DNA from: Planctomycetota bacterium
GTDB taxonomy: Bacteria; Planctomycetota; MHYJ01; JACQXL01; JACQZI01
Assembly (NCBI GenBank): GCA_016207825.1
Contig: JACQZI010000017.1
Coordinates: forward strand, 15,478 to 79,477
Length of the DNA: 64,000 nt
Direction: 5' to 3'
In this document: one piece after another, positions 1-64,000 of the stretch
How the letters are laid out: every line of letters begins with the position of its first letter
Position numbering within the stretch: position 1 is the first letter of the stretch
Notes under the pieces: generated by a model
What the model saw: the letters and a program-made list of their open reading frames with translations, nothing else
The model's database searches: none
What the model was told of the DNA's origin: nothing
Translations under genes and position numbers: made by a program

Positions 1-1
1 G

Positions 2-328
2 CATCCGCAAACGCCACTGGCAACCACCCCGCGCCCGACGATTGAAAAAATGCTGAAAATCATCGCCAAGGCGCGCATCATGAATCCGGATGCCCGGATA
101 CTCGTCACCACCGCGCTGGAAACCTTGGATAAAGAGAACGCGGCTCGTGACGGGCTTATGGCAGGCGCAAATTCGCTTATGATAAACGTCACCCCTCCCA
201 AATACCGCAAATTATACGATATCTATCCCCAAAGATTCGGGACGGATTTGGAGGTCCAGGAACATATCAACCGGGCAATCGAATTATTGAAATCACTGGG
301 ACGCGCCCCAACTGATTTGAGCGTATGA
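2..328 (+). CDS. radical SAM protein, BioB/HydE-like C-terminal portion (5' end outside window)
   Basis: Open frame runs from the window start to TGA at 326-328. The C-terminal sequence resembles the biotin synthase/HydE family. The stop overlaps the next gene's ATG (ATGA). Confidence 0.4.
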   Translation, partial: HPQTPLATTPRPTIEKMLKIIAKARIMNPDARILVTTALETLDKENAARDGLMAGANSLMINVTPPKYRKLYDIYPQRFGTDLEVQEHINRAIELLKSLGRAPTDLSV

Positions 329-711
329 TTATAGGTATAGGAATAGACTTGGTCAAAATCCGCCGTATTAATAAATTGATACGCTCATCAAGCCTTCCCA
401 AAATATTCACCCCAAATGAAATAAAATACTGCAAATCCAAAAAGAACCAGGCAGAATCATTTGCCGCGCGGTTTGCCGCCAAGGAGGCATTCCTTAAGGC
501 AATCGGCACCGGCTGGGGCACATCCAAAAGCCCTCACTTTTCCCAAATAGAAGTTGTCAGGAACAATAAATCCCCTTTTCTATCCCTAAAACTAACCGGC
601 AAAGCCAGGGAAATCGCCATGAAACTAAAAGTTAATAAAATCCATCTTTCCGTGGCTCATTCAGGAGAATATGCTATTGCCGTGGTGATACTGGAAGGCA
701 AATCACAATAA
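325..711 (+). CDS. acpS: holo-[acyl-carrier-protein] synthase (4'-phosphopantetheinyl transferase)
   Basis: The N-terminus MIIGIGIDLVKI and the FAAKEAFLKAIGTG motif are typical AcpS. The length is ~128 aa. Confidence 0.85.
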   Translation: MIIGIGIDLVKIRRINKLIRSSSLPKIFTPNEIKYCKSKKNQAESFAARFAAKEAFLKAIGTGWGTSKSPHFSQIEVVRNNKSPFLSLKLTGKAREIAMKLKVNKIHLSVAHSGEYAIAVVILEGKSQ

Positions 712-1362
712 CTTTGTCTTATTGATAACCAGCTTGAACTCACACCCCAGAAGTTTGGCGGCTTTCTGGCTGACGACCATCCGGCTCATGAATATTTCAA
801 AATATTCCATCACCTTGGAAATTCGCGTATCAATCACCAGTTCCATTGTTATCTTTTTGCGCTTTTTATCAATCTTGACATGGGACTCTTTAACCGCATA
901 ATTTACCCGGTCGTGGATATCAAAATCTATCTCCTTCATCGTCCGGACGCGCGAGCGGTGGACATCCGATTTATCCGCAATGATTACCGCCGCGGAAATA
1001 GAATTAACCGGCTCGCCTTTTTCTTCATCATGATTACCCACAGCCGCAACCACCTGGGCAATATCTTTGTAATCGGCTTTCAGGTCTTTCAAAATATGAT
1101 AGACCAAAAACGCCCCATCCTGCCCATGGTCATGGCGGTTTATCGCGTTTCCAATATCATGCAAATATCCGGCAACTTCACCCATGTCCCGCATTTTTTT
1201 ATTAAATCCGAGTGACTTAAGGATATGCCCTGTTCTCATGGCAACCAATTCGGCATGCCTTATTCCGTGCTCGGTATACCCGATGGCTCCGAGGTTGGCA
1301 TTGGCAACCTCCATAAAAGCCTTTGTTTGCGGGTGGTTTATAACTTCTTTCAACGTAACCAT
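703..1362 (-). CDS. HD-domain metal-dependent phosphohydrolase
   Basis: Carries the H...HD motifs (GIRHAELV, YLHDIG) of the HD superfamily. It is transcribed divergently from prfB. Confidence 0.7.
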   Translation of the reverse strand: MVTLKEVINHPQTKAFMEVANANLGAIGYTEHGIRHAELVAMRTGHILKSLGFNKKMRDMGEVAGYLHDIGNAINRHDHGQDGAFLVYHILKDLKADYKDIAQVVAAVGNHDEEKGEPVNSISAAVIIADKSDVHRSRVRTMKEIDFDIHDRVNYAVKESHVKIDKKRKKITMELVIDTRISKVMEYFEIFMSRMVVSQKAAKLLGCEFKLVINKTKLL

Positions 1363-1505
1363 GCCCTAACTTATATTATTATTTCTCCTTCGTGTAAAGG
1401 ATTTTTATTGCCTTTTTAATTACGTGATGTTAATATATGGAATTATCCCATACCTCCGGTATGGGACGCCCTATCCATATACGGGAATGGGCGAAGGAGA
1501 ATAAA

Positions 1506-2607
1506 ATGATGACTCTCAATGAATTGCGCGAAAAACTGCAGAAAATCCATGAACGGCTGGCTATATTGGGAGATTCTCTTTGACCTGCCCGGCAAAGAAA
1601 AAGAGCTAACACTAATCGAGCAGGAAATGGCGCAACCGGGTTTCTGGGGCAACCAGACCGCTGCCCAGGAAAAAGTCAACCGCTTAAAGATTCTTAAAAC
1701 TATCGTGCTGCCTTATCACAAACTGGAAAAAGAAAGCGCCGACAACCTAGAATTATCCGCCTTGGCAACCGAAAGCGGAGGCGAGAAAATTCTGGATGAG
1801 CTTGTTGCCGGGATATCCCCGCTGGAAAAATCGCTCGAACACCTGGAATACCAGCTATATTTAAACGGCCCTAACGACCAGAAGAATATCTTTTTAAGCA
1901 TCCATGCGGGCACCGGCGGCACGGACGCCTGCGACTGGGCGGCCATGCTTTTAAGGATGTACCTAAGGTGGCTTGATAAAAACAATTACGAAAGCCAGAT
2001 TATCGATTCGCTGGATGGGGACAGCGCCGGCATCCGGCACGCCACGGTTTATGCCAAAGGGCCTTACGCTTTCGGCTTCTTGAAATCGGAAATCGGCGTG
2101 CATAGATTGGTCCGCATTTCCCCTTTCGACTCCAATAAGCGCCGCCATACATCCTTTGCCGCTATTGATATCGTGCCTGAAATGGAAACGGAAGAACTTG
2201 ATATTAACGAAAATGATATCAGAATTGATACCTACAGCGCCGGCGGTCCGGGCGGGCAGCACGTGAACAAAACCACCTCAGCTGTCAGGATTACCCATCT
2301 CCCGACCGGCATCATCGTCCAGTGCCAGAACGAGCGCTCCCAGCATTCCAATAAACAAACCGCCTTTAAACTGCTCGCCTCCAAGCTGAACGCCTTGAAG
2401 CAAAAGGAAAAGGAGGATGAGTTCAAGAAAATCTACGGGGAAAAAGGTGAAATCGCCTGGGGTTACCAGATACGCTCTTACGTCCTCCAGCCTTACACCC
2501 TGGTCAAAGACCACAGGACGGAAGTGGAAAACGGGAATGTCAACGCAGTTCTGGACGGTGATTTGGATATGTTCATAGAAGCTTATTTACAGACGAAGAA
2601 AAAATAA
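1506..2607 (+). CDS. prfB: peptide chain release factor 2 with programmed +1 ribosomal frameshift (frame 0 1506-1580, then +1 frame 1582-2607)
   Basis: The 0-frame ORF from ATG 1506 (GGAG RBS) hits TGA at 1581 within CTT TGA C. The +1 frame continues as ...LFDLPGKEKE... and contains the SAGGPGGQHVNKT (GGQ) motif. A GGGAG Shine-Dalgarno-like element lies ~7 nt upstream of CTT. Confidence 0.9.
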
Positions 2608-2608
2608 T

Positions 2609-3787
2609 ATGTGGATAAACCGGTTGTTGTTAGTTTGCCTCGCAGCCGTCCTGGTTGCATGCCCGCCCGGATGCGGCAAAGGCAATTCGGAAGAGGGGGA
2701 AACAAAAATCATCACTCTAGGCGCATATTATTTCCCGATGAACCCGGGAAAGAACAACCTACGCCAGAAACTGGTCCCGGAACAACTGCCCCTTTTGGGC
2801 AATTACGACTGCCGCGCTGAAACAACCTTAAAACAACATCTCCTGTGGGCAAACCAAGCAGGGATTAATTTCTTCCTGATGCACTGGTGGGGTCAGAGCA
2901 CCACCACGGATAACACCGTTAAAAGCTTTTCCGACAACCTCACTAAAGAAAAGTCGGCGGTTAAATTTTGCATCTCTTACATGACCCCGTATATCCATAA
3001 AACACTGAACTTCGAAACCGCCTTGGACCAAACCTGCGAAGGACAAATGGTCGCCAATTTCATCTATTTAGCCCAGGCTTATTTCAAGCATCCGAATTAT
3101 TTCCGCATTAATAATAAACCGGTCGTTTTCCTTTACCTCTCACGGCTTTTGAAAAGCGATAAAGGCGATTACCATAAGGCGTTTTCCAGAATCAGGACGC
3201 TCGTCAAGGATAAAACAGAAGACGAGCTTTATCTTATCGGCGATGAGGTCTTCTGGAACGAGCCCAAGCAAACCAGAATCAATGAACTGGACGCCGTCAC
3301 GGCTTATAACATGTATGGCCCGGTCCGCTACAGCGGTTATGCGGAAGAAAGCGGGATTCTCAAGGATATGGACGAAGTTTTCGCCTCTTATAAAAAGTCA
3401 GCGCAAACTCTAAGCAAAGGCTTTATCCCTGCAGTCATGCCCGGCTTTAACGACCGCGGCGTGCCGGAAGCGGAAAGGCTGAAGTTCCAAGAAACACATT
3501 ATATCATCCCGCGCCTGGTTTCCGTGGCAAACCAGGAAGAAGGTTCTTTTTACCGTGCTTATTTCCGGCTGGCTAAAAAGCATATCGACCCGAACCTGAA
3601 TATTATCCTAATCAATTCCTGGAACGGATGGGAAAGCGACACCCAGATAGAACCGGTAAAAAGCTTCGTGGTCGGCACCAAACACCCGCCAGAACTGACC
3701 GGTGGTTATGAATATAACCCCTACGGGGATACGTATTTGAATATCACCAGGGAAGAAAAAATCCTTAAAATAGATAAACAGGAGTAA
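2609..3787 (+). CDS. putative lipoprotein, glycoside-hydrolase-like TIM-barrel protein
   Basis: Signal peptide with lipobox (LVAC). I tentatively read a glycosyl hydrolase-like fold; the family is uncertain. Confidence 0.35.
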   Translation: MWINRLLLVCLAAVLVACPPGCGKGNSEEGETKIITLGAYYFPMNPGKNNLRQKLVPEQLPLLGNYDCRAETTLKQHLLWANQAGINFFLMHWWGQSTTTDNTVKSFSDNLTKEKSAVKFCISYMTPYIHKTLNFETALDQTCEGQMVANFIYLAQAYFKHPNYFRINNKPVVFLYLSRLLKSDKGDYHKAFSRIRTLVKDKTEDELYLIGDEVFWNEPKQTRINELDAVTAYNMYGPVRYSGYAEESGILKDMDEVFASYKKSAQTLSKGFIPAVMPGFNDRGVPEAERLKFQETHYIIPRLVSVANQEEGSFYRAYFRLAKKHIDPNLNIILINSWNGWESDTQIEPVKSFVVGTKHPPELTGGYEYNPYGDTYLNITREEKILKIDKQE

Positions 3788-3789
3788 TT

Positions 3790-4566
3790 ATGTTCATCGT
3801 TGGAATAGATATCGGCGCTTCAGCCACCAAGGCGGTGATAATCGACCCGGCAAAAAAGATTATTGCCTCACACATCCACAAAACAGGCATAGACTTAACA
3901 GAAGCCAGCCAGACTGCTTATCACGAATTGCTCCACACCTCAAGGCTTAAACCCAGTGATATCAGCCTGATTGCCGCCACCGGATTCGGCAGGAACAACG
4001 TCACTTATGCCGACCGCACCATCACGGAAATCACCTGCCATGCCGTAGGCGCTTACCACTATTTTCCAAGAGCCATAACCGTGATAGATATCGGCGGGCA
4101 GGATAATAAAATCATCAAGGTTGACGAAAAGGGTTTGGTCACGAATTTCAAGATGAACCGCAAATGCGCGGCAGGAACAGGCGCCTTTATCGAAGAAATC
4201 GCATTTAAAATAGACGTAACGGTATCGGAATTGAATGAGATTGCGCGGGAGTCAACCAAAGATGTGGAAATCGGAAGCTTTTGCACGGTCTTTACCGCGA
4301 CGGAAATACTCGCCAAAATACGCGCCGGAGAGAAAAAGGAAGATATCATCCGCGGCGTATTCCTGGCCGTGGCAAAAAGAGTCATTGAAATGGATACGCT
4401 GGAAGGAGAAATCGTCCTGACCGGCGGCGTGGTGGCCTATAATGATATCATGATATCCATTTTCAGCACCATGCTGAATAAACCCGTCCTGGTCCCGCCC
4501 GAACCGCAGTTAACCGGCGCATTAGGCGCGGCGCTCATCGGATTGAAAAACCTCGTGGATAAGTAA
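3790..4566 (+). CDS. BadF/BadG/BcrA/BcrD-type ATPase (CoA-substrate-specific enzyme activase, HgdC-like)
   Basis: Carries the GIDIGASATKAV N-terminal ATPase motif and the C-terminal LTGGVVAYN motif, consistent with the acyl-CoA dehydratase activase family. Confidence 0.7.
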   Translation: MFIVGIDIGASATKAVIIDPAKKIIASHIHKTGIDLTEASQTAYHELLHTSRLKPSDISLIAATGFGRNNVTYADRTITEITCHAVGAYHYFPRAITVIDIGGQDNKIIKVDEKGLVTNFKMNRKCAAGTGAFIEEIAFKIDVTVSELNEIARESTKDVEIGSFCTVFTATEILAKIRAGEKKEDIIRGVFLAVAKRVIEMDTLEGEIVLTGGVVAYNDIMISIFSTMLNKPVLVPPEPQLTGALGAALIGLKNLVDK

Positions 4567-4568
4567 AC

Positions 4569-5531
4569 ATGTCAAGCTATTTTAAGTTGTTCAATTCGGG
4601 CGAACTAGCAAAACGCGTCAGCCAAGCCAAAGAAATCTTAAAAGAATGCACCTTATGCCCGCGCGATTGCAAAACAGATAGGACTAAAGGCAACAAAGGT
4701 ATATGCAAGAGTGGAGTTGATGTGGTCATATCCTCAGCCGGACCTCATTATGGGGAAGAACCGCCTATATCTGGAGTTAAAGGATCTGGGACAATATTCT
4801 TTACCGGATGCAATATGCGCTGCCTCTTCTGCCAGAATTACCAGATAAGCCACCTTTATGAAGGGAAACCTATAACCATTGATGATTTGGCAAAGAAGAT
4901 GATTCACCTGCAAGACCTCGGATGCCATAATATCAACCTGGTTACACCAACCCACTTTCTCCCTCAAGTTCTGGAGGCGTTATCGATTGCCTGCGGACAG
5001 GGATTAAAGATACCGATTGTCTATAACACCAACGGATACGATACCGTTGAAACGCTCAATCTCCTTGACGGGATTGTGGATATCTACCTCCCTGACATAA
5101 AACACAGCGATGAAGAATCGGCAAAGTTATGTTCCGGGGTTTCCGATTATGTCAAACACAACAGGCCCGCGTTAAAGGAAATGTATAGACAGGTTGGGAA
5201 TTTGACGGTTGATGAAAATGGCATTGCCATCAGGGGATTAATCATCAGGCATCTGGTCCTGCCGGAAAGGCTGGCCGGGAGCTTTGCCTCTCTTGATTTT
5301 ATCTCTAAGGAATTATCTCCGGATACCTGTGTCGGCATTATGTCGCAGTATCATCCGTGTTACAAAGGCGAGACACACCCGACACTTAACCGGCGGATTA
5401 CGAACCGGGAATATGAAGAGGTGGTGGATTACGCGGAGAAGTTGGGGATGGAAAACTGTTTGGTGCAGTCTTTAACCAGCGCGGATAACTATCTGCCGGA
5501 CTTTAAGAAGGAAAAACCGTTCAGTAAATAG
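4569..5531 (+). CDS. radical SAM protein, pyruvate formate-lyase activase-like (PflX family)
   Basis: Carries the CNMRCLFCQN radical SAM cysteine motif plus an N-terminal Cys cluster (CTLCPRDC). Confidence 0.65.
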   Translation: MSSYFKLFNSGELAKRVSQAKEILKECTLCPRDCKTDRTKGNKGICKSGVDVVISSAGPHYGEEPPISGVKGSGTIFFTGCNMRCLFCQNYQISHLYEGKPITIDDLAKKMIHLQDLGCHNINLVTPTHFLPQVLEALSIACGQGLKIPIVYNTNGYDTVETLNLLDGIVDIYLPDIKHSDEESAKLCSGVSDYVKHNRPALKEMYRQVGNLTVDENGIAIRGLIIRHLVLPERLAGSFASLDFISKELSPDTCVGIMSQYHPCYKGETHPTLNRRITNREYEEVVDYAEKLGMENCLVQSLTSADNYLPDFKKEKPFSK

Positions 5532-5565
5532 TAGTTAGTGGACAGTTGTCAGTAAACAGAGAAAG

Positions 5566-5985
5566 ATGAGTATTTTTAACATCAGTCCGTTCAAGGAAAA
5601 GGCCTTGCTTGACCGCATGGCGCGGCTGGGAATCAAGGAAGCCGATTTAGAGGAGCAATTCATCCGCTCAGGGGGCCATGGAGGGCAGAATGTCAACAAG
5701 GTGGCGACTTGTGTCTACCTAAAGCACTTACCTACCGGGATAGAGGTCAAGTGTCAGCAGGAGCGCTCCCAGGCGCTTAACCGCTTCCTGGCAAGGCGTA
5801 TTCTGGCTGATAAGATCGAGAATATGATTCTGGGCAAGGCGAGCAAGGAAGAGCAGCGGAGGGAAAAGATACGGCGACAAAAACGCCGGCGCTCAAGGCG
5901 CGCCAAAGATAAGATGCTTCAGGATAAGAAATTGCATTCGTTGAAGAAGCAGAATCGTTCATTTAAACCGAACATGGACGGTTAG
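5566..5985 (+). CDS. arfB: alternative ribosome rescue factor ArfB (peptidyl-tRNA hydrolase, RF-like GGQ protein)
   Basis: A ~139-aa protein with [10 protein letters not shown] (GGQ) and a basic C-terminal tail ([15 protein letters not shown]). Confidence 0.8.
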
Positions 5986-6140
5986 CAGTGAATATACAAC
6001 GGGATTAAACGGATTTAGCGGGAATTAAGTAAGGTGGAGCTTGTCTAAAAACACTTTCCACCTATAACTACCCCTAATAATGCTACAAAATCTTAAATTA
6101 ATTCTTACTGCCCTATTTTTGTAAAATTCCGTTTTAAAAT

Positions 6141-6345
6141 CTCCACTCCTCCCTATGGACGGTTACTCCCTGCCGTATGAAGGGTCTATCCATACCGTAT
6201 AAACCATCCATCCCCGCCCAATAGAGGGTTACTCCATGCCGTACGAAACACTGCTCCCCGCCCTGCGGAATAACCATCCCCACCATACAGACCGCCCCTC
6301 CCTACCGTAGAAATACCCCATAGGGAGGGTGGGGATGGGGGGTAG
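6141..6345. repeat. 22-bp tandem repeat array (about 9 units; inverted copy of the array at 31962-32262)
   Basis: Periodic ggttactccctgccgtatgaag / ggtctatccataccgtataaac units, i.e. the reverse complement of ccgtacggtatgga. The terminal gtagggaggggcggtc matches the boundary of array 2. Confidence 0.8.
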
Positions 6346-6829
6346 TGGTCAGAGAGGTGGAAAATCGCCCCAATTTCTTATAAAACAAGGAGATACAACC
6401 CGGTGACTTCATAACATTCTTGTAAATATGGAGTTAGGCAGTCCGACGCATAAATTCACCATAAAAAGCGTTGTGGTTTTGCCATAAGAAGGGTGAAGGA
6501 AGACGGCGAACCACTAAGGATTCACCGCATGGAAATCGTAAAAATCTTCAAGGAAAAATAATTTTTCCATATAACCACCCCCCATACTTTCTAATTTGAT
6601 TATAGAGGGAGAGATAGTGAGGAAGGCTAAAAGGCTATGAGGCTAAGAGTAAGAAAATATGATAAATTTTAGGGGATTTATAAGATTTTATGTCACATTT
6701 AGCCTTTTTTGTCAATAGACTATGCAAGGGGATATGAAAATATGAAAAATTTTACCAAGAAAATGATTTTTCCTGTCAAAAGGGTGGGGGGTCAAACGCC
6801 TTATAGATAGAGGGGGAAATAAGAATATC

Positions 6830-6916
6830 ATGAATTTTACAGGAATTCCGATTTTTGGATGTCACATTCTGGGTTTTTCCGGGTTAGGTTATGGAAAGAG
6901 AAAGAAAGAAATATGA
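6830..6916 (+). CDS. short upstream ORF (28 aa, MNFTGIPIFGCHILGF...) whose stop overlaps the start of the following peptide gene
   Basis: ATG 6830 sits inside a conserved GGAATTCC-core element. The TGA at 6914-6916 overlaps ATG 6913-6915 (ATGA). I cannot tell whether it is translated. Confidence 0.3.
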   Translation: MNFTGIPIFGCHILGFSGLGYGKRKKEI

Positions 6917-7092
6917 AAAACGGATTAAATAAAGAATCAGTCAGATGGCCGTATCAGCAAAACGGAGGTGTCTGTGATAGCGTTGCGCGTCAGGTGTCAT
7001 GTGTTTGGCGCCAAGCACAGGATTCAGGACGTATGACGCCACGGGACGTTTTGCCGGCCAACTGGCGCTACATTTCGATTGGAGGTGAATAA
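6913..7092 (+). CDS. small Cys-rich peptide with PYQQNGG motif (copy 1 of duplicated cassette)
   Basis: MKNGLNKESVRWPYQQNGGVCDSVARQVSCVWRQ... is ~60% identical to the ORF at 63200. The start is chosen by alignment with the paralog. Confidence 0.55.
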   Translation: MKNGLNKESVRWPYQQNGGVCDSVARQVSCVWRQAQDSGRMTPRDVLPANWRYISIGGE

Positions 7093-7093
7093 A

Positions 7094-7888
7094 ATGAGTA
7101 CAATTAAAAGTCACGCGATGCTGATGATCGGCTGGCCACTGGATACGCCGGCGGATATGGGCGAAAAGTGGCTGGAAGGCATGAAAGCCAATGCGCTTCG
7201 TATCTACCAGAACATTTTAGCCAGAATTCCGGACAGCGGCAAGTTCCAGGAAAGGTTATCCGGTCCATCAAGCACGGGTTACGCGGGTTATGTGAATCCC
7301 GGTTTCGTTTCCAGAAGCGGAGACGAAAGTGGCGATATCCTGAACGGCCAGGTGGCAAACCTGCGGGATTCCTACGAGAAGTTCGTCCGGGGACTTGAAC
7401 ACGCCTTTGAAACCGTGGACGGGGTCGCTGCCAAGCGGTTCAAAGAGAAGGTGGAAAAGGCCAAGGAAAACTTCTTGGCGGGAATGGCCCGGCGCACGCT
7501 CATCTTCGGCGGAACAAGGGTAACGGGACGCGGCGCGGCGGCAATCGCCCCGCACTGGCTCGTGAATGACCTTCGGGTTATGGATTGGCTGAGAGCTGAC
7601 GACAAGGTGCTGGAAGGCGGACCCTTCAAGGTCTGCAAGACTTCCGACCGGTCGGCGTTCAAGGCGGCCCTGACCGAACGGCTCATCCAGGCGGGAATCC
7701 GGATTATCAAATCCGGGCTCTCCCATCCGGTTATCGACAAGGAGAACGACCAGACAAACGCGCTGGTGCAGAAGTTCATCGACCCTTCGCTGGGTCTTGA
7801 ATCTTTTGCCACCGGAGGATTATCCAGGCTTGATTTTATCAAGCAGGGTAACCGTTTGTTCCTGGAAATCCAGGTTTCACAAGTGTAG
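7094..7888 (+). CDS. conserved hypothetical protein, partner of the Cys-rich peptide (copy 1)
   Basis: GGAGG RBS then ATG 7094, 2 nt after the peptide stop. It shares ~35% identity over the central region (VDGVAAKRFK...GRGAAAIAPHW) with the ORF starting at 63385. Confidence 0.6.
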   Translation: MSTIKSHAMLMIGWPLDTPADMGEKWLEGMKANALRIYQNILARIPDSGKFQERLSGPSSTGYAGYVNPGFVSRSGDESGDILNGQVANLRDSYEKFVRGLEHAFETVDGVAAKRFKEKVEKAKENFLAGMARRTLIFGGTRVTGRGAAAIAPHWLVNDLRVMDWLRADDKVLEGGPFKVCKTSDRSAFKAALTERLIQAGIRIIKSGLSHPVIDKENDQTNALVQKFIDPSLGLESFATGGLSRLDFIKQGNRLFLEIQVSQV

Positions 7889-7960
7889 CCATCCCGACAC
7901 TTCGGTCGGGACGTCGCTACGCTCCGGGTGAGCCAGGTCTAAATCCGAATCGGTAAAGAA

Positions 7961-7998
7961 CAGGGGTGTTGGCAAGCCAACACCCCTGATTCTTTTCT
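7961..7998 (+). terminator. rho-independent terminator
   Basis: A 12-bp perfect stem aggggtgttggc/gccaacacccct with a 3-nt loop, followed by gattcttttctc. Confidence 0.6.
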
Positions 7999-8089
7999 CG
8001 GGCTAATTCTTTTTTATTGCCTTCCGCTTTATTAAATGGTTTATTATATTTTAATATATATTCATTTAATCAGTAAAGGACTTACTATT

Positions 8090-9091
8090 ATGAAGAATAA
8101 AAAGACTTCCATCTCCAGGCGTGATTTCCTGAAGAACGCGCTCATTATCGGCGGGGCGGGCTTGATGGCGCCTTCGCTTTTCCCCATTCTTTCCCATGGA
8201 GAGGATGATAAGAAGAAAAAAGAGGATGAGAAAGAAGTTCCGATAGAGAAAATCTTGGCGATCTGCTCAACCGAATCCGATAAGACTAACCCCGGCGTAA
8301 TGGTAAAAGAAGCCTTGGCGCTTTTGGGCGGGATGAAGAAATTCGTCAAGAAAGGCGATGTCGTCCTGGTTAAGCCTAATATCGCCTGGGAAAGGAAACC
8401 GGAATTCGCCGCCACGACCAATCCGAAAGTGGTCGCCGCCGTTATCGAAGAAGCGCTGGCCGCCGGCGCCAAGAAGGTCAAAGTCTTTGACCGGACCTGC
8501 AACGATGCCCGGAGATGCTACAAAATCACGGAGATAGAAGAAGTTGCCAAGAAGGCAGGCGCGGAAGTATTTATCATAGAAAAAGACGCCAGCTTTTACC
8601 AGGAGGTTAAAATACCCAAAGGCAAGATATTAAAATCATGCGACGTGGTAAAAGAGGTTCTGGAAAGCAATGTTTTTATCAACGTGCCGATAGCCAAGCA
8701 CCACGGCATTTCGCGCTTAACGCTGGGGATAAAGAACCTGATGGGCGTGGTCGGCGGCAACCGCGGAGAACTGCATAAGGAAATCGGGACGAAACTGACG
8801 GATATACTTTCCGTAACAAAGCCGCACCTTAATATTATGGACGCCTTTAACGTCCTGGTGGCGCACGGGCCGATAGGAGGGGATTTAAAAGACGTGCGTT
8901 TCTGCGGAAAGATTATCGCCGGAGTGGATATCGTGGCGGTAGATTCCTACACCGCAGGCTTAAAGCCTTTCAGCGAAGGCTCCAAAAAAGAGCTTACTTG
9001 GGAAGATATCCCATACATAAAAGAAGCCGCTGAAAGAGGCCTGGGCGAAGCGGATATTACTAAACTGAAAATCCTTGAGAAAAAGGTTTAA
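8090..9091 (+). CDS. DUF362-domain protein with twin-arginine (Tat) signal
   Basis: SRRDFLKNALIIGGAG is a Tat motif. ATG 8090 has an AAAGGA RBS. DUF362 genes are typically paired with Fe-S proteins. Confidence 0.6.
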   Translation: MKNKKTSISRRDFLKNALIIGGAGLMAPSLFPILSHGEDDKKKKEDEKEVPIEKILAICSTESDKTNPGVMVKEALALLGGMKKFVKKGDVVLVKPNIAWERKPEFAATTNPKVVAAVIEEALAAGAKKVKVFDRTCNDARRCYKITEIEEVAKKAGAEVFIIEKDASFYQEVKIPKGKILKSCDVVKEVLESNVFINVPIAKHHGISRLTLGIKNLMGVVGGNRGELHKEIGTKLTDILSVTKPHLNIMDAFNVLVAHGPIGGDLKDVRFCGKIIAGVDIVAVDSYTAGLKPFSEGSKKELTWEDIPYIKEAAERGLGEADITKLKILEKKV

Positions 9092-9124
9092 TAAGCTGTT
9101 AAATAGCTGTCTTTCGAGCATTTC

Positions 9125-10582
9125 ATGATAATACTACGCCGTATCAGCCAGTTTATTTTCTTCAGCCTCTTTATTTATCTCATTTTCCGGACGGTCAGCC
9201 CGCTTGCCTCGTGGATACCGGTTAACCTATTCTTTACGAGCGACCCATTGGTAGCAATCGGAGCCGGAATAGCCGGAAGGGCTTTGGTAATCAAGTTTAT
9301 CGCGGCATTGGTTGTAATCATTATCACCGTTCTTTTAGGCCGGGTCTTTTGCGGATGGATATGCCCATTGGGCGCGACGATTGACTGGTTTGACAAAGTA
9401 TTCCTGTGGTGGCGCAAGAAGCGGATTGTTATGTGGCTGGGCTGGCGGAAGGTAAAATACGCGATACTCGTTATCTTATTAACGGGCGCGGTTTTCGGGG
9501 TGAATGCCATCGGCTGGCTCGACCCGATTTCGATTGCCTTTAAAGGATACGGGCTTTTCATATATTCGGCACTGGACTGGGCAGGAACCAAAGTAGGCCT
9601 GGACAGAACCACCGTTTCAAGCCTGATTGATATTGGCATTTTTGACCGCAATGAGGTGTTATTCAAATACTCAGCGGTATTCGCGATTACCCTGGCAGTT
9701 ATCTTATTATTAAGCATGCTTGAGAGACGCTTCTGGTGCAGGAACCTTTGCCCTTTGGGGGCATTGCTTGGATTGCTTTCCAAATGGCGGCTGGTGCGCA
9801 CGCATACGGGAGAGGATTGCAACGAGTGCAAGCTGTGCGTCCGCACCTGCAAGATGGGGGCGCGGAGTAAGGAATTAGAGGCGCTGGATGAAGAGTGCAT
9901 ACATTGTTACACCTGCGTTAACGGATGCCCGAAGGACCAATTGTTTATAAAGAAGGCGGCTAAAGTAAAAACGGTTTCTATCCTGCCTTCAAGAAGAGGA
10001 TTTTTGATAAGCGGGATGCTGGGGATATTATCGTTCCCGCTTCTTAAATACAGCCTTTTAAAGAAGAAGGAAGAAAATCCTGTATTACCGATACTGAGGC
10101 CGCCCGGAGCGAATCCGGATGAGGAAAAATTCCTCGTCAAATGCGTCCGTTGTGGAGAGTGCATGAAGGTTTGCCCTTATAACGCAATACAACCGTTGAT
10201 GTTCGAAGGCGGTATTTACGGGATGTTTTCCCCGGTCATTATTCCGATTATAGGCTACTGCGGTTATGAATGTAACTTATGCGGACAAGCCTGCCCGACC
10301 GGCGCTATTAAAAACATGCCGTTAGCTGAAAAGAAGAAATGGAAAATCGGCACGGCAAAAACATATGAGGATATCTGTATAAACTGCCTGGTTTGCGAGG
10401 AATATTGCCCGGTCCCGGATAAAGCAATTAAGAATATAGAAAAGGACGGGCTTCAGTATCCCTGGGTAATAGATGAAATGTGCATCGGATGCGGGACATG
10501 CGAGAATGTCTGCCCGGCGTCGCCCCAAAAGGCGATAAGGGTGTTTAGAGACGCCAATCCTCCATCCAATCCCGCAAAATAG
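9125..10582 (+). CDS. polyferredoxin-like integral membrane 4Fe-4S protein (NapH/MauN-like)
   Basis: Has an N-terminal TM segment and FCGWICPLG, plus multiple CxxCxxCxxxCP clusters. Confidence 0.65.
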   Translation: MIILRRISQFIFFSLFIYLIFRTVSPLASWIPVNLFFTSDPLVAIGAGIAGRALVIKFIAALVVIIITVLLGRVFCGWICPLGATIDWFDKVFLWWRKKRIVMWLGWRKVKYAILVILLTGAVFGVNAIGWLDPISIAFKGYGLFIYSALDWAGTKVGLDRTTVSSLIDIGIFDRNEVLFKYSAVFAITLAVILLLSMLERRFWCRNLCPLGALLGLLSKWRLVRTHTGEDCNECKLCVRTCKMGARSKELEALDEECIHCYTCVNGCPKDQLFIKKAAKVKTVSILPSRRGFLISGMLGILSFPLLKYSLLKKKEENPVLPILRPPGANPDEEKFLVKCVRCGECMKVCPYNAIQPLMFEGGIYGMFSPVIIPIIGYCGYECNLCGQACPTGAIKNMPLAEKKKWKIGTAKTYEDICINCLVCEEYCPVPDKAIKNIEKDGLQYPWVIDEMCIGCGTCENVCPASPQKAIRVFRDANPPSNPAK

Positions 10583-10717
10583 CGGCGTTTTACAGATGGG
10601 GTCGGGGCAACCAGAAATTATCGCTTCAGTTTTCATCCCCGGTCAACCGAAATAATATAGTAGTTCCGCGCTATCGCGCACACGGATTACAACTTACTTT
10701 ATAAAATACTGCTTATT

Positions 10718-11308
10718 ATGAAACAGGTATTTGAGAAGATTGTTTCCGAATATTTTAGCCGCCACAGGATATTATTCGGCATTGCCGGGGTGATTGTCAT
10801 CATATTAACCTTTTCCTTTATCATGGGAAGCGGACATCCCGTCGCTAAGGGCGAAGAGGTAAATATAGACCGGCAAGCCATGAAGAACTCCAGCGACTCG
10901 ATAGAATTAATAAACACCAGAAACCGTGTAAACACCGAGGGAAACGCCAAAATGATTACCGTAGAAAAGGCGTTGATTTGCGTTAACGTGGATGATATGT
11001 CTCCGGTCGGCGCGATACGCCAGATTCCGCCTGATATCGAACGCATTTTCTGCTGGGCAAGGGTATTGGAAGCGAAGGGCGAAAAAATCAGGTATCTGTG
11101 GTATTTCAACGGCACGGTGGTAACCAGCAACTGGCAGGTAATCCTAAGCGACCGTTTCATAACATGGTGCCCATACCGATTCAACACCAATGCAGGCGGT
11201 AAGGGGCACGTTGATATAGTCAACAGCCGCGGTAAAGTCTTAAAGCGTATTCAATTTGAGGTAATGGAAAAACAGGAGCCCACACGGGTGCGCCTGAAAC
11301 GTTCGTAA
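10718..11308 (+). CDS. hypothetical membrane-anchored protein
   Basis: N-terminal TM helix. I recognise no family. Confidence 0.4.
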   Translation: MKQVFEKIVSEYFSRHRILFGIAGVIVIILTFSFIMGSGHPVAKGEEVNIDRQAMKNSSDSIELINTRNRVNTEGNAKMITVEKALICVNVDDMSPVGAIRQIPPDIERIFCWARVLEAKGEKIRYLWYFNGTVVTSNWQVILSDRFITWCPYRFNTNAGGKGHVDIVNSRGKVLKRIQFEVMEKQEPTRVRLKRS

Positions 11309-11332
11309 GAAACTGCTATTTCCAATCCTGAA

Positions 11333-11677
11333 CTACTTCTTAGCAGCCGGCTTGTCTTTTGCGCCCGCTTTGGGAGCGGCGGCAGCCGGAGCAGCGCCTT
11401 TGGCCGGGACGGCACCTGCTTTAGCCGGAGCACCTGCGGCAGCAGGAGCGGCACCCGCAACAGGGACGGCGCCCGGAGCAGCGGCGGCAGCTTCTTCCTT
11501 CTTAGCAGCTTTCTTGGCTTTGGGCTTGATATTCTTTACTTTCATCAAACCGAAAACCGAATTGGCTTCTTTCCACTTGCCTTCTTTGCCTAAATAAGCC
11601 AGGCGTTCGGCCCGTGAAAGCACATTACGATGCCTTTTAAGTTTGCCTGATAATACCAGACTTTTGTGAATCGTCAT
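11333..11677 (-). CDS. small basic protein with Ala/Pro/Lys-rich histone H1-like tail
   Basis: A ~50-aa basic N-domain followed by a low-complexity AAPAKAG tail. This tail creates the GC-rich simple repeat at about 11380-11510. Confidence 0.45.
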   Translation of the reverse strand: MTIHKSLVLSGKLKRHRNVLSRAERLAYLGKEGKWKEANSVFGLMKVKNIKPKAKKAAKKEEAAAAAPGAVPVAGAAPAAAGAPAKAGAVPAKGAAPAAAAPKAGAKDKPAAKK

Positions 11678-11679
11678 TT

Positions 11680-12381
11680 TTACCTCCTAATCTGAACAAC
11701 TTCGCTTATGGAAAATACTCTGATATCGCGATTAGCGTTTTTTATGGATTTGAAAGCTTCTTCGGCCTCTGACCTTGAACCATACGGCCCTATATACACA
11801 CTGATTTGGGAAGAATCCCGGTGGTTCCGGTCAACCGAGGAATTTGTAATCTGCTTATTTTGTAAGAGCTTTAACATACGGTCGGCCGAATATTTGCCGA
11901 CGGTAGTATTATCGTAAGAAACCACTTCTATCATCCATTTTTGCTGAGTGGCGGCAGGAGCCGGAGCCGGGGCAGGTGCTGCCCTGACTGTATCCGCCGT
12001 AGACGTTTGCCCGTCTGTAACGGCAGGCTCAACCGTACCGGAAGAAGATGTGTCTTTTGAAGGGCTGCTTTCACGCCCCATAATAAACACAATCGCCAGT
12101 ATGATGATACCGATTAAAATGCCGAAAAAGACCGCATTATACGAAAGCTTAAACTCTTTATTTTGCGGGGATCCAGGCTTTTTTACAAAGGAACTTTTAA
12201 GCTTAGGATAAACCCTTTCCGGAATTGGGGTAAGCGTTACAAGAGGCACAACATTGGAATCTGAGCTTTTCGCCGTGCTGTCTTCTTTAACAGCATCTTC
12301 TTCTTTAAGCGAAGGTTTCCTGATATCAACGTTTCCCCTTTTTAAGACCTCGTATAATTCAGGAGCGCTCCTTTTTTTCAT
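11680..12381 (-). CDS. SPOR-domain cell-division/peptidoglycan-binding protein
   Basis: Single TM segment, a Pro/Ala-rich linker, and a C-terminal SPOR-like domain (WMIEVVSYDN...). Confidence 0.55.
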   Translation of the reverse strand: MKKRSAPELYEVLKRGNVDIRKPSLKEEDAVKEDSTAKSSDSNVVPLVTLTPIPERVYPKLKSSFVKKPGSPQNKEFKLSYNAVFFGILIGIIILAIVFIMGRESSPSKDTSSSGTVEPAVTDGQTSTADTVRAAPAPAPAPAATQQKWMIEVVSYDNTTVGKYSADRMLKLLQNKQITNSSVDRNHRDSSQISVYIGPYGSRSEAEEAFKSIKNANRDIRVFSISEVVQIRR

Positions 12382-12449
12382 AAGCCGTCATTCCTTTATT
12401 TTTGGACGGTAGACAATATAGCACAAAACTTGTTGAGTGTCAAAGTTTT

Positions 12450-13793
12450 CTATTCTAAACCGTATTTCTTTAATTTTTCCCAAAGGTTCTTCCGGCTGAT
12501 TTGGAGAATACCGGCCATTTCGGTTTTATTGCCCTTGGTAAACTCATTAAGGCGCTTAAGATAGGCCACTTCCGCCTGGTTAAGATATTCAACCAGGCTG
12601 ATAAACTGGTCAGGCATTTGGGGCGAATCCGACTCGGCAGGCTGCACCGGTTGAGGCTTTATAAGATGCTCCTTTTTCAAAACAAGGCTGTCGCCGGCCA
12701 GGGTCACGGCGCGTTCCACGGCGTTTTCCAGCTCCCGGACATTGCCCGGCCAATTATAGTTTTGCAAGGCAAAAAGGGTTTCAGGATCAACTTTATACTC
12801 TTTCCCCTTGCCGTACTTTTTTATGAAATGGTCCATCAAAAGCTGGATATCAGACTCTCTTTCACGCAAGGGCGGTATTTTTATATTGACGACATTCAAA
12901 CGATAATATAAATCCTCCCGGAAAGAGCCGTCCTTGACTTTTTTAAGGAGGTCATCCTTCGTCGCAACAAGGATTCTGATATCAACTTTTATGGTAGCCG
13001 TACCGCCGATACGCTCGAATTCGTGCTCCTGAAGCACGCGCAACAACTTGACTTGGGTACGTGGAGACATATCGTCGATATCATCGAGGAAAATGGTGCC
13101 TTTATCAGCCATTTCGAACCGGCCGATTTTCTGTGATTTGGCATCGGTAAAAGCGCCTTTTTCGTGCCCGAACAGTTCCGCTTCTATCAGGTTTTCCGGG
13201 AATACTGCACAGCTTATTTTCACCAACGGCGCGTCTTTTCTCAGGCTTTGGGTATGGATGGCTTCGGCAACCAGTTCCTTGCCGGTTCCGCTTTCCCCCT
13301 GGATCAAGACGCTTGCATCGCTTTTGGCAACGCTTTCAATCAACTGAAAAACCTCCTTCATTTTATGGCTTTTGCCGACCAGGTTTTCGTAATGCTGTTT
13401 TTCCTCTTTGAGCTTCAGGTATTCCTGGCGGATTTTATTCTGCTGCCTGATACGTTCCAGAATCAGGAGGACTTTTTCATTATAGAAAGGCTTTTCGAGA
13501 TAATCATAAGCCCCGCTTTTGAGGGCAACTATGGCGGAATCAACCGTGCCGAACCCGGTAATGATAATGATGGGCAAATCAGGCTTGGCAACGGTGGTTT
13601 TCTGCAAGATTGTCATCCCGTCCACGCCAGGCAGTTTAATATCCAAAAGGACGCAATCAAAGTCCTGCTGGGAAAGCAACTCCAGAGCGCGATTGCCGTC
13701 CGGTGCAACGGTAAGGTCATAACCTTTTTCTTTTATGGCATCGCCTAATGTTACGCGGATACCTTTGTCATCTTCGGCTAAAAGCACTCTCAT
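12450..13793 (-). CDS. sigma-54-dependent response regulator (NtrC family)
   Basis: A receiver domain (LLAEDD...D), an AAA+ sigma-54 interaction domain (GESGTGKELVAEAIH) and a C-terminal HTH. Confidence 0.85.
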   Translation of the reverse strand: MRVLLAEDDKGIRVTLGDAIKEKGYDLTVAPDGNRALELLSQQDFDCVLLDIKLPGVDGMTILQKTTVAKPDLPIIIITGFGTVDSAIVALKSGAYDYLEKPFYNEKVLLILERIRQQNKIRQEYLKLKEEKQHYENLVGKSHKMKEVFQLIESVAKSDASVLIQGESGTGKELVAEAIHTQSLRKDAPLVKISCAVFPENLIEAELFGHEKGAFTDAKSQKIGRFEMADKGTIFLDDIDDMSPRTQVKLLRVLQEHEFERIGGTATIKVDIRILVATKDDLLKKVKDGSFREDLYYRLNVVNIKIPPLRERESDIQLLMDHFIKKYGKGKEYKVDPETLFALQNYNWPGNVRELENAVERAVTLAGDSLVLKKEHLIKPQPVQPAESDSPQMPDQFISLVEYLNQAEVAYLKRLNEFTKGNKTEMAGILQISRKNLWEKLKKYGLE

Positions 13794-13919
13794 GTTATGC
13801 TCGGTGTTATTAATAAGATGTCAAATGCGAGCCGGATGGGATGGAATTATCGGCAATTCCGGAAACACCTTGCCCATACCGGGTTCTCAAGTAAAGGAAT
13901 GACCGTTATATATATAAAC

Positions 13920-14690
13920 CTATTTTCTTATTTTTTCGTCCGTCGCTTCAGGAGCTTCTTTCGATTCAACGGGCATAAAACCTATGACAACCCGCCTGTT
14001 TTCGGCTTTTTTCTCACTCTTGGGTTGGTGTTCGCCGAAGCTGCATAGGAACATCTTCGCCGGATCAATGCCTTGTTCCTGGAAATACAAAAGCACCTTT
14101 AATGCCCTATAAGCACCTAACTCAAAATTAGAACGGGTTTTCCACTCCCCTGCGGATTTATCAATCGGGTCTGTATCCGTATGGCCGTCTACGCGAATGA
14201 TATAATCAGGATGCTGTTTGAATACTTCGGCAACACGGCCAAGTATTTCCTTGCCGCTTTCTTTAAGTGTAACCTTACCAGAATCAAAAAGGACTTCCCC
14301 TTGAATTTCAATTCCACCCGGGGTTATTTCAATGCCTTCGATTCCTCTTAGTTTGCTGCCAATTCCTTCAAGTAATCTTGCCCGGGCCATCTGTTCAGCT
14401 TTCCATTTTTTTGTTAAAGCAGCGTTTTCGCCTTTAGCGATCCCTAGCTCCTGGCTAAGGTCGTAATTCTTCTTTTCAATATCTTCCTTAGCATCTTTCA
14501 AGGCATTGCGCTGGTTATTTAAAGCTTCTATCTCGGCGCGATATTTATTTTCCATCTTCTTGTATTTTCCCAAGGAAACGCATCCGCCGGCAATCCAGAC
14601 CATTCCTACAATCAACATAATAACAACCACCATCCTCACTGATTTTGCCATACCCTGGCCTCCTTTCTTATATTTTAATATCTTATTCAC
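13920..14690 (-). CDS. OmpA/MotB-family peptidoglycan-associated protein with coiled coil
   Basis: N-terminal TM segment, coiled coil, and a C-terminal OmpA-like domain (IRVDGHTDTDPI, NRRVVIG). Confidence 0.7.
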   Translation of the reverse strand: MNKILKYKKGGQGMAKSVRMVVVIMLIVGMVWIAGGCVSLGKYKKMENKYRAEIEALNNQRNALKDAKEDIEKKNYDLSQELGIAKGENAALTKKWKAEQMARARLLEGIGSKLRGIEGIEITPGGIEIQGEVLFDSGKVTLKESGKEILGRVAEVFKQHPDYIIRVDGHTDTDPIDKSAGEWKTRSNFELGAYRALKVLLYFQEQGIDPAKMFLCSFGEHQPKSEKKAENRRVVIGFMPVESKEAPEATDEKIRK

Positions 14691-15610
14691 GGTTTATAAT
14701 TCTTCATATCAATGGGCGTCCCGGACTCATCTTTAATTCCAAAAAGATCAATCACTATTTGGCCTAAGTCCCGGGTAACCCCAACGGGCAAATCCGTCCT
14801 GCCGGATGATATGCTTATTATATCGCCCAAAAACGACCCGACAAACATCAAAAAAACGAAAGAGAGCACTAATATTATTACAAAAGCCGGATGAACCTTT
14901 GGCCTTACTGTCGGCGCATCAACCGCAGGGGCGTAACGCCTGGAAGGCCGGAGCGCGGCGGCTGAAGGAGGTGGAGGCGGCGCTTTAAACTCGACCGGTT
15001 TTTCCGCAACGGTTTCGGCAAATTCCTCCGCAATCGTGGCTTGTTCGTCCTCCACTGTTTCTTCGATAAACGTTCCTTCAGTATCCTTTAAGGGAGCGGT
15101 AACGTTACTGCTTTCATCGCCTTCAAGGCTGATTTTTTCGTCTTCAAGCGATGGAATTGTTATATCAGTATCACCGAAAGGAAGCTCTTCTGTAATACTG
15201 GAAGTATCTTCTTCCAGAAATGTTTCTTCCTTACCGCTGCCAGCTTTAAGAAGGTCGTCAGGAGGCAAAATCACGGTAGGCTCAGTAATTTTACCCTTTT
15301 TTATGCTGTCAATATCTTCTTTTTTGAAGTGGACCCTATCGGCTTCTTTGAACGCCTGGATTTCACCTTCGGAAACCATCCGGTTAAGCTCATCCTCGCT
15401 CAACTTCAGCTCGTCAAGGACATCATCAAAAGAATAAAATTTACCTTTGCGGAAACTTTCAATATCTTCCTTACGGAATTTAATCTGGTCATCCTGGCGA
15501 AATGCCCGTAAATCGCCTTCTGAAACTATTTTCTTCAGGTCTTCCTCGTTTAATTTCAGCTCTTTAAGGACGTCGTCAAACGAATAAAACTCTTCTTTTT
15601 CCGGAGTCAT
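14687..15610 (-). CDS. hypothetical membrane protein with two tandem excisionase-type HTH-like repeats
   Basis: Two ~45-aa repeats (FYSFDDVL.ELKL.E.EL...VSEG...AF) resemble HTH_17/excisionase-type helices. Has a Pro-rich region and a C-terminal TM segment. Confidence 0.4.
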   Translation of the reverse strand: MTPEKEEFYSFDDVLKELKLNEEDLKKIVSEGDLRAFRQDDQIKFRKEDIESFRKGKFYSFDDVLDELKLSEDELNRMVSEGEIQAFKEADRVHFKKEDIDSIKKGKITEPTVILPPDDLLKAGSGKEETFLEEDTSSITEELPFGDTDITIPSLEDEKISLEGDESSNVTAPLKDTEGTFIEETVEDEQATIAEEFAETVAEKPVEFKAPPPPPSAAALRPSRRYAPAVDAPTVRPKVHPAFVIILVLSFVFLMFVGSFLGDIISISSGRTDLPVGVTRDLGQIVIDLFGIKDESGTPIDMKNYKP

Positions 15611-15613
15611 AAT

Positions 15614-16054
15614 TTATTTTTCGTTCTTCAGCAATTCGTCAATCTGCCTTTGCAATTCTTTTTCAATTCTCTTATATCCCTGTCTTATTTCAAGAGGAGA
15701 ATCGCCTTTTGACATCTGGAATCCAAAATAACCATTCGGGATATCTAAATCGAAAGAAATATCCCTAAAAGCCTTTAGTTTTATAGTGCTGTCACCGGCA
15801 AATTCATAAATCAAAAGATTAGAGTTTTTCGCATCGACCAGCCACAAAATAGTTGCCTGCGTTTTCACTGTATTAGTTGTCAGTGCGATAAACCCATCAC
15901 TGGCCCCATTAGCCGAATTAGCGGGGTCTACGGCATAAAGAGGCTGAAGGGGAAGCTTCGCCAAGGCTAGAACGATAATTATCCCGATAAGGATTCCAAT
16001 CAATACGTATAAGCCCTTATTATGCATATACTTCTCCTTTCTAATAAGATGCAT
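15614..16054 (-). CDS. hypothetical membrane-anchored protein
   Basis: An ORF with an N-terminal TM segment. It lies in an operon with the OmpA-like gene. Confidence 0.35.
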   Translation of the reverse strand: MHLIRKEKYMHNKGLYVLIGILIGIIIVLALAKLPLQPLYAVDPANSANGASDGFIALTTNTVKTQATILWLVDAKNSNLLIYEFAGDSTIKLKAFRDISFDLDIPNGYFGFQMSKGDSPLEIRQGYKRIEKELQRQIDELLKNEK

Positions 16055-16167
16055 TGATGATGGTAATAAAATACATCTTTATTAAAATAATTTCAAGTAT
16101 TTTCTGGTTTTCCCTTATTTTATTTGCCCTTTAAAAAGGAACTCCGGTTATTTCTCAAAAAGTATCT

Positions 16168-17427
16168 TTAAATGCTACAGACTTTGTTTCTGCCTGTTTG
16201 TTTTGCCTGATACAACGACTTGTCTGCCCGGCTGATAAGATGGGCAACATCTTCCATATGGTCATTGTATTCACTGACACCGAGGCTGATGGTAACTTCA
16301 ATTTTAGAACCTTCTTGTATTATTATTCTATAACTTTCCACTTTTTTACGCACCCGTTCGGCAGCTTGTATAGCTCCTTTGAGATCTGTATTCGGTAAAA
16401 TAATGGCAATTTCTTCACCGCCATAACGATAAGCTGACGATGTTTTCCGGAGATTTTTCTCTATCAGCTTGGTTATCTCACGTAAAACAAGATCGCCAAC
16501 AGGGTGTCCGTAGGTATCATTTACTGACTTAAAATGATCTATATCTATCATAAGCAAAGAAAAAGGAGTTTTATGCCTGCGGCTTAACTCAAAGTAGGTT
16601 TGTATTTGAGCGAAAAAATGCCGCTTACTAAATAATCCGGTAAGAGAATCCGTGATGGTACGGCTGTAAAGAGTAGGTGTTTTAATGGCCAAAGAAATTA
16701 TCTTGGCAAATTCCATAAGGTTTATCTGGATTTGCCCGACTTTTCTTGTGCGTTCCTCGGCATCGCCTTCCAATATGGTTTTAACCTTAACTACACCGAC
16801 AGCCTCTCGGTCAGCTACTAAAGGCAGGCTAAAATCAAATTCATCCCCTGTTACGGAAAGGAACAGCCTTTGATGCTCAAAAGACTCTTTGACATTTTTG
16901 TTATTGACATTCTGGCGGTTTAATTCTTTTTCAAAATAAGTAACCCCTTTTTCCCTTTTAGCAACAGGGATTAATTTATCATCTCGCCCTGATTTCAAGA
17001 AAACAGTAACCGCATCGGTTTCCCCATATGAACTGCTTAATTGGGTGATAATTTCCATAGATTTAGTAAGGATTATCTCAAATTCAACATCCTCGTTAAG
17101 GATTAAGCTGATTTCCCGCGTGGCAGATAAAAGGTCTATCTTTGCTTGAAAACCATGGTTTTGCTTTATTAAATCAGCATTGTTTTTTTCAACTGATTTT
17201 ATTTTATCCGATGCATCCTTATTTTTGATATTAGAAATAGCCAGGAGAACCAGTAAAATCATGCTATATACCGCGGTAAGCCCGGCAAATGCGGTTAATA
17301 AAGGAGGAAATGTACCGGAAAAACGAGGAGTCTGATATTCAGGGGAAAAATGATATACCGCCGCTAGGACAAGAGTGATAAGAGGAATCAAACATATTAA
17401 AAATATAACGATAATTCTAGAATACAT
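16168..17427 (-). CDS. diguanylate cyclase (GGDEF/GGEEI) with N-terminal membrane/sensor region
   Basis: RYGGEEIAIIL is the active-site motif, in a C-terminal GGDEF domain. Confidence 0.75.
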   Translation of the reverse strand: MYSRIIVIFLICLIPLITLVLAAVYHFSPEYQTPRFSGTFPPLLTAFAGLTAVYSMILLVLLAISNIKNKDASDKIKSVEKNNADLIKQNHGFQAKIDLLSATREISLILNEDVEFEIILTKSMEIITQLSSSYGETDAVTVFLKSGRDDKLIPVAKREKGVTYFEKELNRQNVNNKNVKESFEHQRLFLSVTGDEFDFSLPLVADREAVGVVKVKTILEGDAEERTRKVGQIQINLMEFAKIISLAIKTPTLYSRTITDSLTGLFSKRHFFAQIQTYFELSRRHKTPFSLLMIDIDHFKSVNDTYGHPVGDLVLREITKLIEKNLRKTSSAYRYGGEEIAIILPNTDLKGAIQAAERVRKKVESYRIIIQEGSKIEVTISLGVSEYNDHMEDVAHLISRADKSLYQAKQTGRNKVCSI

Positions 17428-17454
17428 AGTTTATACAATAAGTAAGCGAAAAGT

Positions 17455-17778
17455 TTAATCACTTATTGTTATTTTATTTTTTATTTTATTAAGAATGCCC
17501 TCGCTAAGCCCTTTTACCTCCAATAAATTAGTTAATTCAGTAAAACCGCCTTTTCCCACACGCATATTTTCTATTTCCCCGGCGATACCCGGCCCAATCC
17601 GCGGCAATAATTCGAGAACATCCCGCCCGGCTTTATTTATATTAATCAAAAAGTATTTTTGGGGTAAATCAAAATAAAACGGAGGAATAGGTTTTCGATA
17701 ATATCGAACTGCGTAAACCGTTGAAAGAACAATCGCCGCCGATAAAACCAATACAACTTCATGAATTCTGCTATACAT
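17455..17778 (-). CDS. ComEA-like helix-hairpin-helix DNA-binding protein
   Basis: N-terminal TM segment plus an HhH motif (DINKAGRDVLELLPRIGPGIAGEI). Confidence 0.65.
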   Translation of the reverse strand: MYSRIHEVVLVLSAAIVLSTVYAVRYYRKPIPPFYFDLPQKYFLININKAGRDVLELLPRIGPGIAGEIENMRVGKGGFTELTNLLEVKGLSEGILNKIKNKITISD

Positions 17779-17801
17779 AAAAACGCTTTTTGTTTGCCTT
17801 G

Positions 17802-18764
17802 TTAATGATTTACTAAATTAGGCGGTTGTTTTCCGGAAAGCGCGATTACAACATTTTCGGCAACCATAGTGGCCATCTTATCCCTGGCCTCTTTTGTAGC
17901 ACTGCCGATATGGGGCAATAAAACAACGTTATCCAGTTTCAATAAAGCAGGATTGACTTTTGGCTCATTTTCGTATACATCTAAACCGGCACCGGCTATT
18001 TGACCTGATTTTAAAGCCACCACCAACGCCTTTTCATTTACAACAGCCCCACGTGAGGTATTGACCAGATATGCGCTCGGCTTCATCAATGCAAATTCGT
18101 TTGAAGAAATCAGATGTTTAGTTTCCTGCATAAGAGGCGTATGTAAAGTTATAAAATCAGATTTACTTAAAACAGTGTGAAGACTGCTTTTCTTCGCTCC
18201 GGTTAAAAGCTCAAGTTTCCGATTACGGGATAAATCTGTATATACAATTTCCATATTAAAACCTTTTGCTTTATAAGCAACCGCTTGTCCGATACGTCCA
18301 GCACCAATAATCCCAAGTATTTTATTATTTAAACCGGTTCCTACCATCAAATCAGGCCGCCAAAACCACTTCTCTTTTTTACGGATAAACCTATCTGATT
18401 CCGCAATCCGCCTGGCGCAGGCAAAAATAAGTGCCCATGTTAATTCCGCCGTGGCATCAGTCAAAACACCCGGCGTATTTGTAACCATTATCCCCCGTTT
18501 AGAAGCATAAGAAACATCTATATTATCATACCCGACAGAATAAGTAGCGATAATTTTAAGGTTACTACCGGCATTTATAATATCTTTATCAATATTATCC
18601 CCAAGGAGACATATTAACCCGTCTTTGTTTCTGACCCTTTCCAGTAATTCCCTTTTCGAGACCGGTTGCTTTTCAGATTTAATCTCAATATTAAAACGGT
18701 TCTTTTTAAGGATCGCCAAACCGCATTCCGGGATTTTTTGTGTTATATAAACGCTTTTATTCAT
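17802..18764 (-). CDS. D-isomer-specific 2-hydroxyacid dehydrogenase (glyoxylate/hydroxypyruvate reductase-like)
   Basis: NAD-binding GIIGAGRIG motif and the overall family signature. Confidence 0.8.
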   Translation of the reverse strand: MNKSVYITQKIPECGLAILKKNRFNIEIKSEKQPVSKRELLERVRNKDGLICLLGDNIDKDIINAGSNLKIIATYSVGYDNIDVSYASKRGIMVTNTPGVLTDATAELTWALIFACARRIAESDRFIRKKEKWFWRPDLMVGTGLNNKILGIIGAGRIGQAVAYKAKGFNMEIVYTDLSRNRKLELLTGAKKSSLHTVLSKSDFITLHTPLMQETKHLISSNEFALMKPSAYLVNTSRGAVVNEKALVVALKSGQIAGAGLDVYENEPKVNPALLKLDNVVLLPHIGSATKEARDKMATMVAENVVIALSGKQPPNLVNH

Positions 18765-19396
18765 ACACTGGCACTGTTAAGAATTGTTTTTATTTTACGC
18801 ACATAAGCCGAGCTTAACTTCACACCGAAAGACTCAAGAACTTCTTCCGGAGAAACCGAACCTTCTGGCGTAAACTTAACGCCCAAGAACAGAGTCTGGT
18901 CGTTTAATTTACGAACATTTGTAATAAATTTCTTAACATCCTTAAGCTGAACTTTTTCCTTGCGGGTGCGTTGAATCAACACCTGTTTCTGCTCCATAAA
19001 CCTAGCGATTTGGTGTTCATCAGGACTGTCTTTATACGAATTAAAAATGATATGATATTCAACCTCTTCAACCTTGGGTAAAACAGTAGATAAAACCGGT
19101 TCAACTTCAATAATCTTTATGCCCGAGGGAAGTTGTGCCTGGAATTTTTTGATAACATCGTTTGGCGTAATCCATTCAGAAAGAATCATATAAATCACCT
19201 CATCGTTAGACTCAATACCCAAGCTCAAAGCAGTCGGGAAAGAAATTCTGGGACGCGGGTTAAAGCCTTCTGACATTTTTACAGGTATGTTACCACGCCT
19301 GACTGCTCTTTGAATTGCCGTCATTAACTCACGATGGGAAAGAAAACGAGACTGGCCGTGTTTGGTAAAACGGACTTGTATAACAAACCGATTCAT
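18761..19396 (-). CDS. DUF2344 / radical SAM-linked protein (TIGR03936-like)
   Basis: FTKHGQSRFLSHRELMTAIQRAVRRGNIPV...GFNPRPRISF matches the family pattern. Confidence 0.55.
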   Translation of the reverse strand: MNRFVIQVRFTKHGQSRFLSHRELMTAIQRAVRRGNIPVKMSEGFNPRPRISFPTALSLGIESNDEVIYMILSEWITPNDVIKKFQAQLPSGIKIIEVEPVLSTVLPKVEEVEYHIIFNSYKDSPDEHQIARFMEQKQVLIQRTRKEKVQLKDVKKFITNVRKLNDQTLFLGVKFTPEGSVSPEEVLESFGVKLSSAYVRKIKTILNSASV

Positions 19397-19514
19397 TAAG
19401 ATATTTTACGATGATAAAAAAGGATTGTCAAGCAAAAGCTCAATCACTCTGCTAGAAAAGCATTAGGTAATACCTACAAGAGCAACAGTTGTTTAAACCG
19501 AATTCCTATCCCTA

Positions 19515-21368
19515 TTATTCCTTATCCGGGTTCATTCCCTCCTCTGCTTTTTTTACTTCTTCAAGCTCGCTGGCTAACGCCTTCTGGCTTTCTTCGGCAT
19601 TGCGAATAATACGGGGGGTTAAGAAAATAAGCAAATATGATTTGCGGATGGAATCATTCGTATACTTAAAGAGGAAATCACCCAATACAGGAATATCACC
19701 AAGCAAGGGGATTTTAGTTATGGTTTTACCCAAACGCTCCGTAGACAACCCACCGATTACTGCAGTTTGATTATCCTGCACAATTAAATGTGTCACCAAA
19801 GTTGACTCCTGTATCCTCGGTAAATCAATTGAGTTAGCAGTTCCGGCCGTAGTAACGGTGAAAGTGTCAAATCCCTGAGGAGTAGTCGCTTTAGCTCCGG
19901 TAAGAACCGTATTTTTGGGTATTATGGTCAGCATTATTTTCCCTGTCCCTCTAATTATATTGGGAACCACCAAAAGCTGGAACCCTTGCTCAGCAGGAGA
20001 TTTACTTGCTTCTTTAATAGTCACCTGTGAAGTAGCGCCACCTGCCGTTGCCTCAGTAACGGTAACTTCCGGATAATGAATTTTTTCGCCAACCCAAATC
20101 GTCGATTCTTTTCCATCAAGCGTCATAATAAAAGGACGTTGCTCCAACTTTGAAAAAGCATCTTTTGAAAATATCCTCAAAGTGGATGTTAAATCAAAAG
20201 TGCTCAAAAAGCCCATGGCAAATTCACCGGCCTTATAAGTACCAGTTGACCCAGCTTCTAGCTCACCACCAACCCCAAATGGAGCTCGCGTAAGGCGTGT
20301 TTTATCAACCGCTGAACCGGAGCTTGTTGATTTAGGAACGGATGTGATTTTCCATCCGTCTGTTTCACCGGTGGTTGTATAATCTATACCGAATTTAAGC
20401 AAATCCTCGTTTGAAGTATTGACAAAGTTAACCATAAACATTATTTGTAACGGTTCAATATCCAGCTGTTTTACCATTTTTTCCATTTCATCCAAAGCAG
20501 GTTTGGTATCCTTGGCGATAATACTATTAGTTTTTCCGTCATATTTAAGCATGCCATTCGGGGAAAGCATATTTTGAAGTATTTCGAGTACGGTAAATTC
20601 CTTAGCCGGGTCGGGTTTTTGCGCGCTGCCTAATGCGTATGTAACGCTTATAGTTGCACGGTAATCTGTAGGAGGCCGCAAATATTGCAACTGGAAGATG
20701 CGGGTTTCCAGTTGTGAAGTCAAGGCTTCCTGACGGATTATCCTGTAAACATTATGCGCCTCTTTAACCACCACGAAACCGGACGTTTTACAGACATATT
20801 CCAACGCTTCCATCCACGGCACTTTAGAAAATTTGAATTTAGGCACGGTTACGCCTTCAACATCCCTCGCTATAATAATACTTACTCCGGCCATATCGGC
20901 AATACGGTTAATAATTTTATCCATTTGTCTTTTTTCCGGAGCATCACTGGTGATTTCCATGTCAACCCAAACGGCTCTCTTAATCTGAAAATAATTCAAT
21001 TTGACTTCTTCGACAATGCAATCGCTCAAACGAACCGCCTCATTTAAAACATCGCGCCAAGGCAATTTGTTAACAGCCAATTGCTGGTTTATAACCACAG
21101 AATTATCCACTGTGATATCAGCAATTATAGTTACGCCTATTTTTTCAGATATGAATGTAAGTATATCCCTTAAAGGAGTATCTTTATTCCATTCGTTGGT
21201 AATGACCATCTCCTGTATGGAAACATCTTGTTTAACCTCATCGGCTTTCGGCGGTTGTGGCGTTACGACCGGTTCATCCGATACACCTATTCCGCAAAAG
21301 GACATGACCAATCCGAACGAAAGTAAAACTATAAGATATCGCTTTGCCATTTTGAGCCTCCTTTTCAT
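19515..21368 (-). CDS. pilQ: type IV pilus / type II secretion secretin (PilQ/GspD family)
   Basis: C-terminal secretin signature IPLLGDIPVLGDFLF...LLIFLTPRII. Signal peptide. Located downstream of pilMNO. Confidence 0.8.
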   Translation of the reverse strand: MKRRLKMAKRYLIVLLSFGLVMSFCGIGVSDEPVVTPQPPKADEVKQDVSIQEMVITNEWNKDTPLRDILTFISEKIGVTIIADITVDNSVVINQQLAVNKLPWRDVLNEAVRLSDCIVEEVKLNYFQIKRAVWVDMEITSDAPEKRQMDKIINRIADMAGVSIIIARDVEGVTVPKFKFSKVPWMEALEYVCKTSGFVVVKEAHNVYRIIRQEALTSQLETRIFQLQYLRPPTDYRATISVTYALGSAQKPDPAKEFTVLEILQNMLSPNGMLKYDGKTNSIIAKDTKPALDEMEKMVKQLDIEPLQIMFMVNFVNTSNEDLLKFGIDYTTTGETDGWKITSVPKSTSSGSAVDKTRLTRAPFGVGGELEAGSTGTYKAGEFAMGFLSTFDLTSTLRIFSKDAFSKLEQRPFIMTLDGKESTIWVGEKIHYPEVTVTEATAGGATSQVTIKEASKSPAEQGFQLLVVPNIIRGTGKIMLTIIPKNTVLTGAKATTPQGFDTFTVTTAGTANSIDLPRIQESTLVTHLIVQDNQTAVIGGLSTERLGKTITKIPLLGDIPVLGDFLFKYTNDSIRKSYLLIFLTPRIIRNAEESQKALASELEEVKKAEEGMNPDKE

Positions 21369-21388
21369 ATAAGTTAAAGTTAATTACC

Positions 21389-23101
21389 TTATTTTAAGAC
21401 CAATTCTTCCCCTTTATAAGAAAATATGACTTTTTTATCCTTAGTAATCTTCTTTACGATAAGGCCTTCCTCAACCTTTTCATTTTCACCGTAATAATTC
21501 CCGTTAATTAAAACAGAGGCGACCGGCGTTTCCTGCGTAAAAGCAAACACGTCGTTAAACCGTAGCCCGAAAATACTTATTTTAAATGGTGATTTTAAAG
21601 CAACGATATCTCGCTTCTCATAAAACAAGACGCCATCAATCTTTATTCCCTTTACCGTATAAAACTCGTTGATTATCTTTGCCCGATTATTAAAACCTTC
21701 AACTTCTATAGCCAATTCCATTATTTTTTGCTCATATTCCGTGCCCTTGATTTCTTCCCGTGCACAATATTCTTTGAGGGTCTTTAATTTCTCTTCGAGT
21801 TTTCCGAAGAGGTTTTTTTCTATTGCAGCATTAAGGTCTTTTTTAATATCCGCCAAAATAGCGGCTGCGTTATCGCGCAAGTCTTTGGCGCGCTCGTAAA
21901 GCAATTGCTTAATCGGGAAAATCTCTTCAAGCCTTTTTACGACCTCATCCATTTGTTGTTTAAAATCTGTTTTATCTGTCTTATTAAGAGCCTCGTAAAT
22001 GGCGCGGATTTCCAAATACTTATCGGAGAGTTCTTTTTCTTTGGTTTCCGGCTTCATTGTTTCATCCGCTATCATTTTTTCCATTTTACTTAATGAGTCC
22101 TTAGCACTATCGACTTTTTTTAACCATTCTAAATCATCTCCCGGATTTCCGTCTGACCCTGCGGGGCCTTCTCCTTTATTATCCCCTAAAAAATCCAAGT
22201 AAGGAGCTTTCTTAGCACCTTTAGGCGTATGGCGCGGGATAAACGGATCTATCCGTCCGTTTACGTCAAAAACCGTCCTCTTCTTTGAGCGCGCTTCTTC
22301 TTTCGAAACCATTGTCATAACCATATAATCATTCGTGAATTTCACGATATAGCCTTCCCTGTCTATTATTATTTTAAAGGTGTTCGGTTTAATTGCGGCG
22401 TCCGTATATTGGCATTCCACAAGATGACCTTCGGTCTCCTTCCCCATGACAATCTCGGTAATCTTACCGACTAATTTAACCTTTAATTCAGCCAGAGGAG
22501 AAGCGATACGCCCTTCGAAAATTATAGAGACCCCTTCGGTCAAATTTCTTGTCGGGTCAGGTGGCTGTTTAATAAGCCTACCGATGCATTCAAAATCATA
22601 AATCCCCCCTGCGGGAATCGGTTTTTCTGTTACATAAGTCTTATTGCTTGTCAGCAAATATTTAAAAACAATTTTATCTTCCTCGGCGTTTATAACAAGG
22701 TCTTTTTCCATATCCCTGCCAACCTGTCTGGTGGCCTCTATAAAAGAAAGATTATCCTGCCTGATATATATGGTTTTAATCTTGCGCTGTATTGGTAGAT
22801 TAATCCCTGTTCTGGTCGGCGCCACTTCAGCCACTATTTTCCATGCAGGAGCTTCTTTAACAGTTACACTGGTCCATGTGGTATGGCCAAACCCAATCTG
22901 CAACCCCTTAGAATCTGTTATCATATACCAAATCTCTTTTGTAACCGGCTCCTGTTCCGGCTTAGCAGTTTCCTCTTTTCCTGATTGCCCCCAAACATTA
23001 ACATTTTGAACAAACAATATTCCCGTAATCATGACGATTAAAACAATCATCATTAAGGAACGATGCATAAAAACATATATTAAATCAATTTTAGTTCTCA
23101 T
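21389..23101 (-). CDS. hypothetical periplasmic protein in pilMNO-secretin operon (possible PilP-like)
   Basis: N-terminal TM segment. No family recognised; placed by position. Confidence 0.35.
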   Translation of the reverse strand: MRTKIDLIYVFMHRSLMMIVLIVMITGILFVQNVNVWGQSGKEETAKPEQEPVTKEIWYMITDSKGLQIGFGHTTWTSVTVKEAPAWKIVAEVAPTRTGINLPIQRKIKTIYIRQDNLSFIEATRQVGRDMEKDLVINAEEDKIVFKYLLTSNKTYVTEKPIPAGGIYDFECIGRLIKQPPDPTRNLTEGVSIIFEGRIASPLAELKVKLVGKITEIVMGKETEGHLVECQYTDAAIKPNTFKIIIDREGYIVKFTNDYMVMTMVSKEEARSKKRTVFDVNGRIDPFIPRHTPKGAKKAPYLDFLGDNKGEGPAGSDGNPGDDLEWLKKVDSAKDSLSKMEKMIADETMKPETKEKELSDKYLEIRAIYEALNKTDKTDFKQQMDEVVKRLEEIFPIKQLLYERAKDLRDNAAAILADIKKDLNAAIEKNLFGKLEEKLKTLKEYCAREEIKGTEYEQKIMELAIEVEGFNNRAKIINEFYTVKGIKIDGVLFYEKRDIVALKSPFKISIFGLRFNDVFAFTQETPVASVLINGNYYGENEKVEEGLIVKKITKDKKVIFSYKGEELVLK

Positions 23102-23102
23102 A

Positions 23103-23690
23103 CTATTTAGCTGAATTTACGTAAGTGGTTATTTTAATAGTCAGCTCATGAATAATTTCGCCTGTTTTCAAAGCATCCCCCATTTTTATCGGCCTGAAAG
23201 AAAAACTGCTTACTTTAATAAAACGAGGATATTCTTCCAGTAGAGAAATAAATTTAATCAAATCAAATAATTTACCTTCAAGCTGTAAATCATAAGAAAT
23301 CTGCTCGAAATCCGCGGTTACCGGAGCAGCTGATCCACGCCCGCCGCTGCTTTGAGTAATAGATGCTGTTTTTAAAACAACATTCACGCTATCGCTTAAC
23401 CCGGTCAATGTCTCGACAAACACTTCGTAAGCAACCTCGTTTTTAGTCGGCAGTTGTTTTTGAAGCTCCTTGTTTTCTTCTTCAAGCTTTACTATGTCGT
23501 TTTCCAGTTCTTGTTTTTTCGGAAGTTGTTCTGACGCCGTCTTTAGCTTTGTTTCTATGCCTGCCAGTTCGGTACGCGCCTGGCTGAGATTCTTCCGAAA
23601 AACGAATATCCCCAATACCGCCAGGGTAACAGCAACAACCCCGGCCACGCCGAGCGTAACAAACAACAACTGTTTTTCTGACAATCTCAT
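23103..23690 (-). CDS. pilO: type IV pilus assembly protein PilO-like
   Basis: A bitopic protein with a coiled coil, positioned after pilN. Confidence 0.6.
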   Translation of the reverse strand: MRLSEKQLLFVTLGVAGVVAVTLAVLGIFVFRKNLSQARTELAGIETKLKTASEQLPKKQELENDIVKLEEENKELQKQLPTKNEVAYEVFVETLTGLSDSVNVVLKTASITQSSGGRGSAAPVTADFEQISYDLQLEGKLFDLIKFISLLEEYPRFIKVSSFSFRPIKMGDALKTGEIIHELTIKITTYVNSAK

Positions 23691-23691
23691 C

Positions 23692-24336
23692 TTACTTGGT
23701 TCCTGTAACGGGTAAACGATACAGCTCTATCTGGAAATCAGCTATCCAGTCTTCTTTCGCATCCGTTGCGTTAAGTTTAAACGTCAACTCTTCATTTATA
23801 CCGCCATTAAAAATATCTATTAATTCCGGGGTGTTTTTCAGCCTGCGGCGGAAATCTGTCATAATTATGATAGGATTTTTACTTTCGTCCGGGGCCACTG
23901 CCTGGCAATTCATTTTTATCATGGCTTCAATAGCTTTTTTTGTCCTGGTTCCACCGATTGCTTTATCGGCGCATTCAAAACTCGTCACCCAAACAGTCTG
24001 ATTTTCGTGCAACACATCAAAAAGCGTATCAATTGCATGCCACCATTTGAAAACGCGTGATTTTGTAATCTTTTCCGCAGCTTCTTTCCACTTCTTTAAG
24101 TCATTTTTTTTCTGCTCTAAAGCTGGAATCTGATTTAAAATTGCTTCTACTTTAGCCAATTCTACGTTCTTCTCTGTAATATCCTGTTTTACTTTCTTGG
24201 TATCCATCATGGTTTTGACATCCCAACCTAAAACGCCTAGACATACTACCACGGCTATAATAATACCAACGAACCGTGGTAATGGTGTTCGTTCTTTACG
24301 CCTTCGTTCAAACGGAATCAGGTTTATTTTTAACAT
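23692..24336 (-). CDS. pilN: type IV pilus assembly protein PilN-like
   Basis: Carries the KINLIPFERR N-terminal motif and a TM segment. Confidence 0.65.
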   Translation of the reverse strand: MLKINLIPFERRRKERTPLPRFVGIIIAVVVCLGVLGWDVKTMMDTKKVKQDITEKNVELAKVEAILNQIPALEQKKNDLKKWKEAAEKITKSRVFKWWHAIDTLFDVLHENQTVWVTSFECADKAIGGTRTKKAIEAMIKMNCQAVAPDESKNPIIIMTDFRRRLKNTPELIDIFNGGINEELTFKLNATDAKEDWIADFQIELYRLPVTGTK

Positions 24337-24340
24337 ATGC

Positions 24341-25405
24341 TTATTTCGGTTTTACGCGGGAAGCCAACCCTATTGCTATAGCCAAACGGGAAGCATGCCG
24401 CCCGATATCTTCTTTCGTAAGCTTTTCTTCATCAACCGCCAAATACTCCAATGGATTCCACCAAATCGGACGTTTCTCCAGGTTCTTTTCAAAAGCATCT
24501 TCCAACCCAACCAAACGGCCGCTTCCTCCGGAAAGATAAACCATGTCTATTGGTTTTTCAAACTGGTGCTCAAAGTAATCAAAAGATAAATGCACTTCGT
24601 GAATCAAATCATCCACCAAAGAAGCTGTTGCATCTTTAATATCTTCTATTTTATCAGCCGGGTTGCATTTAAGTTCGTCGGCCTGAGCAGACTGCAATCC
24701 GGTTCTTTTGCTTATTGCCTCCGTGAAATCATTCCCGGCAATGGTTATCTCACGTGTAAAACAGGAAACAGGACCTGACATAATATTCAACGACGACTTA
24801 ATGGTCCCGATATCAATCAAAGCTATTGTCTTATTATCCTCGACCTTACCTTGATTAGCCGCCAGCATCTGGTGAAGCTCGTAAGCGTTGCCAAGAGCAA
24901 AAGTATCTATATCAATAATATACGGCCATAGCCCAGCTCCTTCCAAAATAGCCAGGTGGTCTTCAATCAAAGTCCGTTTGGAAGCCACCAAAACCACCTT
25001 CATCTCTTTGTTTGCAGAATCCGCCGGCGGCGCTTCTGCGCTTGCCGGAGCAGGCAAATCCATGCGCTGGCAATCGAGCACAACTTCATTTGCTTCAAAA
25101 GGAATATACTTGCTGGCTTCATATTTTATGGCATTAGGCAATTCTTCATCAGACATTTCCGGCATTGTGATATAACGAACGATAACCGGCCTTCCGGAAA
25201 CTGCCGTTACCACTTTCTTTGAACTAAACCCCGCTTTTTGGAACAGGCTTTTCAGGAATTCCTTCAAATCGGCTCCGGCCGGTATATCTTCAACGGCATA
25301 ACCGGTAATGGTATAAACGCCTTCTCCGCTGACAAGCTCAACGGCCTTAACGCATTTACTCCCGATATCCAAGCCGATTAACGATTTTCCTTTTATTTTC
25401 GCCAT
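24341..25405 (-). CDS. pilM: type IV pilus assembly protein PilM (actin-like ATPase)
   Basis: LIGLDIGSKCVKAVEL actin-like fold motifs. Confidence 0.8.
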   Translation of the reverse strand: MAKIKGKSLIGLDIGSKCVKAVELVSGEGVYTITGYAVEDIPAGADLKEFLKSLFQKAGFSSKKVVTAVSGRPVIVRYITMPEMSDEELPNAIKYEASKYIPFEANEVVLDCQRMDLPAPASAEAPPADSANKEMKVVLVASKRTLIEDHLAILEGAGLWPYIIDIDTFALGNAYELHQMLAANQGKVEDNKTIALIDIGTIKSSLNIMSGPVSCFTREITIAGNDFTEAISKRTGLQSAQADELKCNPADKIEDIKDATASLVDDLIHEVHLSFDYFEHQFEKPIDMVYLSGGSGRLVGLEDAFEKNLEKRPIWWNPLEYLAVDEEKLTKEDIGRHASRLAIAIGLASRVKPK

Positions 25406-25418
25406 AAAATTTATATTT

Positions 25419-26192
25419 TCACGCTAACGTTAAAGACGTATGATGACGTTTGACTTTTTTAGCGAAATACTCATTCGCCTTATTATAGGAATCAATATCG
25501 CCTATGTCAAACCATTTACCCTTCATTTCACAACCAAAAAGAGCAGTTTGCTTATAAAGCCATTGGATATAATAACCGGGCGCATCCGGGTTATAACAGC
25601 AATCCAAATAATCGTTTATTAACCCTAACCTATCCCTGGAAAAAATATACAAACAAACAGCCGCTAATGTGCTTTTGGGAACAGGCGGCTTTTCTTCAAA
25701 TTCAACTATTTGTTTGGCTTTATTTAAAGTAGCAATACCATACTGGGAAAGAAGCTTTTCGTCAAGTTTTTTAAGATTAATTAACGCAATACAAGGCCCT
25801 TTCTTTTTATAAAAATCCACGAGCGGTTTCAGCGCGAAATCAAAAAGATTATCTCCTGCCACAATCAAAAGGTCATCGTTTATCTTCTCCTGTTCAATCA
25901 CAAAACGGATATCCTTGATTGCACCTAACCTGTCATCAGGAGAAGTCGTACCGTCGTTAACCACCGTAATTTTCTTTGGACCTTTAAATTCTTTTACCCA
26001 CCTCTCGTAATTCGGATAAAACCGCTGGTTAACCACGATAAACAATTCCTTAATCTCTTTGATTTTATTCAGGCGTTCAATCGTCCAGTTAATCACCGGT
26101 TTGCCGGCAATTGCCAGTAATGGCTTGGGCATATTTTGGGTTAGCGGGTATAATCTAACGCCGTATCCGGCTCCTAATATCAATGCCTTCAT
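25419..26192 (-). CDS. sugar-phosphate nucleotidyltransferase (NTP_transferase family)
   Basis: N-terminal motif MKALILGAGYGVRLYPLT...KPLL. Confidence 0.7.
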   Translation of the reverse strand: MKALILGAGYGVRLYPLTQNMPKPLLAIAGKPVINWTIERLNKIKEIKELFIVVNQRFYPNYERWVKEFKGPKKITVVNDGTTSPDDRLGAIKDIRFVIEQEKINDDLLIVAGDNLFDFALKPLVDFYKKKGPCIALINLKKLDEKLLSQYGIATLNKAKQIVEFEEKPPVPKSTLAAVCLYIFSRDRLGLINDYLDCCYNPDAPGYYIQWLYKQTALFGCEMKGKWFDIGDIDSYNKANEYFAKKVKRHHTSLTLA

Positions 26193-26325
26193 AATTTTCT
26201 TTATTATAAATTAATACGGCGTGCGGTCAAGAAAATATACATACATAACTATAAAGATAATACGCCTCCCCTCTTAAAACAACAAATTCCCCCGCTTTTC
26301 AGGCTTTTCAATCCCTTTATTATCC

Positions 26326-26353
26326 TTGACAAACTTATACGGGCTGATATATT
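26326..26353 (+). promoter_or_regulatory. putative sigma-70 promoter of argS (TTGACA-16-TATATT)
   Basis: -35 TTGACA at 26326-26331 and -10 TATATT at 26348-26353, ~20 nt before the start codon. Confidence 0.4.
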
Positions 26354-26372
26354 TAGTTCTCAAATAGCTTTT

Positions 26373-28097
26373 ATGAATATACTCAAGAATGAAATAACCA
26401 ACCTGCTTAAAGGGCATGACACCCTGTCAGGAATAAATATCGACTCTGTCCTGGAAAGGCCGCCGGACCGGGCTAAAGGCGATTATGCTTTAGCCTGCTT
26501 TTCACTGGCTAAATCGCTGAAACAAGTTCCTAATAAACTCGCCTCGGATATTGCCTTGCAATTAAAACCTTCGGGCCTCATTGCCTCCATCCAAGCAGAG
26601 GGCGGTTATATAAATTTCAGGGCGGACCCGGTAAAGCTGACGCCCCTTGTCATAAAACAAATTCTTACGGATAAAGAAAAATACGGGACATCCTCTATAG
26701 GCGAAGGAAAAACCATCGTCATAGATTACTCCTCGCCAAATATCGCCAAGCCCATGGGTATCGGCCACTTGCGCTCAACGGTCATCGGCAACTCTCTCTA
26801 TAAAATATTCTCCGAGCTTGGGTATAAATGCATCGGCATAAATTACCTGGGCGACTGGGGCACACAGTTCGGAATGCTTATTGCGGATTACAAGGAAAAC
26901 AAAAACCTCTATTCCGAATTTAATTCCGCGTTCCTGTCCGAACGCTATGTCGCTTTTAACGAACGGGCTAAAACCCAGCCGGAGCTCCTGGAAAAAGCGC
27001 GTGAGGAATTCAAGAAACTGGAATCAATGAATTCGGAAAACATGGAAATCTGGAATAAATTCCGCGCGCTCAGCATTAAGGAATTCCAGCGCATTTATAA
27101 ATTAATAGGGGTGAGCTTCGACGATTACTCCGGCGAATCAGCCGTAACCAATATCAACGAAGTGATTGCCCTGATAGAAAACAAGGGTTTGTGCGAAATC
27201 AGCGAAGGCGCTTTAATCGTCAACATGGAAAAACAAAACTTACAGCCGTGCCTCTTAAAGAAAAGCGACGGCGCCACCCTTTATGCCGCGCGAGACATCG
27301 CCGCCGCCATCGGCCGCCACGATAAATATAAATTCCATAAATTAATCTACGTGGTCGGCGCGGACCAGAAACTCCACTTCCGCCAGTTCTTTAAAGTCCT
27401 GGAACTGATGGGCTACGAATGGGCAAAGGAATGTGTCCACGTTGAGTTCGGGCTGGTCCGTTTATCCGGTGAAAAAATGTCCACCCGCCAGGGAAAGACC
27501 ATCATGCTGGAAGAAGTCCTGAACGAGGCGATTGAAAAATCCAAACAGGTGATTAAATCAAGGCCGCGGGAATTATCCGATAAAATCGCTTCCGCCGACC
27601 CCGATGAAATCGCCAAAGCGGTCGGCATCGGAGCGATTATCTTTAATGACCTTAAAAACAGACGCACGCGGGATGTGGATTTCAACTGGGAACACATTCT
27701 CTCATTTGACGGCGAAACCGGGCCATACCTGCAATATACCCATACAAGACTGGCAAGCCTCCTGGAAAAAGCCAAACACACCGGTTATAATACGGAAAGC
27801 GTTTCGCCGGCAAAAGCGGAACTCTTGACCGCGGATGAAGAAATATTACTTGCTAAACTCCTGAATGAATTCCCGGAAACCATAGAAAAAGCGGCGAAAA
27901 ATTTCGAGCCGTCTATTCTCAGTAATTATCTTTTGGAACTCTCCTCGGTTTTCAACCGCTTTTACCGTTTCCACAAAGTGATTAACGATTTGGATAAAGA
28001 TTTGAGTAATGCCAGAATATCTCTGGTCCGTTCCTTAAAATATGTTCTGGCAAAAGGGTTAAGTCTTCTCGGAATTAATCCTATCGAAAAAATGTAA
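26373..28097 (+). CDS. argS: arginine--tRNA ligase
   Basis: Class I HIGH motif (PMGIGHLRS) and a length and architecture typical of ArgS. Confidence 0.9.
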   Translation: MNILKNEITNLLKGHDTLSGINIDSVLERPPDRAKGDYALACFSLAKSLKQVPNKLASDIALQLKPSGLIASIQAEGGYINFRADPVKLTPLVIKQILTDKEKYGTSSIGEGKTIVIDYSSPNIAKPMGIGHLRSTVIGNSLYKIFSELGYKCIGINYLGDWGTQFGMLIADYKENKNLYSEFNSAFLSERYVAFNERAKTQPELLEKAREEFKKLESMNSENMEIWNKFRALSIKEFQRIYKLIGVSFDDYSGESAVTNINEVIALIENKGLCEISEGALIVNMEKQNLQPCLLKKSDGATLYAARDIAAAIGRHDKYKFHKLIYVVGADQKLHFRQFFKVLELMGYEWAKECVHVEFGLVRLSGEKMSTRQGKTIMLEEVLNEAIEKSKQVIKSRPRELSDKIASADPDEIAKAVGIGAIIFNDLKNRRTRDVDFNWEHILSFDGETGPYLQYTHTRLASLLEKAKHTGYNTESVSPAKAELLTADEEILLAKLLNEFPETIEKAAKNFEPSILSNYLLELSSVFNRFYRFHKVINDLDKDLSNARISLVRSLKYVLAKGLSLLGINPIEKM

Positions 28098-28124
28098 CTG
28101 CATCAAGAAAAGGAGTTCGACTAA

Positions 28125-29993
28125 ATGAGGAAATTATTATTAACCCTGCTGGGAACGGGATTGTCAATTATCTATTTGGGTTGCGGGTCAACGGCAAGCG
28201 AAGTAAAAAAACCGGTAACGGCAAAAGAACCGCCGCCGGCAACCAAGCAAGCCCAACCGTCGGAGCTCGTTAAAGAAAAACTCTCCTTGATAGAAGAACT
28301 CGGCTCTGACGACTGGGAAACCAGGGAAAAAGCACAGAAAGAACTGGAAAAAATGGGGGAAAAAGCGGAAGGCCAGCTTAAAGAAGCGGCCAAAAGCGCA
28401 AACCCAGAAATAAGGAGCCGGGCCACCCGTATCCTGAAACTTATTGAAACTCAAAAGCGGTGCAAACTTTCCGATGGCTTCTTAAGAGAATTCCCAAATA
28501 TTTATTATAATATCCTGGGGCTTTCCCCGGCGGGCAAATATGAACTCTTGGAAGAAGTTGTTTCCAAAGATAAAAACGGGCAGTTGAAATTCATCGGGAA
28601 AATCTCGCCCGCCGATATCGCCGTATTGACTGGCGAAATCTTGCGCGAGGACGGCAAAGGGCTAACCGATGACCAGAAAATAAAACTTATCCACACAAAC
28701 TTATCAAGCGGTTTCGGGCAGATAAACCAATCCGGCATACATTTGATAAAACTCCTGAAGGATCAGAACACGGAAATAAAACGCCTGGCCATCGAAACAG
28801 CAGGCTACATGGGTGTAAAAGAAGCAATTCCGGAAATCCGGGCTTTCCTAAAAGATCCTGCCGGGATACTGCGCGGCTATGCCGCCAAGACGCTCGGAAC
28901 GCTGGGCGATAAAGAAAGCATGAAAGACATCGCCGCGCTCTTAAACGACTCAGAAGCACTCCCTTACGAAGTAATCAACGCGCTGGTCATGCTCGGCGCT
29001 AAAGAATATGTAAATGAAATAAGACCTTTATTAAAAAGTGGTGATTCCTCTGCGCGGGTGGCCGCTGCCGTGGCCATGGGAAATTTTGGAGACAAGGAAT
29101 CGATTCCTCAGCTTATGGAACTGCTTGGTGATTCGTCGGATTCCAGCGTGCCTGCTATGGCGGCCGAGGCACTCGGCAGGCTCGGCCACAAGGAAGCCAT
29201 CCCGAAAATAATACCTCTCCTGGGCGCGGAGACATCTGATTGCCGAGAATATTCACTTAGGGCGCTGACCACCCTCAGAGCGTCCGATGCCGTCCCGGAA
29301 ATAATGAAAAGACTGAGTGATGAAGACCCCTATATCACCCAGCTTTCCATCCAATCCCTTAAAATTCTCGGTTCTAAAGAGCTTATCCCGAAAATGATTC
29401 AAGAGCTACAAAGCAACAGCGAGCCTTCCCATCAGGAACCCTACCTAAAAATCGACCTCTTAAACACGTCCGCCCACATGATGGCAAAGGAACTCTTTCC
29501 GGAAATAGCCAGTCTCTTGAAAGATTCAGACAAAACAACCGTCGCCGTAGCGGCTTTTTCGCTTATCAACGCAAATATCGGGATGACCGGCGAGGAAGTC
29601 CCGGAAATAACGGAACTTCTGAAAAAAGAAAATGTCTCCAGCGCCCAGCTTAACGAAATCTCCGAGCCGGTTTATGGATTCTTCCCGGAATACACCGCGG
29701 AAAAAACAGCCGGGTTACTATCGGATAAAAGAAAGGCTGTCCGGGCATCGGCCCTCTTAACATTGGGCAACTTAGTCCTAAAAGAATCCACGCCGGAAAT
29801 AATAAAAATGCTCGGTGACAAAGAACCACCCGTCCGCGCCACGGCAATTTCCGCCTTATGCAACCTCGAAGCGGTTAACGCCTCGGACTATATCAAAAAG
29901 CTTTATTCGGATAGCGACCCGGCAATCCGAGCCATGGCAGAACTCGCCATCCAATACTTAAAAACAATCGAGGAACCGCCGCCACAGGAATAA
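28125..29993 (+). CDS. HEAT-repeat (PBS lyase-like) lipoprotein
   Basis: Lipobox (LGCGS) and many ~30-aa repeats with AA.ALG..GDKEAIP.L..LL.D. Confidence 0.7.
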   Translation: MRKLLLTLLGTGLSIIYLGCGSTASEVKKPVTAKEPPPATKQAQPSELVKEKLSLIEELGSDDWETREKAQKELEKMGEKAEGQLKEAAKSANPEIRSRATRILKLIETQKRCKLSDGFLREFPNIYYNILGLSPAGKYELLEEVVSKDKNGQLKFIGKISPADIAVLTGEILREDGKGLTDDQKIKLIHTNLSSGFGQINQSGIHLIKLLKDQNTEIKRLAIETAGYMGVKEAIPEIRAFLKDPAGILRGYAAKTLGTLGDKESMKDIAALLNDSEALPYEVINALVMLGAKEYVNEIRPLLKSGDSSARVAAAVAMGNFGDKESIPQLMELLGDSSDSSVPAMAAEALGRLGHKEAIPKIIPLLGAETSDCREYSLRALTTLRASDAVPEIMKRLSDEDPYITQLSIQSLKILGSKELIPKMIQELQSNSEPSHQEPYLKIDLLNTSAHMMAKELFPEIASLLKDSDKTTVAVAAFSLINANIGMTGEEVPEITELLKKENVSSAQLNEISEPVYGFFPEYTAEKTAGLLSDKRKAVRASALLTLGNLVLKESTPEIIKMLGDKEPPVRATAISALCNLEAVNASDYIKKLYSDSDPAIRAMAELAIQYLKTIEEPPPQE

Positions 29994-30097
29994 AACGAAA
30001 ATAATATAAAACCCTGAAGTTTTCTTGACCTTAAAAAGGTATTCTGTTATAAACCCTTTTATCAAACAGTGTTAACTATTTAACAAGGAGATAAAAA

Positions 30098-31159
30098 ATG
30101 GCGTCATTTGAAGACCTGCTGGTCCAATTGGTAAAAAGAGGCGGTTCTGATTTGCATATCACGAAAGATTCTCCACCGCGCATCAGGGTGGACGGCAAGT
30201 TGGCTCCGCTTGAAGGCGACAAACTGACTGCCGCAGACTCCCAAAAATTAATCTACGGTCTTCTGGACCCATCCCAGGTTGCCCGTTTTGAAAAGAATAA
30301 AGAGCTCGATTTCTCTTTCGGTATCGAAGGCTTAGGCAGGTTCAGGACGAACGTTTTCATGCAGCGCGGCGCGGTCGGCGCAGTCCTGCGTATCATCCCG
30401 ACCAAAATAAAAACATTCGAGGATTTGGGGCTTTCCCGGCAGGTCTGCGAATCGCTGTGCAACCTGCCCAAAGGCTTGATTCTGGTCACCGGCGCGACCG
30501 GCAGCGGCAAATCCACCACCCTCGCCGCGATGATTGATTTCATCAACACCACGGATTACGGGCATATAATCACCGTGGAAGACCCGATAGAATTCGTCCA
30601 CTCGAACAAAAACTGCCTGGTCAACCAGCGCGAAGTCGGCTCGGATACCAACGAATTCAAAAACGCCTTGAGAACGGTCTTAAGGCAGGACCCGGACGTG
30701 GTGCTAATCGGAGAAATGCGCGATACGGAAACGACCGAAGCAGCATTGACCATTTCCGAAACCGGCCACCTGACATTCGGGACACTGCATACCAGCGATT
30801 GCGTCCAGACCATGAACCGTATCATAGATATCTTCCCGGCTTACCAACAATCGCAGATACGGACTCAATTATCCTTTACATTATCAGCCGTATTCTGCCA
30901 GCAGTTGTTACCGCGTGCAACCGGCAAAGGGCGCGTGCTGGCGGCGGAAATCATGCTTGCCAACTCTGCCATCCGCTCGCTCATCCGGGATAATAAGGTA
31001 CACCAAATTTACTCGGTCATCCAGACCGCCGGGAAGTCCGGAATGAAGACGATGAACCAGTCGTTATACGAACTCTATAAATCAGGCACGATAAAATATG
31101 ATACGGCATTGGAATACTCAAGCGACCCGGACGATCTGAAACGCCTGATGCAGAAATAA
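30098..31159 (+). CDS. pilT: twitching motility ATPase PilT
   Basis: Walker A GATGSGKST and the PilT-specific length and motifs. Confidence 0.85.
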   Translation: MASFEDLLVQLVKRGGSDLHITKDSPPRIRVDGKLAPLEGDKLTAADSQKLIYGLLDPSQVARFEKNKELDFSFGIEGLGRFRTNVFMQRGAVGAVLRIIPTKIKTFEDLGLSRQVCESLCNLPKGLILVTGATGSGKSTTLAAMIDFINTTDYGHIITVEDPIEFVHSNKNCLVNQREVGSDTNEFKNALRTVLRQDPDVVLIGEMRDTETTEAALTISETGHLTFGTLHTSDCVQTMNRIIDIFPAYQQSQIRTQLSFTLSAVFCQQLLPRATGKGRVLAAEIMLANSAIRSLIRDNKVHQIYSVIQTAGKSGMKTMNQSLYELYKSGTIKYDTALEYSSDPDDLKRLMQK

Positions 31160-31179
31160 GACAATAAAAAATTAACCCA

Positions 31180-31212
31180 AAACCCCGTTCTCTCGCGGAG
31201 CGGGGTTTTTTC
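31180..31212 (+). terminator. rho-independent (possibly bidirectional) terminator
   Basis: aaaaccccgttctctcgcggagcggggttttttt: a GC stem flanked by an A-run and a T-run, between convergent pilT and the HTH gene. Confidence 0.6.
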
Positions 31213-31306
31213 ATATCTTTAATGAACAACCATACTTATTCCACGCAGATAATATCTTCCAAGCGCCACATCTCCGCCCTCTCCATACAAAACACCAAGG
31301 GAGGTG

Positions 31307-31870
31307 TCAGACGACCTCTGTTCCCGGCATACTTAAACGATGAATCTCGTAACTAGTCCAATGTTTGTATTCTTCAGAATTTGATTGTACCTTCTCGAAT
31401 TCCGCGGGCGCAACCACCACCAACAATTCCCAATGAACCGGCTCATAGGGCGAGGCGGTATTCAAACGCACCTTCTTGTATTCCACTTCCACAAATTCCT
31501 CTTTCCAGTTGCGGCCTGAACCGGAATTGGCCTTCCATTCGACATAAAGGGCTGTCAAGCCCAATTTGCCGGAAAAAGCCTCGTCAAATATATAATACTT
31601 GTGCCCGCTCATATCAGATTTCGGCCTGGATTCTTGCAGGTATTTCTTCAGGACCTCGGCGCGGAAAAAATAAGGCCTTGCCCCGGTATGCCCGAAGGTG
31701 TAATATTTGTAAGTGACATAACGCTCCACATCCGCACGGTGGAACCGCCAGGCGCGGCCTGCTTTGAATGCCGGTAATTTCCCTGCCTTGGCTAAGCGGT
31801 AAACTGTGTGGTTATTTACCCGCAGGTATTTTGCCACTTCGTCAAGGGTCAATATTTCAGGAAGTTCCAT
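31307..31870 (-). CDS. excisionase-type HTH DNA-binding protein fused to an uncharacterised C-terminal domain
   Basis: N-terminus LTLDEVAKYLRVNNHTVYRLAKAGKLPAFKAGRAWRF (HTH_17/excisionase-like). Its start codon is ~90 bp from the 22-bp tandem array. Confidence 0.6.
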   Translation of the reverse strand: MELPEILTLDEVAKYLRVNNHTVYRLAKAGKLPAFKAGRAWRFHRADVERYVTYKYYTFGHTGARPYFFRAEVLKKYLQESRPKSDMSGHKYYIFDEAFSGKLGLTALYVEWKANSGSGRNWKEEFVEVEYKKVRLNTASPYEPVHWELLVVVAPAEFEKVQSNSEEYKHWTSYEIHRLSMPGTEVV

Positions 31871-31961
31871 AATAATATTATACCAAACCGGACACTATTT
31901 AGCAATATTTTACTCTATTTAGCAATATTGTACATTAACCCCTACCCTACCTACCCACCCT

Positions 31962-32262
31962 CTGTACGGTAGGGAAGGGCGTTCTGTACGGTGGGGAGAG
32001 GTACTCCGTACGGTATGGAAGCATACTCTGTACGGTCAGGAGCGGTATTCCGTACGGTATGGAGACACGCTCTATACGGTCAGGAGTGGTATTCCGTACG
32101 GTATGGAGGCACACTCTGTACGGTCGGGAGTGGTATTCCGTACGGTATGGAGGCATACTCTGTACGGTCGGTATGAGTATTCTGTACGGTCAGGAGAATG
32201 CACCTGATGGGTATGGAGAAGTATTCGCTTGGGTATCCGGGCACCTTCGCTATGGAATACTG
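31962..32262. repeat. 22-bp (44-bp higher-order) tandem repeat array, about 13 units
   Basis: Alternating ccgtacggtatggaggcatact and ctgtacggtcaggagtggtatt units that decay at the distal end. The gene-proximal boundary is cctacccaccct. Confidence 0.9.
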
Positions 32263-32284
32263 GGATTCTCCCTTGGGGAGGATA

Positions 32285-32460
32285 GTTTTTTTAACCTGAA
32301 CCGACCCTAGTATAGATTAATCCCACCTCTTGTATAGATTACTACCCGTCCTAGTATAGATTACAGCACCCTCTTATAAGGATTATATCCCCCTCTCGTA
32401 TAGATTATATCTACTACCCGCATAGATTGTACTATCCTATTACAGAATATACTCCACCTC
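32285..32460. repeat. degenerate ~23-bp tandem repeat with GTATAGATTA core (about 7 units)
   Basis: tagtatagatta / cgtatagatta / catagattgta units, immediately distal to array 2. Confidence 0.6.
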
Positions 32461-32486
32461 ATCATGGGATATCCATCCGGTATTTG

Positions 32487-33289
32487 TCATACTTTAGAAG
32501 AAGTTCTTTCCATGCTCCGTTCTGTACACCCTTGTAATGGACACGTCGGACAGTAAAACCAGGATTTATAAACCTCACCTAACCGCCCGGTGAGTTTAGC
32601 CTCACGCATTATTTTAATGGCGTTTTTTAGTTTCTGGATAGCCTTATTTTGCACCTTAACTTTAAAGGTTTTGCCCGGATATTGGACCAATCCATATTTA
32701 GGCAATTTATTATAGGTGGCTTCCACTAAAAGCGCCTAGGCAATTAATTGCATCCGAACCGAACTATAAAGTTTTTTAGGCGGTGCGGCGGATTTAATTT
32801 CAACCGGTATGTAATTTTCGTCTTGTTTGATAACATAATCAGGATAGCCTCTGATAAAGTAACGAGGAGCCGAAAGCATTTTAGCATCTTTTACACTAAT
32901 TCCTTTATAAACGATTTCCCCTGCGGGCATATTTGTTTCATTTTGCAAGGCTTTTGCTGAATGCCTTAAAACATACCATATGATAAAAAATAAAAGCGCA
33001 ATAAATAAGAACCAATAAATCATCTTGTTTATTTAAGCATTAAGAGGATGATAAAAGCTAATAAAGACGAGAGTCCTATAATTAAGAATGCAACCGACCA
33101 CCGGCTATAGCTCTGTTCTTTTTTAACGTTATCCTGCTGATGGGCATGGAAGACTTCGCCTTTATGTAATAATTCAAGGTCTGCGGAAATGACACCGGTT
33201 CTCCTGAGCCACCAGGCATGAGGGCAATAAAAGAATTCATTGATTTCTGATGCGCTAACCCATATTTCTTCGCGTTTATCCGGTTCCAT
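32487..33289 (-). pseudogene. Cas4-like (DUF83) PD-(D/E)xK nuclease, disrupted (one frameshift in a hydrophobic segment and one in-frame TAG)
   Basis: Three collinear fragments. 33289-33029 carries WVSASEINEFFYCPHAWWL (Cas4 N-terminal Cys motif). 33023-32736 carries GYPDYV...PVEIKS (motifs I and II) and ends ...MQLIA-TAG, where the QhxxY Tyr is expected. 32726-32487 is in the same frame and has the C-terminal CPTCPLQGC cluster. Confidence 0.5.
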
Positions 33290-33331
33290 GATTTTACGAT
33301 TTATAGTTCGCCCTGTCGTCCCCAGCTTTAG

Positions 33332-33687
33332 TTATAACCTCATTAATGTTTTGATATGTTTTTGCAATAGAACGAAATGATCTGATTCAAGCATGCCTAT
33401 TTTAGTTGTCAACTGCCTTCTATCGATTGCCATTATTTGAAACGGCAATAATACCGACTTCATTTTAAGGCCATTTACAGGTGAGGGCTCAACAGGGAAA
33501 GCAAATGGAAAACGAAGAGCCCCACTTGTTTAGTAAAAGGAATAATTACAATAGTCGGGAGAGTGGAATAATCATCTTCATCCTGAACTATAACAACCGG
33601 CCTGGGTCCGCTTTGCACATGCGTGTGTTGGTCTTTTGGAGAGGGTAAATTCGCGTAGACAATATCACCATTTTTAAATATCGCCAT
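33332..33687 (-). pseudogene. mazF: MazF/PemK-family endoribonuclease toxin gene with internal frameshift
   Basis: The N-terminal 70 aa (GDIVYANLP...GPRPVVIVQ...IIPFTKQ) match PemK/MazF. The C-terminal third (FPVEPS...VLLPFQIMAIDRRQL...) continues in another frame down to TAA at 33332. Confidence 0.55.
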
Positions 33688-33697
33688 TTGTTATTTC

Positions 33698-33970
33698 TCA
33701 TCTGGCTTCTTCATAAAGGCCTAATCCTTCTATTCCAGCCTGTTCTAACCCATGAAATTCTCTTTCGATTTCTTCGTTAATAAAAGGAGGATTTTCACTT
33801 ATATTATCCGAGCCTGAATAAACGTAGTTGCTAAGGGGGATTCCAATAAGGTTCTTATCTTTCGTCACTTCAACCACATAAAAGACAATAGAAGGCTGTC
33901 CCCACTGGTCAGACCTTTCTCTCAATGCCGAACTGTTAATTTCTTTGGTTATCATATTAATTTCCTCCAT
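33698..33970 (-). CDS. hypothetical 90-aa protein immediately upstream of mazF (possible non-canonical antitoxin)
   Basis: 10-nt gap to mazF and a 14-nt overlap with the upstream 238-aa gene. No family recognised. Confidence 0.35.
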   Translation of the reverse strand: MEEINMITKEINSSALRERSDQWGQPSIVFYVVEVTKDKNLIGIPLSNYVYSGSDNISENPPFINEEIEREFHGLEQAGIEGLGLYEEAR

Positions 33971-34673
33971 TTGGCGTTGCGGTAATAAATTTTATTACTT
34001 CAGTTTTAGCGTAACTATCCACTAAGTTTAGCAATTTCCCCGGCTCAAAATTCTTAGTGGGTTGCAATGGCTGCGGCCAAACAAATTGAGTTTCCACAAA
34101 GATTTTCTTGGTATATCTTAAAAACGATTCTATTTTAACTTCTATTTCACAAGGAATCTTCTCATCTTTCTTCGGCGGCATAACAAGCCTGAGGCCACCT
34201 CCAAGAACTGGCCGGCCTAATGCCGACAAACCCGTCTCATCTTGCCCCAATCTTTTTTCCCAAAGATACTGAAACGCATGCTGTTCTTTTGATTGATACA
34301 GATATCTCAAGCAAACATCTCTTTTAATGATTTGAAACGGCTGTTTCCAAATATTATTAAACGACAAACAAATCGCCTCCGCCTGTTTAATAAAAAACGT
34401 GCTGTCCTCTTTTGGCTGAGATTCTATAATCAATAATTGCCCTATTCCTATGGGCGTTTGTGCTCCTGCTATGATTTTAAGCTGTAAGTTAGGGCTCTGT
34501 ACTTCTTTAACAAAGTTAAAGCTGGTTTCTTCTCGTTGCGCCGTAACAAAATTAACGCCCTGCCCTCCCAGCTCTTTCTGTAAATCCAAAAACGCCTCTT
34601 TAGTCAATACTGGCATTGGGGCAAAGATATAATTTACGCCAAAGTGAAATGGTATTCTTGATTCTGTTAACAT
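33957..34673 (-). CDS. hypothetical 238-aa protein (first gene of the mazF-containing operon)
   Basis: ORF in an operon arrangement. No family recognised. Confidence 0.35.
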   Translation of the reverse strand: MLTESRIPFHFGVNYIFAPMPVLTKEAFLDLQKELGGQGVNFVTAQREETSFNFVKEVQSPNLQLKIIAGAQTPIGIGQLLIIESQPKEDSTFFIKQAEAICLSFNNIWKQPFQIIKRDVCLRYLYQSKEQHAFQYLWEKRLGQDETGLSALGRPVLGGGLRLVMPPKKDEKIPCEIEVKIESFLRYTKKIFVETQFVWPQPLQPTKNFEPGKLLNLVDSYAKTEVIKFITATPNGGN

Positions 34674-34976
34674 ATATCCTCTTTATATAATACGAGTTCT
34701 TACATTCAAATGCAAGTAATTTTTACCGATTTTGTATAACCGCTATAATATCGGGAAACGCTTTATTAAAGTACACCTTTTCCCGCGTTGCCATTCAACC
34801 TTTTTCCCCGCTAAGCCCTAAAAATGACACCCTCACTTCGGCGACCGGATTATCAGTTTCCTGTTTACCCACGCACCAGAAAGCCACAGGTGTAAAGCCG
34901 TGGAGCTTCATCGTATCGCGCAGATTTAAGACACCCCGCACCTCTTGATTATTAACTTCACTTTGGTAATTTCTCA

Positions 34977-36482
34977 TCACGGCACGGCCAATATATAATC
35001 AGCCACTGCCGGAGTTACGTTAATCGTGCCGAGAAAAGTTTCCCCAATCCAAATATCCACCGCATTATTTGCCTGATAAGAAAACACATTCACTTTAATT
35101 GAAGCCGTGTTTGCCGGAATATCCACATACAGCGTATTCACCTTATCAAGGTTTCCGGTCCACTGCCCCCAAGGCTCATTCGGATACCAGCCCTGCCCCT
35201 GGAGTTTATTGGCTTCAATCGTTCCGAAATCTACGCGTTTTAATACCGAAGTATCCGCCGCCAGAAACTCCAGATACGTAAAAGCCAGCGCCAGATACCT
35301 GCCGTCGCCCGGGACAGGGGTTGTTTCCACCTGCGAATATTGGAATTTTATCCTTTTGGCGGATGTATTCTGACCGGTAAAGTATTTATTTATTACTTCA
35401 ACCGAAGGCTTGGCTTCCAGTGTGGAGCTGAAGGCGCCGTATTTCAAATCGAGATCCTCCGCCCCGGCGCGGCATAAAGCAGTCGCCGGCGGATTATTCA
35501 AATCCATAAGCATCCAAAAAATCCCACCGGCAAGGTTTTCGTTATTGAAAATAATATCGGAATGGCTTGCCAGGCGGGTGACATTGCCTGATGCGCTTGC
35601 CCAGGCGTTGCCGGCGGAGGCATAGCCGTATTCCTGGTCGACTATGGGCATAGCTTTGCCGAGGCTCGCTTTTAACGTTCGGATTTTCGGCCCTAAATCA
35701 GCCGGGTCTTCGTAACGGTGGAAAGAGATAAAATCCACGAAATCCTTGGAATCCGCGGCTTTATCAATCTTCCCGAATCCAGCGGTGATAAGGTGGTTCC
35801 TGTCCAAAACACTGATATGCGCCGACATATCGCGGTAGAAGCTGAGGAGTTTGTCGTAATCCGTTCCGTATTTATCCACCAGCATATCGCCTTCGTTCAT
35901 GATATCCCAGGCGGCGATGGTCGGGCTATTGCGGAAATGCGGGATTAATTCCGTGAGGTATTTTTTGGGGGTTTCGTGGTCGCCATTATCGATAAAAGCC
36001 CAGCCGGGCATATAGTCAAAAAAGCCCAGTATTACCTTTAAGTTGTATTTCGCCGCGATATTGAGAAACCGCTGGATAGAGTTTATATAAGCCATGGTCG
36101 GGTGGTAATTGGTGTAGATATCTTTGCTTTCATCCGGATTATCGGTAGAATAACCGTAATCAATAAATGTCCTGACCGTATTCGCTCCGAGCGAGGAAGC
36201 CAGGGCAAGCTCTTCATCCACTTCAACCCAATCCCATTCGGCCATGGACGCCCAGGCATAGTTCCTGGGGAAGTAATTAAAACCTTTCATGGTAAAGGCG
36301 GAATTTCCATGCATGAATTTATCGCCGCTTGTGGTTAGGAAATAATTGCCGCTGCTGCCCGTATTGATATCATGGTTTTGGCTTCCGAAGCATCCTCTAA
36401 ACGCAACGGTAAAAGAAACGATTAAGAAAGCTAACAGCAGGATAATAAGCTTTAACGCGCGCTTTTTCCCCATATTAATCAC
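34977..36482 (-). CDS. secreted glycoside hydrolase family 5 (cellulase/mannanase-like)
   Basis: Signal peptide and the AWDIMNEG catalytic NE motif typical of GH5. TIM-barrel length. Confidence 0.6.
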   Translation of the reverse strand: MINMGKKRALKLIILLLAFLIVSFTVAFRGCFGSQNHDINTGSSGNYFLTTSGDKFMHGNSAFTMKGFNYFPRNYAWASMAEWDWVEVDEELALASSLGANTVRTFIDYGYSTDNPDESKDIYTNYHPTMAYINSIQRFLNIAAKYNLKVILGFFDYMPGWAFIDNGDHETPKKYLTELIPHFRNSPTIAAWDIMNEGDMLVDKYGTDYDKLLSFYRDMSAHISVLDRNHLITAGFGKIDKAADSKDFVDFISFHRYEDPADLGPKIRTLKASLGKAMPIVDQEYGYASAGNAWASASGNVTRLASHSDIIFNNENLAGGIFWMLMDLNNPPATALCRAGAEDLDLKYGAFSSTLEAKPSVEVINKYFTGQNTSAKRIKFQYSQVETTPVPGDGRYLALAFTYLEFLAADTSVLKRVDFGTIEANKLQGQGWYPNEPWGQWTGNLDKVNTLYVDIPANTASIKVNVFSYQANNAVDIWIGETFLGTINVTPAVADYILAVP

Positions 36483-36572
36483 TGACGATATTCCTAATAA
36501 ACAGCTTTACTATATTATTTATTACAGAGAACAGCCTGCTTAATTCCGTAATTTCGAGGAACCGTCATCCCA

Positions 36573-38381
36573 TTACTTCGGCGACCAGATGACTTGCTCC
36601 CCGATATCGCCTCCGTTGGTTGCCTGGTATATCTTGCCGCTTTCCACTTCTATCACGTAAATATTATAAGTCTTCCTGAAGGCAATCCATTTGCCGTCCG
36701 GACTCCAAGAGGGAGATAATTCCTCATCCTTGCTATCGGTCAGATTCTTAAATTCGCTCCCATCCGCTTTCATAATACAGATATCATTGGTAAAATGTCC
36801 GTGGGGCGAACACTGGACAATCACCAGGGAGCCGTCCGGAGACCAGATGAGCGGCTTTCGGTCCAAAATCTTTACATCCAATTGGGTTTTGTTGGTGCCT
36901 TCCGAATCCATGCTAAAAACCTTTACCCCTTCGCCTATCTTACTGCTGAGAAAGAGTATGCTGTCGTCTTTCGGAGAGCAAACAGGAAAATCGTCCCAGC
37001 CATCACTGTCAGTGAGCTGTTTTTCATCGCCGCCGTCTATGTCTATGCTAAAAATCCGGAAACTATTATCCCGTGAACTGCGGTAAACAAGGCGGTCACT
37101 GCCGGAAGACCAGCTGATATTTTCCGCGCCGCCTTTGCCTGAAGTCAGCTGTTTAAGGCCGGAGCCATCGGGTCGGACAACCCATATATCCGGTGGATTA
37201 TAGCTTCTGGAATTTTCAGTTTTGCTTTCCACGGAAGAAGAACTGAAGGCAATCCATCTGCCGTCCGGCGACCAGACCGGTGCGCGGTCTTCGGCATCGT
37301 TTTTGGTCAGGCGGGACAGACCACGCCCGTCTATGTTTACGGTGTAGAGTTCTGTAGCCTCGCTTATGGGATGGGAATCAAAGACGAGCTTCATGCCGTC
37401 CGGCGACCAGGCGACGAAATCCTTGAAGCCGCCGGTCTTGGTGACCGGCTTGCACTTTGAGCCGTCCGGATTCATTACGTAAACCTCATACTGTCCCTCG
37501 CGGTTGGAAATGAAAGCAATCTTTCCCGGGAGCCCGGCGAGTTCGGCAACGGGCTTTTGCCTGGACTTCGCGCCGACATTGAAGCTATGCTTTTTTATTT
37601 TCCAAGCGCCCCCTTCTCTGACAAAATCCACAGAGCCTTCTCCTTCCTGGTCTCCCATCTTGCCTTCAAAGGAAAGTGTTCCTTCATCTCCGGAGATAGC
37701 CACATCCGTCACGGTCGTTTCGGTCGGCATAAAACCAATGGCCATGGACATAAGCTCCTGCGGGTCGCCCAGTTGCTCCATTTCCTTGATGGCATCCGCG
37801 GAAAGATATTTCTTTAGCTCTTTAAAGTCGCCGGATTTCATGGCTTTGCGGAAATTATCATAAAGTATTTTTAACGCGTCTTCATCGCTTGAGGGCTTTG
37901 ATTCCGGTTTTGTATCTTTTTTATCCGGCTGGGGAACGGGCGGCTGGACGGGTTTGGGAGGGGCCGGAGGAGGGGTAAAATCGAACTCTTCATCAAACTT
38001 CTGCCCGGAAAACTTCCACTCACCGTCTTCCAGAACCATATAGACCGTGCCGGAAACGCTGCGTCCATTAAAGGTGCCATCCACCATCAGGCTCGCCTTT
38101 GACTGGAAGACAGAAATACCGAAGATATCAACTTGAGAGGGCGTCTTCTTTTTAAGCTCCAGAAGTTTCTGTTTTGAATCGTCTGTTTCAAGCTCGTGGC
38201 GCAGTCCGGCGGTAACACATTTCTTAACCGTTTCCAGGTTTTCTTCGGCAACGGCAGTAATGTAATCGGTATACGCTTTTTTTGCCTCGCTCTTGTCGTC
38301 ACCGACGGCTTTATAGATAAAAGCACCGTTTAAAGAAATAACCGCCAAAGCGATAACCAGTGTTCTAAAAAAAGATTTCAT
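36573..38381 (-). CDS. TolB-like beta-propeller repeat protein
   Basis: Signal peptide and many WSPDG/WSPDGK repeats. Confidence 0.7.
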   Translation of the reverse strand: MKSFFRTLVIALAVISLNGAFIYKAVGDDKSEAKKAYTDYITAVAEENLETVKKCVTAGLRHELETDDSKQKLLELKKKTPSQVDIFGISVFQSKASLMVDGTFNGRSVSGTVYMVLEDGEWKFSGQKFDEEFDFTPPPAPPKPVQPPVPQPDKKDTKPESKPSSDEDALKILYDNFRKAMKSGDFKELKKYLSADAIKEMEQLGDPQELMSMAIGFMPTETTVTDVAISGDEGTLSFEGKMGDQEGEGSVDFVREGGAWKIKKHSFNVGAKSRQKPVAELAGLPGKIAFISNREGQYEVYVMNPDGSKCKPVTKTGGFKDFVAWSPDGMKLVFDSHPISEATELYTVNIDGRGLSRLTKNDAEDRAPVWSPDGRWIAFSSSSVESKTENSRSYNPPDIWVVRPDGSGLKQLTSGKGGAENISWSSGSDRLVYRSSRDNSFRIFSIDIDGGDEKQLTDSDGWDDFPVCSPKDDSILFLSSKIGEGVKVFSMDSEGTNKTQLDVKILDRKPLIWSPDGSLVIVQCSPHGHFTNDICIMKADGSEFKNLTDSKDEELSPSWSPDGKWIAFRKTYNIYVIEVESGKIYQATNGGDIGEQVIWSPK

Positions 38382-38511
38382 AAAACGCTCCTTGTTTTTA
38401 TTATAGCGCCTCTAACATTATTCAATAAAAGGCGTTTAGTCAAGAAAATACCGCGCGGGCGCTCTGCTCCACCGGTCGGAATAAAATCTTCAGATAAATA
38501 TTATTTTTCTC

Positions 38512-38540
38512 TTGATAAATCTATTTTTTGAGGATATAAT
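38512..38540 (+). promoter_or_regulatory. putative sigma-70 promoter (TTGATA-17-TATAAT)
   Basis: -35 at 38512-38517 and -10 at 38535-38540, upstream of the gspE-N/pilB pair. Confidence 0.45.
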
Positions 38541-38554
38541 ATATAGCAGTATTT

Positions 38555-39013
38555 ATGGTTAATATTTCAAAGATAACCAAGAAGCGCCTGGGCGAGCTTT
38601 TGGTCTCCGAAGGCTTAGTCACCAACGACCAGGTTACCGAGGCGTTAACCGAGCAGAAAAAAGTCGGCTCGCTCCTGGGCGAGACGTTGATTAAGCTGGG
38701 TTACGTAACCGAATCCGATATCGCCGCGGCAATAGCGGCGCAATTCGGGCTGCCTTATATTGATACCTCCCGTTACACCATAGAAAAAGAGATTTTCGAA
38801 CTGATTCCGGTGGATTTCATGAAGAAAAACGAGCTGATTCCGCTGGACAGAATCGGCAATATCATTACCATTGCCGTATGCGGCCCTTTGAGCGAGAAAG
38901 TCTTTGAGGAACTGGAAAAGCTTATGGGATGCGAAGCATATCTTTTTGTTTCAACTTCGTCACAAGTTCATAAAATAATAGAAGATTTTACATCAGGCGA
39001 GAAAAAGAAATAG
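38555..39013 (+). CDS. standalone type II secretion system protein E N-terminal domain (GspE-N/PilB-N) protein
   Basis: LGELLVSEGLVTNDQVTEALTEQ...LGYVTESDIA... is typical of the T2SSE_N domain. Confidence 0.65.
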   Translation: MVNISKITKKRLGELLVSEGLVTNDQVTEALTEQKKVGSLLGETLIKLGYVTESDIAAAIAAQFGLPYIDTSRYTIEKEIFELIPVDFMKKNELIPLDRIGNIITIAVCGPLSEKVFEELEKLMGCEAYLFVSTSSQVHKIIEDFTSGEKKK

Positions 39014-39034
39014 CCCCGACACCCTTGTCGGGAC

Positions 39035-40762
39035 TTGCAAGAGACTAATTATATGGCGAGTAATTTCAGCGGCTGGTTAAAGATGTTTCTAGTTAAGAAG
39101 AACCTGCTTACCGAGGAGCAAAAAAAAACGGCTGACGATATAACATCCAAGGATAAAAGATTATTAAGCGAAGTCCTGATAACCAATAAGTTTATTGAAG
39201 AAGAAACCTTATTAGCCTTGATTGCCAGGGAAGCGCGCATCCCACCCATAAACGTGGAAAAAGTCTTGCCGGATGAAGCGGCCCTTAAGATGATTCTGGA
39301 AAGCCAGGCGCATTCTTACGGGGTTCTTCCCGTTTCCAAAATAGGCGATATCCTTACCATTGCGGTAAGTAATCCTTTCGACATACTTAAAATAGACGAC
39401 CTGAAAATAATCACCGGATGCGATATCAGGTATGTAGTGGCACTGGATTTCCGGATAGCAGAGCGAATCCGCCCGTTTTATAACCCGGAAGAACTGGCCA
39501 TGGAAAAGATGCTGGAGGAAAACGAAGAGACCGACGAGGTGGAGCTTACCAAGCACCAGATGGAAGACGTGGACGTGGCATCGTTGACTGCGGCGGGAGA
39601 AGACGCACCGATTGTGAAATTCGTCAACCTGATTATTTATAAAGCACTCGAGGAAGGGGCAAGCGATATTCATATCGAGCCCTATGAAAACATGGTGGCG
39701 GTCCGTTATCGCAAAGACGGCGTGCTTCATGAAGCAATGCAGCCGCCCAAGAAGATTTTCAACGCCATCATTTCACGCGTAAAAGTAATGACTTCGCTCG
39801 ATATCGCCGAACGCAGGGTTCCCCAGGACGGCAAATTCCAGATAAAGTATGAGAACCGTCAGATAGATTTCCGCGTTTCCACCCTGCCGACCATTTACGG
39901 GGAAAAGGTCGTTATGCGCGTCCTGGATTCTTCCAGCATTAATTTAGGACTGGATGTTTTAGGGTTTGAACCGCAGGCAATGAATGCATTTAAAACGGCA
40001 ATTATGGCTCCTTATGGAATGATTCTGGTAACAGGCCCGACCGGAAGCGGAAAATCAACCACTTTGTATTCAGCGTTAAAAGCAATCATGTCGAATGAAG
40101 ATAATATCATGACCGTGGAAGACCCGGTGGAATACCAGCTGGAAGGCGTCGGGCAGGTACCGATAAACCAAAAAAGGGGAATGACCTTTGCTTTGGCATT
40201 AAGGTCTCTTTTACGCCAGGACCCGGATAAGATAATGGTCGGAGAAATCCGCGACGGAGAAACGGCCGATATCGCGGTAAAAGCGGCGATGACCGGGCAC
40301 CTGGTTTTAAGCACGCTCCATACGAACGATGCGGCTTCGGCTATCACACGCCTGGCTGATATGGGAGTTGACCCATTCCTGATTGCCTCATCAACTATCC
40401 TTCTTTCAGCGCAAAGGCTTGCCAGAAAACTATGCGAAAGATGCAAACAGCCCTTTGACCCCCTTCCGCCTCCGGAAAGATTAATCAATATCGGTTTTAA
40501 AGAAGCGGAGTGTAAAAACATTATTTATAAACCGGTCGGCTGCGCACATTGCCGTGACGGCTACAAAGGACGTTTTGCCTTCCTGGAAGCGCTTGAAATT
40601 GATGATGAAGTACGCAGGATGATTATTAAAAGCAAGTCTGTTTTTGAGATAAAGAAATATGCCGTAGATAAAGGAATGATTACCCTGCGCCGTTGCGGGG
40701 TGCTTAATATCCTAAAAGGAAAGACCTCTATTGAAGAAGTGCTGAGAATGACCGAGGCATAA
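39035..40762 (+). CDS. pilB: type IV pilus assembly ATPase PilB / GspE family
   Basis: Walker A GPTGSGKSTT, and a C-terminal CxxC...CxxC zinc motif (CERCKQ...CAHCRDG). Confidence 0.85.
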   Translation: MQETNYMASNFSGWLKMFLVKKNLLTEEQKKTADDITSKDKRLLSEVLITNKFIEEETLLALIAREARIPPINVEKVLPDEAALKMILESQAHSYGVLPVSKIGDILTIAVSNPFDILKIDDLKIITGCDIRYVVALDFRIAERIRPFYNPEELAMEKMLEENEETDEVELTKHQMEDVDVASLTAAGEDAPIVKFVNLIIYKALEEGASDIHIEPYENMVAVRYRKDGVLHEAMQPPKKIFNAIISRVKVMTSLDIAERRVPQDGKFQIKYENRQIDFRVSTLPTIYGEKVVMRVLDSSSINLGLDVLGFEPQAMNAFKTAIMAPYGMILVTGPTGSGKSTTLYSALKAIMSNEDNIMTVEDPVEYQLEGVGQVPINQKRGMTFALALRSLLRQDPDKIMVGEIRDGETADIAVKAAMTGHLVLSTLHTNDAASAITRLADMGVDPFLIASSTILLSAQRLARKLCERCKQPFDPLPPPERLINIGFKEAECKNIIYKPVGCAHCRDGYKGRFAFLEALEIDDEVRRMIIKSKSVFEIKKYAVDKGMITLRRCGVLNILKGKTSIEEVLRMTEA

Positions 40763-41149
40763 CCGGCCAATTACCACAGAGAAGACAAGAAAATCAAGTT
40801 TTACCGACTAACATCCAAGAAAAACCCTGTAATAACACCAGAAAACCAATAAAAAACCCCCAGCATATCGCCGGGGGATGATTGCAGAGCCTTAAGCTAT
40901 GTCCGTCGCCGGAACTATATAGCCTAAGGACTCCGGAGAGGGGTTTTAATTATTCCTATATATTATATATAAGGCAAAATTCGTGCCAACCAGATAATAA
41001 TTAGAGTGATATGGCGTATTTTCCGAAAGACATCCGTTCCAACACCCTGAAATATAAAGAGATACAAAATTACGCTTTTTACAAGGAAAATCGGCTGGTT
41101 ATCCTACAGGCGGAAGTTTTTTCCGCCTGTACGGTAATTTCTGCCTATT

Positions 41150-42184
41150 TTAAGAACCTCTTTGGCTACCGCCGACATTGGCGAATATCATTTTACCGGC
41201 ACTTGTCTGCAATACACTGGTCGTGGTTACGGTAAGGCGCTGGCCAATCTTATTCCCAGCACCTTCAACAACTATCATGGTGCCGTCATTTAGATAAGCA
41301 ACCCCCTGCTGGTATTCTTCCCCCTGGCGGACAATCCTGACTTCCATGGTTTCACCCGGTAAAACGACGGTTTTTAGGGCATTGGTCATATCGTTCATGT
41401 TGATAACGGTAATACCCTGTACCTGCGCCACTTTATTCAGGTTAAAATCGGTAGTCATCAAACGCCCTTTGAGGTGTTTGGCAAGTTCTATAAGCTTATC
41501 GTCCGTATTTTTTATATTGGGCATTTCCACTTCGCTTATTTGCACGTCAATATTCTTGCTATCCTGCATCTTTTTAAGGATATCCAACCCATGCCTACCG
41601 CGGGTTCTTTTCAGGCGGTCGGCTGAATCGGCAATGCGTTGTAGTTCCATCAGGACAAAACGCGGGATTATCAAAGGGGCTTCGATAATTCCGGTCTCAC
41701 CGATATCCGCAATACGGCCATCAATAATCACGCTGGTATCAACGATGATCGGACTCATGCCTTTTCCTTCCTTGGAAAGTTCGATAAAGGGTATCACGAA
41801 CTTGAAATCATCCTTGCTGCGTATGATTGCCAGGATAGAAAGAAACGAAACCGCAAAGGTAATGGCAAAAGATAGCCATTCTTTGAAATTAGGCGTATCG
41901 GTTACCAGTTTTTGCATCCAAGGAAGCAAAAACAACGCCTGGATGAAAAGGAAAGACACGATAAACCCGAAAACCAACCCGAACATTACCACGGAAATCG
42001 TGCCGATATAACGCCTGGTGAAGAAGACCTCCCCCGTCACGAATAGCACGGCTAAAACCATGCCGATAATCAATCCGTAATAGCCGGTGGCATGGTCTGC
42101 CGGACCGGTTGAAAACAAAGAACCTATATACCAGCCGATGATTCCGCTGATAATCAAAAATATCGCTCTTAAAATATATAACAT
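41150..42184 (-). CDS. PIN- and TRAM-domain membrane protein (YacL-like)
   Basis: N-terminal TM helices, a PIN domain (IVDTSVIIDGRI) and a C-terminal TRAM-like beta domain. Confidence 0.6.
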   Translation of the reverse strand: MLYILRAIFLIISGIIGWYIGSLFSTGPADHATGYYGLIIGMVLAVLFVTGEVFFTRRYIGTISVVMFGLVFGFIVSFLFIQALFLLPWMQKLVTDTPNFKEWLSFAITFAVSFLSILAIIRSKDDFKFVIPFIELSKEGKGMSPIIVDTSVIIDGRIADIGETGIIEAPLIIPRFVLMELQRIADSADRLKRTRGRHGLDILKKMQDSKNIDVQISEVEMPNIKNTDDKLIELAKHLKGRLMTTDFNLNKVAQVQGITVINMNDMTNALKTVVLPGETMEVRIVRQGEEYQQGVAYLNDGTMIVVEGAGNKIGQRLTVTTTSVLQTSAGKMIFANVGGSQRGS

Positions 42185-42256
42185 TAAACACCTCCTTGCC
42201 CTGAATCCGCCTCTGAACCGTTAATGGTTCAGGAATAGTGGTACGGGGCTTTCTAA

Positions 42257-43408
42257 TTACATTTTCTCAAAGGGATAAAATAATTTTTGGTACTCCTCCT
42301 GCAAGTACCGATCAGTCATCCCCGCGATATAATCGCAGGTGATACGGTACTTTAACTCATCCTTTTCCAATCTTTTCTGATAACGCAAAGGCAGTTGCTT
42401 GGTATCATTTACATACGTATTGAATATCCGTTCGATAAAAAGCCTGCCTTTCCTGGTCATCCTTATCAATTGCGGATGAATATAGAAATTATCGTAAAGG
42501 AATTTCTGCAATTCCTTTTTCTGCCTTGACATCGGCTCGGAAAAACAAACCAACCTGACCGGTAATTGGCGAACCTCATCTATCGTTTTTATTTTGTGCT
42601 CTTCAAGCAGGCGTTTTGAGTTCTCTATTATATCAGTAATCTCCAGGTTAATGATATAAATAATTTTCTGGGAACGGGATATACTGGGATTATCCGTATC
42701 CAAATTTGCTTTATTTTCGGTAGAAGCCCGTTTCCAGAGTTCGAGATTTAATAAATCTTTTTCGTTAATTACTCCCGCCCTGATACCGTCATCAAGGTCA
42801 TGGTTATCATAGGCGATGCTATCCGCCATATCAACGACCTGCGCTTCAAGTAAAGGCTGCCATTCCGGATGATACATAGGATTAATCTGCGGTTGGTCAT
42901 AAGCCGTTTTGTGTTTAATCATGGATTCCCTGATTTCCCAGGAAAGATTCAATCCGGGGAAATGCGGGTAGCGCTGTTCGAGCAGTTCCACGACGCGAAG
43001 CCCATTGGAATTATGCTCGAAACCACCGTGGTTTTTCATCAGGTCATGAAGTGCTTCTTCTCCGGCGTGTCCGAAAGGGGTGTGTCCGATATCGTGTGAC
43101 AAAGCGATGCATTCGGTGAGATCTTCGTTAAGGCCCAATGCTCTGGCAATGGTGCGGGCAAGCTGGGTGACTTCAATGGTATGAGTTAGGCGGGTGCGGT
43201 AATGGTCGCCTTCGTGGTTTACAAAGACCTGTGTTTTGTATTCGAGGCGGCGGAATGCGGTGGAATGGATAATGCGGTCACGGTCGCGCTGATATACGGT
43301 CCGGTATGAATGCTCCGGCTCAGGATACTGCCGTCCTTGGCTCAAACGGCTTTTCATTGCATAAGAAGCCAGTAATTTCTCCTCACGCTCTTCTAATAAT
43401 TTACGCAT
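42257..43408 (-). CDS. dgt: dGTP triphosphohydrolase-like HD-domain protein
   Basis: HD motif (ALSHDIGHTPFGHAGE) and a dGTPase-family N-terminus. Confidence 0.75.
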   Translation of the reverse strand: MRKLLEEREEKLLASYAMKSRLSQGRQYPEPEHSYRTVYQRDRDRIIHSTAFRRLEYKTQVFVNHEGDHYRTRLTHTIEVTQLARTIARALGLNEDLTECIALSHDIGHTPFGHAGEEALHDLMKNHGGFEHNSNGLRVVELLEQRYPHFPGLNLSWEIRESMIKHKTAYDQPQINPMYHPEWQPLLEAQVVDMADSIAYDNHDLDDGIRAGVINEKDLLNLELWKRASTENKANLDTDNPSISRSQKIIYIINLEITDIIENSKRLLEEHKIKTIDEVRQLPVRLVCFSEPMSRQKKELQKFLYDNFYIHPQLIRMTRKGRLFIERIFNTYVNDTKQLPLRYQKRLEKDELKYRITCDYIAGMTDRYLQEEYQKLFYPFEKM

Positions 43409-43477
43409 ATTGAATACAAAAACAGAAAAGGGGAAAATGATGGAACTTATTAGCGCACCATTTTCCCCTTGAGAAAT

Positions 43478-44569
43478 TTATTTAGCTGCCACTAAGGCCG
43501 GATTGCTTTTCAGTGTAGCATCTATGACCGAAAGCAATTCTTTCAATTCGTCCTTTGTGGTATCGCCCATATGAGCGATACGGAAAGTGGTATCTTTGAA
43601 CTTTCCGTAACCGGCGGAAATCATAAACCCTTTCTTGCCGAGTTCTTTATTAAGCTCGCCGATATTGATATTCCTGGTATTGGCAATTGTCGTCAGGGTG
43701 ATTGATTCATAACCCGGTTCCGGGAACAAGCCGAATCCACCTTTTTTCGCCCATTCACGGCAGTGCATTGCCATATCTTTCACGCGGTTAAACTTATTGT
43801 CCAAGCCTTCCTTAAAGAACTTATCCAATTGGTAATTCAAGGCAAAAATATGCGGAAGCGAAGGCGTGGTCGGGGTCTGATTTTTCTCGTCAAACTTCTC
43901 GAATTCCGGGAAGCTGAAATAATAACCGCGGTTCTTGACGGTTTTGGATTTATCCAACGCTTTTTTACTGATGGAAAACACCGCGAATCCCGGCGGCAAG
44001 GCAAAGCCTTTCTGTGTACTTGAAAGGCAAACATCTATTCCCCATTTATCCACTTCTATTTTGACGCTTGCCATAGAACTTACCGCATCGACCAGGAATA
44101 TCACTTCGGGATATTTTTTCATGACTTCGCCGATTTCAGGCATAGGATTCATTACGCCGGTAGAAGTTTCGTTGTGGGTTACCAATATTGCATCATATTT
44201 ACCTGTTGCCAATGCCTTATCAATCATCTCCGGTTTTATCGCTTTGCCCGGGTCAACTTTCAACGAATCAGTCTCTTTGGCGTTGACTATGGCGATTTCA
44301 TTCCACCTATCGCCAAATTCGCCGCAACTACAGGAAAGAATCCGCTTATCGGAACAATTCCGTACGCAGCCTTCCATAACTCCGGTAGCGGAAGATGTTG
44401 ACAAAAACACCTTGTTATTAGTGTATAATAATTTCTGTAATTTAGTTTTAACCTGCCCGTGTAAATCCGTATAAGCCTTGGTGCGATGTCCAATCATGGG
44501 GGTGCTGAGACTGTTTAACACATCCGGATACACCTCGACCGGACCAGGGATAAACAACTTTATGTGCAT
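43478..44569 (-). CDS. class V aminotransferase (serine--pyruvate / alanine--glyoxylate aminotransferase-like)
   Basis: PLP-dependent fold. Family assignment by overall similarity. Confidence 0.65.
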   Translation of the reverse strand: MHIKLFIPGPVEVYPDVLNSLSTPMIGHRTKAYTDLHGQVKTKLQKLLYTNNKVFLSTSSATGVMEGCVRNCSDKRILSCSCGEFGDRWNEIAIVNAKETDSLKVDPGKAIKPEMIDKALATGKYDAILVTHNETSTGVMNPMPEIGEVMKKYPEVIFLVDAVSSMASVKIEVDKWGIDVCLSSTQKGFALPPGFAVFSISKKALDKSKTVKNRGYYFSFPEFEKFDEKNQTPTTPSLPHIFALNYQLDKFFKEGLDNKFNRVKDMAMHCREWAKKGGFGLFPEPGYESITLTTIANTRNINIGELNKELGKKGFMISAGYGKFKDTTFRIAHMGDTTKDELKELLSVIDATLKSNPALVAAK

Positions 44570-44703
44570 ACCAATCTCCTTTCTTAAATTATAATAGAAT
44601 TTACAATATTATTATTTTAATGGCGAATTGCTGCTGGGTCAAGTAAAATAACCTTTTGTGAATATGCCGTAATAAATAGAAATCTACTTTAACATAATGT
44701 TTT

Positions 44704-45402
44704 TTAGTTGCTTGGCTGGCTCCATGGTTTCCCTCCGGAAATAGGGGGCCAGGTTGTAGTGTTGGTAGGATCAGGGGAATTCCATCTTCTTTCTGTAGTG
44801 CCAGTTGTATACCATTTATTAGCGTCAAGCATCGGATCTGCTCCATAAACGACCCCTTTTTCGTTTATAATGAAAACCCTATCTCCGCTTGATCCATATT
44901 GAGCCGGAGCAGCCATAAAACCAAAAACATAATTATTAGCAATTGCCACACCGGTTCCTGCGTAACAATTTTCGTTATAAACTACCGCCGCATCGTGATC
45001 TATCATTGTTTGAAGATAATATCCTGCTTTTGCTCCCAGAGTGGTGCTGATAGAATTCCAATCCTGTGTTATGCTGGCCGTTATACTATCATCCGCATGC
45101 CATGAAAAATCAGCCTTAGCCACATCCAGAGAAATATATGCCGCAGGCTGTCCTTCTTTTAACATCCTATAAAGGCCGGAAACATCATAAGTCCAAAAAT
45201 CCTGTCTCCCCGTCCCGGACATGCCTGTCTGTCGCCAGGTCGCTTCGCCGGCAAAGATGGCTTTTAAGCTGCCGATAGCGGCAACTTCATTAGTTCCTTT
45301 CCTGGAAGCCAATAAATTCGGGATTGAAATCGCCGCAATAATGGCGATAATCGCCACTACAATCATCAATTCTATAAGAGTAAATCCTTCTTTACGTAAC
45401 AT
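44704..45402 (-). CDS. prepilin-type N-terminal cleavage/methylation domain protein (type IV pilin/pseudopilin-like)
   Basis: N-terminus MLRKEGFTLIELMIVVAIIAIIAAI. Confidence 0.8.
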   Translation of the reverse strand: MLRKEGFTLIELMIVVAIIAIIAAISIPNLLASRKGTNEVAAIGSLKAIFAGEATWRQTGMSGTGRQDFWTYDVSGLYRMLKEGQPAAYISLDVAKADFSWHADDSITASITQDWNSISTTLGAKAGYYLQTMIDHDAAVVYNENCYAGTGVAIANNYVFGFMAAPAQYGSSGDRVFIINEKGVVYGADPMLDANKWYTTGTTERRWNSPDPTNTTTWPPISGGKPWSQPSN

Positions 45403-45605
45403 ACTAATATTACTTTTATATTAATCACTCATAACTGTCAACTAAAAAGTAAAGCCTCTTTGTATTTAAAAAGCTCTTTATTGTTTTTCATTTATTCTAA
45501 CAAATGGAACTAACTTACGTATCTATTTCACCCGAAGGAGGTCAGAAAAACAGGCTTACGTGCGAGAAAGCCTATAAAAACTCTATCTTTTAGTCAATTT
45601 TATCC

Positions 45606-45634
45606 TTGACTTTTAGTTAATAGATGAGTATATT
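45606..45634 (+). promoter_or_regulatory. putative sigma-70 promoter of htrA (TTGACT-17-TATATT)
   Basis: tatccTTGACT...TATATT; the same tatccttgac context also precedes argS. Confidence 0.35.
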
Positions 45635-45684
45635 TAACAATATAATAGCAGATGATAAACTGCCAATAAATTAAAGGAGAAAAA

Positions 45685-46830
45685 ATGAACCAACACAACT
45701 TAAAGCATAAAATATTATGGGAAATCTCTTTTGTTATTGCCATTTTGTTAACTATTCCGATTTTGATAAAATTAGATGTTTTTGCACAAGTTAAACCACC
45801 CCCAAACAAAGGTTCTTCACCTTTGAAACCAGCCGATACTCCTAACTTTACCAAGAAATCAATAAGCGATGTGGCCAAATTTGTTATTCCATCAACCGTG
45901 CAGATTATTAATTTAGTGGAACAAAAATCACAGTTCCAGGGAGAAAAAGGCCAATTAATACCGAGGGGCACCGGGACTGGCAGTATTATCAATAAAGAAG
46001 GTATTATTCTTACAAACTCACACGTGGTAAACGGTGCATCGGCACTTTTGGTAATGCTCTCAGACGAAAGGCAATTACCGGCAACTCTAATCGGAGAAGA
46101 CGTAAAAGCAGACGTCGCTGTTATTAAAATAGATAATCCCCCAGCGGATATTATTCCGATTAAATTAGGAGATTCGGATAAACTGGAAATCGGCGATTGG
46201 GCGGTAGCTATAGGTAACCCATTCCGAATGCGTAACACCGTAACCACCGGCATTATCAGCGCCTTAAACCAGCCCCAATCCGCTGAAGTTGCCCAGGAAG
46301 ACCTTCTTTATATCCAAACCGATGCCCCGATTAACCCGGGCAACAGCGGAGGCCCGCTTGTAAATATGCAGGGAGAAGTCATTGGGATAAACTCATGGAT
46401 ATACAACGCCGGCGCGGGCGGTTCCATCGGACTAGGATTTGCCATCCCTATTAATGCCGCAAAGGAAATCATGCAATCATTGATTACCGATAAAAAGAGT
46501 TTCCAGCGATATGTCGGGGTAGAACTCTGGCAAATAAACACCTTCTTAGCATATAGCTACAACCACAAAACACTGGATGATTTCCTGCGTGACATGAAAC
46601 TTAAGGAAACCACGGGAGGCTTTGTTAAAAATGTTGAACCGGGATCTCCCGCAGCCGAAACAGGGTTAAAAGAAGGAGATGTTATCATTGAATTCGATAA
46701 GGCAAAAATAAATTCACCGCGTGAATATTCTATCGCCATATCCAAGCATAAACCGGGCGACACTGTTGATATTAAAGTTATTCAGAGCGGAGAAATCAAA
46801 ACATTAAAACTAACCATCGGCAAAAAATAA
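45685..46830 (+). CDS. htrA: periplasmic serine endoprotease DegP/HtrA (trypsin-like + PDZ)
   Basis: His (TNSHVV), Asp, and Ser (GNSGGPL) catalytic motifs, plus a C-terminal PDZ domain. Confidence 0.85.
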   Translation: MNQHNLKHKILWEISFVIAILLTIPILIKLDVFAQVKPPPNKGSSPLKPADTPNFTKKSISDVAKFVIPSTVQIINLVEQKSQFQGEKGQLIPRGTGTGSIINKEGIILTNSHVVNGASALLVMLSDERQLPATLIGEDVKADVAVIKIDNPPADIIPIKLGDSDKLEIGDWAVAIGNPFRMRNTVTTGIISALNQPQSAEVAQEDLLYIQTDAPINPGNSGGPLVNMQGEVIGINSWIYNAGAGGSIGLGFAIPINAAKEIMQSLITDKKSFQRYVGVELWQINTFLAYSYNHKTLDDFLRDMKLKETTGGFVKNVEPGSPAAETGLKEGDVIIEFDKAKINSPREYSIAISKHKPGDTVDIKVIQSGEIKTLKLTIGKK

Positions 46831-46851
46831 TTATTATAAAGGGAGCTAATT

Positions 46852-48552
46852 ATGGGAACGCCTATAATCTATTGTTCTAAATGTCGCGAAATGATACCTC
46901 CGGCTGATATAAGCGCCGGAAAAATCATTGAAATTGACGGCAGAAATTTCTGCTATAAATGTTCCCTGGCCTTAAGCCAGGGACAAGCTTCTCCCCCATC
47001 TAAACCGGCCGTAAGGCCTCCAGCGCCGAAACAAACCCCTGCGGCAAGACCAATCTCTGCGACACAACCGGCCAAACCATCGGGTATTCGTCCCGCCGGA
47101 GTAAAGCCAACTGTTACCAGACCATTAGGCTCACCCCCAGCACTCCATAAACCAGGCGTTTTCCCGTCTACCGTAAAAGGAACATCTCGCCAAAAACCGG
47201 TAAGCGGGTTAAGAAAGCCGCAACCTTCACGAGTTGCTTCATCTGAAGAAAATGACGATTTTGAAGTCGTTGATAAAAAGCCATCTTCCAAAAAGTATCT
47301 TGTCGGCGGTATAGTTGCGGTAGTCGTAATCGCCCTGGTAGCTATTATATTTGTTTTTTCAGGAAACGATGACAAAGACAAACAAGAGAAAACCAGCAAG
47401 AAAAACCCTAAAAAAACATCCCTAACCGATGCCACGAAAAGCCCAAGCTCAAAATCTCCTGATAAATCAACAACAACCACTCCTCCTGTTAGCAAAGAAG
47501 AAGCCCTGGCTAACGCGAAAAAAGCCTTCGAGGAAATTGAAGCTTACGAATCTAAAAACCCGCTCGAAAGCAAAGAAATCCTTAAACGCATAAAAAATTC
47601 GATTGGGCTTATGGCAAATACACCTTATGAAGAACCAATAAAGAAAAAACAAACAGAACACGATGAAAAAGAGTTTATTATACGTGAAGTCAGGGACTAT
47701 TACGACTCTTTCGAGGGGGCAAAAAATAAAGGGGAAACCATTGATTATGACTATTACATGAAGAATCTAACTGAGCTTAAAGAGAAAGCCGAAAAGACGA
47801 CCAACAATACCGAATTGCTCAAATTTACAGACGACCAAATCGCCAAGGTTCAGGAAGGACAAAAAGGCGAAGGACTGCAAAAACTAAGCGATTTAAAAAA
47901 GAATGTAGATGAGTTTTTAGGGAAAGAATCTTTCGAAATGGCAAAATCAGAATGCAATAATTTCCCTGAAGGCTATAAAAGCGACCCTGCTATTGCCCAA
48001 GAAATAGACAAGCTCGTAGAAAAAATAAACCAGGCTGAACAAGCTTATATCAAAAAGAAAAAAGAAGAAGGCGAAGTCCTATATGACGGTGGCCAACCCG
48101 ATACCTCCAAATGGATTCCATTTGGCCTGCCCCCGAAAATGGAAGTTCTCGATGACAACACTCTTTCTTTAGAAAATATAAGCGGGCAGGAAAGTTATAT
48201 TTTTATGGGCGAAACTTCTTGGGTTAATTATACCGTTGAAGTAGAATATAAAGTTGTCCAGGGAGCGCTTAATATGCTGATGCGTTTTGATTACGAACCC
48301 CTTAAACAACAGCCTCCTTCCAATCCTAAACCCCCCGTTGAATACCCCTTGAAACGAACACCCGGAGATGAAAGCTGGAAAAAAATAACCTTGGGAATAA
48401 ACGATAAAACGCTCACCGTTAAACAGGACGACAAACCGGAGGAAAAAAAGACGCTCAACCAAGACTCTGCCACAAACGGGGCATTTGGCTTTGCGTTACG
48501 AGCCGGTGATAAAATAATAATCAAGCGCATTAAGGTAAAAGGGATAGAATAA
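46852..48552 (+). CDS. hypothetical protein with N-terminal zinc ribbon, Pro-rich linker and TM segment
   Basis: CSKC...CYKC zinc ribbon. No family recognised. Confidence 0.4.
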   Translation: MGTPIIYCSKCREMIPPADISAGKIIEIDGRNFCYKCSLALSQGQASPPSKPAVRPPAPKQTPAARPISATQPAKPSGIRPAGVKPTVTRPLGSPPALHKPGVFPSTVKGTSRQKPVSGLRKPQPSRVASSEENDDFEVVDKKPSSKKYLVGGIVAVVVIALVAIIFVFSGNDDKDKQEKTSKKNPKKTSLTDATKSPSSKSPDKSTTTTPPVSKEEALANAKKAFEEIEAYESKNPLESKEILKRIKNSIGLMANTPYEEPIKKKQTEHDEKEFIIREVRDYYDSFEGAKNKGETIDYDYYMKNLTELKEKAEKTTNNTELLKFTDDQIAKVQEGQKGEGLQKLSDLKKNVDEFLGKESFEMAKSECNNFPEGYKSDPAIAQEIDKLVEKINQAEQAYIKKKKEEGEVLYDGGQPDTSKWIPFGLPPKMEVLDDNTLSLENISGQESYIFMGETSWVNYTVEVEYKVVQGALNMLMRFDYEPLKQQPPSNPKPPVEYPLKRTPGDESWKKITLGINDKTLTVKQDDKPEEKKTLNQDSATNGAFGFALRAGDKIIIKRIKVKGIE

Positions 48553-48578
48553 AAACCTCCTGCTTCGGATGTTGTATC

Positions 48579-50159
48579 ATGCCGTATATTATGCTTAGGC
48601 GTTTCGTTTTCATAACATTAACTGCCTGTTTTGCCGGATTGCTTTTCTCTTTCGCGGCAAAGGCGGATGGCAACAATCTTTCGTTTGAACATCTTGTATT
48701 AGAAACCACTAATAAAGAAATTGACGGATGGGATGTCACGCCTGATTTAGATAACGACGGGTTCAATGAATTTATCATCCAAACCGGACGGGAACTTACC
48801 GTATACCAAATGGATAAACAAACCAATGCCGGTATTAAAACGGTTTCAACGTTTCAGATACCAAAAGATGTTTTTATTTACTATTGCACTAAATTTCCAG
48901 GAGAAAAAACAGGTGGCTTAATAGGAATAACCCCTGAAAAAATCGTTGCATTCCCTTTTTCTAATGGCCGTTTTGATAAAACTTCCAAAATTATCGCTAC
49001 TATTTCAACCGCTCTTTTTAAAGGGGAAAGCCGGGTTCCCCTGATGAAAAAGTTCATTTACCCTTGTGACAACTCTCAAGAAAGTCCCTCTCTAATAATC
49101 ATCCCGGATACGGAAAAGATTATCGTTGTCAAATTAGATGGCGTTAATACTGCCGGTAATAACGTTTCTACGCTTCCTGTTTCACAGGAAATCACGATAT
49201 CATCAAAATCCCTTGTTAATATAGATAAAGATTTAACAAGCCCGGTCTCTTCCGTATTATATCTGCCTTTCTTTTATTTAAATGATGTAAACGGGGACCA
49301 AAAGAATGATTTAATCATTTATGCTGATAACTATATCTTCATAAACACCCAAGACGAAAACGGAAAGTTCAATCGAAATTCCTCTCACCCGCCGGAAGGA
49401 ATCGATATTTCTTTGCACAGACGCAGAAAAAATGATCAACAGCGTGAATATGAAATAATTCCCGTTATAAAAGACGTTAACAATGATGGACTATCCGATA
49501 TGCTAGCCTCCAACGGAAGCGAAGGAATAAGCGCAGTCTATTTGAACCGGGGGACTAACATCTTCTTTCAAAGCCAAAAGCCGGATTTCCTTAAACGAAT
49601 TGATGGCTGGCTTATTTCACATGATTTAACCGATGTAAACAATGACGGAATTCCCGACCTCGTTTTAATCCTGATGCGAAAAGTCGGAGTAACCAGCGGC
49701 CTTAAAATACTTTTGGCGCACAGTGTTAACTGGGAAATGGAGGTGTATCTCGGGCGAAACACTAAAGACCCCTCTCAAATCTATACGAATGTTCCTGATT
49801 ACAACCGGACTATAAATGTTCCTTTTACTCTTTCTCTAGACCCCGATGCGCTTAACTTACAAACACCGTTCCTGTTAAATTTCGATGATGATTTAAACAA
49901 AGATAAATTAAATGAGTTAATAATAAAAGAAAGTGATAGTAATATAGTATCCATCTATAACGGGAACAGCGGTGTTTTTGAAAGGGGATCAACTATCAAC
50001 CTGAATTTAAAAGCGCCAATAGCGTTCACCTCCCCGCGCATTCCTTACGGTAAACCTTTTATTAATGACCTGAATCACGATGGGGAATTAGACTTTATAA
50101 TTCATCAGCAGGATTTTAAAGGACAACACCACTTCTTTGAATTCTTTATAAACAAATAA
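48579..50159 (+). CDS. FG-GAP / integrin-alpha-like repeat protein (secreted)
   Basis: Signal peptide and repeated D.N.DG..D motifs (DLDNDGFNE, DVNGDQKNDLI, DVNNDGLSD, DVNNDGIPD, DLNHDGELD). Confidence 0.6.
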   Translation: MPYIMLRRFVFITLTACFAGLLFSFAAKADGNNLSFEHLVLETTNKEIDGWDVTPDLDNDGFNEFIIQTGRELTVYQMDKQTNAGIKTVSTFQIPKDVFIYYCTKFPGEKTGGLIGITPEKIVAFPFSNGRFDKTSKIIATISTALFKGESRVPLMKKFIYPCDNSQESPSLIIIPDTEKIIVVKLDGVNTAGNNVSTLPVSQEITISSKSLVNIDKDLTSPVSSVLYLPFFYLNDVNGDQKNDLIIYADNYIFINTQDENGKFNRNSSHPPEGIDISLHRRRKNDQQREYEIIPVIKDVNNDGLSDMLASNGSEGISAVYLNRGTNIFFQSQKPDFLKRIDGWLISHDLTDVNNDGIPDLVLILMRKVGVTSGLKILLAHSVNWEMEVYLGRNTKDPSQIYTNVPDYNRTINVPFTLSLDPDALNLQTPFLLNFDDDLNKDKLNELIIKESDSNIVSIYNGNSGVFERGSTINLNLKAPIAFTSPRIPYGKPFINDLNHDGELDFIIHQQDFKGQHHFFEFFINK

Positions 50160-50166
50160 AACCTTA

Positions 50167-51951
50167 CTACTTTCCGAAAACGGTTTCTATAACATACCCC
50201 GTATCATAACTGATTCTTACAGACAGAAATATAAGACGTCCATTAAGCGTGGCTTGAAAACTCTGAGCAATGGATCTAAAAACCCTATAAACAAAACTGC
50301 GTTGCGGCTTAAAATCAGAGACAAAACCATATGCCAATTCGTAAACAAGATGGGGATAGTGGCGCTGCGACCAGGCAGCCTCTTTGCCTTTAGCATAACT
50401 CATCTTAAGGATTTTAGTCATCGTTTCAGGCAAAGGATGATAAGCCCAGGTATGAGGAACAACAACCACCTTATAACCGGCCTTACGAACCCGGTAACGC
50501 AAGTCCGGGTCAGTTCCGCTTTTTAATTCATCGCTTTCCCACCCGATATCTTTGTATAGCTGGGTCGAAATCGCCAGGCACATATGGGAAACCATATCGC
50601 TTTCGGTAATCTTATCCACTATCGGGAAATATGTCCGCGGCAACTGCCTGGCGGCTATTTTTTGAAGATAACTGGAATTAGAAGGAATGAGTTGTGAAGC
50701 TCCGGTTAAACCTATTGGATTTTGTAATTTGGGATTTGGAGTTTGGCGACCGAAGGGAGCGATTAGATTTTCTATAACCTTATTATTACCAAGCGTCACA
50801 TCATCATCAATACAAACCAAATATTTCCCTTTTGCCTCCCGAACGCCTAAATTACGGGCATGCCCATTGGGCGAAACGCCTTTGATGATAATCACCTCAA
50901 TATCTCCGAAAATGGTTTGATTCTTGATGTCATCCAATAATTTTGGGACATTCCCTTTGCGGTAACCATCCAGCGACGGGATAATCACGGAAACCAGAGG
51001 CTTTTCTCTACTAACAATCACTTTCACTTGTTTGTCGCAATATTTAATTAAATCATCTTTAATCCTACTACAACCAAACCATTGTTTCAATCCAGAAACA
51101 ATTACTTCGTTCAAAAGGTTAATCACATATCCGATGCCATAAGAAATACGGACTGACAGGAAAACAAAATCACCCTTTATTATGGCTCTTAAATTATGCG
51201 TGATAAAACGCAATCCCCTATAGGCAAAACTTCTTTTATCCCTAAAAGAAGCGGCTGTTGCCGGAGGTGTCTCATAGATTAAATCCGGATAATACCAGAA
51301 ATCATGGGCCGCACCTTTCCCCCGCTGAAAAGACGTTCGTAAAAAAGCTATTAAGCTCAAAGGAGGCGGGTGATAAACCAAAGTATTAGGAACAATCACT
51401 ATTTTATAACCGGCTCGACGGACCCGATACCGTAAATCTGGGTCATCTCCATACATTAGATATTCATTTTCCTGCCCGACTTTTAAAAAAACATCTTTTC
51501 TTATCGCCATAGCCGCATGGGTAGCCATATCAGATTCTATTGGGGTCGAAATCTCCGGAAATTGTATGCGGGAAAATTCTTTTGCGCATTTCCTCTGAAA
51601 CCAATTAGCATCGGGTGGAATAAGCTGAGAAGTGCCTGTTATCCCAATAGATTTATCTTTAAAGATCGGATTAACAAGATTTTCTACTACCCTATTATTT
51701 CCCAAAACAATATCATCATCAAAGAACACTATTATTTCCCCTTTGGCCTTTTGGACGCCTGCATTATGGGCTCGTGAGCAAGGGGAAACTCCCTTAACAA
51801 GAATCAATTCGAAATCCTGGAATGTCTGCTTTCTGATATCCTCTATAAGCTTAGGGACATTCCCTCCCCGGTAGCCGTCAAAAGAAGGAATAACGACGGA
51901 AACTGACGGGTTTTCTTTGCTGATAATTACTTGGACAGTTTCTTTAAACAT
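50167..51951 (-). CDS. tandem two-domain family 2 glycosyltransferase
   Basis: Two GT2 modules (VSVVIPSFDG... and VSVIIPSLDG...), each with DDD/DxD motifs. Confidence 0.7.
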   Translation of the reverse strand: MFKETVQVIISKENPSVSVVIPSFDGYRGGNVPKLIEDIRKQTFQDFELILVKGVSPCSRAHNAGVQKAKGEIIVFFDDDIVLGNNRVVENLVNPIFKDKSIGITGTSQLIPPDANWFQRKCAKEFSRIQFPEISTPIESDMATHAAMAIRKDVFLKVGQENEYLMYGDDPDLRYRVRRAGYKIVIVPNTLVYHPPPLSLIAFLRTSFQRGKGAAHDFWYYPDLIYETPPATAASFRDKRSFAYRGLRFITHNLRAIIKGDFVFLSVRISYGIGYVINLLNEVIVSGLKQWFGCSRIKDDLIKYCDKQVKVIVSREKPLVSVIIPSLDGYRKGNVPKLLDDIKNQTIFGDIEVIIIKGVSPNGHARNLGVREAKGKYLVCIDDDVTLGNNKVIENLIAPFGRQTPNPKLQNPIGLTGASQLIPSNSSYLQKIAARQLPRTYFPIVDKITESDMVSHMCLAISTQLYKDIGWESDELKSGTDPDLRYRVRKAGYKVVVVPHTWAYHPLPETMTKILKMSYAKGKEAAWSQRHYPHLVYELAYGFVSDFKPQRSFVYRVFRSIAQSFQATLNGRLIFLSVRISYDTGYVIETVFGK

Positions 51952-52916
51952 TATTGCTTTTTAGCATGAATCACATAATGCAACCCCGCCCAACTAACCA
52001 ACGGGGCAAAGTGCGCTTCCATAAATGACGCTGTTTTTATAATCAACCGGACTAAAATATCCGGGAAAAACTGCAAATAGCTTTCATGGGGCATAATTAC
52101 GTTTTGCCGAAAGTTTTCTATGGAAAAACCGGCTTCTTTTAAATACCGTTTTAACTGCTTTTTGGTCGCCGGTTTGTCAAAGACCGCTTTTTCATTAGGG
52201 TTTGATTTTGGCGGAATAAACAATCTTTTTATCTTTTGGGGCAGCCAGAAAAAACCTTCCCAGAATCTGACCATAAAGCGGGACGGGGTGCTCATAAATA
52301 AGCGCCCGCCTTGCTTCAATACCCGATACATCTCTCTTATCGCCTTAGGCTTGTCAAATATATGCTCGATAACTTCAGAGGTAACGATTGCATTGAATAT
52401 TCCGTCTTTAAAAGGCAATGACTCCGCATCCCCTAAAATGCCGATTATGTTGGTTTTATTTTCTTCTTTAACGCGGTAATTAAGCCAATAAATATTGGGC
52501 AGGGCTGGGTCTATCCCTATCATATTTATATTAATATTACTATATTTATTCATGATATCAAAAAGGAAATAGCCGACCCCGCATCCGACATCAAGAATCA
52601 TATCATCATTTTGAGGCTTTAGCCAATCAATAATTTTACCTTTGACCCGTGAATACCGGTAATCGGCAACGTAACGCGGGTATCCGCCTGATTCCGCCCA
52701 ACCGTATTCATCTTTATAATACCCCATTTTCTCGTAGCCTTTTTCAAAGACGCTTAAATCCCATTCGCCTTTTTGGGTCACTCCGGTCCTCAGGTCAATA
52801 ATGCCATGGGAAATGGGATAAGAACGATGGCACAACAAACAAACCAGGGTTGGGCCTGATTTTAATTTCCCACGGCAGTTAGGGCAAACTAATATTTCTT
52901 CCGGATTCATAGCCAT
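51951..52916 (-). CDS. class I SAM-dependent methyltransferase with N-terminal zinc ribbon
   Basis: CPNC...C..C followed by a methyltransferase motif I (LDVGCGVG). Confidence 0.7.
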   Translation of the reverse strand: MAMNPEEILVCPNCRGKLKSGPTLVCLLCHRSYPISHGIIDLRTGVTQKGEWDLSVFEKGYEKMGYYKDEYGWAESGGYPRYVADYRYSRVKGKIIDWLKPQNDDMILDVGCGVGYFLFDIMNKYSNININMIGIDPALPNIYWLNYRVKEENKTNIIGILGDAESLPFKDGIFNAIVTSEVIEHIFDKPKAIREMYRVLKQGGRLFMSTPSRFMVRFWEGFFWLPQKIKRLFIPPKSNPNEKAVFDKPATKKQLKRYLKEAGFSIENFRQNVIMPHESYLQFFPDILVRLIIKTASFMEAHFAPLVSWAGLHYVIHAKKQ

Positions 52917-52920
52917 ATAT

Positions 52921-54024
52921 TTATTTCTTTATAAGTCCATCATACATTGCTTCCAATTCTTTAATCATCCTGGGATAGTTAAAAGATTCCTTTACCCGTT
53001 CATAGCCTTTTTGCCCCATTTTGTCCCTTAGTTCCTTGTTTTTAAGCAGTTTAATAATTGCTTGTGCTAAAGAACCGGAATCAGCCGGCGGCACTAAAAT
53101 TCCCGTAATACCGTTCGATACTACTTCAGGAATACCTCCAGCTTGAGTGGCAACGATAGCTTTTTTCATTGCCATGGCTTCCAAAAGAACTACCCCCAGC
53201 CCTTCGCTTAAAGAAGGTAATACGACTAAATCAAACAATGAAGTTAATTCAGAAATGTCGTTTCTCACGCCTAAAAACAAAATAGAATTAAACACGCCTG
53301 TTCCTTTAGCTTGTTTTTCCAATATATCTCTTAAATGACCTCTGCCAACAAATATGAATTTTACACTTGAGTACTCTTTTAAAACCAAAGGAATTGCTCT
53401 TATTAAATATCGATGCCCTTTAATGGAGGAAAGATTAGCTACCGTGCCAATCACAACTGAATCATCAGTAATTCCTAATGCCTGTTTCTTTTTTATCAAA
53501 GCTGCATTATTGACAACAAAATTATCTAAATCGATATTATTATATATTACATCTATTTTAGATGGGTTAATATTTGCTTTATCTGCAAAAGATGATTTTA
53601 CATATTTAGAAACAGCGATAGTTTTAGCGGTAAAACAGGAAATCATTTTTTCTGTAACTAACTCTGCTCTTGAACGTTTTTCAGTCGTATGATGCAATGT
53701 GGTAATTATTTCCGGGATACGCGCCAAAACAGCGGAAAGCCCGCCTATAACATTTGATGCCCAAAGATGAGTATGGACAATCTGAGTATGCTGTTTTCTC
53801 ATCAGCCAGGCCAATTTAAAGACTAGCCAAGGTTTCCATTTCCGCAGCCCTAAAACAACTACTTTTATTCCGGCATTTTCCACATCCGGAACTAATTCCC
53901 CTCCGCCAAACAGACAGCAAACCGTGATGTTATATTTAGTTTTATCCAGATGTTTAAGGGTATTAACAAAAATAGTTGGACCACCCATTCCTAAATCATC
54001 CACAACATACATTAAATTAATCAT
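52921..54024 (-). CDS. glycosyltransferase family 4 (group 1)
   Basis: GT-B fold with C-terminal EGLGVVLLEAMAM. Confidence 0.75.
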   Translation of the reverse strand: MINLMYVVDDLGMGGPTIFVNTLKHLDKTKYNITVCCLFGGGELVPDVENAGIKVVVLGLRKWKPWLVFKLAWLMRKQHTQIVHTHLWASNVIGGLSAVLARIPEIITTLHHTTEKRSRAELVTEKMISCFTAKTIAVSKYVKSSFADKANINPSKIDVIYNNIDLDNFVVNNAALIKKKQALGITDDSVVIGTVANLSSIKGHRYLIRAIPLVLKEYSSVKFIFVGRGHLRDILEKQAKGTGVFNSILFLGVRNDISELTSLFDLVVLPSLSEGLGVVLLEAMAMKKAIVATQAGGIPEVVSNGITGILVPPADSGSLAQAIIKLLKNKELRDKMGQKGYERVKESFNYPRMIKELEAMYDGLIKK

Positions 54025-54281
54025 TAGACATCTTACACAACAAGGCTTATAGTAATATTATCTCCTTTTCAGAAGGTTAGGTTCTATTGTAATCTTAATC
54101 GATTGCTCATTCTCAAATTTACTATCCCTGTAATTTGCTTGAATATCCGCTAATATTTCATTAACTCATTCCTGAATATCTCTTCAGGCAAATAATCTTT
54201 TCTATTTCTATCTAGACAGAGCCTTTACAATAAGGACAAATTAATCTCTTATTTAAATCTGATTTCATGATGTAATAATAT

Positions 54282-55091
54282 TTATACTCTATTAATTATC
54301 ATATTTTTCACATATTCCGTAAGCCCTTTATAAATAGTCCGGCGCCGTGAGCAGGGAGGAAACAACCGTCTATCAATATAGTGGCGAATCACGAATAATT
54401 TATCTACTAAGAATAATTCCAATGGATTATATAAAGAACGGTGTTTTTGCAATATCTGCCTAGCCGTTATCAAAACTTTTCCTCGCAACTTCGTCCTGGG
54501 TTTTTGTTTATGCACCCTAAAAAAAAGCAAGGGTTCGGGAAGTAATTTACCATAATACTTTTTTTCAGCAAAAGCAAGCCATAAATTCCATTCTTCAATA
54601 ACCGCGATAGATGGGTCACATCCGCCTGATTCAAGATAAGCCGATTTCTTTATCAAACCGCTTCCGTTAATAGATTGCCCTAATTTAAGATGCTTCAAAT
54701 TATATTCATCGTGTTTTACCAGCCCATTTATTGTGCCAAATAACGTCATATAAGTATATACAAACGTAACATTATGTTTCAACAAGACAGAAAGTGTTTT
54801 TTCTACATAAGATGGGTGGATTTTATCATCGGCATTTAAAATGACACAGTATTCACCTGTTGACGCCAAAACCCCATTATTAAAAGTCGTTCCTGCTCCC
54901 TTGTGAACCTGATTAATTAATCTCACCGGATATTTCTGCGCAACTTCTATGGTATTATCCGTTGACCCATCGCTTATCACAATAATCTCAATTGGCTTAT
55001 AAGTCTGATTAAGGGCGCTTTCAATCGCCTCACTTAAATAACACCCGTAATTATAGCACGGGATAATAATACTTACTAACGGGATATTCAT
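54282..55091 (-). CDS. glycosyltransferase family 2
   Basis: VSIIIPCYNYG...DGSTD...DADD motifs. Confidence 0.75.
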   Translation of the reverse strand: MNIPLVSIIIPCYNYGCYLSEAIESALNQTYKPIEIIVISDGSTDNTIEVAQKYPVRLINQVHKGAGTTFNNGVLASTGEYCVILNADDKIHPSYVEKTLSVLLKHNVTFVYTYMTLFGTINGLVKHDEYNLKHLKLGQSINGSGLIKKSAYLESGGCDPSIAVIEEWNLWLAFAEKKYYGKLLPEPLLFFRVHKQKPRTKLRGKVLITARQILQKHRSLYNPLELFLVDKLFVIRHYIDRRLFPPCSRRRTIYKGLTEYVKNMIINRV

Positions 55092-55099
55092 TCTTTTAT

Positions 55100-55810
55100 C
55101 TAATTTGATTTACCCATTAAATACAACTGCGCGCAATATTCCGGTATTTCTTTGCCTATTTCATAAAAGGCATCAAGCGTTTCTTTATCCCATCCCATCA
55201 TTTGTTGGTTAGACAATGGTTTCAAGAAAACGCCTTCGATTATTCCCGTCTTTAACCCTGCTTTTTTAATATCCGTTTGTAAGGCCATTAAGGAATAATA
55301 TCGGCGATGCCCGATAAGGTAATCCTGCTTCTGAAGTTGGTCTAATCTTTTTATTAATCCCATTGCCTTACCAATTCTCCTGTGCAATGAATGGGCATTC
55401 GGGACGATGAGATGAATCCGCCCATGGGGCGCAAGCCACCTTTTCACACGCTTGAGCAATTTAACAGGGTTAGCAACATGTTCCAGAATACTTGACATTA
55501 TGATATCATTAAACTTTTCTTTAGGCGTAAAATCTTCAAAGAGCGCGCAGATAAATTCCGCCTTTTTTGGGTTCACGAATTTCATGGTTTCTCTTATATA
55601 TAACGGCGAACCTTCTACAACAGTGAGACCGGGAAATCGTTTAACTAATTCCTCCGTCATTACACCGCTCCCGCAACTCATCTCCAAAACAGCCGGCCCG
55701 CCTATATGCTTAAGAATAGTTTTAGCCCCGTATTTAATAAGATGATAATCAAAACTTTTCCTGCTTTTATACCAGCGGGCGTTCGCCTTCAACTTTTTAT
55801 GTTCATTCAT
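55100..55810 (-). CDS. class I SAM-dependent methyltransferase
   Basis: EMSCGSG motif I. I moved the start to the Met at 55810 to avoid a 98-nt overlap with the upstream HAD gene. The longest ORF extends to 55900. Confidence 0.55.
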   Translation of the reverse strand: MNEHKKLKANARWYKSRKSFDYHLIKYGAKTILKHIGGPAVLEMSCGSGVMTEELVKRFPGLTVVEGSPLYIRETMKFVNPKKAEFICALFEDFTPKEKFNDIIMSSILEHVANPVKLLKRVKRWLAPHGRIHLIVPNAHSLHRRIGKAMGLIKRLDQLQKQDYLIGHRRYYSLMALQTDIKKAGLKTGIIEGVFLKPLSNQQMMGWDKETLDAFYEIGKEIPEYCAQLYLMGKSN

Positions 55811-56351
55811 AAATATAAGTGGTAACACCGGCATTTTTGCCAGCTTCTTTATCAGCATTAGTATTCCCGATAAATAAAATATCTTTATTAGATACCCCAT
55901 AAAAAGATATTATTTTCTTCAGCCCTTCGGAAGACGGTTTTGGGTTGGTTACATCTTCCTTGCTTATAATACAACTAAAGAATGAGGATAACCCAAGCCG
56001 TTTCAAACTATATTCAATCGCTCTTTTAGTATTGGAAGAAAATATCGCCATATTCGGCACATACCGTTTCTTGATAAATCCAATCATTTCCTGTTTTAGA
56101 TTGCCTGTTTTCACCCCGTTTATCTCTTCATCCGCAATCATATTAATCAGTTTAGAATAAGCATCTTGCCCGAATTTATTCTTTATTAATATCAGGCTTT
56201 CATCTAATCGGTTGAAATCGCAATCATAATTATATTCTTTCAGGGTGCGCCGATGAAGTCTTTCTTTAAGGCAAGCCCAGTCTACATCCAAATCAATAAT
56301 GGTTCCGTCAAGGTCAAATACGATAAGTTTTATATTTTCCGGGATTTCCAT
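55803..56351 (-). CDS. HAD-superfamily hydrolase
   Basis: N-terminal motif I, FDLDGTI. Confidence 0.7.
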   Translation of the reverse strand: MEIPENIKLIVFDLDGTIIDLDVDWACLKERLHRRTLKEYNYDCDFNRLDESLILIKNKFGQDAYSKLINMIADEEINGVKTGNLKQEMIGFIKKRYVPNMAIFSSNTKRAIEYSLKRLGLSSFFSCIISKEDVTNPKPSSEGLKKIISFYGVSNKDILFIGNTNADKEAGKNAGVTTYIYE

Positions 56352-57391
56352 CTCTCGCCTTTCACTAATATCGGGCCTTTATCCGGGAGACGAATCCAGT
56401 ATAGATTTTCCGGCAAGGCGTTATATTGCTTTAATTGGGGCAGTTTCTCTCCATAGGCAAGTTTAACATAATAATAAGGCATATTAACGCCTGCCAGGGA
56501 AAAGAAATTACTGGTGGTGAAAAACCTGCCGGCATTAACTTCTGTTACGCAGGGCATTCCCTTCTCGTTTTCCTTCATATCCACGCAAAAAACACCGGTC
56601 GCCTTCTTATCTATGCCCAGGATAGCCCTCGCCGCAATCCGGTTAACATCGCGCCGATGGACAGTCGCCGCTACGGATGGGCTGGAAGATTGCCCGCTGG
56701 GAAAGAGATTTCCCATATAATACTCTAATCTTGACCGTGCCTGGGAAGTAACCAGTTTTCCATCCTTCCATAAGCTCTGAAAGGCAAATTCCCGTCCCGG
56801 CAGGTATTCCGCCAGCATAAAATCCTTTGATTCCAGCCGTTTCGTAGCACGCCAGTAATGTATCCACTCCTTAGCTTGCCTGAAAGACCGGACGGGCAAA
56901 GCCGCCTTGGAACCGGCTCCCTTTATTGCCCTTAACCAAACCACTTCATTTCTCTTCTGCAGCTTTTTCATTATATCGGGAATATCTTCAATCCTGCCTA
57001 TTTGATAAGAAAGGGGAATCGGTATTTTATTACGGCTTAAAATTACATTGGTTGCTAATTTACTGCGGCAAACCCGAAGCGTCTCCTTTGCCGGTAAAAA
57101 CACCCGTGCGGAAACTTTCTCCCTGTTTTCGGAAATAATATCCAATTCTATATCCGGCTGGGTATGAACCATCTCTATCTTTTCTTTTTCAATCAGCCCG
57201 TTAAGTTTATCCATATAATCGGGTTCGTTATAGTAAGGCAGGATATAACCTTTATCAATCCGGGGCAGCTCCAGATGCCACCGGTTAATATCGCCCCCCA
57301 CGATATAAAACGATTCTTTAGACATTCTTAGAGACTCTATAAAATTAATTCCAGCCGACCCGCCTGCGCCGGTAACTAAAATACGTTTCAT
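56330..57391 (-). CDS. ATP-grasp domain protein
   Basis: VTGAGGSAG N-terminus and an ATP-grasp-like central region. Substrate unknown. Confidence 0.5.
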   Translation of the reverse strand: MKRILVTGAGGSAGINFIESLRMSKESFYIVGGDINRWHLELPRIDKGYILPYYNEPDYMDKLNGLIEKEKIEMVHTQPDIELDIISENREKVSARVFLPAKETLRVCRSKLATNVILSRNKIPIPLSYQIGRIEDIPDIMKKLQKRNEVVWLRAIKGAGSKAALPVRSFRQAKEWIHYWRATKRLESKDFMLAEYLPGREFAFQSLWKDGKLVTSQARSRLEYYMGNLFPSGQSSSPSVAATVHRRDVNRIAARAILGIDKKATGVFCVDMKENEKGMPCVTEVNAGRFFTTSNFFSLAGVNMPYYYVKLAYGEKLPQLKQYNALPENLYWIRLPDKGPILVKGERWKSRKI

Positions 57392-57406
57392 AAGCTTTTC
57401 TCCTGT

Positions 57407-58978
57407 TTACGAAACACTAAATTTTGCCATTACCTTTTCCAGCCATGGCAAACGGTTTTGGAATAACAGCAAAACATCCATTTTATCCAACGGCTTAATG
57501 TAACAAAGCGCGATAAAGTATCCGCCCCAGAATAATACCGCCTGGATTATCAAAACGACTCCGGCAGTAATACGGGCAGATTCAATGGATAATTGATTGG
57601 ATAAAGCGGGCAAAAACCACAACGGCATCCCTAAAACAAGGCACAACATTGTTGTTTTCAGAAAGGTGGTTTTGATAAAATAACCCATCGGCAAATGGAT
57701 TATCTGATGCATTCTTCTAAAGTAATAAAAGGAAGCAATAAACCAGGATGCCATTGTTCCTAAAGCCGCTCCTAACAAGCCGAATTTAATAATGAAGAAA
57801 ACGCTTAAAGGAAGGTTAATCAGGACATTGATTAAACCCGCATGCATCTCTACTTCCGGATGCCCGATTCCACGCAAAAGCTGGTTGCCGATTCCTCCGG
57901 CTAAGACGGAAGCAAGATGCCCGATAGCAAGCAGTTGGGCAATGCGAACGGAATCCTCATACCCTTCCCCCATCCAGACCATCATTATCTGCGAGGCGGA
58001 CACAATCACGAAGGTAAAAAACGGCAGGGCGATTAATGAAAGATATTTACTGGTCCGTTTATAGCCTTCGATTAATTTTTCCCGCTCACCCCGCCCATCC
58101 ACCTCTGAAAAAGCAGGCAGTAAAACAGAAGCAGGCAACGTAACGATTCCCTTTACCGTTCCGGTTAGGCAGTTTCCCAATTGGTAAAAAGTCACCAAGC
58201 CTATCGGCAAAAAATATCCTATTAATAATTTATCTACGCTAAGGGTTATCATTGAATATATGGAGGCGAGCTGGATTTTATAGCCGAATGTAATCAGGCG
58301 TTTAAACATATCTCCTTTTGACATTAAAAAACCGAAGCGGAAAGAAGGCAAAACCCTAAACGAGATTATGAAATTTACCAAGCCGCCCAACAAAACAATT
58401 ATTATCCTGTTAAGCATTAATCCCGCCAATCCGTATCCCATCTCTAAAAACAATATCGTTCCGATAATATTGGGGAAAGAAACCGCGACGCTTACTTTGC
58501 TTGAAATATCCATTCTCTGTAACCCCATCGGGACGCTCTCAAAAACCGCTGAAACATTTACTAAAGCCATTGAAATCATTCCAAGCATTAACACCAACCG
58601 GGCTTCACCGGCTAATTCCTGAGGGATTTTGAAAATGCCCAGTAACGGGCCGATAAGCAAAAAAGCCGCGCCGGTTATCACTATTCCGAATATGAGGTAA
58701 AAAACAAATCCGGTATTAACAACCTGGTTGATTTTATCATCTTCTTTCCGGGCATAATATTCAGAAATATACTTTATGAATGAAGACCGGATTCCAAAAT
58801 CCAATAATCCGAAATAACCGGTCAAGACTCCGACAATCGCCCAGACTCCGAAACGCTCTACCCCGATACGATTAATGATATACGGGGTCAACCCAAGCAT
58901 GACCAGCATACCCCAAAACTGTCCGATTAAGTTATAAACGGTATTGCGAAACACCTTTCGTGATAGGCTCTGTTCCAT
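57407..58978 (-). CDS. polysaccharide biosynthesis flippase (Wzx/MOP superfamily)
   Basis: About 12-14 TM helices and an N-terminus typical of oligosaccharide flippases. Confidence 0.7.
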   Translation of the reverse strand: MEQSLSRKVFRNTVYNLIGQFWGMLVMLGLTPYIINRIGVERFGVWAIVGVLTGYFGLLDFGIRSSFIKYISEYYARKEDDKINQVVNTGFVFYLIFGIVITGAAFLLIGPLLGIFKIPQELAGEARLVLMLGMISMALVNVSAVFESVPMGLQRMDISSKVSVAVSFPNIIGTILFLEMGYGLAGLMLNRIIIVLLGGLVNFIISFRVLPSFRFGFLMSKGDMFKRLITFGYKIQLASIYSMITLSVDKLLIGYFLPIGLVTFYQLGNCLTGTVKGIVTLPASVLLPAFSEVDGRGEREKLIEGYKRTSKYLSLIALPFFTFVIVSASQIMMVWMGEGYEDSVRIAQLLAIGHLASVLAGGIGNQLLRGIGHPEVEMHAGLINVLINLPLSVFFIIKFGLLGAALGTMASWFIASFYYFRRMHQIIHLPMGYFIKTTFLKTTMLCLVLGMPLWFLPALSNQLSIESARITAGVVLIIQAVLFWGGYFIALCYIKPLDKMDVLLLFQNRLPWLEKVMAKFSVS

Positions 58979-59046
58979 GATTTTTATATTATCTAATTAT
59001 TCTTTAAAATACAACCATTTTATACAACAGTGTAACCTTAAAAAGA

Positions 59047-59928
59047 TTATAGCGCCTGTCTTTTACGGGCATAGACGGTGATAAAATCCCACCTTTTTAA
59101 CAGCTTTATCGCCAAGCCATGCACAATCGGGCGCGCCCAATTCAGGTATTTTATTGCCTTGAGCAACGGATTCGGGCGTGTTTTGCCCTCCGCGCCCTTA
59201 TTTAATAATCCCGTCCCGCCTTCTCTGACAGACTTAATGATTCCGAATCCGTTTTCGGAAAGCAGTTTGGTTAAGGTTTCTTTGGAGAAGTGATATAGAT
59301 GAATCTTGGGAACTAAATTCACCCAGCGTTCCTTCATCCGGCGGGCATTGCCGGAATTGATATCCGGAACGGTTATCACCAAAAGCCCGTCCGCTTTTAA
59401 AAGGCGCGCCGCTTTTTGGATAGCCTGCTTGGGCAAAGGCAGATGCTCCAGGACATGATACATCGCGATAACATCAAAAAAGCTATCAGGGAAAGAAGCA
59501 TCTTCAAGATTGCCGGTAACGACGTTTAATCCCAATTTATTCCGTGCATAATCAGATGCCCAGGGAGATATTTCCACCCCATAAGGCTCCCAGCCGTATT
59601 CCCGGGCGACATCGAGGAATCCGCCTGTGGCACAGCCGATTTCCAGTATTTTCCCGGAACGCTTGAATTTCATTATGCCTCTTAACCGCCTTTGGGCATC
59701 GGCGTAGAAAAGCTCTTTGTTTTGGATGTAATCGAAGCTGGGAACATCCGGCGAGGACTGGTTCCTGAAATAATCCTCCGAATAAAGACGGGCGCGCTCG
59801 TCATCAGACAGGCGCGGATTGGTGTAGACCAGGCCGCATTTAAGGCAACGGACGACCTTTAAATCGGATATGGTATAGACCGCTTCCGCCTTATCCGCTC
59901 CACAGAGCGCACAGGAAACATATTCCAT
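59047..59928 (-). CDS. class I SAM-dependent methyltransferase with N-terminal zinc ribbon
   Basis: C.LC....C..C followed by a methyltransferase motif I (LEIGCATGG). Confidence 0.7.
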   Translation of the reverse strand: MEYVSCALCGADKAEAVYTISDLKVVRCLKCGLVYTNPRLSDDERARLYSEDYFRNQSSPDVPSFDYIQNKELFYADAQRRLRGIMKFKRSGKILEIGCATGGFLDVAREYGWEPYGVEISPWASDYARNKLGLNVVTGNLEDASFPDSFFDVIAMYHVLEHLPLPKQAIQKAARLLKADGLLVITVPDINSGNARRMKERWVNLVPKIHLYHFSKETLTKLLSENGFGIIKSVREGGTGLLNKGAEGKTRPNPLLKAIKYLNWARPIVHGLAIKLLKRWDFITVYARKRQAL

Positions 59929-60147
59929 ATATGATTTTATCGGGTTATCCCATAAGGAGCGTTAGGGATACTTGGCATAGAAAAATATCCCGCCTTGCGA
60001 CCAGAGGCTATAGTCCACGAAGTGGGAAGTCCCCGTAGGTGGCGGGGACGGCTAAAACGCATATATTCGTTTGCATCTCAATTAAATGAGGTTTCAAAGG
60101 CAGGGGGGTGGTGCTACTCCCCCCTCAACTTAGGGCTAACTACTCAT

Positions 60148-60409
60148 AAATACGGTGAGACCCCATCTCAAATGCGGAGGGACTCCATGGCAAATGCGGA
60201 GGGACTCCATCTTAAATGCGGTGATGCCCCATCTCAGATGCGGTGAGACCCCATCTCAAATGCAGAGAGACTCCATCTTAAATGCGGAGAGACCCCATCC
60301 CAAATGCGGAGGGACTCCATTCCAAATCCAGAGAGACCCCATCTTAAATGCGGAGAGGCTCCATGGCAAATGCGGTGGGACTCCATCTTAGATGCGGAGG
60401 GACTCCATG
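60148..60409. repeat. 22-bp tandem repeat array (about 12 units, consensus aaatgcggagggactccatctt)
   Basis: Head-to-tail units with no spacers. The sequence family differs from arrays 1 and 2 but the period is identical. Confidence 0.9.
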
Positions 60410-60564
60410 ATAGTAACGGTGGTATAGCCCTATCCAAAAATGAATTCCAGAAAACGAGACTTGCTTGCAGTGAGGAACGAATCCAACCGAATATAGGCGA
60501 TACACCACGGGAAAATCAAGCATTAGAAGATGTGGGAGGCGGTACGCTTTCGGATACCATTATA

Positions 60565-62427
60565 TTAATTAAAACTTTTGTTTATCTCTACAAATAGAGG
60601 GATAAAACTCTCGGAAGCCTTAACAGAGCCATTTAACAACGAATTAGCATAATGAATTGCGACACCATTTTTATTAAAGTCTTTAGATAATTTCAGTTTA
60701 AAGTACTGCATTAGTTTTCTTCCTAATGTCCAATTGCTATCGATGCTTAATGAGCAATCATTAAATTTATCAGGTGTTATAGGAGTAAACCAATCAAATC
60801 CCTGATAAAAATCATTTACTGATTTTATATAGATGTCTATGCCGACAAGGTCTTCTATTGATTCGTTTTGATTAGAAGAACCCGTAATTTGATTAATTTC
60901 AATAGTTGGAGTGTGGCATTTTTCAGCTACTTTAATCATATCTTTATTTCCATCATCGCTATCACATAGAACAATTGACTTTTTGTTCTGACTACTAGCC
61001 GTTTTCAGGAATGGTTCTAAAGCCGCACCATCGTTACATGGAATAATGCTTATTTTAGTTAAATCAAGATGCGTTTTCCCATTAGACTTAAAATAATCCG
61101 AAATATTAGCTAAAATTACCTGATCTGATATGCCCTCAACAAAAATATTCTGTTCTCCCAGAAAACCTAAATCGCCAAAGGAAACCCCAATAGACACTTT
61201 TAGAGGATCCCATATATTAAGAAATTTATTTTCATCCCTTGGCGCATAGGGCTTATTATCAATCTTAGTCGCTTTGGTTTTAGGATTTCTGGTAAACAAT
61301 CTAATCCGTTGCGGGAAATTCCAATCTATCATAAAAGGAGAATGGGTAGAATATGCAACTTGATGTTTCTGTGACAATTCATTTAGCATCTTTACAACAA
61401 TGCGTTGTGCGTTAGGATGCAAATTACAGGCTGGCTCATCAAATAAAACAATGGTCTGATTTTCTAATTTTTGGATAAACAAATATTCTATAACAAACGT
61501 TAAAAACCAATTGAGACCTGTCCCGTAATAGCGCAGTTTATTCTCGTCTCGTATCTGTGCTGTTAGAAGAAAACTATTTCTCTTGTAACTGGATTCTTTA
61601 CTGTGACTATTCCCCGCTAGCCTAATCTCGAAAGTAAGATCTGCAGGATCCCTCCACCACTTTTGCAAAACACCTGTTATTTTTTCAGATAATTCCTTTA
61701 ATTTTTGTTCTATTTCCTCTTGAGTAAGATTTAATGGCCTTAGCCGTGGTGAATTATGCTTCGTAGTTTCAGCCCACGGCGCATCTACATTGTGGTTTGC
61801 TCTAATGTTAGCTTTTAAATCTACAATTGAAAGCAGTAATTTTTCCGTAGTAAAAGGCATAAATTCACTAGGTTGATCAGATAGAGGGGTTTCTGTAATG
61901 CATGGACCTGTTTCATAAAATTGTGCTTCAAATAGTTCATTTAGTGCAACTTTTTCAGAAAGATTAATATATCTTATCTTTGGCAAAACAGATTGTTCAA
62001 AGTTTCTCATATCTTCTGTAATAGCCGGAAACTCTGTATTATCTTCATAGATATTGATATTTTCTGTATCGGCTAATAAAGAATATGATTGGTTTTTAGG
62101 TATATCCGAACGATGCTGATAACAAATTGTAATTAGTTTTGGTTTTTTATTCCCTAATAGTTGAGTGAACTTATCGTTTTTGATATCCTTATCTTCAACT
62201 ACCCACAATGAATTAAATCTTATACTGTTTGGATCTGCATTTTTTAACTGGCTTATATCCCAACCGGCCATGCCACCGTTTTTTATGTATTGGTCAAATA
62301 ATCGGTGAAGTATGCTCGTTTTTCCTGTATCATTCTTGCCAATAAGAACTGTTACATAAGGATCAAAAGATAAAGACTGATTTATAAAATGTCTAAATTG
62401 ATGTAGTTTTATTTCTTTTACTTTCAT
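60565..62427 (-). CDS. OLD-family ATP-dependent endonuclease (ABC-type ATPase + Toprim), standalone
   Basis: Walker A GKNDTGKTSIL, Walker B/D-loop VLFDEPACNLHP, H-loop STHSP, C-terminal Toprim (IFVEGISDQVIL ... VLCDSDDGN). The gene is AT-rich. Confidence 0.75.
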   Translation of the reverse strand: MKVKEIKLHQFRHFINQSLSFDPYVTVLIGKNDTGKTSILHRLFDQYIKNGGMAGWDISQLKNADPNSIRFNSLWVVEDKDIKNDKFTQLLGNKKPKLITICYQHRSDIPKNQSYSLLADTENINIYEDNTEFPAITEDMRNFEQSVLPKIRYINLSEKVALNELFEAQFYETGPCITETPLSDQPSEFMPFTTEKLLLSIVDLKANIRANHNVDAPWAETTKHNSPRLRPLNLTQEEIEQKLKELSEKITGVLQKWWRDPADLTFEIRLAGNSHSKESSYKRNSFLLTAQIRDENKLRYYGTGLNWFLTFVIEYLFIQKLENQTIVLFDEPACNLHPNAQRIVVKMLNELSQKHQVAYSTHSPFMIDWNFPQRIRLFTRNPKTKATKIDNKPYAPRDENKFLNIWDPLKVSIGVSFGDLGFLGEQNIFVEGISDQVILANISDYFKSNGKTHLDLTKISIIPCNDGAALEPFLKTASSQNKKSIVLCDSDDGNKDMIKVAEKCHTPTIEINQITGSSNQNESIEDLVGIDIYIKSVNDFYQGFDWFTPITPDKFNDCSLSIDSNWTLGRKLMQYFKLKLSKDFNKNGVAIHYANSLLNGSVKASESFIPLFVEINKSFN

Positions 62428-62654
62428 CTCAAGTTTTTCCTGTTAACAGTCACCGTCCTTTCAGTACTCAGTTTATTGTCATTAGAGCATATCACTTATC
62501 CCTAACGAGGTCAAGAGATAAAACCGAGACGACACAAACAAAGCTTAAAAGATTAATAGTTTCAGGATTAAAGGGAACAGGCAGTAAATGACCAGTTTCC
62601 AACCCCGATATTCATCGGGGCGGGTGAACAATGACCAATGAAAGAGGATGTAAA

Positions 62655-62807
62655 GATGAATATAAACGAGCTGGAGGAGAAATATGAGAAATTTTCATGG
62701 AATTCCAAGATTTTAGGTCAGATTTCACCTCCTCGTGCAAATAACACTATAGCTGGGGGCGGCAAGAAAGCCCGCCTAACGGCGAGGCAGGTAGTGAGCA
62801 GCGAGTA
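62655..62807 (+). CDS. hypothetical small ORF (50 aa)
   Basis: AGAGGA RBS. Preceded by the ccccgatattcatcgggg hairpin and overlapping a GGAATTCC-core element. Coding status uncertain. Confidence 0.2.
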
Positions 62808-62966
62808 GCGGGCAGTGAGGATGACGGGTAATGAGGATGCCGGAAAAGACCGGATATTTTTAAGATTCTTTGTTACTTTAGCCGGTTTTTGGACTGTATA
62901 AGTGGAGGGAAGGGTTAGAAATAACCAATTCCCAAATAACAATGACCAATTAAATAGAAAGGAAAT

Positions 62967-63035
62967 ATGAAGAATTTTAAAGGGATTCCGATTTTCCATG
63001 TAACATTCGGCGTTCCTGACCTATATACCTTATGA
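62967..63035 (+). CDS. short upstream ORF (22 aa, MKNFKGIPIFHVTF...)
   Basis: AAAGGA RBS. The first 14 codons are protein-level similar to the mini-ORF at 6663, with synonymous differences. Confidence 0.3.
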   Translation: MKNFKGIPIFHVTFGVPDLYTL

Positions 63036-63053
63036 AGGGAGGTAAGAGACAAA

Positions 63054-63197
63054 ATGATTAGGAGATTAAGAAAAATGATATATTTTCATAGAATTCCAAG
63101 ATTTTACCGCAAAAGGCAGGGGGGTCAAGCGAATAATAGTATGGAGGGACGGTGAACCACGAAGGGTTCACCGCAAGTATCCCTTAAATGGAGGTAA
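63054..63197 (+). CDS. short upstream ORF (47 aa, basic) ending 3 nt before the peptide gene start
   Basis: Strong GGGAGG RBS. It spans a GGAATTCC-core element and the conserved ggtgaacc...ggttcacc hairpin. Translation not established. Confidence 0.3.
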
Positions 63198-63199
63198 AT

Positions 63200-63388
63200 A
63201 TGAATATAAAGCGATTAAATAAGGAATTGTCAGTCAGCCGACCGTATCAGCAAGACGGAGGTGTCTGTAAAAGCGTTGTGTGCCAGGTGTCCTGCGTTTG
63301 GCGCCAGACGCAAGCCCCAAGACGTATGACGCAACAGGACGTTTTACCGGTTAGCTGGCGTAACAAGAAAGTGGGGATAGTTTTATGA
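63200..63388 (+). CDS. small Cys-rich peptide with PYQQDGG motif (copy 2 of duplicated cassette)
   Basis: GGAGG RBS. MNIKRLNKELSVSRPYQQDGGVCKSVVCQVSCVWRQ... is the paralog of 6913-7092. Confidence 0.6.
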   Translation: MNIKRLNKELSVSRPYQQDGGVCKSVVCQVSCVWRQTQAPRRMTQQDVLPVSWRNKKVGIVL

Positions 63389-64000
63389 CAAACATACTGT
63401 TTGATGTAAAGCTGGAAATACCTGCTTTGTACAAGCCTGCCGGCGATGTCGCCCAAAAGTGGGCGCAGAACCTGGCGGAGCAGGCGGAACTGGTGGAAAA
63501 CCGGCTTATGAAGGCATTGCCCGACGAAGCCAGTTTTCAGGAGAAGCTTGCCACTCCGGCCGCGGAGCAATGGCCCGCCTTTATGTCCGATACCTATCGG
63601 ACCAAAAGAGGCCGTGTTAAGCAGTCGGTAGTCAAGACCTTTGCCAAGAATATTCAGAACGCGTATGACAGCTGGGTGAAGCGTATCAGCCGCGTATTTG
63701 AAGTGACTGACGGGGTCAAGGCCAAAAGGTTCAAGGATGCAGTGCTTGATTCGCAGGAACGGGTTGCCGATGTCTTACGCAAGAAAGCCTTGCGTCTAAC
63801 CGGCGACCGGGTTCACGGAATCGGCGCGGCAGCCATTGCCTGTTTCTGGATGACCGGCGAGCCGACCATAGCGGGTAAACTGCGTCAGGGAGACCAATTG
63901 ATTGATGGTAATCCTTACCGGATTTGCCGGGAGGAGTTTATCCAGTCATTCAGGTCCGCCTTGATGAATCGCCTGATTCAAGCCGGGATGCTGATATCCA
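63385..64000 (+). CDS. conserved hypothetical protein, partner of the Cys-rich peptide (copy 2; 3' end outside window)
   Basis: ATGA overlap with the peptide stop. Paralog of 7094-7888 (TDGVKAKRFK...GIGAAAIACFW). The frame stays open to the window end. Confidence 0.6.
   Translation, partial: MTNILFDVKLEIPALYKPAGDVAQKWAQNLAEQAELVENRLMKALPDEASFQEKLATPAAEQWPAFMSDTYRTKRGRVKQSVVKTFAKNIQNAYDSWVKRISRVFEVTDGVKAKRFKDAVLDSQERVADVLRKKALRLTGDRVHGIGAAAIACFWMTGEPTIAGKLRQGDQLIDGNPYRICREEFIQSFRSALMNRLIQAGMLIS

Follow-up and report, generated by a model that had tools for sequence, protein, structure and literature searches.

The window analysed here, a 64,000-nucleotide stretch from a Planctomycetota bacterium, very probably carries a pseudogenised member of a real three-gene toxin-antitoxin (TA) family (33325..34742, minus strand), a cassette that seems to be previously undescribed and widely conserved; we found no description of it in the open-access literature, which is absence of evidence within that scope. 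Whether the locus is, more precisely, what decay has left of a conserved and mobile type II TA cassette of three genes, with TAC-like accessory logic, we consider evenly balanced. A sequence-only reading of this DNA had pointed to three open reading frames, whose coordinates we could confirm and which all lie on the minus strand, and had offered two interpretations: either a TA module in decay, its toxin inactivated, or a system of three components, one of them a novel antitoxin or chaperone. We find both to hold at once: the toxin gene carries a one-nucleotide deletion in three assemblies that is not found in a close relative (L090), and the two upstream genes form a conserved pair that occurs with several toxin families.

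Gene 3 (33332..33687, minus strand) is, judging from its sequence, a MazF/PemK endoribonuclease toxin gene inactivated by a one-nucleotide deletion, and the window holds no intact open reading frame for it. The first frame (33687..33475) encodes MazF residues 1 to ~52 followed by a stop; the N-terminal part of the toxin lies in this frame (33687..~33521) and the C-terminal part in the -1 frame (~33520..33332; 'GALRFPFAFPVEPS...TLMRL*'), which ends at 33332. Both halves match the intact PemK of another locus (tblastn, E=2.3e-18), and the joined toxin matches PF02452 (PemK_toxin) over profile positions 1-108 of 109 (E=1.2e-18), as well as a MazF-like PHROG family (7e-20). The split had been predicted near 33500, which is about right: alignment with the orthologue in L090, an 87%-identical cassette with an intact 118-aa toxin and no deletion, places it at 33520..33523, where one nucleotide is missing from a run of C on the plus strand; the coding (minus) strand correspondingly has a run of four G, to which the intact relative adds one more ('CAAGTGGG-GCTC' versus 'CAATCGGGTACTC' in a MAFFT alignment of the window, L001, L002 and L090). 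An extra A in an AAA run was also considered as the lesion and was ruled out by the L090 alignment, which points to the G run instead. The deletion is identical in the window and in L001 and L002, two Logan assemblies from different runs. Lesions of different kinds were observed in the toxins of other cassettes (the L036 toxin has an in-frame stop, and those of L031 and L174 are truncated), and we therefore regard toxin decay as a recurrent pattern.

The limits of the cassette were defined by blastn against L090 (ENA ERZ27247709) and by the GC profile. L090 is 86.6% identical to the window over 1422 bp, exactly 34742..33325, from ~70 nt upstream of gene 1 to the toxin stop codon, and outside this segment the flanks are unrelated on either side; by this behaviour, the cassette would be a discrete transferable unit, comprising the promoter region and the three genes. 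The GC content is 0.36-0.40 over about 32250-34750 and 0.45-0.55 in the flanks, and in the Planctomycetota genome the cassette is a low-GC insert, horizontally acquired and in decay. Upstream of gene 1 there is a promoter-like region with a ribosome-binding site (34674..34742, minus strand), which reads CTTGCA, 18 nt, TATTAT, then AGAGGA, 5 nt and ATG. We consider it a putative promoter by its match to the consensus; the hexamers are kept in L090, the likeness fading farther upstream, and an imperfect inverted repeat (TTGCATTTGAATGTAA) overlaps the -35 hexamer and the start of the spacer. Neither Rfam families nor tRNA genes were detected in the whole window. Repeats of 22/44 nt were considered as a CRISPR array and rejected, being head-to-tail tandem copies without spacers. 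Another gene of the same island, a neighbour of the cassette, is likewise broken.

Gene 2 (33698..33955, minus strand) lies between gene 1 and the toxin gene, with a 10-nt gap before the mazF start. It had been described as a 90-aa open reading frame overlapping the 238-aa gene by 14 nt; this stands for the longest open reading frame, which starts at 33970, but not for the likely gene, whose probable start is the ATG at 33955, 1 nt past the stop of the 238-aa gene, for a protein of 85 aa. GGAGGA is present 7 nt upstream of this ATG, and the close homologues P0121-P0123 start with MITKE or MITNE, the residues corresponding to a start at 33955. As had been suspected, the upstream genes belong to no recognised family: the 90-aa and 238-aa frames have no match at E<=0.01 in Pfam, NCBIfam or PADLOC, and PHROGs, scanned with the 238-aa protein and with gene 2 in its 85-aa form, gave none either.

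The small protein combines an N-terminal 'WGQPS' element and a beta-hairpin with a C-terminal helix, 'EEIEREFHGLEQAGIEGLGLYEE', a tail of the PemK type. It aligns with 38 other small proteins encoded between gene-1 homologues and toxins (35 from loci and 3 from a protein search); the tryptophan and the glutamine are present in at least 90% of the rows of this alignment and are invariant in the 37-member alignment A6. The AF2 model is of low confidence (pLDDT 62.5) and predicts a mostly disordered protein (residues 1-17 disordered) with one beta-hairpin (26-40) and one C-terminal helix (61-84), the invariant tryptophan adjoining the predicted hairpin in the largely disordered N-terminal half. 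A MazE/AbrB fold, which would have made this an ordinary mazEF with a dead toxin, is not what the model gives, and among the 37 family members no AbrB, RHH, HTH or other Pfam domain was found (E<=0.1); the antitoxin has no Pfam match to DUF4065, and a profile search of the family against PDB sequences gave nothing meaningful. As in antitoxins of the MazE/PemI type, the gene is small, lies directly upstream of the toxin and encodes a toxin-specific C-terminal region, but a recognisable DNA-binding domain is missing. Gene 2 is likely an antitoxin, with toxin neutralisation as its presumed activity, and we read it as a new kind of modular antitoxin that is not MazE/AbrB-like.

Gene 1 (33957..34673, minus strand) encodes the 238-aa protein, of a family without a name, which models confidently as a TBP-like pseudo-dimer. 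We found no solved relative with TM>0.38 (Foldseek against the PDB), and a profile search of the family against PDB sequences gave nothing meaningful; the sole BFVD match is a 202-aa viral protein without a name (Foldseek TM 0.54/0.62). The distant ~250-aa members offered no link to a named family, and no relatives were detected in plasmid and phage collections. The family comprises about 300 clusters, is unannotated and lacks a close structural relative. Its invariant residues are polar or charged (D119, T121, R123, R162, E178, K180, E182, E194 and Q196) and are more reminiscent of a ligand or catalytic site than of a generic chaperone groove. TA-linked copies are acidic (median pI about 5.4), and gene 1 contains neither an HTH nor an RHH domain, although a TBP-like fold could in principle bind nucleic acid. 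About half of the homologues have no TA partner, which suggests that the primary function of gene 1 lies elsewhere; these solo homologues carry the same invariant motifs and, in Phycisphaerae (Planctomycetota), show conserved synteny.

About half of the 160 related loci have a ~232-aa gene, then a ~90-aa gene, then a toxin, an arrangement that spans at least seven phyla. Gene 1 followed by a small W-x-Q protein and a toxin was identified in 38 of ~78 assessable genome loci and in 39 of 66 assessable metagenome loci, the hosts including Chloroflexota, Planctomycetota, Nitrospirota, Elusimicrobia, Actinomycetes, Gemmatimonadota and one Bipolaricaulia MAG; the overlap between genes 1 and 2 is most often 4 nt. 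The toxins of the genome set are PemK (27), Fic/Doc (3), ParE (2), RelE/Gp49 (1) and PIN (1), and the metagenome set contains more ParE, Doc, PIN and RelE-like toxins. The tree of gene 1 has the Doc-, RelE- and PIN-linked copies nested among PemK-linked copies. By sequence, the gene-1/gene-2 pair of other bacteria comes with four or more unrelated types of toxin, and the two upstream genes are not incidental but a conserved pair coupled to several toxin families. We also noticed that antitoxins with 'WIQ' are accompanied by gene-1 'GRP(I/V/L)RGGG..(D/E)P' in all eight cases, and that this R/D-E form is found in none of the 25 scoreable 'W(G/S/V)Q' loci, which have 'GR(P/K/R/T)VLGGG' with one deviant ('GPIQGGG' in L033); such covariation may be the trace of one ancestral event.

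The reading of gene 2 as a modular antitoxin comes from the fact that its tail changes with the toxin (PemK, Doc, ParE, RelE-like and PIN). Identity of the N-terminal core between toxin classes (0.28-0.33) is the same as within the PemK class (0.34), while for the tail it is 0.37 among PemK-linked antitoxins and drops to 0.14-0.18 when classes are compared. For instance, the PemK-linked L027 shares 54% of the N-terminal part and 21% of the tail with the Doc-linked L005, and 34% and 45%, respectively, with the PemK-linked L012. The antitoxin of the PIN-linked L078 has no W-x-Q motif. The tails resemble segments that are known to neutralise toxins. Most of the Doc-linked ones include (S/T)xxxE(G/N), the motif of the inhibitory helix in antitoxins whose genes precede those of Fic proteins (PMC3667792), and finish with KELANR-type sequences. 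When the Doc-type tail peptide was searched against the PDB, no match was obtained, the query being too short.

Among known systems, TAC modules (HigBAC, MqsRAC and CmdTAC, with a SecB-like chaperone) resemble the cassette in having three genes, with a conserved accessory protein and varied toxin-antitoxin 'warheads', and the same accessory protein is, here too, found with different TA pairs. In both cases the accessory protein has stand-alone relatives, which in TAC are housekeeping (bioRxiv 10.1101/2024.02.24.581848, PMC5105189); the solo and TA-linked copies of gene 1 parallel the housekeeping and TA-dedicated forms of SecB (bioRxiv 10.1101/2024.02.24.581848). The TAC antitoxin carries a disordered, transferable element with key aromatics (bioRxiv 10.1101/2024.02.24.581848, PMC5105189), which the chaperone recognises through conserved aromatics that add strands to its sheet (bioRxiv 10.1101/2024.02.24.581848), and we liken to it the W-x-Q element, which would be recognised in a similar way. 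However, gene 1 is TBP-like, has no sequence match and is not SecB-like, the conserved element is N-terminal in gene 2 and not C-terminal as the ChAD of TAC, the order is accessory-antitoxin-toxin and the toxins are PemK, Doc, ParE, RelE-like and PIN. Our best reading is a three-part system analogous, and not homologous, to TAC modules.

With omega-epsilon-zeta and paaR2-paaA2-parE2 the cassette shares the accessory-antitoxin-toxin order and an antitoxin without a DNA-binding domain, but gene 1 is acidic and has no RHH/HTH, the antitoxin has an extra conserved element, which implies a protein-protein contact, and one accessory-antitoxin platform serves several toxin families. As in canonical MazEF/PemIK, a PemK/MazF-domain toxin lies directly downstream of a small acidic protein, but gene 2 has neither an AbrB/SpoVT (MazE) nor an RHH (PemI/Kis-type) domain, a third gene is present and the toxin is a pseudogene. 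Panacea (PanA, DUF4065) also joins a single conserved antitoxin module to toxins of unrelated folds (PMC8832971), but there is no DUF4065 match here and the antitoxin has an obligatory partner gene beside it; the conserved domain of PanA is the proposed neutraliser, whereas here the variable tail appears to have that role and the conserved part seems to serve for docking. The comparison with Phd/Doc applies to the Doc-linked relatives L005, L032, L037 and L123 and not to the window copy: their toxins match solved Doc structures (E 5e-13 to 1e-6) and most of their tails end in a KELANR-type sequence, as the Doc-binding C-terminal peptide of Phd ends in ...NKELVNR, but in its N-terminal part the antitoxin bears no relation to the Phd/YefM fold.

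We hypothesize that the C-terminal helix or tail of gene 2 is toxin-specific and would neutralise the toxin, while the N-terminal W-x-Q(P/S) element and the beta-hairpin, kept whatever the toxin and disordered when modelled alone, would be bound by gene 1 through the polar, conserved side of the beta-sheet in its second repeat. We infer this binding, as well as any chaperone or sensor role. By binding, gene 1 would hold, fold or stabilise the antitoxin, and loss of the contact, or its outcompetition, would free the toxin; the logic of SecB-type TAC would have been reached with unrelated proteins, the 'addiction' element being N-terminal instead of C-terminal. A TAC-like holder or stabiliser is a plausible, if somewhat doubtful, role for gene 1, and the accessory-antitoxin-toxin order, which is that of regulator-first tripartite systems and not of TAC, speaks against it. 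More tentatively, the cassettes may form a new tripartite class unrelated to SecB, in which a protein of TBP fold, drawn from a cellular family that occurs alone, is the dedicated holder or sensor of the portable N-terminal W-x-Q element of antitoxins whose toxin-specific tails are repeatedly swapped, and in which release would fire the toxin. The trigger could be, for example, a ligand or a phage protein that competes for the surface of the TBP fold, and the cassette would then be a modular defence or stress switch.

Gene 1 could instead be the transcriptional regulator of the operon, or a DNA-binding module recruited in trans by, or complementing, the antitoxin, much like omega in omega-epsilon-zeta or PaaR2 in paaR2-paaA2-parE2. 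It is first in the operon, as in paaR-paaA-parE type systems (PMC8832971), gene 2 has no HTH, RHH or AbrB domain, TBP-like folds bind nucleic acids elsewhere (in TBP itself and, according to PMC3710099, in the RNase HIII N-domain) and the inverted repeat lies on the promoter-like -35 hexamer. Nevertheless, we consider this unlikely, as the TA-linked copies are acidic, the conserved sheet face is mixed in charge and not basic, no DNA-binding motif is recognisable in gene 1, solo homologues, whose conserved motifs are identical, occur in unrelated housekeeping contexts, and the conserved N-terminal element of the antitoxin would go unexplained if the two proteins did not interact. It is rather improbable, in our view, that gene 1 is an enzyme, or a sensor of small molecules or proteins, with the TA pair as its output module, an arrangement in which it would modify or cleave the antitoxin, mark it for degradation, or respond to a cellular ligand.

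That the toxin is still alive, the frameshift being an assembly or sequencing artefact or being bypassed by -1 slippage on G GGG, seems very improbable. Re-pairing of tRNA-Gly by -1 on G_GGG would restore exactly the ancestral frame ('...KQVGALRFP...'), and all three assemblies with the deletion are probably from one study; yet these are a deposited MAG and assemblies of two different runs, and four bases make a short run, be it for a sequencing error or for efficient slippage. Programmed frameshifting was rated unlikely, there being neither a slippery heptamer nor a downstream structure; no other family member is frameshifted at this site, where the intact relative reads TCGGGTAC, and the different lesions in L036, L031 and L174, together with the broken neighbouring gene of the island, argue for decay. 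An ordinary two-gene mazEF remnant with the 238-aa gene as an unrelated neighbour might be suggested by the related loci, about half, in which gene-1 homologues lack a TA partner, but has a negligible probability: the three genes keep their order, their stop and start codons overlapping or abutting, in ~77 loci from many phyla with several toxin types, and the homology with L090 includes gene 1 and its upstream ~70 nt, synteny data by which we regard this explanation as already refuted.

For the source genome the practical message is modest, since the toxin is dead and the insert is decaying. Few conserved third components of type II TA systems are known, namely SecB-like chaperones, small repressors (PaaR) and MazG (PMC8832971). 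If the TAC-like reading is true, the cassette would represent a second, independently evolved accessory-plus-docking-element design, and the logic of TAC, an unstable antitoxin held on a dedicated partner, would be a convergent solution. The cassettes are found in poorly studied phyla (Chloroflexota, Planctomycetota, Gemmatimonadota and Nitrospirota), in which, to our knowledge, TA and defence biology is almost unexplored. The same reading would give the unannotated gene-1 family its first functional context, and would provide a new portable N-terminal element, together with natural tail and toxin swaps, with which the rewiring of antitoxin specificity may be studied.

The three ORFs of the cassette are co-directional on the minus strand: gene 1, encoding a 238-aa protein (34673..33957), gene 2, whose longest ORF encodes 90 aa (33970..33698), and a mazF/pemK toxin gene in two fragments (33687..33475 and 33463..33332). 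The sequence-only reading, in which the toxin is split between two frames, was confirmed by three-frame translation, as the toxin reading resumes in the -1 frame as '...GALRFPFAFPVEPSPVNGLKMKSVLLPFQIMAIDRRQL...TLMRL*' and the joined product matches the whole of PF02452 (PemK_toxin; E=1.2e-18) and a PHROG MazF-like family (7e-20); both halves also match the intact PemK of another locus (E=2.3e-18). A Planctomycetes MAG encodes a 100% identical copy of the 238-aa protein ('hypothetical protein HY811_07295'), and the same gene arrangement, with the split toxin annotated as a 70-aa PemK fragment, is found in the Logan assemblies of two runs (SRR12113406 and SRR12113402). A related cassette (L090, ENA ERZ27247709; 86.6% nucleotide identity) encodes an intact 118-aa MazF, and alignment against it places a 1-nt deletion at 33520-33523 (+ strand), where the window and the two Logan loci (L001 and L002) read 'CAAGTGGG-GCTC' and L090 reads 'CAATCGGGTACTC' in the four-way alignment. 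Judged from this alignment, the frameshift is a real lesion and the window toxin is dead. Toxin decay is recurrent in the cassette family: an in-frame stop interrupts the L036 toxin at codon 8, the L031 toxin is truncated, that of L174 lacks its N-terminal part, and in L147, L025 and L093 an antitoxin-like gene is present and the toxin absent.

The homology with L090 spans exactly window positions 34742..33325, from ~70 nt 5' of gene 1 to just beyond the stop codon of the toxin; the flanking sequences are unrelated (the upstream neighbour is an N6/N4 methyltransferase gene in L090 and a GH5-like gene in the window). GC content is 0.36-0.40 over ~32250-34750, against 0.45-0.55 around it, which is consistent with a foreign origin of this block. 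Given these homology limits, the unrelated flanks and the low GC, the cassette is a discrete, horizontally moving unit, whose window copy is decaying. The low-GC block takes in both the cassette and, directly downstream, three consecutive minus-strand ORFs of 86, 95 and 79 aa (32487-33289), the first with weak matches to Cas_Cas4 (E=0.015) and PDDEXK_1 (E=0.048) and in a different frame from the other two, which share one frame with a stop codon between them; hydrophobic segments occur mid-gene. These ORFs resemble fragments of a single Cas4/PD-(D/E)xK-type nuclease gene, apparently another broken gene of the same island. Between the island and an HTH gene we identified tandem arrays with a 22/44-nt period (31983-32226 and 32305-32411; ~10 and ~4.6 copies of the 22-nt unit), and L090 carries a different 22/44-nt array ~150 nt downstream of its cassette (L090 4780-5018; ~11 copies), with no blastn similarity between the arrays of the two loci. 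The repeats are head-to-tail and have no spacers, and a CRISPR assignment was rejected; they are possibly iterons or binding sites. The HTH gene, at the island edge and adjoining the arrays (31307-31870, minus strand), encodes a 187-aa protein with an N-terminal excisionase-type HTH_17 (E=1.8e-18) and an uncharacterised C-terminal domain of ~130 aa; its top NCBIfam match is MAD1 (methylation-associated defence system), under that model's cutoff. N6/N4 DNA methyltransferase genes lie just 5' of the cassette in L003, L090 and L091 (two or three unrelated contexts), which hints that the cassette is sometimes located in defence-island-like neighbourhoods.

The 238-aa and 90-aa proteins had been described as belonging to no recognised family and, in fact, neither has a meaningful match in Pfam, NCBIfam or PADLOC, nor did PHROGs, scanned with the 238-aa protein and the 85-aa form of gene 2, give any match. 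The 14-nt overlap reported for the two ORFs holds for the longest ORF but probably not for the real gene 2, which most likely starts at ATG 33955, encodes 85 aa and probably begins 1 nt past the gene 1 stop; GGAGGA is present 7 nt 5' of this ATG, within the end of gene 1, and close homologues (P0121-P0123, 81-85 aa) open with the matching residues MITKE or MITNE.

For gene 1, a protein search retrieved 202 homologues, ~230 aa long and all lacking Pfam domains, and a full HMM scan covering 1.84 billion representative proteins yielded 312 clusters; no relatives were present in the plasmid or phage collection. Gene 1, followed by a small W-(G/I)-Q-(P/S) protein and a toxin, was identified in 38 of the ~78 assessable genome loci (80 loci, one genome per species) and in 39/66 assessable metagenome loci, the commonest spacing between genes 1 and 2 being -4 nt. 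In L003 and L007-L009 a ~232-aa gene and a 92-aa gene precede PemK, and in L005 and L006 they precede a Fic-family gene. The third gene of the genome set belongs to several Pfam classes (PemK, 27; Fic, 3; ParE, 2; RelE/Gp49, 1; PIN, 1), further ParE, Fic/Doc, PIN and RelE-like toxins occur in metagenome loci, and the 'Fic' toxins are of the Doc type (HxFxDGNKR motif and match to solved Doc structures). On this comparative evidence, the two unrecognised genes are a conserved pair that is linked to many toxins. In an Anaerolineales MAG (L013, 4774-5052), an unrelated 92-aa protein ('...LPPEVLPELVDYLDFLRFR...GEISLGRAAELAGM...'), which may resemble other small antitoxin families in sequence, takes the place of the W-x-Q protein after gene 1, a possible partner replacement. 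Downstream of a remote 255-aa member of the gene 1 family (P0270, in L093/L094; profile E ~2e-18), at a distance of 21 nt, lies a gene for a 93-aa protein that contains 'KWGMAL' and has a tail ('...ISYEEARRELGL') like those of the RelE/ParE-linked antitoxins described here, and no toxin gene comes after it; since this remote member also precedes an antitoxin-like protein, the two-gene core may be older than the cassette clade.

The window 85-aa protein aligns with the small-protein family, with WGQPS at the invariant W and Q and 'EEIEREFHGLEQAGIEGLGLYEE' at the PemK-type tail 'LAAELEAWDAASDEALANFE'. Identity in the N-terminal core is similar within the PemK class (0.34) and across toxin classes (0.28-0.33), whereas in the tail it drops from 0.37 to 0.14-0.18. 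PemK-linked L027 and Doc-linked L005, a concrete chimera, share 54% identity in residues 1-58 and 21% in the tail, against 34 and 45%, respectively, for L027 and L012, both PemK-linked. Most Doc-linked tails contain (S/T)xxxE(G/N), which marks the inhibitory helix of antitoxins whose genes precede those of Fic proteins (PMC3667792), and terminate in KELANR-type sequences, resembling the C-terminal Phd peptide that binds Doc and closes with ...NKELVNR (PDB chains 3hry and 3dd7_B). These sequence comparisons show gene 2 to be modular and antitoxin-like, with a tail that tracks the toxin and an N-terminal element that does not. The AF2 model of gene 2 (37-sequence alignment) is of low confidence (pLDDT 62.5), with residues 1-17 disordered, a hairpin just past WGQP (26-40), a disordered linker and a helix (61-84). 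Since this model shows no MazE/AbrB fold, the outcome named beforehand as refuting, and no family member matched a Pfam antitoxin or DNA-binding family, gene 2 is not MazE/AbrB-like, and the proposal of a decaying TA module or three-component system stands.

The AF2 model of gene 1, built on 120 sequences, is confident (pLDDT 92.3, pTM 0.88) and has two beta-alpha-beta(3-4)-alpha repeats, the TBP topology. Invariant residues are concentrated in repeat 2 (D119-x-T-x-R123, H132AF..LWE, G158GG-x-R162, E178-x-K-x-E-S183 and E194-x-Q196) and, because they alternate along the predicted strands, would form a polar, mixed-charge patch on one sheet face. All these motifs are kept in solo homologues. 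In Phycisphaerae and relatives (L038, L041, L042, L047, L070 and L088, Planctomycetota MAGs), solo gene 1 has a putative fumarate-hydratase-like gene upstream and putative rsmA/ksgA and pdxA genes downstream, convergent or nearby (names read from N-terminal sequences), a conserved synteny suggesting that, apart from TA systems, the family has a vertically inherited cellular function. In a neighbour-joining tree, a Planctomycetota clade of mostly solo copies is distinct from a mainly TA-linked clade, which holds the window copy, a nested solo Gemmatimonadota group, and Doc-, RelE- and PIN-linked copies nested among PemK-linked ones. Genes 1 and 2 covary, 'WIQ' occurring with 'GRP(I/V/L)RGGG..(D/E)P' in 8/8 cases and W(G/S/V)Q antitoxins with 'GR(P/K/R/T)VLGGG', never with the R/D-E form; this may reflect a single evolutionary event.

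Third components known in type II TA loci include MazG, SecB-like chaperones and PaaR-type regulators (PMC8832971). Gene 1 is a conserved partner gene, apparently translationally coupled to the antitoxin gene. By analogy with SecB-type toxin-antitoxin-chaperone (TAC) systems, its product is quite possibly a holder or stabiliser of the antitoxin: the gene 2 tail would neutralise the toxin, the W-x-Q hairpin element would dock on the TBP-like protein at its conserved sheet face, and this protein would hold or stabilise an otherwise disordered antitoxin and may also be where a trigger is perceived. A regulator or DNA-binding protein seems unlikely, as the family, despite its TBP topology, is acidic (median pI 5.4), which counts against TBP-style DNA binding, and an enzyme or ligand sensor is quite improbable.

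The proposed holder logic mirrors that of TAC, where the chaperone sheet gains strands from a disordered ChAD that has key aromatic residues, chaperones and warheads can be exchanged, the chaperones have housekeeping relatives and a phage protein can act as a competitor for the chaperone (bioRxiv 10.1101/2024.02.24.581848); gene 1 likewise has stand-alone relatives. However, the cassette differs in fold, gene order and toxin repertoire, and its conserved element is N-terminal rather than C-terminal. An open-access literature search found no description of the cassette, and its gene 1 and gene 2 proteins are covered by no Pfam, NCBIfam, PADLOC or PHROG model; the window locus is a pseudogenised member of this tripartite type II TA system.

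Follow-up and report, generated by a model that had tools for sequence, protein, structure and literature searches.

Phased arrays of 22-bp repeats are the usual format of protein-bound iterons. In R6K, pPS10 and RK2, and in the lambda origin within gene O, direct repeats of ~22 bp combine a contacted core with variable linkers, often with an inverted copy near a promoter. Such iterons occur once or twice per replicon, adjoining the rep gene and accompanied by an AT-rich unwinding element. The sites of LytTR regulators (AgrA, ComE, PlnC, AlgR) consist of ~9-bp direct repeats with a 12-13 bp spacer, that is a 21-22 bp period, upstream of the -35 element; they are known as two repeats, rarely three, and those of AlgR begin with CCGT. 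F sopC and the omega heptad arrays of pSM19035 hold ~7-12 contiguous sites that form one cooperative complex, and the omega arrays double as promoter operators. Both, with units of 43 bp or 7 bp, come with partition genes of the ParA/ParB type or the RHH type.

MIRU elements are dispersed intergenic tandem arrays that keep one orientation to their flanking genes and occupy tens of loci per genome. One report describes tandem-repeat copy number in M. tuberculosis as phase-variable (PMC12817950), and transposed non-coding satellite families are rare in prokaryotes, with just two among 261 genomes (Subirana & Messeguer 2019, PMC6749651). A literature search on 22-bp repeats in Planctomycetes returned nothing specific. 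Here we analyze such a repeat, array 3, in a 64,000-nucleotide stretch (the window) of a metagenome-assembled genome (MAG) of an uncultivated Planctomycetota bacterium, together with arrays of the same period in the window, elsewhere in the MAG and in related organisms.

Results

A sequence-only reading of the window had noted about 12 copies of a 22-bp unit at 60148-60409. TRF bore this out, neighboring genes included, with a repeat at 60148-60408 (period 22, 11.9 copies, 78% matches, 0% indels, score 284), and also called a 66-bp super-period with 81% matches. The array is gap-free and strictly periodic: its self-identity in autocorrelation is 0.75 at lag 22, making it the most homogeneous of the arrays compared, versus 0.13-0.34 at all other lags from 5 to 26. 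Read in register on the minus strand, its probable polarity, it spans 60134-60419 as 13 units of 22 bp with the minus-strand consensus CCGCATTTGAGATGGAGTCTCT. The first and last units of this register are degenerate and begin with CCGT, whereas the interior units have CCGC. The longest exact repeat within the array is a 23-nt direct repeat with copies 88 bp apart (60153-60175 and 60241-60263), and the MAG version contains no repeated 25-mer or 31-mer. The interior copy number is that of the MAG assembly alone, since independent Logan contigs support no more of the array than its first 9 nt and its final 11-15 nt. A CRISPR array was rejected because the units are contiguous without spacers and no cas domains were found in the scanned window proteins.

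Directly past the array in the minus-strand direction, at 60102..60125, stands a G-box or hairpin of the form AGGGGGG-N10-CCCCCCT, an inverted repeat paired at 7/7 positions. It holds AGGGGGGAGTAG, identical to the box after the array on L030, a contig of a related metagenomic organism, and the exact motif GGGGGGWGTAG has its single occurrence in the window here. Ahead of the first unit, at a distance of 13-24 nt, a minus-strand box at 60433..60443 reads TCATTTTTGGA; the identical 11-mer precedes the array on L027, another contig of the same MAG.

Array 3 lies upstream of a minus-strand methyltransferase gene, with 219 nt between the array and the ATG (59928); this gene is the first of a glycan operon (50167..59928, minus strand, GC 34-47%). 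The operon encodes, according to a Pfam scan and precomputed Pfam annotation of Logan contig L001, a methyltransferase, a Polysacc_synt flippase, an ATP-grasp protein, a HAD protein, a methyltransferase, GT2, GT4/GT1, a methyltransferase and GT2. A candidate -10 element read from the sequence, TAAAAT (59934..59939, minus strand), lies 5 nt before the methyltransferase ATG with a poor -35 and would make this mRNA leaderless. It was not listed by a promoter scan, which also gave no good sigma-70 promoter beside the array 3 hairpin; analogues are TTGCTA-17-TATAAT-6-ATG at the HTH_17 gene that follows array 1 and TTGACA-17-TAAAGT-8-ATG in L029, a further contig of the MAG.

At its other end, the array sits 156 nt downstream of the stop (60565) of a stand-alone OLD-family ATPase-TOPRIM gene (60565..62427, minus strand), which carries Pfam AAA_15 and OLD-like_TOPRIM domains and is AriA/Old/GajA-like in PADLOC. 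No terminator was detected between the two. The OLD gene, with a GC content of ~35%, does not belong to the repeat element, and in two assemblies it sits on a separate contig of 2.3 kb. We also considered array 3 as part of a rightward cassette from 63188, with the OLD gene inserted between, and rejected this because the plus-strand flank of the array is unlike the post-array flanks of the family (p=0.35-0.92).

Six arrays at five loci were found in ~87 kb of the MAG: four in the window and two on other contigs ('Planctomycetes bacterium', HY811 tags), at L027 1927-2234 and L029 1680-1960. Two further arrays occur in related metagenomic organisms (L030 4630-5010 and L033 922-1232), and 138 kb of unrelated control genomes held no lag-22 array and no phased CCGT cluster. 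Array 1, on the minus strand at 31969..32211 in register (31983-32226 in TRF), alternates units CCGTACAGAGTATGCCTCCATA and CCGTACGGAATACCACTCCTGA; an inverted G-rich box comes next, then a promoter and the HTH_17 gene (31870-31307). Array 2 (32306..32430; 32310-32411 in TRF) is ambiguous in polarity, with the plus-strand unit GTATAGATTACATCCCCCTCTT; its plus strand matches the canonical unit of array 1 at 14/22 positions. Array 4, on the plus strand at 6148-6323, or to 6345 with its G-box GGGAGGGTGGGGATGGGGGGTAG, consists of ~8 degenerate units built on a CCGTA core. TRF did not call it; it was detected by a lag-22 scan and scores PWM z=5-7 against array 1 and the L027 and L030 arrays. Perfect inverted repeats of 9 and 11 bp connect its last units with the G-box, and it lies upstream of a small Cys ORF and a 264-aa gene. 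The L029 array, located between divergent genes, ends in a TAGGGGGGTA/TACCCCCCTA hairpin with a 10-bp perfect stem and TTTTTT 10 nt later.

The genes downstream of the sister arrays are the HTH_17 gene, a PIN-like gene and the 264-aa family of unassigned function, and the housekeeping genes ArfB, Fmt and BamA adjoin arrays. A G-quadruplex follows arrays 4 and 1 and is absent after array 3 and the L027 array, so it was discarded as a universal end feature. A weak lag-22 signal at L154 7268-7437 was A-rich promoter DNA and no array. Outside the family, the unit pattern AAATGCGGWGRGACYCCAT gave 8 single chance matches and zero arrays in 185,579 species genomes, 12 single chance matches in JGI metagenomes and none in IMG/VR. 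A blastn search of the array 3 intergenic region against plasmids returned no match, and no relatives of the 264-aa family were found in viral contigs. A scan of IMG/VR for four phased CCGTW motifs yielded mostly unrelated, near-perfect 22-bp arrays, which were used for comparison only; one IMG/VR contig, L075, carries a 22-bp CCGTTTT... array inside a Phage_rep_O gene.

All eight arrays examined, from at least three organisms, peak at lag 22 only, and clusters of phased CCGT appear with period 22 or derivatives of it but with none of the periods 18-21 and 23-26. The equal period, for which the sequence-only reading had suggested a common structural constraint or a common generating mechanism, is thus no coincidence and fits a shared constraint, a shared origin or both. 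An 11-bp half-site sub-periodicity of the OmpR/PhoB type was rejected, being weak in L027 (lag-11 identity 0.34) and lacking in array 3. PWM scores of z = 2.9-7.4 place four arrays (1, 4, L027 and L030) in one register and on one strand. When their units are pooled, the information falls mainly at positions 1-5 (CCGTA), 8-9 (GA), 17-19 (TCC) and 22 (A), with the rest near random; ~10 of the 22 unit positions are common to these four core arrays, and array 3, L029 and L033 are strongly different. In L030, all 15 units begin with CCGT or CCCT at exact 22-bp steps although they are otherwise very divergent.

Besides the phased CCGTA...GA...TCC core, the four core arrays share an inverted, G-rich box at their end. 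Each of the four is aimed at the next same-strand gene downstream, as are array 3 and the L029 array under their inferred polarity; array 2 and the L033 array are ambiguous in this respect. In two organisms, a module made of the array, the G-box GGGGGG(A/T)GTAGTGGTC and TTATAAAACAAGGAGATAC precedes paralogs that are 63% identical in protein. Since the module has been kept upstream of so diverged a paralog in another organism, the period and core appear to be under selection.

The earlier description of array 3 as unrelated in sequence to arrays 1 and 2 holds for whole units, where a PWM comparison found no significant similarity to other arrays (best z = 1.0-1.3), but not for the core and the surroundings. 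Array 3 has four of the five core positions (CCG.A), keeps CCGT in its edge units and aligns to the L029 array in one orientation only (p=0.002). None of 500 shuffles matched the L030 post-array G-box as well as its downstream flank did (local alignment, p<0.002), and its upstream flank matches the L027 pre-array flank with p=0.004 (Smith-Waterman), which is borderline after correction for 16 tests. Both flank matches span just 11-12 nt and become borderline once multiple testing is considered, and one match is contrary, namely that of the left flank on the plus strand with the L029 pre-array flank (p=0.01). On balance, the sequence comparisons suggest that array 3 belongs to the family and runs on the minus strand, a polarity that points it at the glycan operon, upstream of which the first description had placed it, and not at the OLD gene. 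Because its interior units carry CCGC and not CCGT, it may bind a different protein from the other arrays, or none.

Discussion

We propose, with a probability of roughly 45%, that array 3 is a copy of a lineage-specific, dispersed and polar cis-element made of phased protein-binding sites that act in cis. Such an element would present 5-17 sites exactly 22 bp apart, or ~two helical turns, followed by a GC-rich inverted box or hairpin and then by the promoter region of the next same-strand gene. Each unit would be a docking site for a sequence-specific DNA-binding protein, with CCGTA..GA.......TCC..A as the bases probably recognized in the main subfamily, and neighboring protein molecules would be expected to bind cooperatively next to one another, along roughly one helical face. 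The nucleoprotein stretch so formed could activate, silence or insulate the promoter that follows, which for array 3 would be the glycan operon promoter. Unequal exchange would homogenize the units inside one array, which would explain why the edge units keep the ancestral CCGT and why arrays drift apart at non-contacted positions with the period alone being kept. As for the protein, a Pfam scan of 40 window proteins revealed no LytTR, Rep or ParB-like gene, and the 264-aa family, found beside three arrays, has no recognizable DNA-binding fold.

A wider form of this proposal is offered only tentatively. It would be a genome-wide, undescribed cis-regulatory or chromatin-like system, in which hundreds of polar 22-bp arrays ending in an inverted GC box each load a putative DNA-binding protein, or array-specific paralogs of it, and set or insulate the downstream gene; array 3 would then be the platform of the glycan operon, with a unit number that perhaps varies in populations. 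If the arrays are phased protein-binding platforms, they would amount to a novel regulatory architecture, found in a phylum about whose transcriptional control next to nothing is known, and the 5-nt core, the exact 22-bp spacing, the end box and the polarity would provide a handle for the binding protein and its regulon.

The arrays might instead be a dispersed minisatellite, either neutral or selfish and similar in kind to MIRU, BOX or the Leptospira satellites, that spreads intergenically, is kept homogeneous by unequal crossing-over, inherits its period without selection and does not act on its neighbors. Several intergenic loci do carry related units (array 3 being related through its period, edges, flanks and L029), and many of these loci adjoin functionally unrelated genes. 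The combination of homogeneity within arrays, divergence between arrays and ancestral-looking edges is a classic sign of concerted evolution, the conserved flank boxes resemble boxA and boxC of BOX elements, and dispersed non-coding satellite families are documented in prokaryotes, though rare (PMC6749651). However, neutral homogenization does not predict a phased core conserved in scrambled units (L030, L027), nor the array and G-box kept upstream of the diverged paralogs in different organisms, nor the consistent orientation toward the downstream gene. The unit sequence is not conserved between loci, and neither target-site duplications nor terminal inverted repeats were recognized. We therefore consider a minisatellite of this kind rather unlikely. 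Were the arrays a selfish satellite, they would be a rare third dispersed non-coding satellite family in prokaryotes (PMC6749651) and, in practice, a reason why assemblies of such MAGs break.

The sequence-only reading had seen in array 3 a classic substrate for phase variation of surface glycans, that is, a contingency locus in which 22-bp units are gained or lost by slippage or recombination, altering expression of the glycan operon and creating surface heterogeneity. Three independent short-read assemblies (SRR12113402, SRR12113405 and SRR12113406) each break off 9 nt past the left edge of the array, and two of them resume 11-15 nt short of its right edge; a literature search for these accessions returned nothing. 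The k-mer size of Logan assemblies is 31, yet the array has no repeated 25- or 31-mer to break such a graph, and the 40 kb flanking it are clonal, with 0-1 mismatches. Within-population heterogeneity of array 3 is therefore possible; the 23-nt direct repeat could mediate a four-unit deletion, and no other array is as homogeneous. Against this, one Logan contig stops within the very degenerate array 4 as well, beside a G4-like run, so that contig breaks do not specifically indicate a change in copy number. For arrays 1 and 2, the MAG and an independent Logan contig agree exactly, and no variant of array 3 was recovered: exact look-ups of two ORFs encoded in it found neither on record, and a homology search with a 97-aa ORF spanning its edge returned no match.

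Nor does the architecture of the locus favor phase variation. The units are just 78% alike, and the array lies neither between -35 and -10 nor in a reading frame, its period not being a multiple of 3. Steps of 22 bp, ~two turns, would roughly keep the helical phase and so make a poor on/off switch. Sister arrays precede unrelated, non-surface genes (HTH_17, PIN-like, 264-aa family), and the link to surface glycans is therefore incidental. We regard a contingency locus as improbable; the repeat upstream of this glycan operon would count as evidence of phase variation only with read-level data.

An action at the RNA level appears similarly improbable. The array would in that case be transcribed either together with the upstream gene or after it, and together with its GC hairpin would work as a 3'-UTR, terminator or insulator module or else as a repeat RNA sequestering an RNA-binding protein. 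For five of six arrays, the genes on both sides run in the direction of the array, a strong GC hairpin ends every array (60102-60125, L029, array 4), and no terminator was detected in the stretch between the OLD gene and array 3. These hairpins lack canonical U-tracts, however, and the L029 array is flanked by divergent genes. Array 3 folds no better than shuffled sequence (z = -0.04 and +1.16 on the two strands), and the 4-bp stem of its unit is broken in most units without compensatory changes (manual inspection). Rfam had no match in the window with gathering-score thresholds, nor in 59850-60650 when the limit was relaxed to E<=1. A CsrA-sponge RNA of the CsrB/RsmZ type, suggested by a GGA in the potential loop of about half of the array 3 units, was rejected on the same grounds: the stem is not kept, there is no covariation, z is ~0 and Rfam gives no match.

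Lastly, we strongly disfavor the idea that an integrated plasmid, phage or ICE delivered the OLD gene and, with it, array 3 as its iteron origin or centromere-like site: direct repeats phased at 22 bp (within the 17-22 bp of iterons) with a terminal inverted copy do resemble iteron replicons and F sopC, the phage O-gene array of L075 has an equal period and the adjacent AT-rich OLD gene looks acquired, but the neighbors are OLD and a methyltransferase, no Rep-type Pfam domain and no ParA/ParB occur among the 40 window proteins, no integrase or tRNA lies nearby, plasmids show no similarity and viral contigs no unit match, and like arrays, at least six at five chromosomal loci, stand beside the housekeeping genes ArfB, Fmt and BamA.

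Compared with described systems, the phased platform that we propose shares with iterons the strict ~22-bp period and a conserved core with variable linker bases; unlike iterons, the arrays are dispersed over the chromosome beside unrelated genes, with no initiator nearby. The L030 units ACCGTTTAG fit the published LytTR consensus, [TA][AC][CA]GTTN[AG][TG], a motif resemblance of the CCGT(T/A) arrays that we regard as a lead only. In contrast to LytTR sites, the arrays have 5-17 repeats, the window contains no LytTR gene and the array 3 sequence CCGCATTTG fits poorly. Like sopC and the omega arrays, they are contiguous repeats with a putative role in protein binding, but no partition genes accompany them. 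With MIRU and other VNTR loci they share the dispersed, intergenic placement of tandem arrays oriented to the flanking genes (a constant orientation in 4/4 core arrays and two more by inferred polarity, with two ambiguous). MIRU units, however, measure 46-101 bp and are similar across loci, whereas the units here are 22 bp and strongly different apart from a 5-10 nt core. In layout they resemble BOX elements (boxA-boxB(n)-boxC) and the satellites of Leptospira interrogans and Methanocella conradii, in which a variable number of tandem internal units likewise stands between conserved end boxes in intergenic DNA. In those families the repeat sequence is conserved, whereas here conservation is largely confined to the period, the end boxes and a short core, and the element is kept upstream of diverged paralogs in different organisms.

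Setting and anatomy of array 3

The array lies at 60148-60408, where TRF reported a period of 22, 11.9 copies, 78% matches, no indels and a weaker 66-bp super-period. Its self-identity was 0.75 at lag 22 versus 0.13-0.34 at the other lags from 5 to 26, which confirms the tandem array that the sequence-only reading had placed upstream of the glycan operon. In register it comprises 13 units (60134-60419), both edge units being degenerate. The neighbouring genes had also been described correctly. The operon starts on the minus strand with a class-I methyltransferase gene (start 59928) and runs to 50167 through genes for a Polysacc_synt flippase, ATP-grasp, HAD, methyltransferase and glycosyltransferases; on the other side is a stand-alone OLD-family ATPase-TOPRIM gene (60565-62427, minus strand). 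The array precedes the operon ATG by 219 nt and follows the OLD stop by 156 nt. The OLD gene (AAA_15 plus OLD TOPRIM; best PADLOC matches AriA, Old and GajA; no partner gene) has a GC content of ~35% against 42-47% in its surroundings and is probably a defence gene of recent acquisition.

A dispersed family with one period

When the whole window was scanned by lag-22 autocorrelation, only four periodic segments emerged: 6141-6306 (array 4, missed by TRF), 31922-32280 (array 1), 32273-32472 (array 2) and 60085-60460 (array 3). The sole further periodic segment in the window, an 18-bp region at 11343-11515 (TRF rows 11384-11489), is probably coding, an Ala/Pro/Gly-rich repeat. Arrays 1 and 2 are bordered on their right by a series of small ORFs on the minus strand (32487-34673), among them a PemK-like toxin fragment (33475-33687), a Cas4-like N-terminus (33029-33289) and one 238-aa protein of no family; the segment resembles a degenerated toxin-antitoxin or defence islet.

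Arrays outside the window were reached via paralogs of the 264-aa protein whose gene follows array 4. Two are in the same MAG, one of 14 units lying 640 nt upstream of the paralog HY811_05965 (contig L027) and a degenerate one upstream of a PIN-like gene (L029). An array of 15-17 units from a JGI metagenome (L030) precedes a paralog with 63% protein identity, and another relative (L033) has a further array. Lag 22 was the sole peak in all eight arrays, array 3 included, so that the equal period first noted between arrays extends to the family. Neither lag-22 arrays nor phased CCGT clusters occurred in a chance collection of 138 kb from unrelated genomes. This MAG has six arrays at five loci in ~87 kb, which by extrapolation alone would put hundreds in the genome.

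Upstream of each 264-aa cassette there are 2-3 copies of a ~38-nt leader motif, ATGA.AAATTTTCATGGAATTCC.AGATTTTA, containing GGAATTCC (window 6653-6690, 6821-6858, 62678-62715, 62961-62998 and 63069-63106); it recurs in L027 and, as a variant, in L033, matches no Rfam family, and contains at 62685 the break of a Logan short-read contig. Two leaders of L033 (3365-3802 and 1232-1518), upstream of a 235-aa gene and a 258-aa family member, have ATCTGCGGATTTCC.GATTTTGACCACCTTGAA.AGTAGA in common, which may be a conserved element of a promoter or leader.

A shared core, end box and orientation

The arrays B1 (array 1), A4 (array 4), L027 and L030 align in one register and on one strand (PWM z = 2.9-7.4). 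With these four pooled at equal weight per array, information is located at positions 1-5 (CCGTA), 8-9 (GA), 12, 17-19 (TCC) and 22 (A), the rest being near random; the L030 units are scrambled except for a CCGT or CCCT start in each, at exact 22-bp steps. In core orientation, each array terminates in a G-rich box, the inverted counterpart of its last units (perfect inverted repeats of 9 and 11 bp in A4; a 22-nt inverted repeat with 77% complementarity in B1), and the gene that follows is on the same strand. GGGGGG(A/T)GTAGTGGTC ... TTATAAAACAAGGAGATAC is common to A4, L027 and L030. Canonical G-quadruplex motifs form, on the canonical strand, the boxes after array 4 (GGGAGGGTGGGGATGGGGGG, 6324-6345, plus strand) and array 1 (GGGTGGGTAGGTAGGGTAGGGG, 31940-31968, minus strand).

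After B1 comes TTGCTA-17-TATAAT, with the ATG of an HTH_17 gene at 6 nt, and after the L029 array TTGACA-17-TAAAGT, with an ATG at 8 nt; as read from sequence, both look like leaderless promoters. Two 20-bp direct repeats (CTATTTAGCAATATTGTACT, 31895-31933) overlap the former and look like an autoregulatory operator on the leaderless gene.

The arrays might instead be a neutral or selfish minisatellite family, which would account for their dispersal and concerted evolution but leaves unexplained both the position-specific conservation within scrambled units and the retention across diverged paralogs. Since the module still precedes paralogs that are just 63% identical and belong to different organisms, we infer that period, core and end box are under purifying selection.

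Array 3 as a probable member of the family

The earlier remark that array 3 shares little sequence with its sisters stands for whole units, whose PWM comparison gave no significant similarity (best z = 1.0-1.3); the identical period, the edges, the L029 unit and the flanks nevertheless tie it to the family. Its minus-strand consensus, CCGCATTTGAGATGGAGTCTCT, matches four of the five core positions. The interior core is CCGC and both edge units have CCGT, which looks ancestral, as unequal crossing-over leaves such edges. The unit aligns to that of the L029 array (TTTGAGA-GGAGTCTC) in minus-strand orientation only (p=0.002). On this strand the post-array flank holds AGGGGGGAGTAG, identical to the L030 G-box (none of 500 shuffles scored as high); it is the single exact GGGGGGWGTAG of the window and gives a G6-N10-C6 hairpin, a similar one following the L029 array. 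The pre-array flank has TCATTTTTGGA, as does that of the L027 array (p=0.004). These flank and unit matches are all short, and one is contrary (p=0.01). We put the probability that array 3 is a family member with minus-strand polarity at roughly 75-80%. With this polarity it would face the glycan operon, and neither the OLD gene nor the plus-strand paralog cassette from 63188. Between its hairpin and the methyltransferase start, a 7-bp stem without mismatches encloses a 7-nt loop (GTCCCCG-TAGGTGG-CGGGGAC, 60029-60049).

Assembly breaks and the remaining alternatives

Outside array 3, Logan contigs of SRR12113402, -05 and -06 agree with the window (0-1 mismatch in 40 kb), one protein of which carries the tag HY811_07150 of an NCBI MAG, 'Planctomycetes bacterium'. 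A 41,203-bp contig (window 18954-60156) crosses arrays 1 and 2 with no change, and its end lies 9 nt inside array 3 in each of the three samples; in two assemblies the OLD gene is on a separate contig beginning 11-15 nt short of the right end of the array. Logan assemblies are built with k=31. As no 25-mer recurs in array 3 as assembled in the MAG (longest exact internal repeat 23 nt, 60153-60175 / 60241-60263), such a graph would be expected to cross it in a uniform population, and the breaks suggest, short of proof, that the population is heterogeneous, though another contig stops inside array 4, which is very degenerate, 29 nt short of the G4-like run of its G-box. A search via the spurious ORFs encoded by the array recovered no variant versions of it.

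These breaks and the 23-nt repeat are the two points in favour of a contingency locus. The phase-variation substrate initially envisaged is nevertheless argued against by the imperfect units (78% identity) and the wrong placement, 219 nt from the ATG; moreover, a 22-bp step is phase-neutral, arrays 1 and 2 are invariant, and the sister arrays adjoin non-surface genes. An element acting at the RNA level would fit the co-orientation of arrays with upstream genes and the hairpins at array ends, but not the folding z-scores (-0.04, +1.16), the absence of covariation and of Rfam matches, or an array between divergent genes. The origin or centromere of an integrated replicon is disfavoured by the lack of Rep, Par, integrase and tRNA genes nearby and of similarity to plasmids or phages, and by the many chromosomal loci with arrays.

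A short conserved core at exact two-turn spacing, free linkers, an inverted copy at the end and fixed polarity to a promoter are characteristic of cooperative protein-binding arrays, and we propose array 3 as a putative one, its function being wholly inferred. It would offer a row of ~13 docking sites, on which a protein may assemble a nucleoprotein stretch that modulates or insulates transcription of the downstream glycan operon; concerted evolution would be the reason for array-specific units. Among 40 window proteins scanned, there were no LytTR, Rep or ParB-like genes. The ACCGTTTAG units presumably resemble LytTR and AlgR sites, which we regard as a lead. The 264-aa family, adjoining several arrays, gave a confident AF2 model (pLDDT 86.9) with no match to a known fold, and a promoter scan found no good promoter next to the array 3 hairpin.

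Comparison with known systems

Array 3 differs from phase-variation repeats in its imperfect units and position. In genomic lifestyle, the nearest systems are MIRU, BOX and the satellites of Leptospira and Methanocella, such dispersed satellites being rare (PMC6749651). In a MIRU/BOX-type family the unit is conserved between loci, whereas here it differs by locus, so the arrays are not of this type. We found no description of comparable arrays in Planctomycetes in the literature, and the family is of greater interest than array 3 by itself. More than 120 IMG/VR contigs have 22-bp arrays containing CCGTW. In one (L075, IMGVR_UViG_3300045738_000477), an imperfect 22-bp CCGTTTT... array (CCGTTTTCGGGTAAGT..., 9101-9240) lies within a Phage_rep_O gene, a lambda-type origin inside the initiator gene, as in phage lambda. 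An iteron origin has an initiator gene, which array 3 lacks, and array 3 is therefore not such an origin. In mode of working, iterons and operator arrays are nevertheless nearest to it, iterons having the same format of a short core at exact two-turn spacing in a cooperative protein-binding array.

Follow-up and report, generated by a model that had tools for sequence, protein, structure and literature searches.

The locus lies in a stretch of 64,000 nucleotides of a Planctomycetota contig (hereafter, the window), in which an ATG-initiated open reading frame runs from 62427 to 60565 on the minus strand and constitutes a complete gene of 620 codons plus stop. The preliminary description of this DNA had placed the gene correctly at 60565-62427, and the strand is added here. 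The identical deposited protein is annotated as 'AAA family ATPase' of 'Planctomycetes bacterium', and its N-terminus lines up with the starts of its homologues in an alignment of the clade to which it belongs. Pfam recognizes AAA_15 across residues 1-367 (84.3 bits, cutoff 32.1) and OLD-like_TOPRIM across residues 424-491 (29.2 bits, cutoff 23.2). Motif conservation was scored in a clade alignment of 35 sequences, and the resulting features are as follows.

60565..62427, minus strand: OLD-family gene (open reading frame with AAA_15 and OLD-like_TOPRIM matches; identical protein deposited)
62486..62514, minus strand: candidate promoter of the sigma-70 type, TTGACC-17-TATGCT plus an upstream TG, lying 59 nt before the ATG (consensus scan)
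62436-62441, minus strand: possible Shine-Dalgarno-like element AGGAAA (read from the sequence; weak evidence)
61288..62427, minus strand: ABC/SMC-type ATPase head, residues 1 to ~380, with an insertion of ~250 residues between Walker A and the signature motif
62317..62340, minus strand: Walker A (P-loop) GKNDTGKT, residues 30-37; G30, N32, G35 and K36 invariant in the 35 sequences
61516..61524, minus strand: signature-like G-T-G, residues 302-304; G304 invariant and G302 nearly so in the same alignment
61435..61452, minus strand: Walker B IVLFDE, residues 326-331; D330 and E331 invariant, followed by an invariant LHP/AQ D-loop region
61336..61350, minus strand: H-loop STHSP, residues 360-364; T361, H362, S363 and P364 invariant
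60850..61158, minus strand: Toprim nuclease core, residues 424-526 (Pfam OLD-like_TOPRIM and profile alignment to Ts OLD)
60568..60849, minus strand: clade-specific C-terminal helical tail, residues 527-620 (helices from AF2 models)

The ATPase-Toprim architecture of the OLD family proposed in the preliminary description—Walker A, Walker B, H-loop and a Toprim glutamate with DxD—is borne out by both Pfam and the alignments. The P-loop aligns to those of Ts OLD and PtuA, the signature-like G-T-G aligns with 'GLG' of Ts OLD and 'GHG' of P2 Old, and L336, H337, P338, A340 and Q341 are invariant in the D-loop region that follows Walker B. The insertion in the ATPase head is predicted by the AF2 model, without superposition, to be mostly β-strand, with helices at residues 236-257 and 274-283. 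Within the Toprim core and beyond it, E431, D489-x-D491, E525-D526 and K586 are invariant across the 35 sequences. The clade profile aligns E431/D435 to E377/D381 of Ts OLD and D489/D491 to D431/D433 of the same enzyme, the catalytic residues of which have been assigned roles (PMC7049728). By motif pattern, S523-x-E525 would be the counterpart of S478-x-E480 in Ts OLD; the putative ligands are E431, D489 and D491 for metal A and D435, S523 and E525 for metal B. Judged from the sequence, all catalytic motifs are intact. The AF2 models predict five helices for the tail (residues 527-620), which also carries K586 (codon 60670-60672), the only invariant basic residue past the DxD motif in the 35 sequences. 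This lysine sits at +61 relative to E525, and no basic residue is conserved near +7, the position of R487 in Ts OLD. A Foldseek search of the C-terminal model against the PDB retrieved no solved structural analogue of residues 527-620. Upstream of the gene, the number of sigma-70-type sites in the region, including the candidate promoter listed above, does not exceed the expectation from shuffled sequence.

The clade is rare and divergent, comprising ~45 proteins that are 31-48% identical; its members occur in 4 of 185,579 species-representative genomes, which belong to unrelated phyla, and the nearest homologue among 5.8 billion proteins is 47% identical. Searches of IMG/VR, GenBank phages and PLSDB plasmids returned no clade members, just distant OLD proteins at 22-29% identity. 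Seven homologue neighbourhoods contained no recurring partner, helicase or reverse transcriptase, and the annotated genes differed each time. Moreover, an all-against-all BLAST of open reading frames of at least 70 aa within 6 kb (E ≤ 1e-5) across nine distinct clade loci and the window revealed no shared neighbouring frame, except between two copies of one Binatia locus. Neither a UvrD-like helicase nor a reverse transcriptase or AriB was a shared neighbour across the nine loci. Elsewhere, homologues adjoin HipA/HIRAN, AbiEi/AbiEii with DUF4011, Cas3/HTH, ParE/resolvase or Fic genes.

The base composition of the gene sets it apart from its surroundings, as had been suggested when acquisition was first considered. 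With a GC content of 0.332 and a GC3 of 0.261 (z-score of -2.3), it is the lowest of 48 long open reading frames in a window averaging 0.434, and lies 0.114 below its own flanks. Of all stretches in the window, the 2-kb one from 60501 deviates most in tetranucleotide usage (L1 distance of 0.396 vs a mean of 0.248, with a standard deviation of 0.038). A codon log-likelihood computed against the pooled genes of the window lacked discriminating power; given the bimodal composition of the window, we relied on GC3 and tetranucleotide distance. The AT richness extends across the clade, with the OLD gene falling below flank GC in 10 of 10 clade loci as well as in the window. Several genes of the neighbouring polysaccharide cluster are nearly as AT-rich (e.g., 52921-54024, GC 0.362), and the OLD gene is therefore not alone within the window in its low GC. 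The homologue record also differs from that of the flank: against the 47% of the nearest OLD homologue, relatives of the flanking methyltransferase reach 88% and 61% identity. The 61% relative has SpoIID rather than an OLD gene at the corresponding position. Neither of the observations that the preliminary description named as grounds for refutation, average composition and syntenic conservation, is borne out. The contig with the 88% relative (L091) is uninformative on synteny, since it stops 174 bp upstream of the gene and is divergent beyond ~70 bp. Around the low-GC block, neither convincing bracketing direct or inverted repeats nor an integrase, target-site duplication or inverted-repeat scar could be found. 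An exact 14-nt repeat, AAAGGCAGGGGGGT, occurs at 60096 and 63112 and brackets the array, the OLD gene and the motif chain described below, and was rejected as a target-site duplication of the OLD gene, being a member of the cassette repeat family. We conclude that the Planctomycetota host most likely acquired the OLD gene horizontally.

The surroundings bear on whether the gene acts by itself. Directly downstream lies a 22-bp tandem array of ~12 copies (60148-60408), which ends 157 bp beyond the stop codon and is followed by a SAM methyltransferase, a flippase and glycosyltransferases. The methyltransferase heads an 11-kb polysaccharide-biosynthesis cluster that forms the left flank. On the other side, a cassette of a small ORF and a partner ORF begins near 62680 and is paralogous to 6650-7888, its motif chain starting ~250 bp upstream of the OLD start; the OLD gene and the cassette are divergently transcribed from a common intergenic region. 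Both neighbours named in the preliminary description, array 3 and the peptide-partner cassette, are thus real. A CRISPR or structured-RNA reading of the array and small ORF was discarded, as the 22-bp period has no spacers and no Rfam match was obtained. The array-plus-cassette module is the less explained feature of the region, and no evidence ties it to the OLD gene.

Adjacency on both sides and the divergent intergenic region would be expected if the OLD protein were one component of a system with the array and cassette, and a defence island of this kind, including the small-ORF chain, had indeed been suggested. This proposal did not withstand comparison with other copies of its parts. The first copy of the module in the window retains the same order (array at ~6150-6300, motifs, small ORF, partner at 6650-7888) and has no OLD gene, with an array-to-motif gap of ~350 bp vs ~2270 bp at the OLD locus. 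Eight metagenome loci of the partner family likewise have no OLD gene, including two (L093 and L095) with 2.4-3.3 kb of upstream sequence, in which a trypsin-like peptidase stands in its place; conversely, the nine clade loci contain neither a cassette homologue nor a comparable multi-copy array. The cassette proteins have no match in Pfam, PADLOC or PHROGs, the region has none in Rfam, and GC contrasts between the OLD frame (0.33) and the partner frame (0.50-0.57). Additionally, the left flank is devoted to polysaccharide biosynthesis, and no clustering with recognised defence genes was seen at the OLD locus; island context lends no support here, because no other recognisable defence gene occurs in the neighbourhood within the window. 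The missing co-occurrence largely refutes a multi-gene system, which we regard as highly improbable. An assembly artefact, in which a 2.3-kb OLD segment from another replicon or organism was joined through repeats, carries the same very low probability. Two samples assembled from short reads yield a separate 2.29-kb contig for the OLD gene (window 60397-62685) and methyltransferase contigs that reach no further than 60156, leaving a stretch of the array (60157-60396) that no contig bridges; GC also changes abruptly at the segment. However, the non-coding ends of that contig are host-like (GC 0.44 and 0.40). Its left end enters the last copy of array 3, the unit of which is found nowhere else in the window, and its right end holds motifs D3 and D4, paralogous to cassette sequences at 62938-62971 and 63190-63210. 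The OLD and methyltransferase contigs co-occur in SRR12113402 and SRR12113406, and the deposited MAG contig (97,993 bp) spans the junctions.

Membership of the OLD family follows from an N-terminal ABC-type ATPase head that has both Walker motifs, a signature-like motif and an H-loop, from a C-terminal Toprim domain with Glu and DxD, and from homology to P2 Old, the founder (hhalign probability of 95.6% with E 1.1e-8 over 186 columns; 26% BLASTP identity over 187 aa, E 6e-8). Ts OLD (6P74) is the best PDB match to the single sequence, the best for the clade profile at 67.5 bits—and the sole one aligned through the Toprim core—and the best Foldseek match to the full-length model (E 1e-14). PADLOC matches are generic, with AriA, Old, PtuA and GajA models scoring alike and AriA ranking highest (86.5 bits, residues 1-367). 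Class 1 OLD genes are defined as single, isolated genes (PMC7049728, PMC10568477). The gene studied here is Class 1 by this genomic-context definition, because no neighbouring gene is common to nine independent clade loci; the window itself agrees. Its 620 aa exceed the 500-600 aa range given for Class 1 (PMC12392090), a soft and descriptive criterion, and aligned full-length clade sequences span 566-628 aa. For Class 3 (retron type I-B), the flanking frames of the window and the homologue loci contain no reverse transcriptase domain, and a scan of the whole window yields no Rfam family at gathering score, leaving no match to an msr/msd ncRNA. A Class 4 or fused PARIS protein was rejected, since the PADLOC matches of residues 381-620 are limited to weak ones with GajA Toprim models and include none with AriB, and Pfam gives OLD-like_TOPRIM instead of DUF4435.

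An orphaned Class 2 protein of the Gabija GajA type, or a hybrid whose helical C-terminal domain supplies the catalytic lysine while the helicase is lost or unneeded, would account for the length of the protein, longer than is typical of Class 1, and for several features of the tail. The model places six helices after S523/E525 with K586 opening the fifth, and in Bp OLD the residues past T506/E508 form a bundle of five helices and a further C-terminal one, K562 lying on helix 5 (PMC6755086); the lysine spacing is +61 here vs +54 in Bp OLD, and the sole HMMs matched by the C-terminal fragment in PADLOC are those of GajA Toprim. These PADLOC matches are nevertheless confined to the Toprim core (residues 422-526), and the clade profile scores 67.5 bits against Ts OLD vs 37.7 bits against GajA, the latter through the N-terminus only. 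The C-terminal model (residues 415-620, pLDDT 93.5) retrieved no Class 2 structure, the Foldseek top 50 containing neither a GajA chain nor a Class 2 CTR, and a Class-2-like helical domain bearing K586 is therefore not supported; the only OLD match of this model is the Class 1 Ts OLD (E 0.05, TMq 0.40). P2 Old, a Class 1 protein, also has ~130 residues past its DxD, and a long tail is therefore no hallmark of Class 2. A UvrD-like helicase is absent beside the gene and in nine of nine independent clade loci, in agreement with the earlier statement that the gene is not Gabija-like. On balance, an orphaned or hybrid Class 2 origin appears improbable. A related proposal, in which the clade is a helicase-independent OLD lineage that draws K586 from a C-terminal helical module as in Class 2 instead of from a Ts-type post-Toprim loop, is unlikely; if true, it would bridge Class 1 and Class 2 structurally, and the context-based classes would not map onto catalytic architecture. 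Finally, ATPases of the SMC/Rad50/RecF type and the archaeal OLD Cran1 exemplify cellular roles, e.g., in DNA repair or the cell cycle, which the protein might share. Conservation and compositional amelioration would be expected of a core housekeeping gene, yet the distribution is very patchy (4 of 185,579 species), no orthologue exceeds 47% identity although host relatives exist, the gene is AT-richer than its flanks at every locus, and homologues often lie beside toxin-antitoxin, Abi or mobile-element genes. We consider a non-defence role very improbable.

Taken together, we favour, with a probability of roughly 0.7, a functional single-gene OLD nuclease, Class 1 by context, that belongs to a rare and divergent clade, was horizontally acquired and serves as an anti-phage or abortive-infection effector. 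The effector role, assigned by analogy, is the most likely one. The ABC/SMC-type head would bind ATP through K36 of Walker A, D330/E331 of Walker B and H362, and would probably dimerise, coupling a phage-derived signal to the C-terminal Toprim domain. This domain may then cut phosphodiester bonds by a two-metal mechanism, with E431/D489/D491 holding metal A, D435/S523/E525 holding metal B and K586 as a candidate transition-state residue. The substrate could be either DNA, by nicking or 5'-3' degradation as for Ts OLD and Vc OLD, or the anticodon stem of a host tRNA as for P2 Old. Precedents include Vc OLD, a DNA nickase that defends alone (PMC12392090), P2 Old, which cleaves tRNA anticodon stems (PMC12445682), and YbjD/OldB, with anti-phage phenotypes (PMC13261556).

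The finding carries OLD defence into Planctomycetota and further phyla that have received little study, for a gene currently annotated only as an ATPase. Single-gene (Class 1) OLD systems are rare, being reported in ~0.45% of genomes, and few have been studied—P2 Old, Ts OLD, Vc OLD and YbjD—with activities ranging from DNA degradation and nicking to tRNA cleavage. The clade, with its invariant catalytic residues, distinctive tail and K586, offers a new comparison point for ATPase control of Toprim. It refines the existing picture and opens no new one: the protein is a divergent yet ordinary member of the OLD family, showing no link to the adjoining array and cassette.

Among known systems, Ts OLD, the solved Class 1 prototype, shares the single-gene organization, the ABC head with an insertion and the C-terminal Toprim domain, although identity is only 15-19% and the lengths differ (528 aa vs 620 aa). 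Where Ts OLD has R487 (+7 after S-x-E), the protein described here has no basic residue; it also has an extra helical tail of ~95 residues with the invariant K586. The Ts OLD insertion forms a four-helix dimerisation domain, whereas the insertion here, not superposed on it, is predicted to be mainly strand plus two helices. P2 Old, the Class 1 founder, is homologous from the signature motif through Walker B, H-loop, Toprim Glu and DxD, and is likewise a single gene for defence. It differs in being prophage-borne, whereas searches of viral, phage and plasmid collections found no member of the clade, and in C-terminal topology, its IE motif lying ~86 residues past the DxD vs 32 here; the tRNA-Thr specificity of P2 Old (PMC12445682) is not transferable to the clade. 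GajA and Bp OLD (Class 2) belong to the same ATPase-Toprim family (full-length Foldseek E ~1e-12 to 1e-13), with a similar number of helices after metal B and a similar position of the conserved lysine, but Gabija includes GajB, the UvrD-like helicase. PARIS AriA (Class 4) has an AAA_15-type head in common, and the C-terminal half of the protein described here differs in having no AriB/DUF4435 match. Retron-Eco8 OLD (Class 3) ranks among the top structural matches, although the reverse transcriptase of that system is absent near the OLD gene and from the clade loci. Vc OLD is a nickase and the Toprim domain of YbjD is dispensable; the substrate of the clade is not predictable, because these two mechanisms differ from each other. 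Likened by description, Vc OLD and E. coli YbjD/OldB are chromosomal, isolated Class 1 proteins that act alone (PMC12392090, PMC13261556), and they provide the functional model adopted here.

The OLD gene encodes an ATPase-Toprim protein that we assign, by analogy with characterized relatives, as a probable single-gene anti-phage nuclease; it is a new, divergent member of the already known OLD family. The preliminary description had placed the ORF exactly, and we provide its candidate expression signals alongside:

62427 down to 60565, minus strand: OLD ORF (ORF call), 620 aa
8 nt before the OLD ATG, minus strand: Shine-Dalgarno-like AGGAAA, read from the sequence
62514-62486, minus strand: weak sigma-70-like promoter candidate (consensus scan)

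The ATPase-Toprim architecture proposed earlier was confirmed by Pfam, which assigned residues 1-367 to AAA_15 (84.3 bits) and residues 424-491 to OLD-like_TOPRIM (29.2 bits vs. a cutoff of 23.2), with the catalytic motifs intact. NCBIfam returned no specific match to the protein, and the best PADLOC HMMs—AriA, Old, PtuA and GajA—scored alike because of generic ATPase-head similarity. A search of 5.8 billion proteins retrieved a single identical sequence, deposited as 'AAA family ATPase [Planctomycetes bacterium]' and located on a 97,993-bp MAG contig, with the next-best matches at 47%, 44% and 41% identity. The resulting clade comprises ~45 proteins, mostly of ~600 aa, which match the window protein at 32-47% identity across most of their length. 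In an alignment of 35 clade sequences (31-48% identity to the window protein), all expected catalytic positions were invariant or nearly so.

Conserved positions in the 35-sequence clade alignment
Walker A: G30, G35, K36 (invariant)
Signature-like motif: G302 (nearly invariant), G304
Walker B: D330-E331
D-loop region: LHPxAQ
H-loop: T361-H362-S363-P364
Toprim: E431-G432, D435 (nearly invariant), D489-x-D491, E525-D526
Single distal lysine: K586

Such conservation shows an intact gene under purifying selection, not a decaying remnant. A clade-related protein of 687 aa (P0029, 42% identical across 66% of the query) has a precomputed Phage_integrase match (PF00589) besides AAA_15 and OLD-like_TOPRIM, which could reflect a fusion made in gene calling or a genuine connection with a tyrosine recombinase or mobile element.

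Published OLD classes rest on genomic context: an isolated gene in Class 1, an adjacent UvrD-like helicase in Class 2 (Gabija), a retron RT with its ncRNA in Class 3 and PARIS AriA/AriB in Class 4 (PMC7049728, PMC10568477, PMC12392090). Downstream of the OLD gene lie a 22-bp array and a SAM methyltransferase heading an 11-kb polysaccharide cluster; upstream is a divergently transcribed cassette without assigned function. Seven homologue neighbourhoods all had different neighbours (HipA/HIRAN; AbiEi/AbiEii with DUF4011; Cas3/HTH; ParE/resolvase; Fic; DUF4238; plain metabolic genes). When the neighbouring ORFs of the window and of nine independent clade loci were compared all against all by BLAST, none proved to be common, the only matches joining the two copies of a single Binatia locus. 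AriB models did not match the C-terminal half of the protein alone, and no Rfam family was detected in the window. The gene is therefore Class 1 by context, in agreement with the preliminary description.

That description had also raised the possibility of a defence island shared with the cassette, which belongs to a module present twice in the window, the stretch from 62680 to the window end (copy 2) being paralogous to 6650-7888 (copy 1); with all arrays included, the repeated elements cover 6150-7888, 31983-32411, 60058-60499 and 62627-64000:

~6150-6300 (array 1), 31983-32226 with 32305-32411, and 60148-60408 (array 3): degenerate tandem arrays, period ~22 bp
After array 1 and after array 3, plus strand: ~38-nt motif AGAAATATGAnAAATTTTCATGGAATTCCAAGATTTTA, three copies each
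6913-7092 and 63188-63388, plus strand: small ORF of copies 1 and 2, 59-66 aa
7094-7888 and 63385 to window end, plus strand: partner ORF, ~265 aa, overlapping the small ORF, GC ~0.55

Both copies run in the order array, motif chain, small ORF and partner ORF. The small ORFs share 79% DNA identity (6909-7067 vs. 63196-63360) and the partner ORFs 29% amino acid identity. Substitutions in the small ORF number 7/6/13 by codon position, a mild third-position excess only. It could encode a peptide, serve as a leader or be an RNA or DNA element; its counterpart in other metagenome loci is apparently fused in frame to the partner N-terminus and starts MAGIVPI(N/Q)..Y(D/E)F. The array-to-motif gap measures ~350 bp in copy 1 vs. 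~2270 bp in copy 2, a difference accounted for by the OLD gene, which looks to have been inserted into a pre-existing array-cassette module. No OLD gene was found beside copy 1 or in eight partner-family metagenome loci, two of which (L093 and L095) carry a trypsin-like peptidase in its place on the upstream side, and the clade loci contained neither a cassette homologue nor a comparable multi-copy array. The shared island is thus unsupported, and OLD gene, array and cassette do not look like a functional unit; the cassette may instead belong to a protease-associated rather than nuclease-associated system. In the closest partner-family loci (L093:1350-3221 and L095:1765-2673, 60-63% identity), Trypsin_2 (Pfam) lies directly upstream of the small region and partner, with a TPR protein also close by in L095. 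The cassette proteins matched nothing in Pfam, PADLOC or PHROGs, and the module no Rfam family. A 19-nt inverted repeat (84% complementary, 60058-60076/60481-60499) brackets array 3, and AAAGGCAGGGGGGT, a 14-nt direct repeat with exact copies, is found shortly before this array (60096-60109) and a second time in the cassette motif chain (63112-63125), with the similar GGGGGGTCAA in cassette 1 near 6780.

This arrangement would be an artefact if assembly had misplaced the OLD segment. Short-read assemblies of two samples place the gene alone on a 2.29-kb contig (window 60397-62685) and end the methyltransferase contigs at 60156, so the junction rests on bridging ~240 bp of tandem array. Yet the left end of the OLD contig enters the last unit of array 3, an array whose repeat unit is found nowhere else in the window, its right end holds cassette-type motifs (D3, D4), and OLD and methyltransferase contigs co-occur in the same two samples—all of which argues against a chimera. 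In the Logan short-read assemblies of SRR12113402, SRR12113405 and SRR12113406, contigs stop precisely at array 3 and at the first cassette motif, and the array interior (60157-60396) is therefore backed by the MAG assembly alone.

The foreign composition noted in the preliminary description was borne out. Among 48 long window ORFs, the OLD ORF has the lowest GC (0.332) and GC3 (0.261; z-score -2.3), and it sits in the most tetranucleotide-deviant 2-kb stretch. GC falls from ~0.52 to ~0.32 around 60,480 and rises again around 62,600; since the short non-coding pieces flanking the ORF have host-like GC (0.44 and 0.40), the anomaly is that of the coding sequence. At each of the 10 clade loci examined, the OLD gene lay 0.03-0.14 below its ±5 kb flanks in GC. 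The three closest relatives have a GC of 0.29-0.37 whatever that of their flanks (0.34-0.51), which suggests a sub-lineage keeping an AT-rich signature while moving between hosts. The clade occurs in only 4 of 185,579 GTDB species representatives (labelled as a delta proteobacterium, Binatia, Methylomirabilia and one unclassified bacterium). For the OLD protein no relative exceeds 47% identity, against 88% and 61% for relatives of the flanking methyltransferase; at the position corresponding to OLD, SpoIID is found in the 61% relative, and the contig of the 88% relative is too short to show this position. Neither average composition nor conserved synteny, the observations that would have spoken against the acquisition proposed earlier, was thus seen. 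No insertion scar or integrase was found at the window gene, nor clade copies in phage or plasmid collections. The whole window is bimodal in GC3, with ~0.53-0.65 at 1-15 and 26-44 kb, and ~0.34-0.45 at 16-26 kb (type IV pilus-like cluster) and 45-56 kb (polysaccharide cluster); the two partner ORFs are its GC-richest genes (7079-7888, GC3 0.68).

Ts OLD (6P74), the solved Class 1 enzyme, was the best PDB match by three routes: in the single-sequence search (E 1.8e-8), with the clade profile (67.5 bits) and in Foldseek with a full-length AlphaFold model (E 1e-14; pLDDT 87.5, pTM 0.88). Of the clade-profile alignments, only that with Ts OLD continues across the Toprim core, where E431/D435 fall on Ts E377/D381 and D489/D491 on Ts D431/D433. 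GajA and Retron-Eco8 OLD followed closely in Foldseek, and global TM-scores were all 0.31-0.38 because relative domain orientations differ; the predicted fold assigns family, not class. Two descriptive Class 1 traits are lacking: at 620 aa, the protein falls outside the 500-600 aa range used for that class, and the clade, unlike Ts OLD with R487, has no conserved basic residue at the equivalent position.

In Bp OLD (Class 2), a helical domain—a five-helix bundle plus a C-terminal helix, with catalytic K562 on helix 5—follows the metal-B ligands T506/E508 (PMC6755086). Our model has six helices after S523/E525, with invariant K586 starting the fifth, a resemblance that hinted at a catalytic module of Class 2 type within a Class 1 setting. 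This idea was not supported: residues 415-620 modelled alone (pLDDT 93.5, pTM 0.89) gave no PDB match at E 1e-3 in Foldseek, and among the top 50 matches there was neither a C-terminal structure of a Class 2 enzyme nor a chain of GajA, Ts OLD being the sole OLD (rank 36, E 0.05, TMq 0.40), with small Toprim domains aligned to the core only. The tail is best described as clade-specific, and K586 may have a catalytic role. The P2 Old sequence from the annotated phage record aligned with the clade profile from the signature motif to DxD (hhalign probability 95.6%, 186 columns); P2 Old too has ~130 residues beyond DxD, arranged unlike those of the window protein, so long, variable C-termini are normal in Class 1.

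By analogy with these enzymes, the ATPase head would bind or hydrolyse ATP and, once a phage cue is sensed, would gate a two-metal Toprim nuclease. DNA would be a somewhat likelier substrate than tRNA. Characterized Class 1 enzymes differ in action: Ts OLD degrades and nicks DNA (PMC7049728), Vc OLD is limited to nicking DNA and stops phages from replicating (PMC12392090), P2 Old cuts tRNA anticodon stems (PMC12445682) and the anti-phage phenotype of YbjD is independent of its Toprim (PMC13261556). We therefore keep the functional reading at the level of a single-gene anti-phage nuclease.
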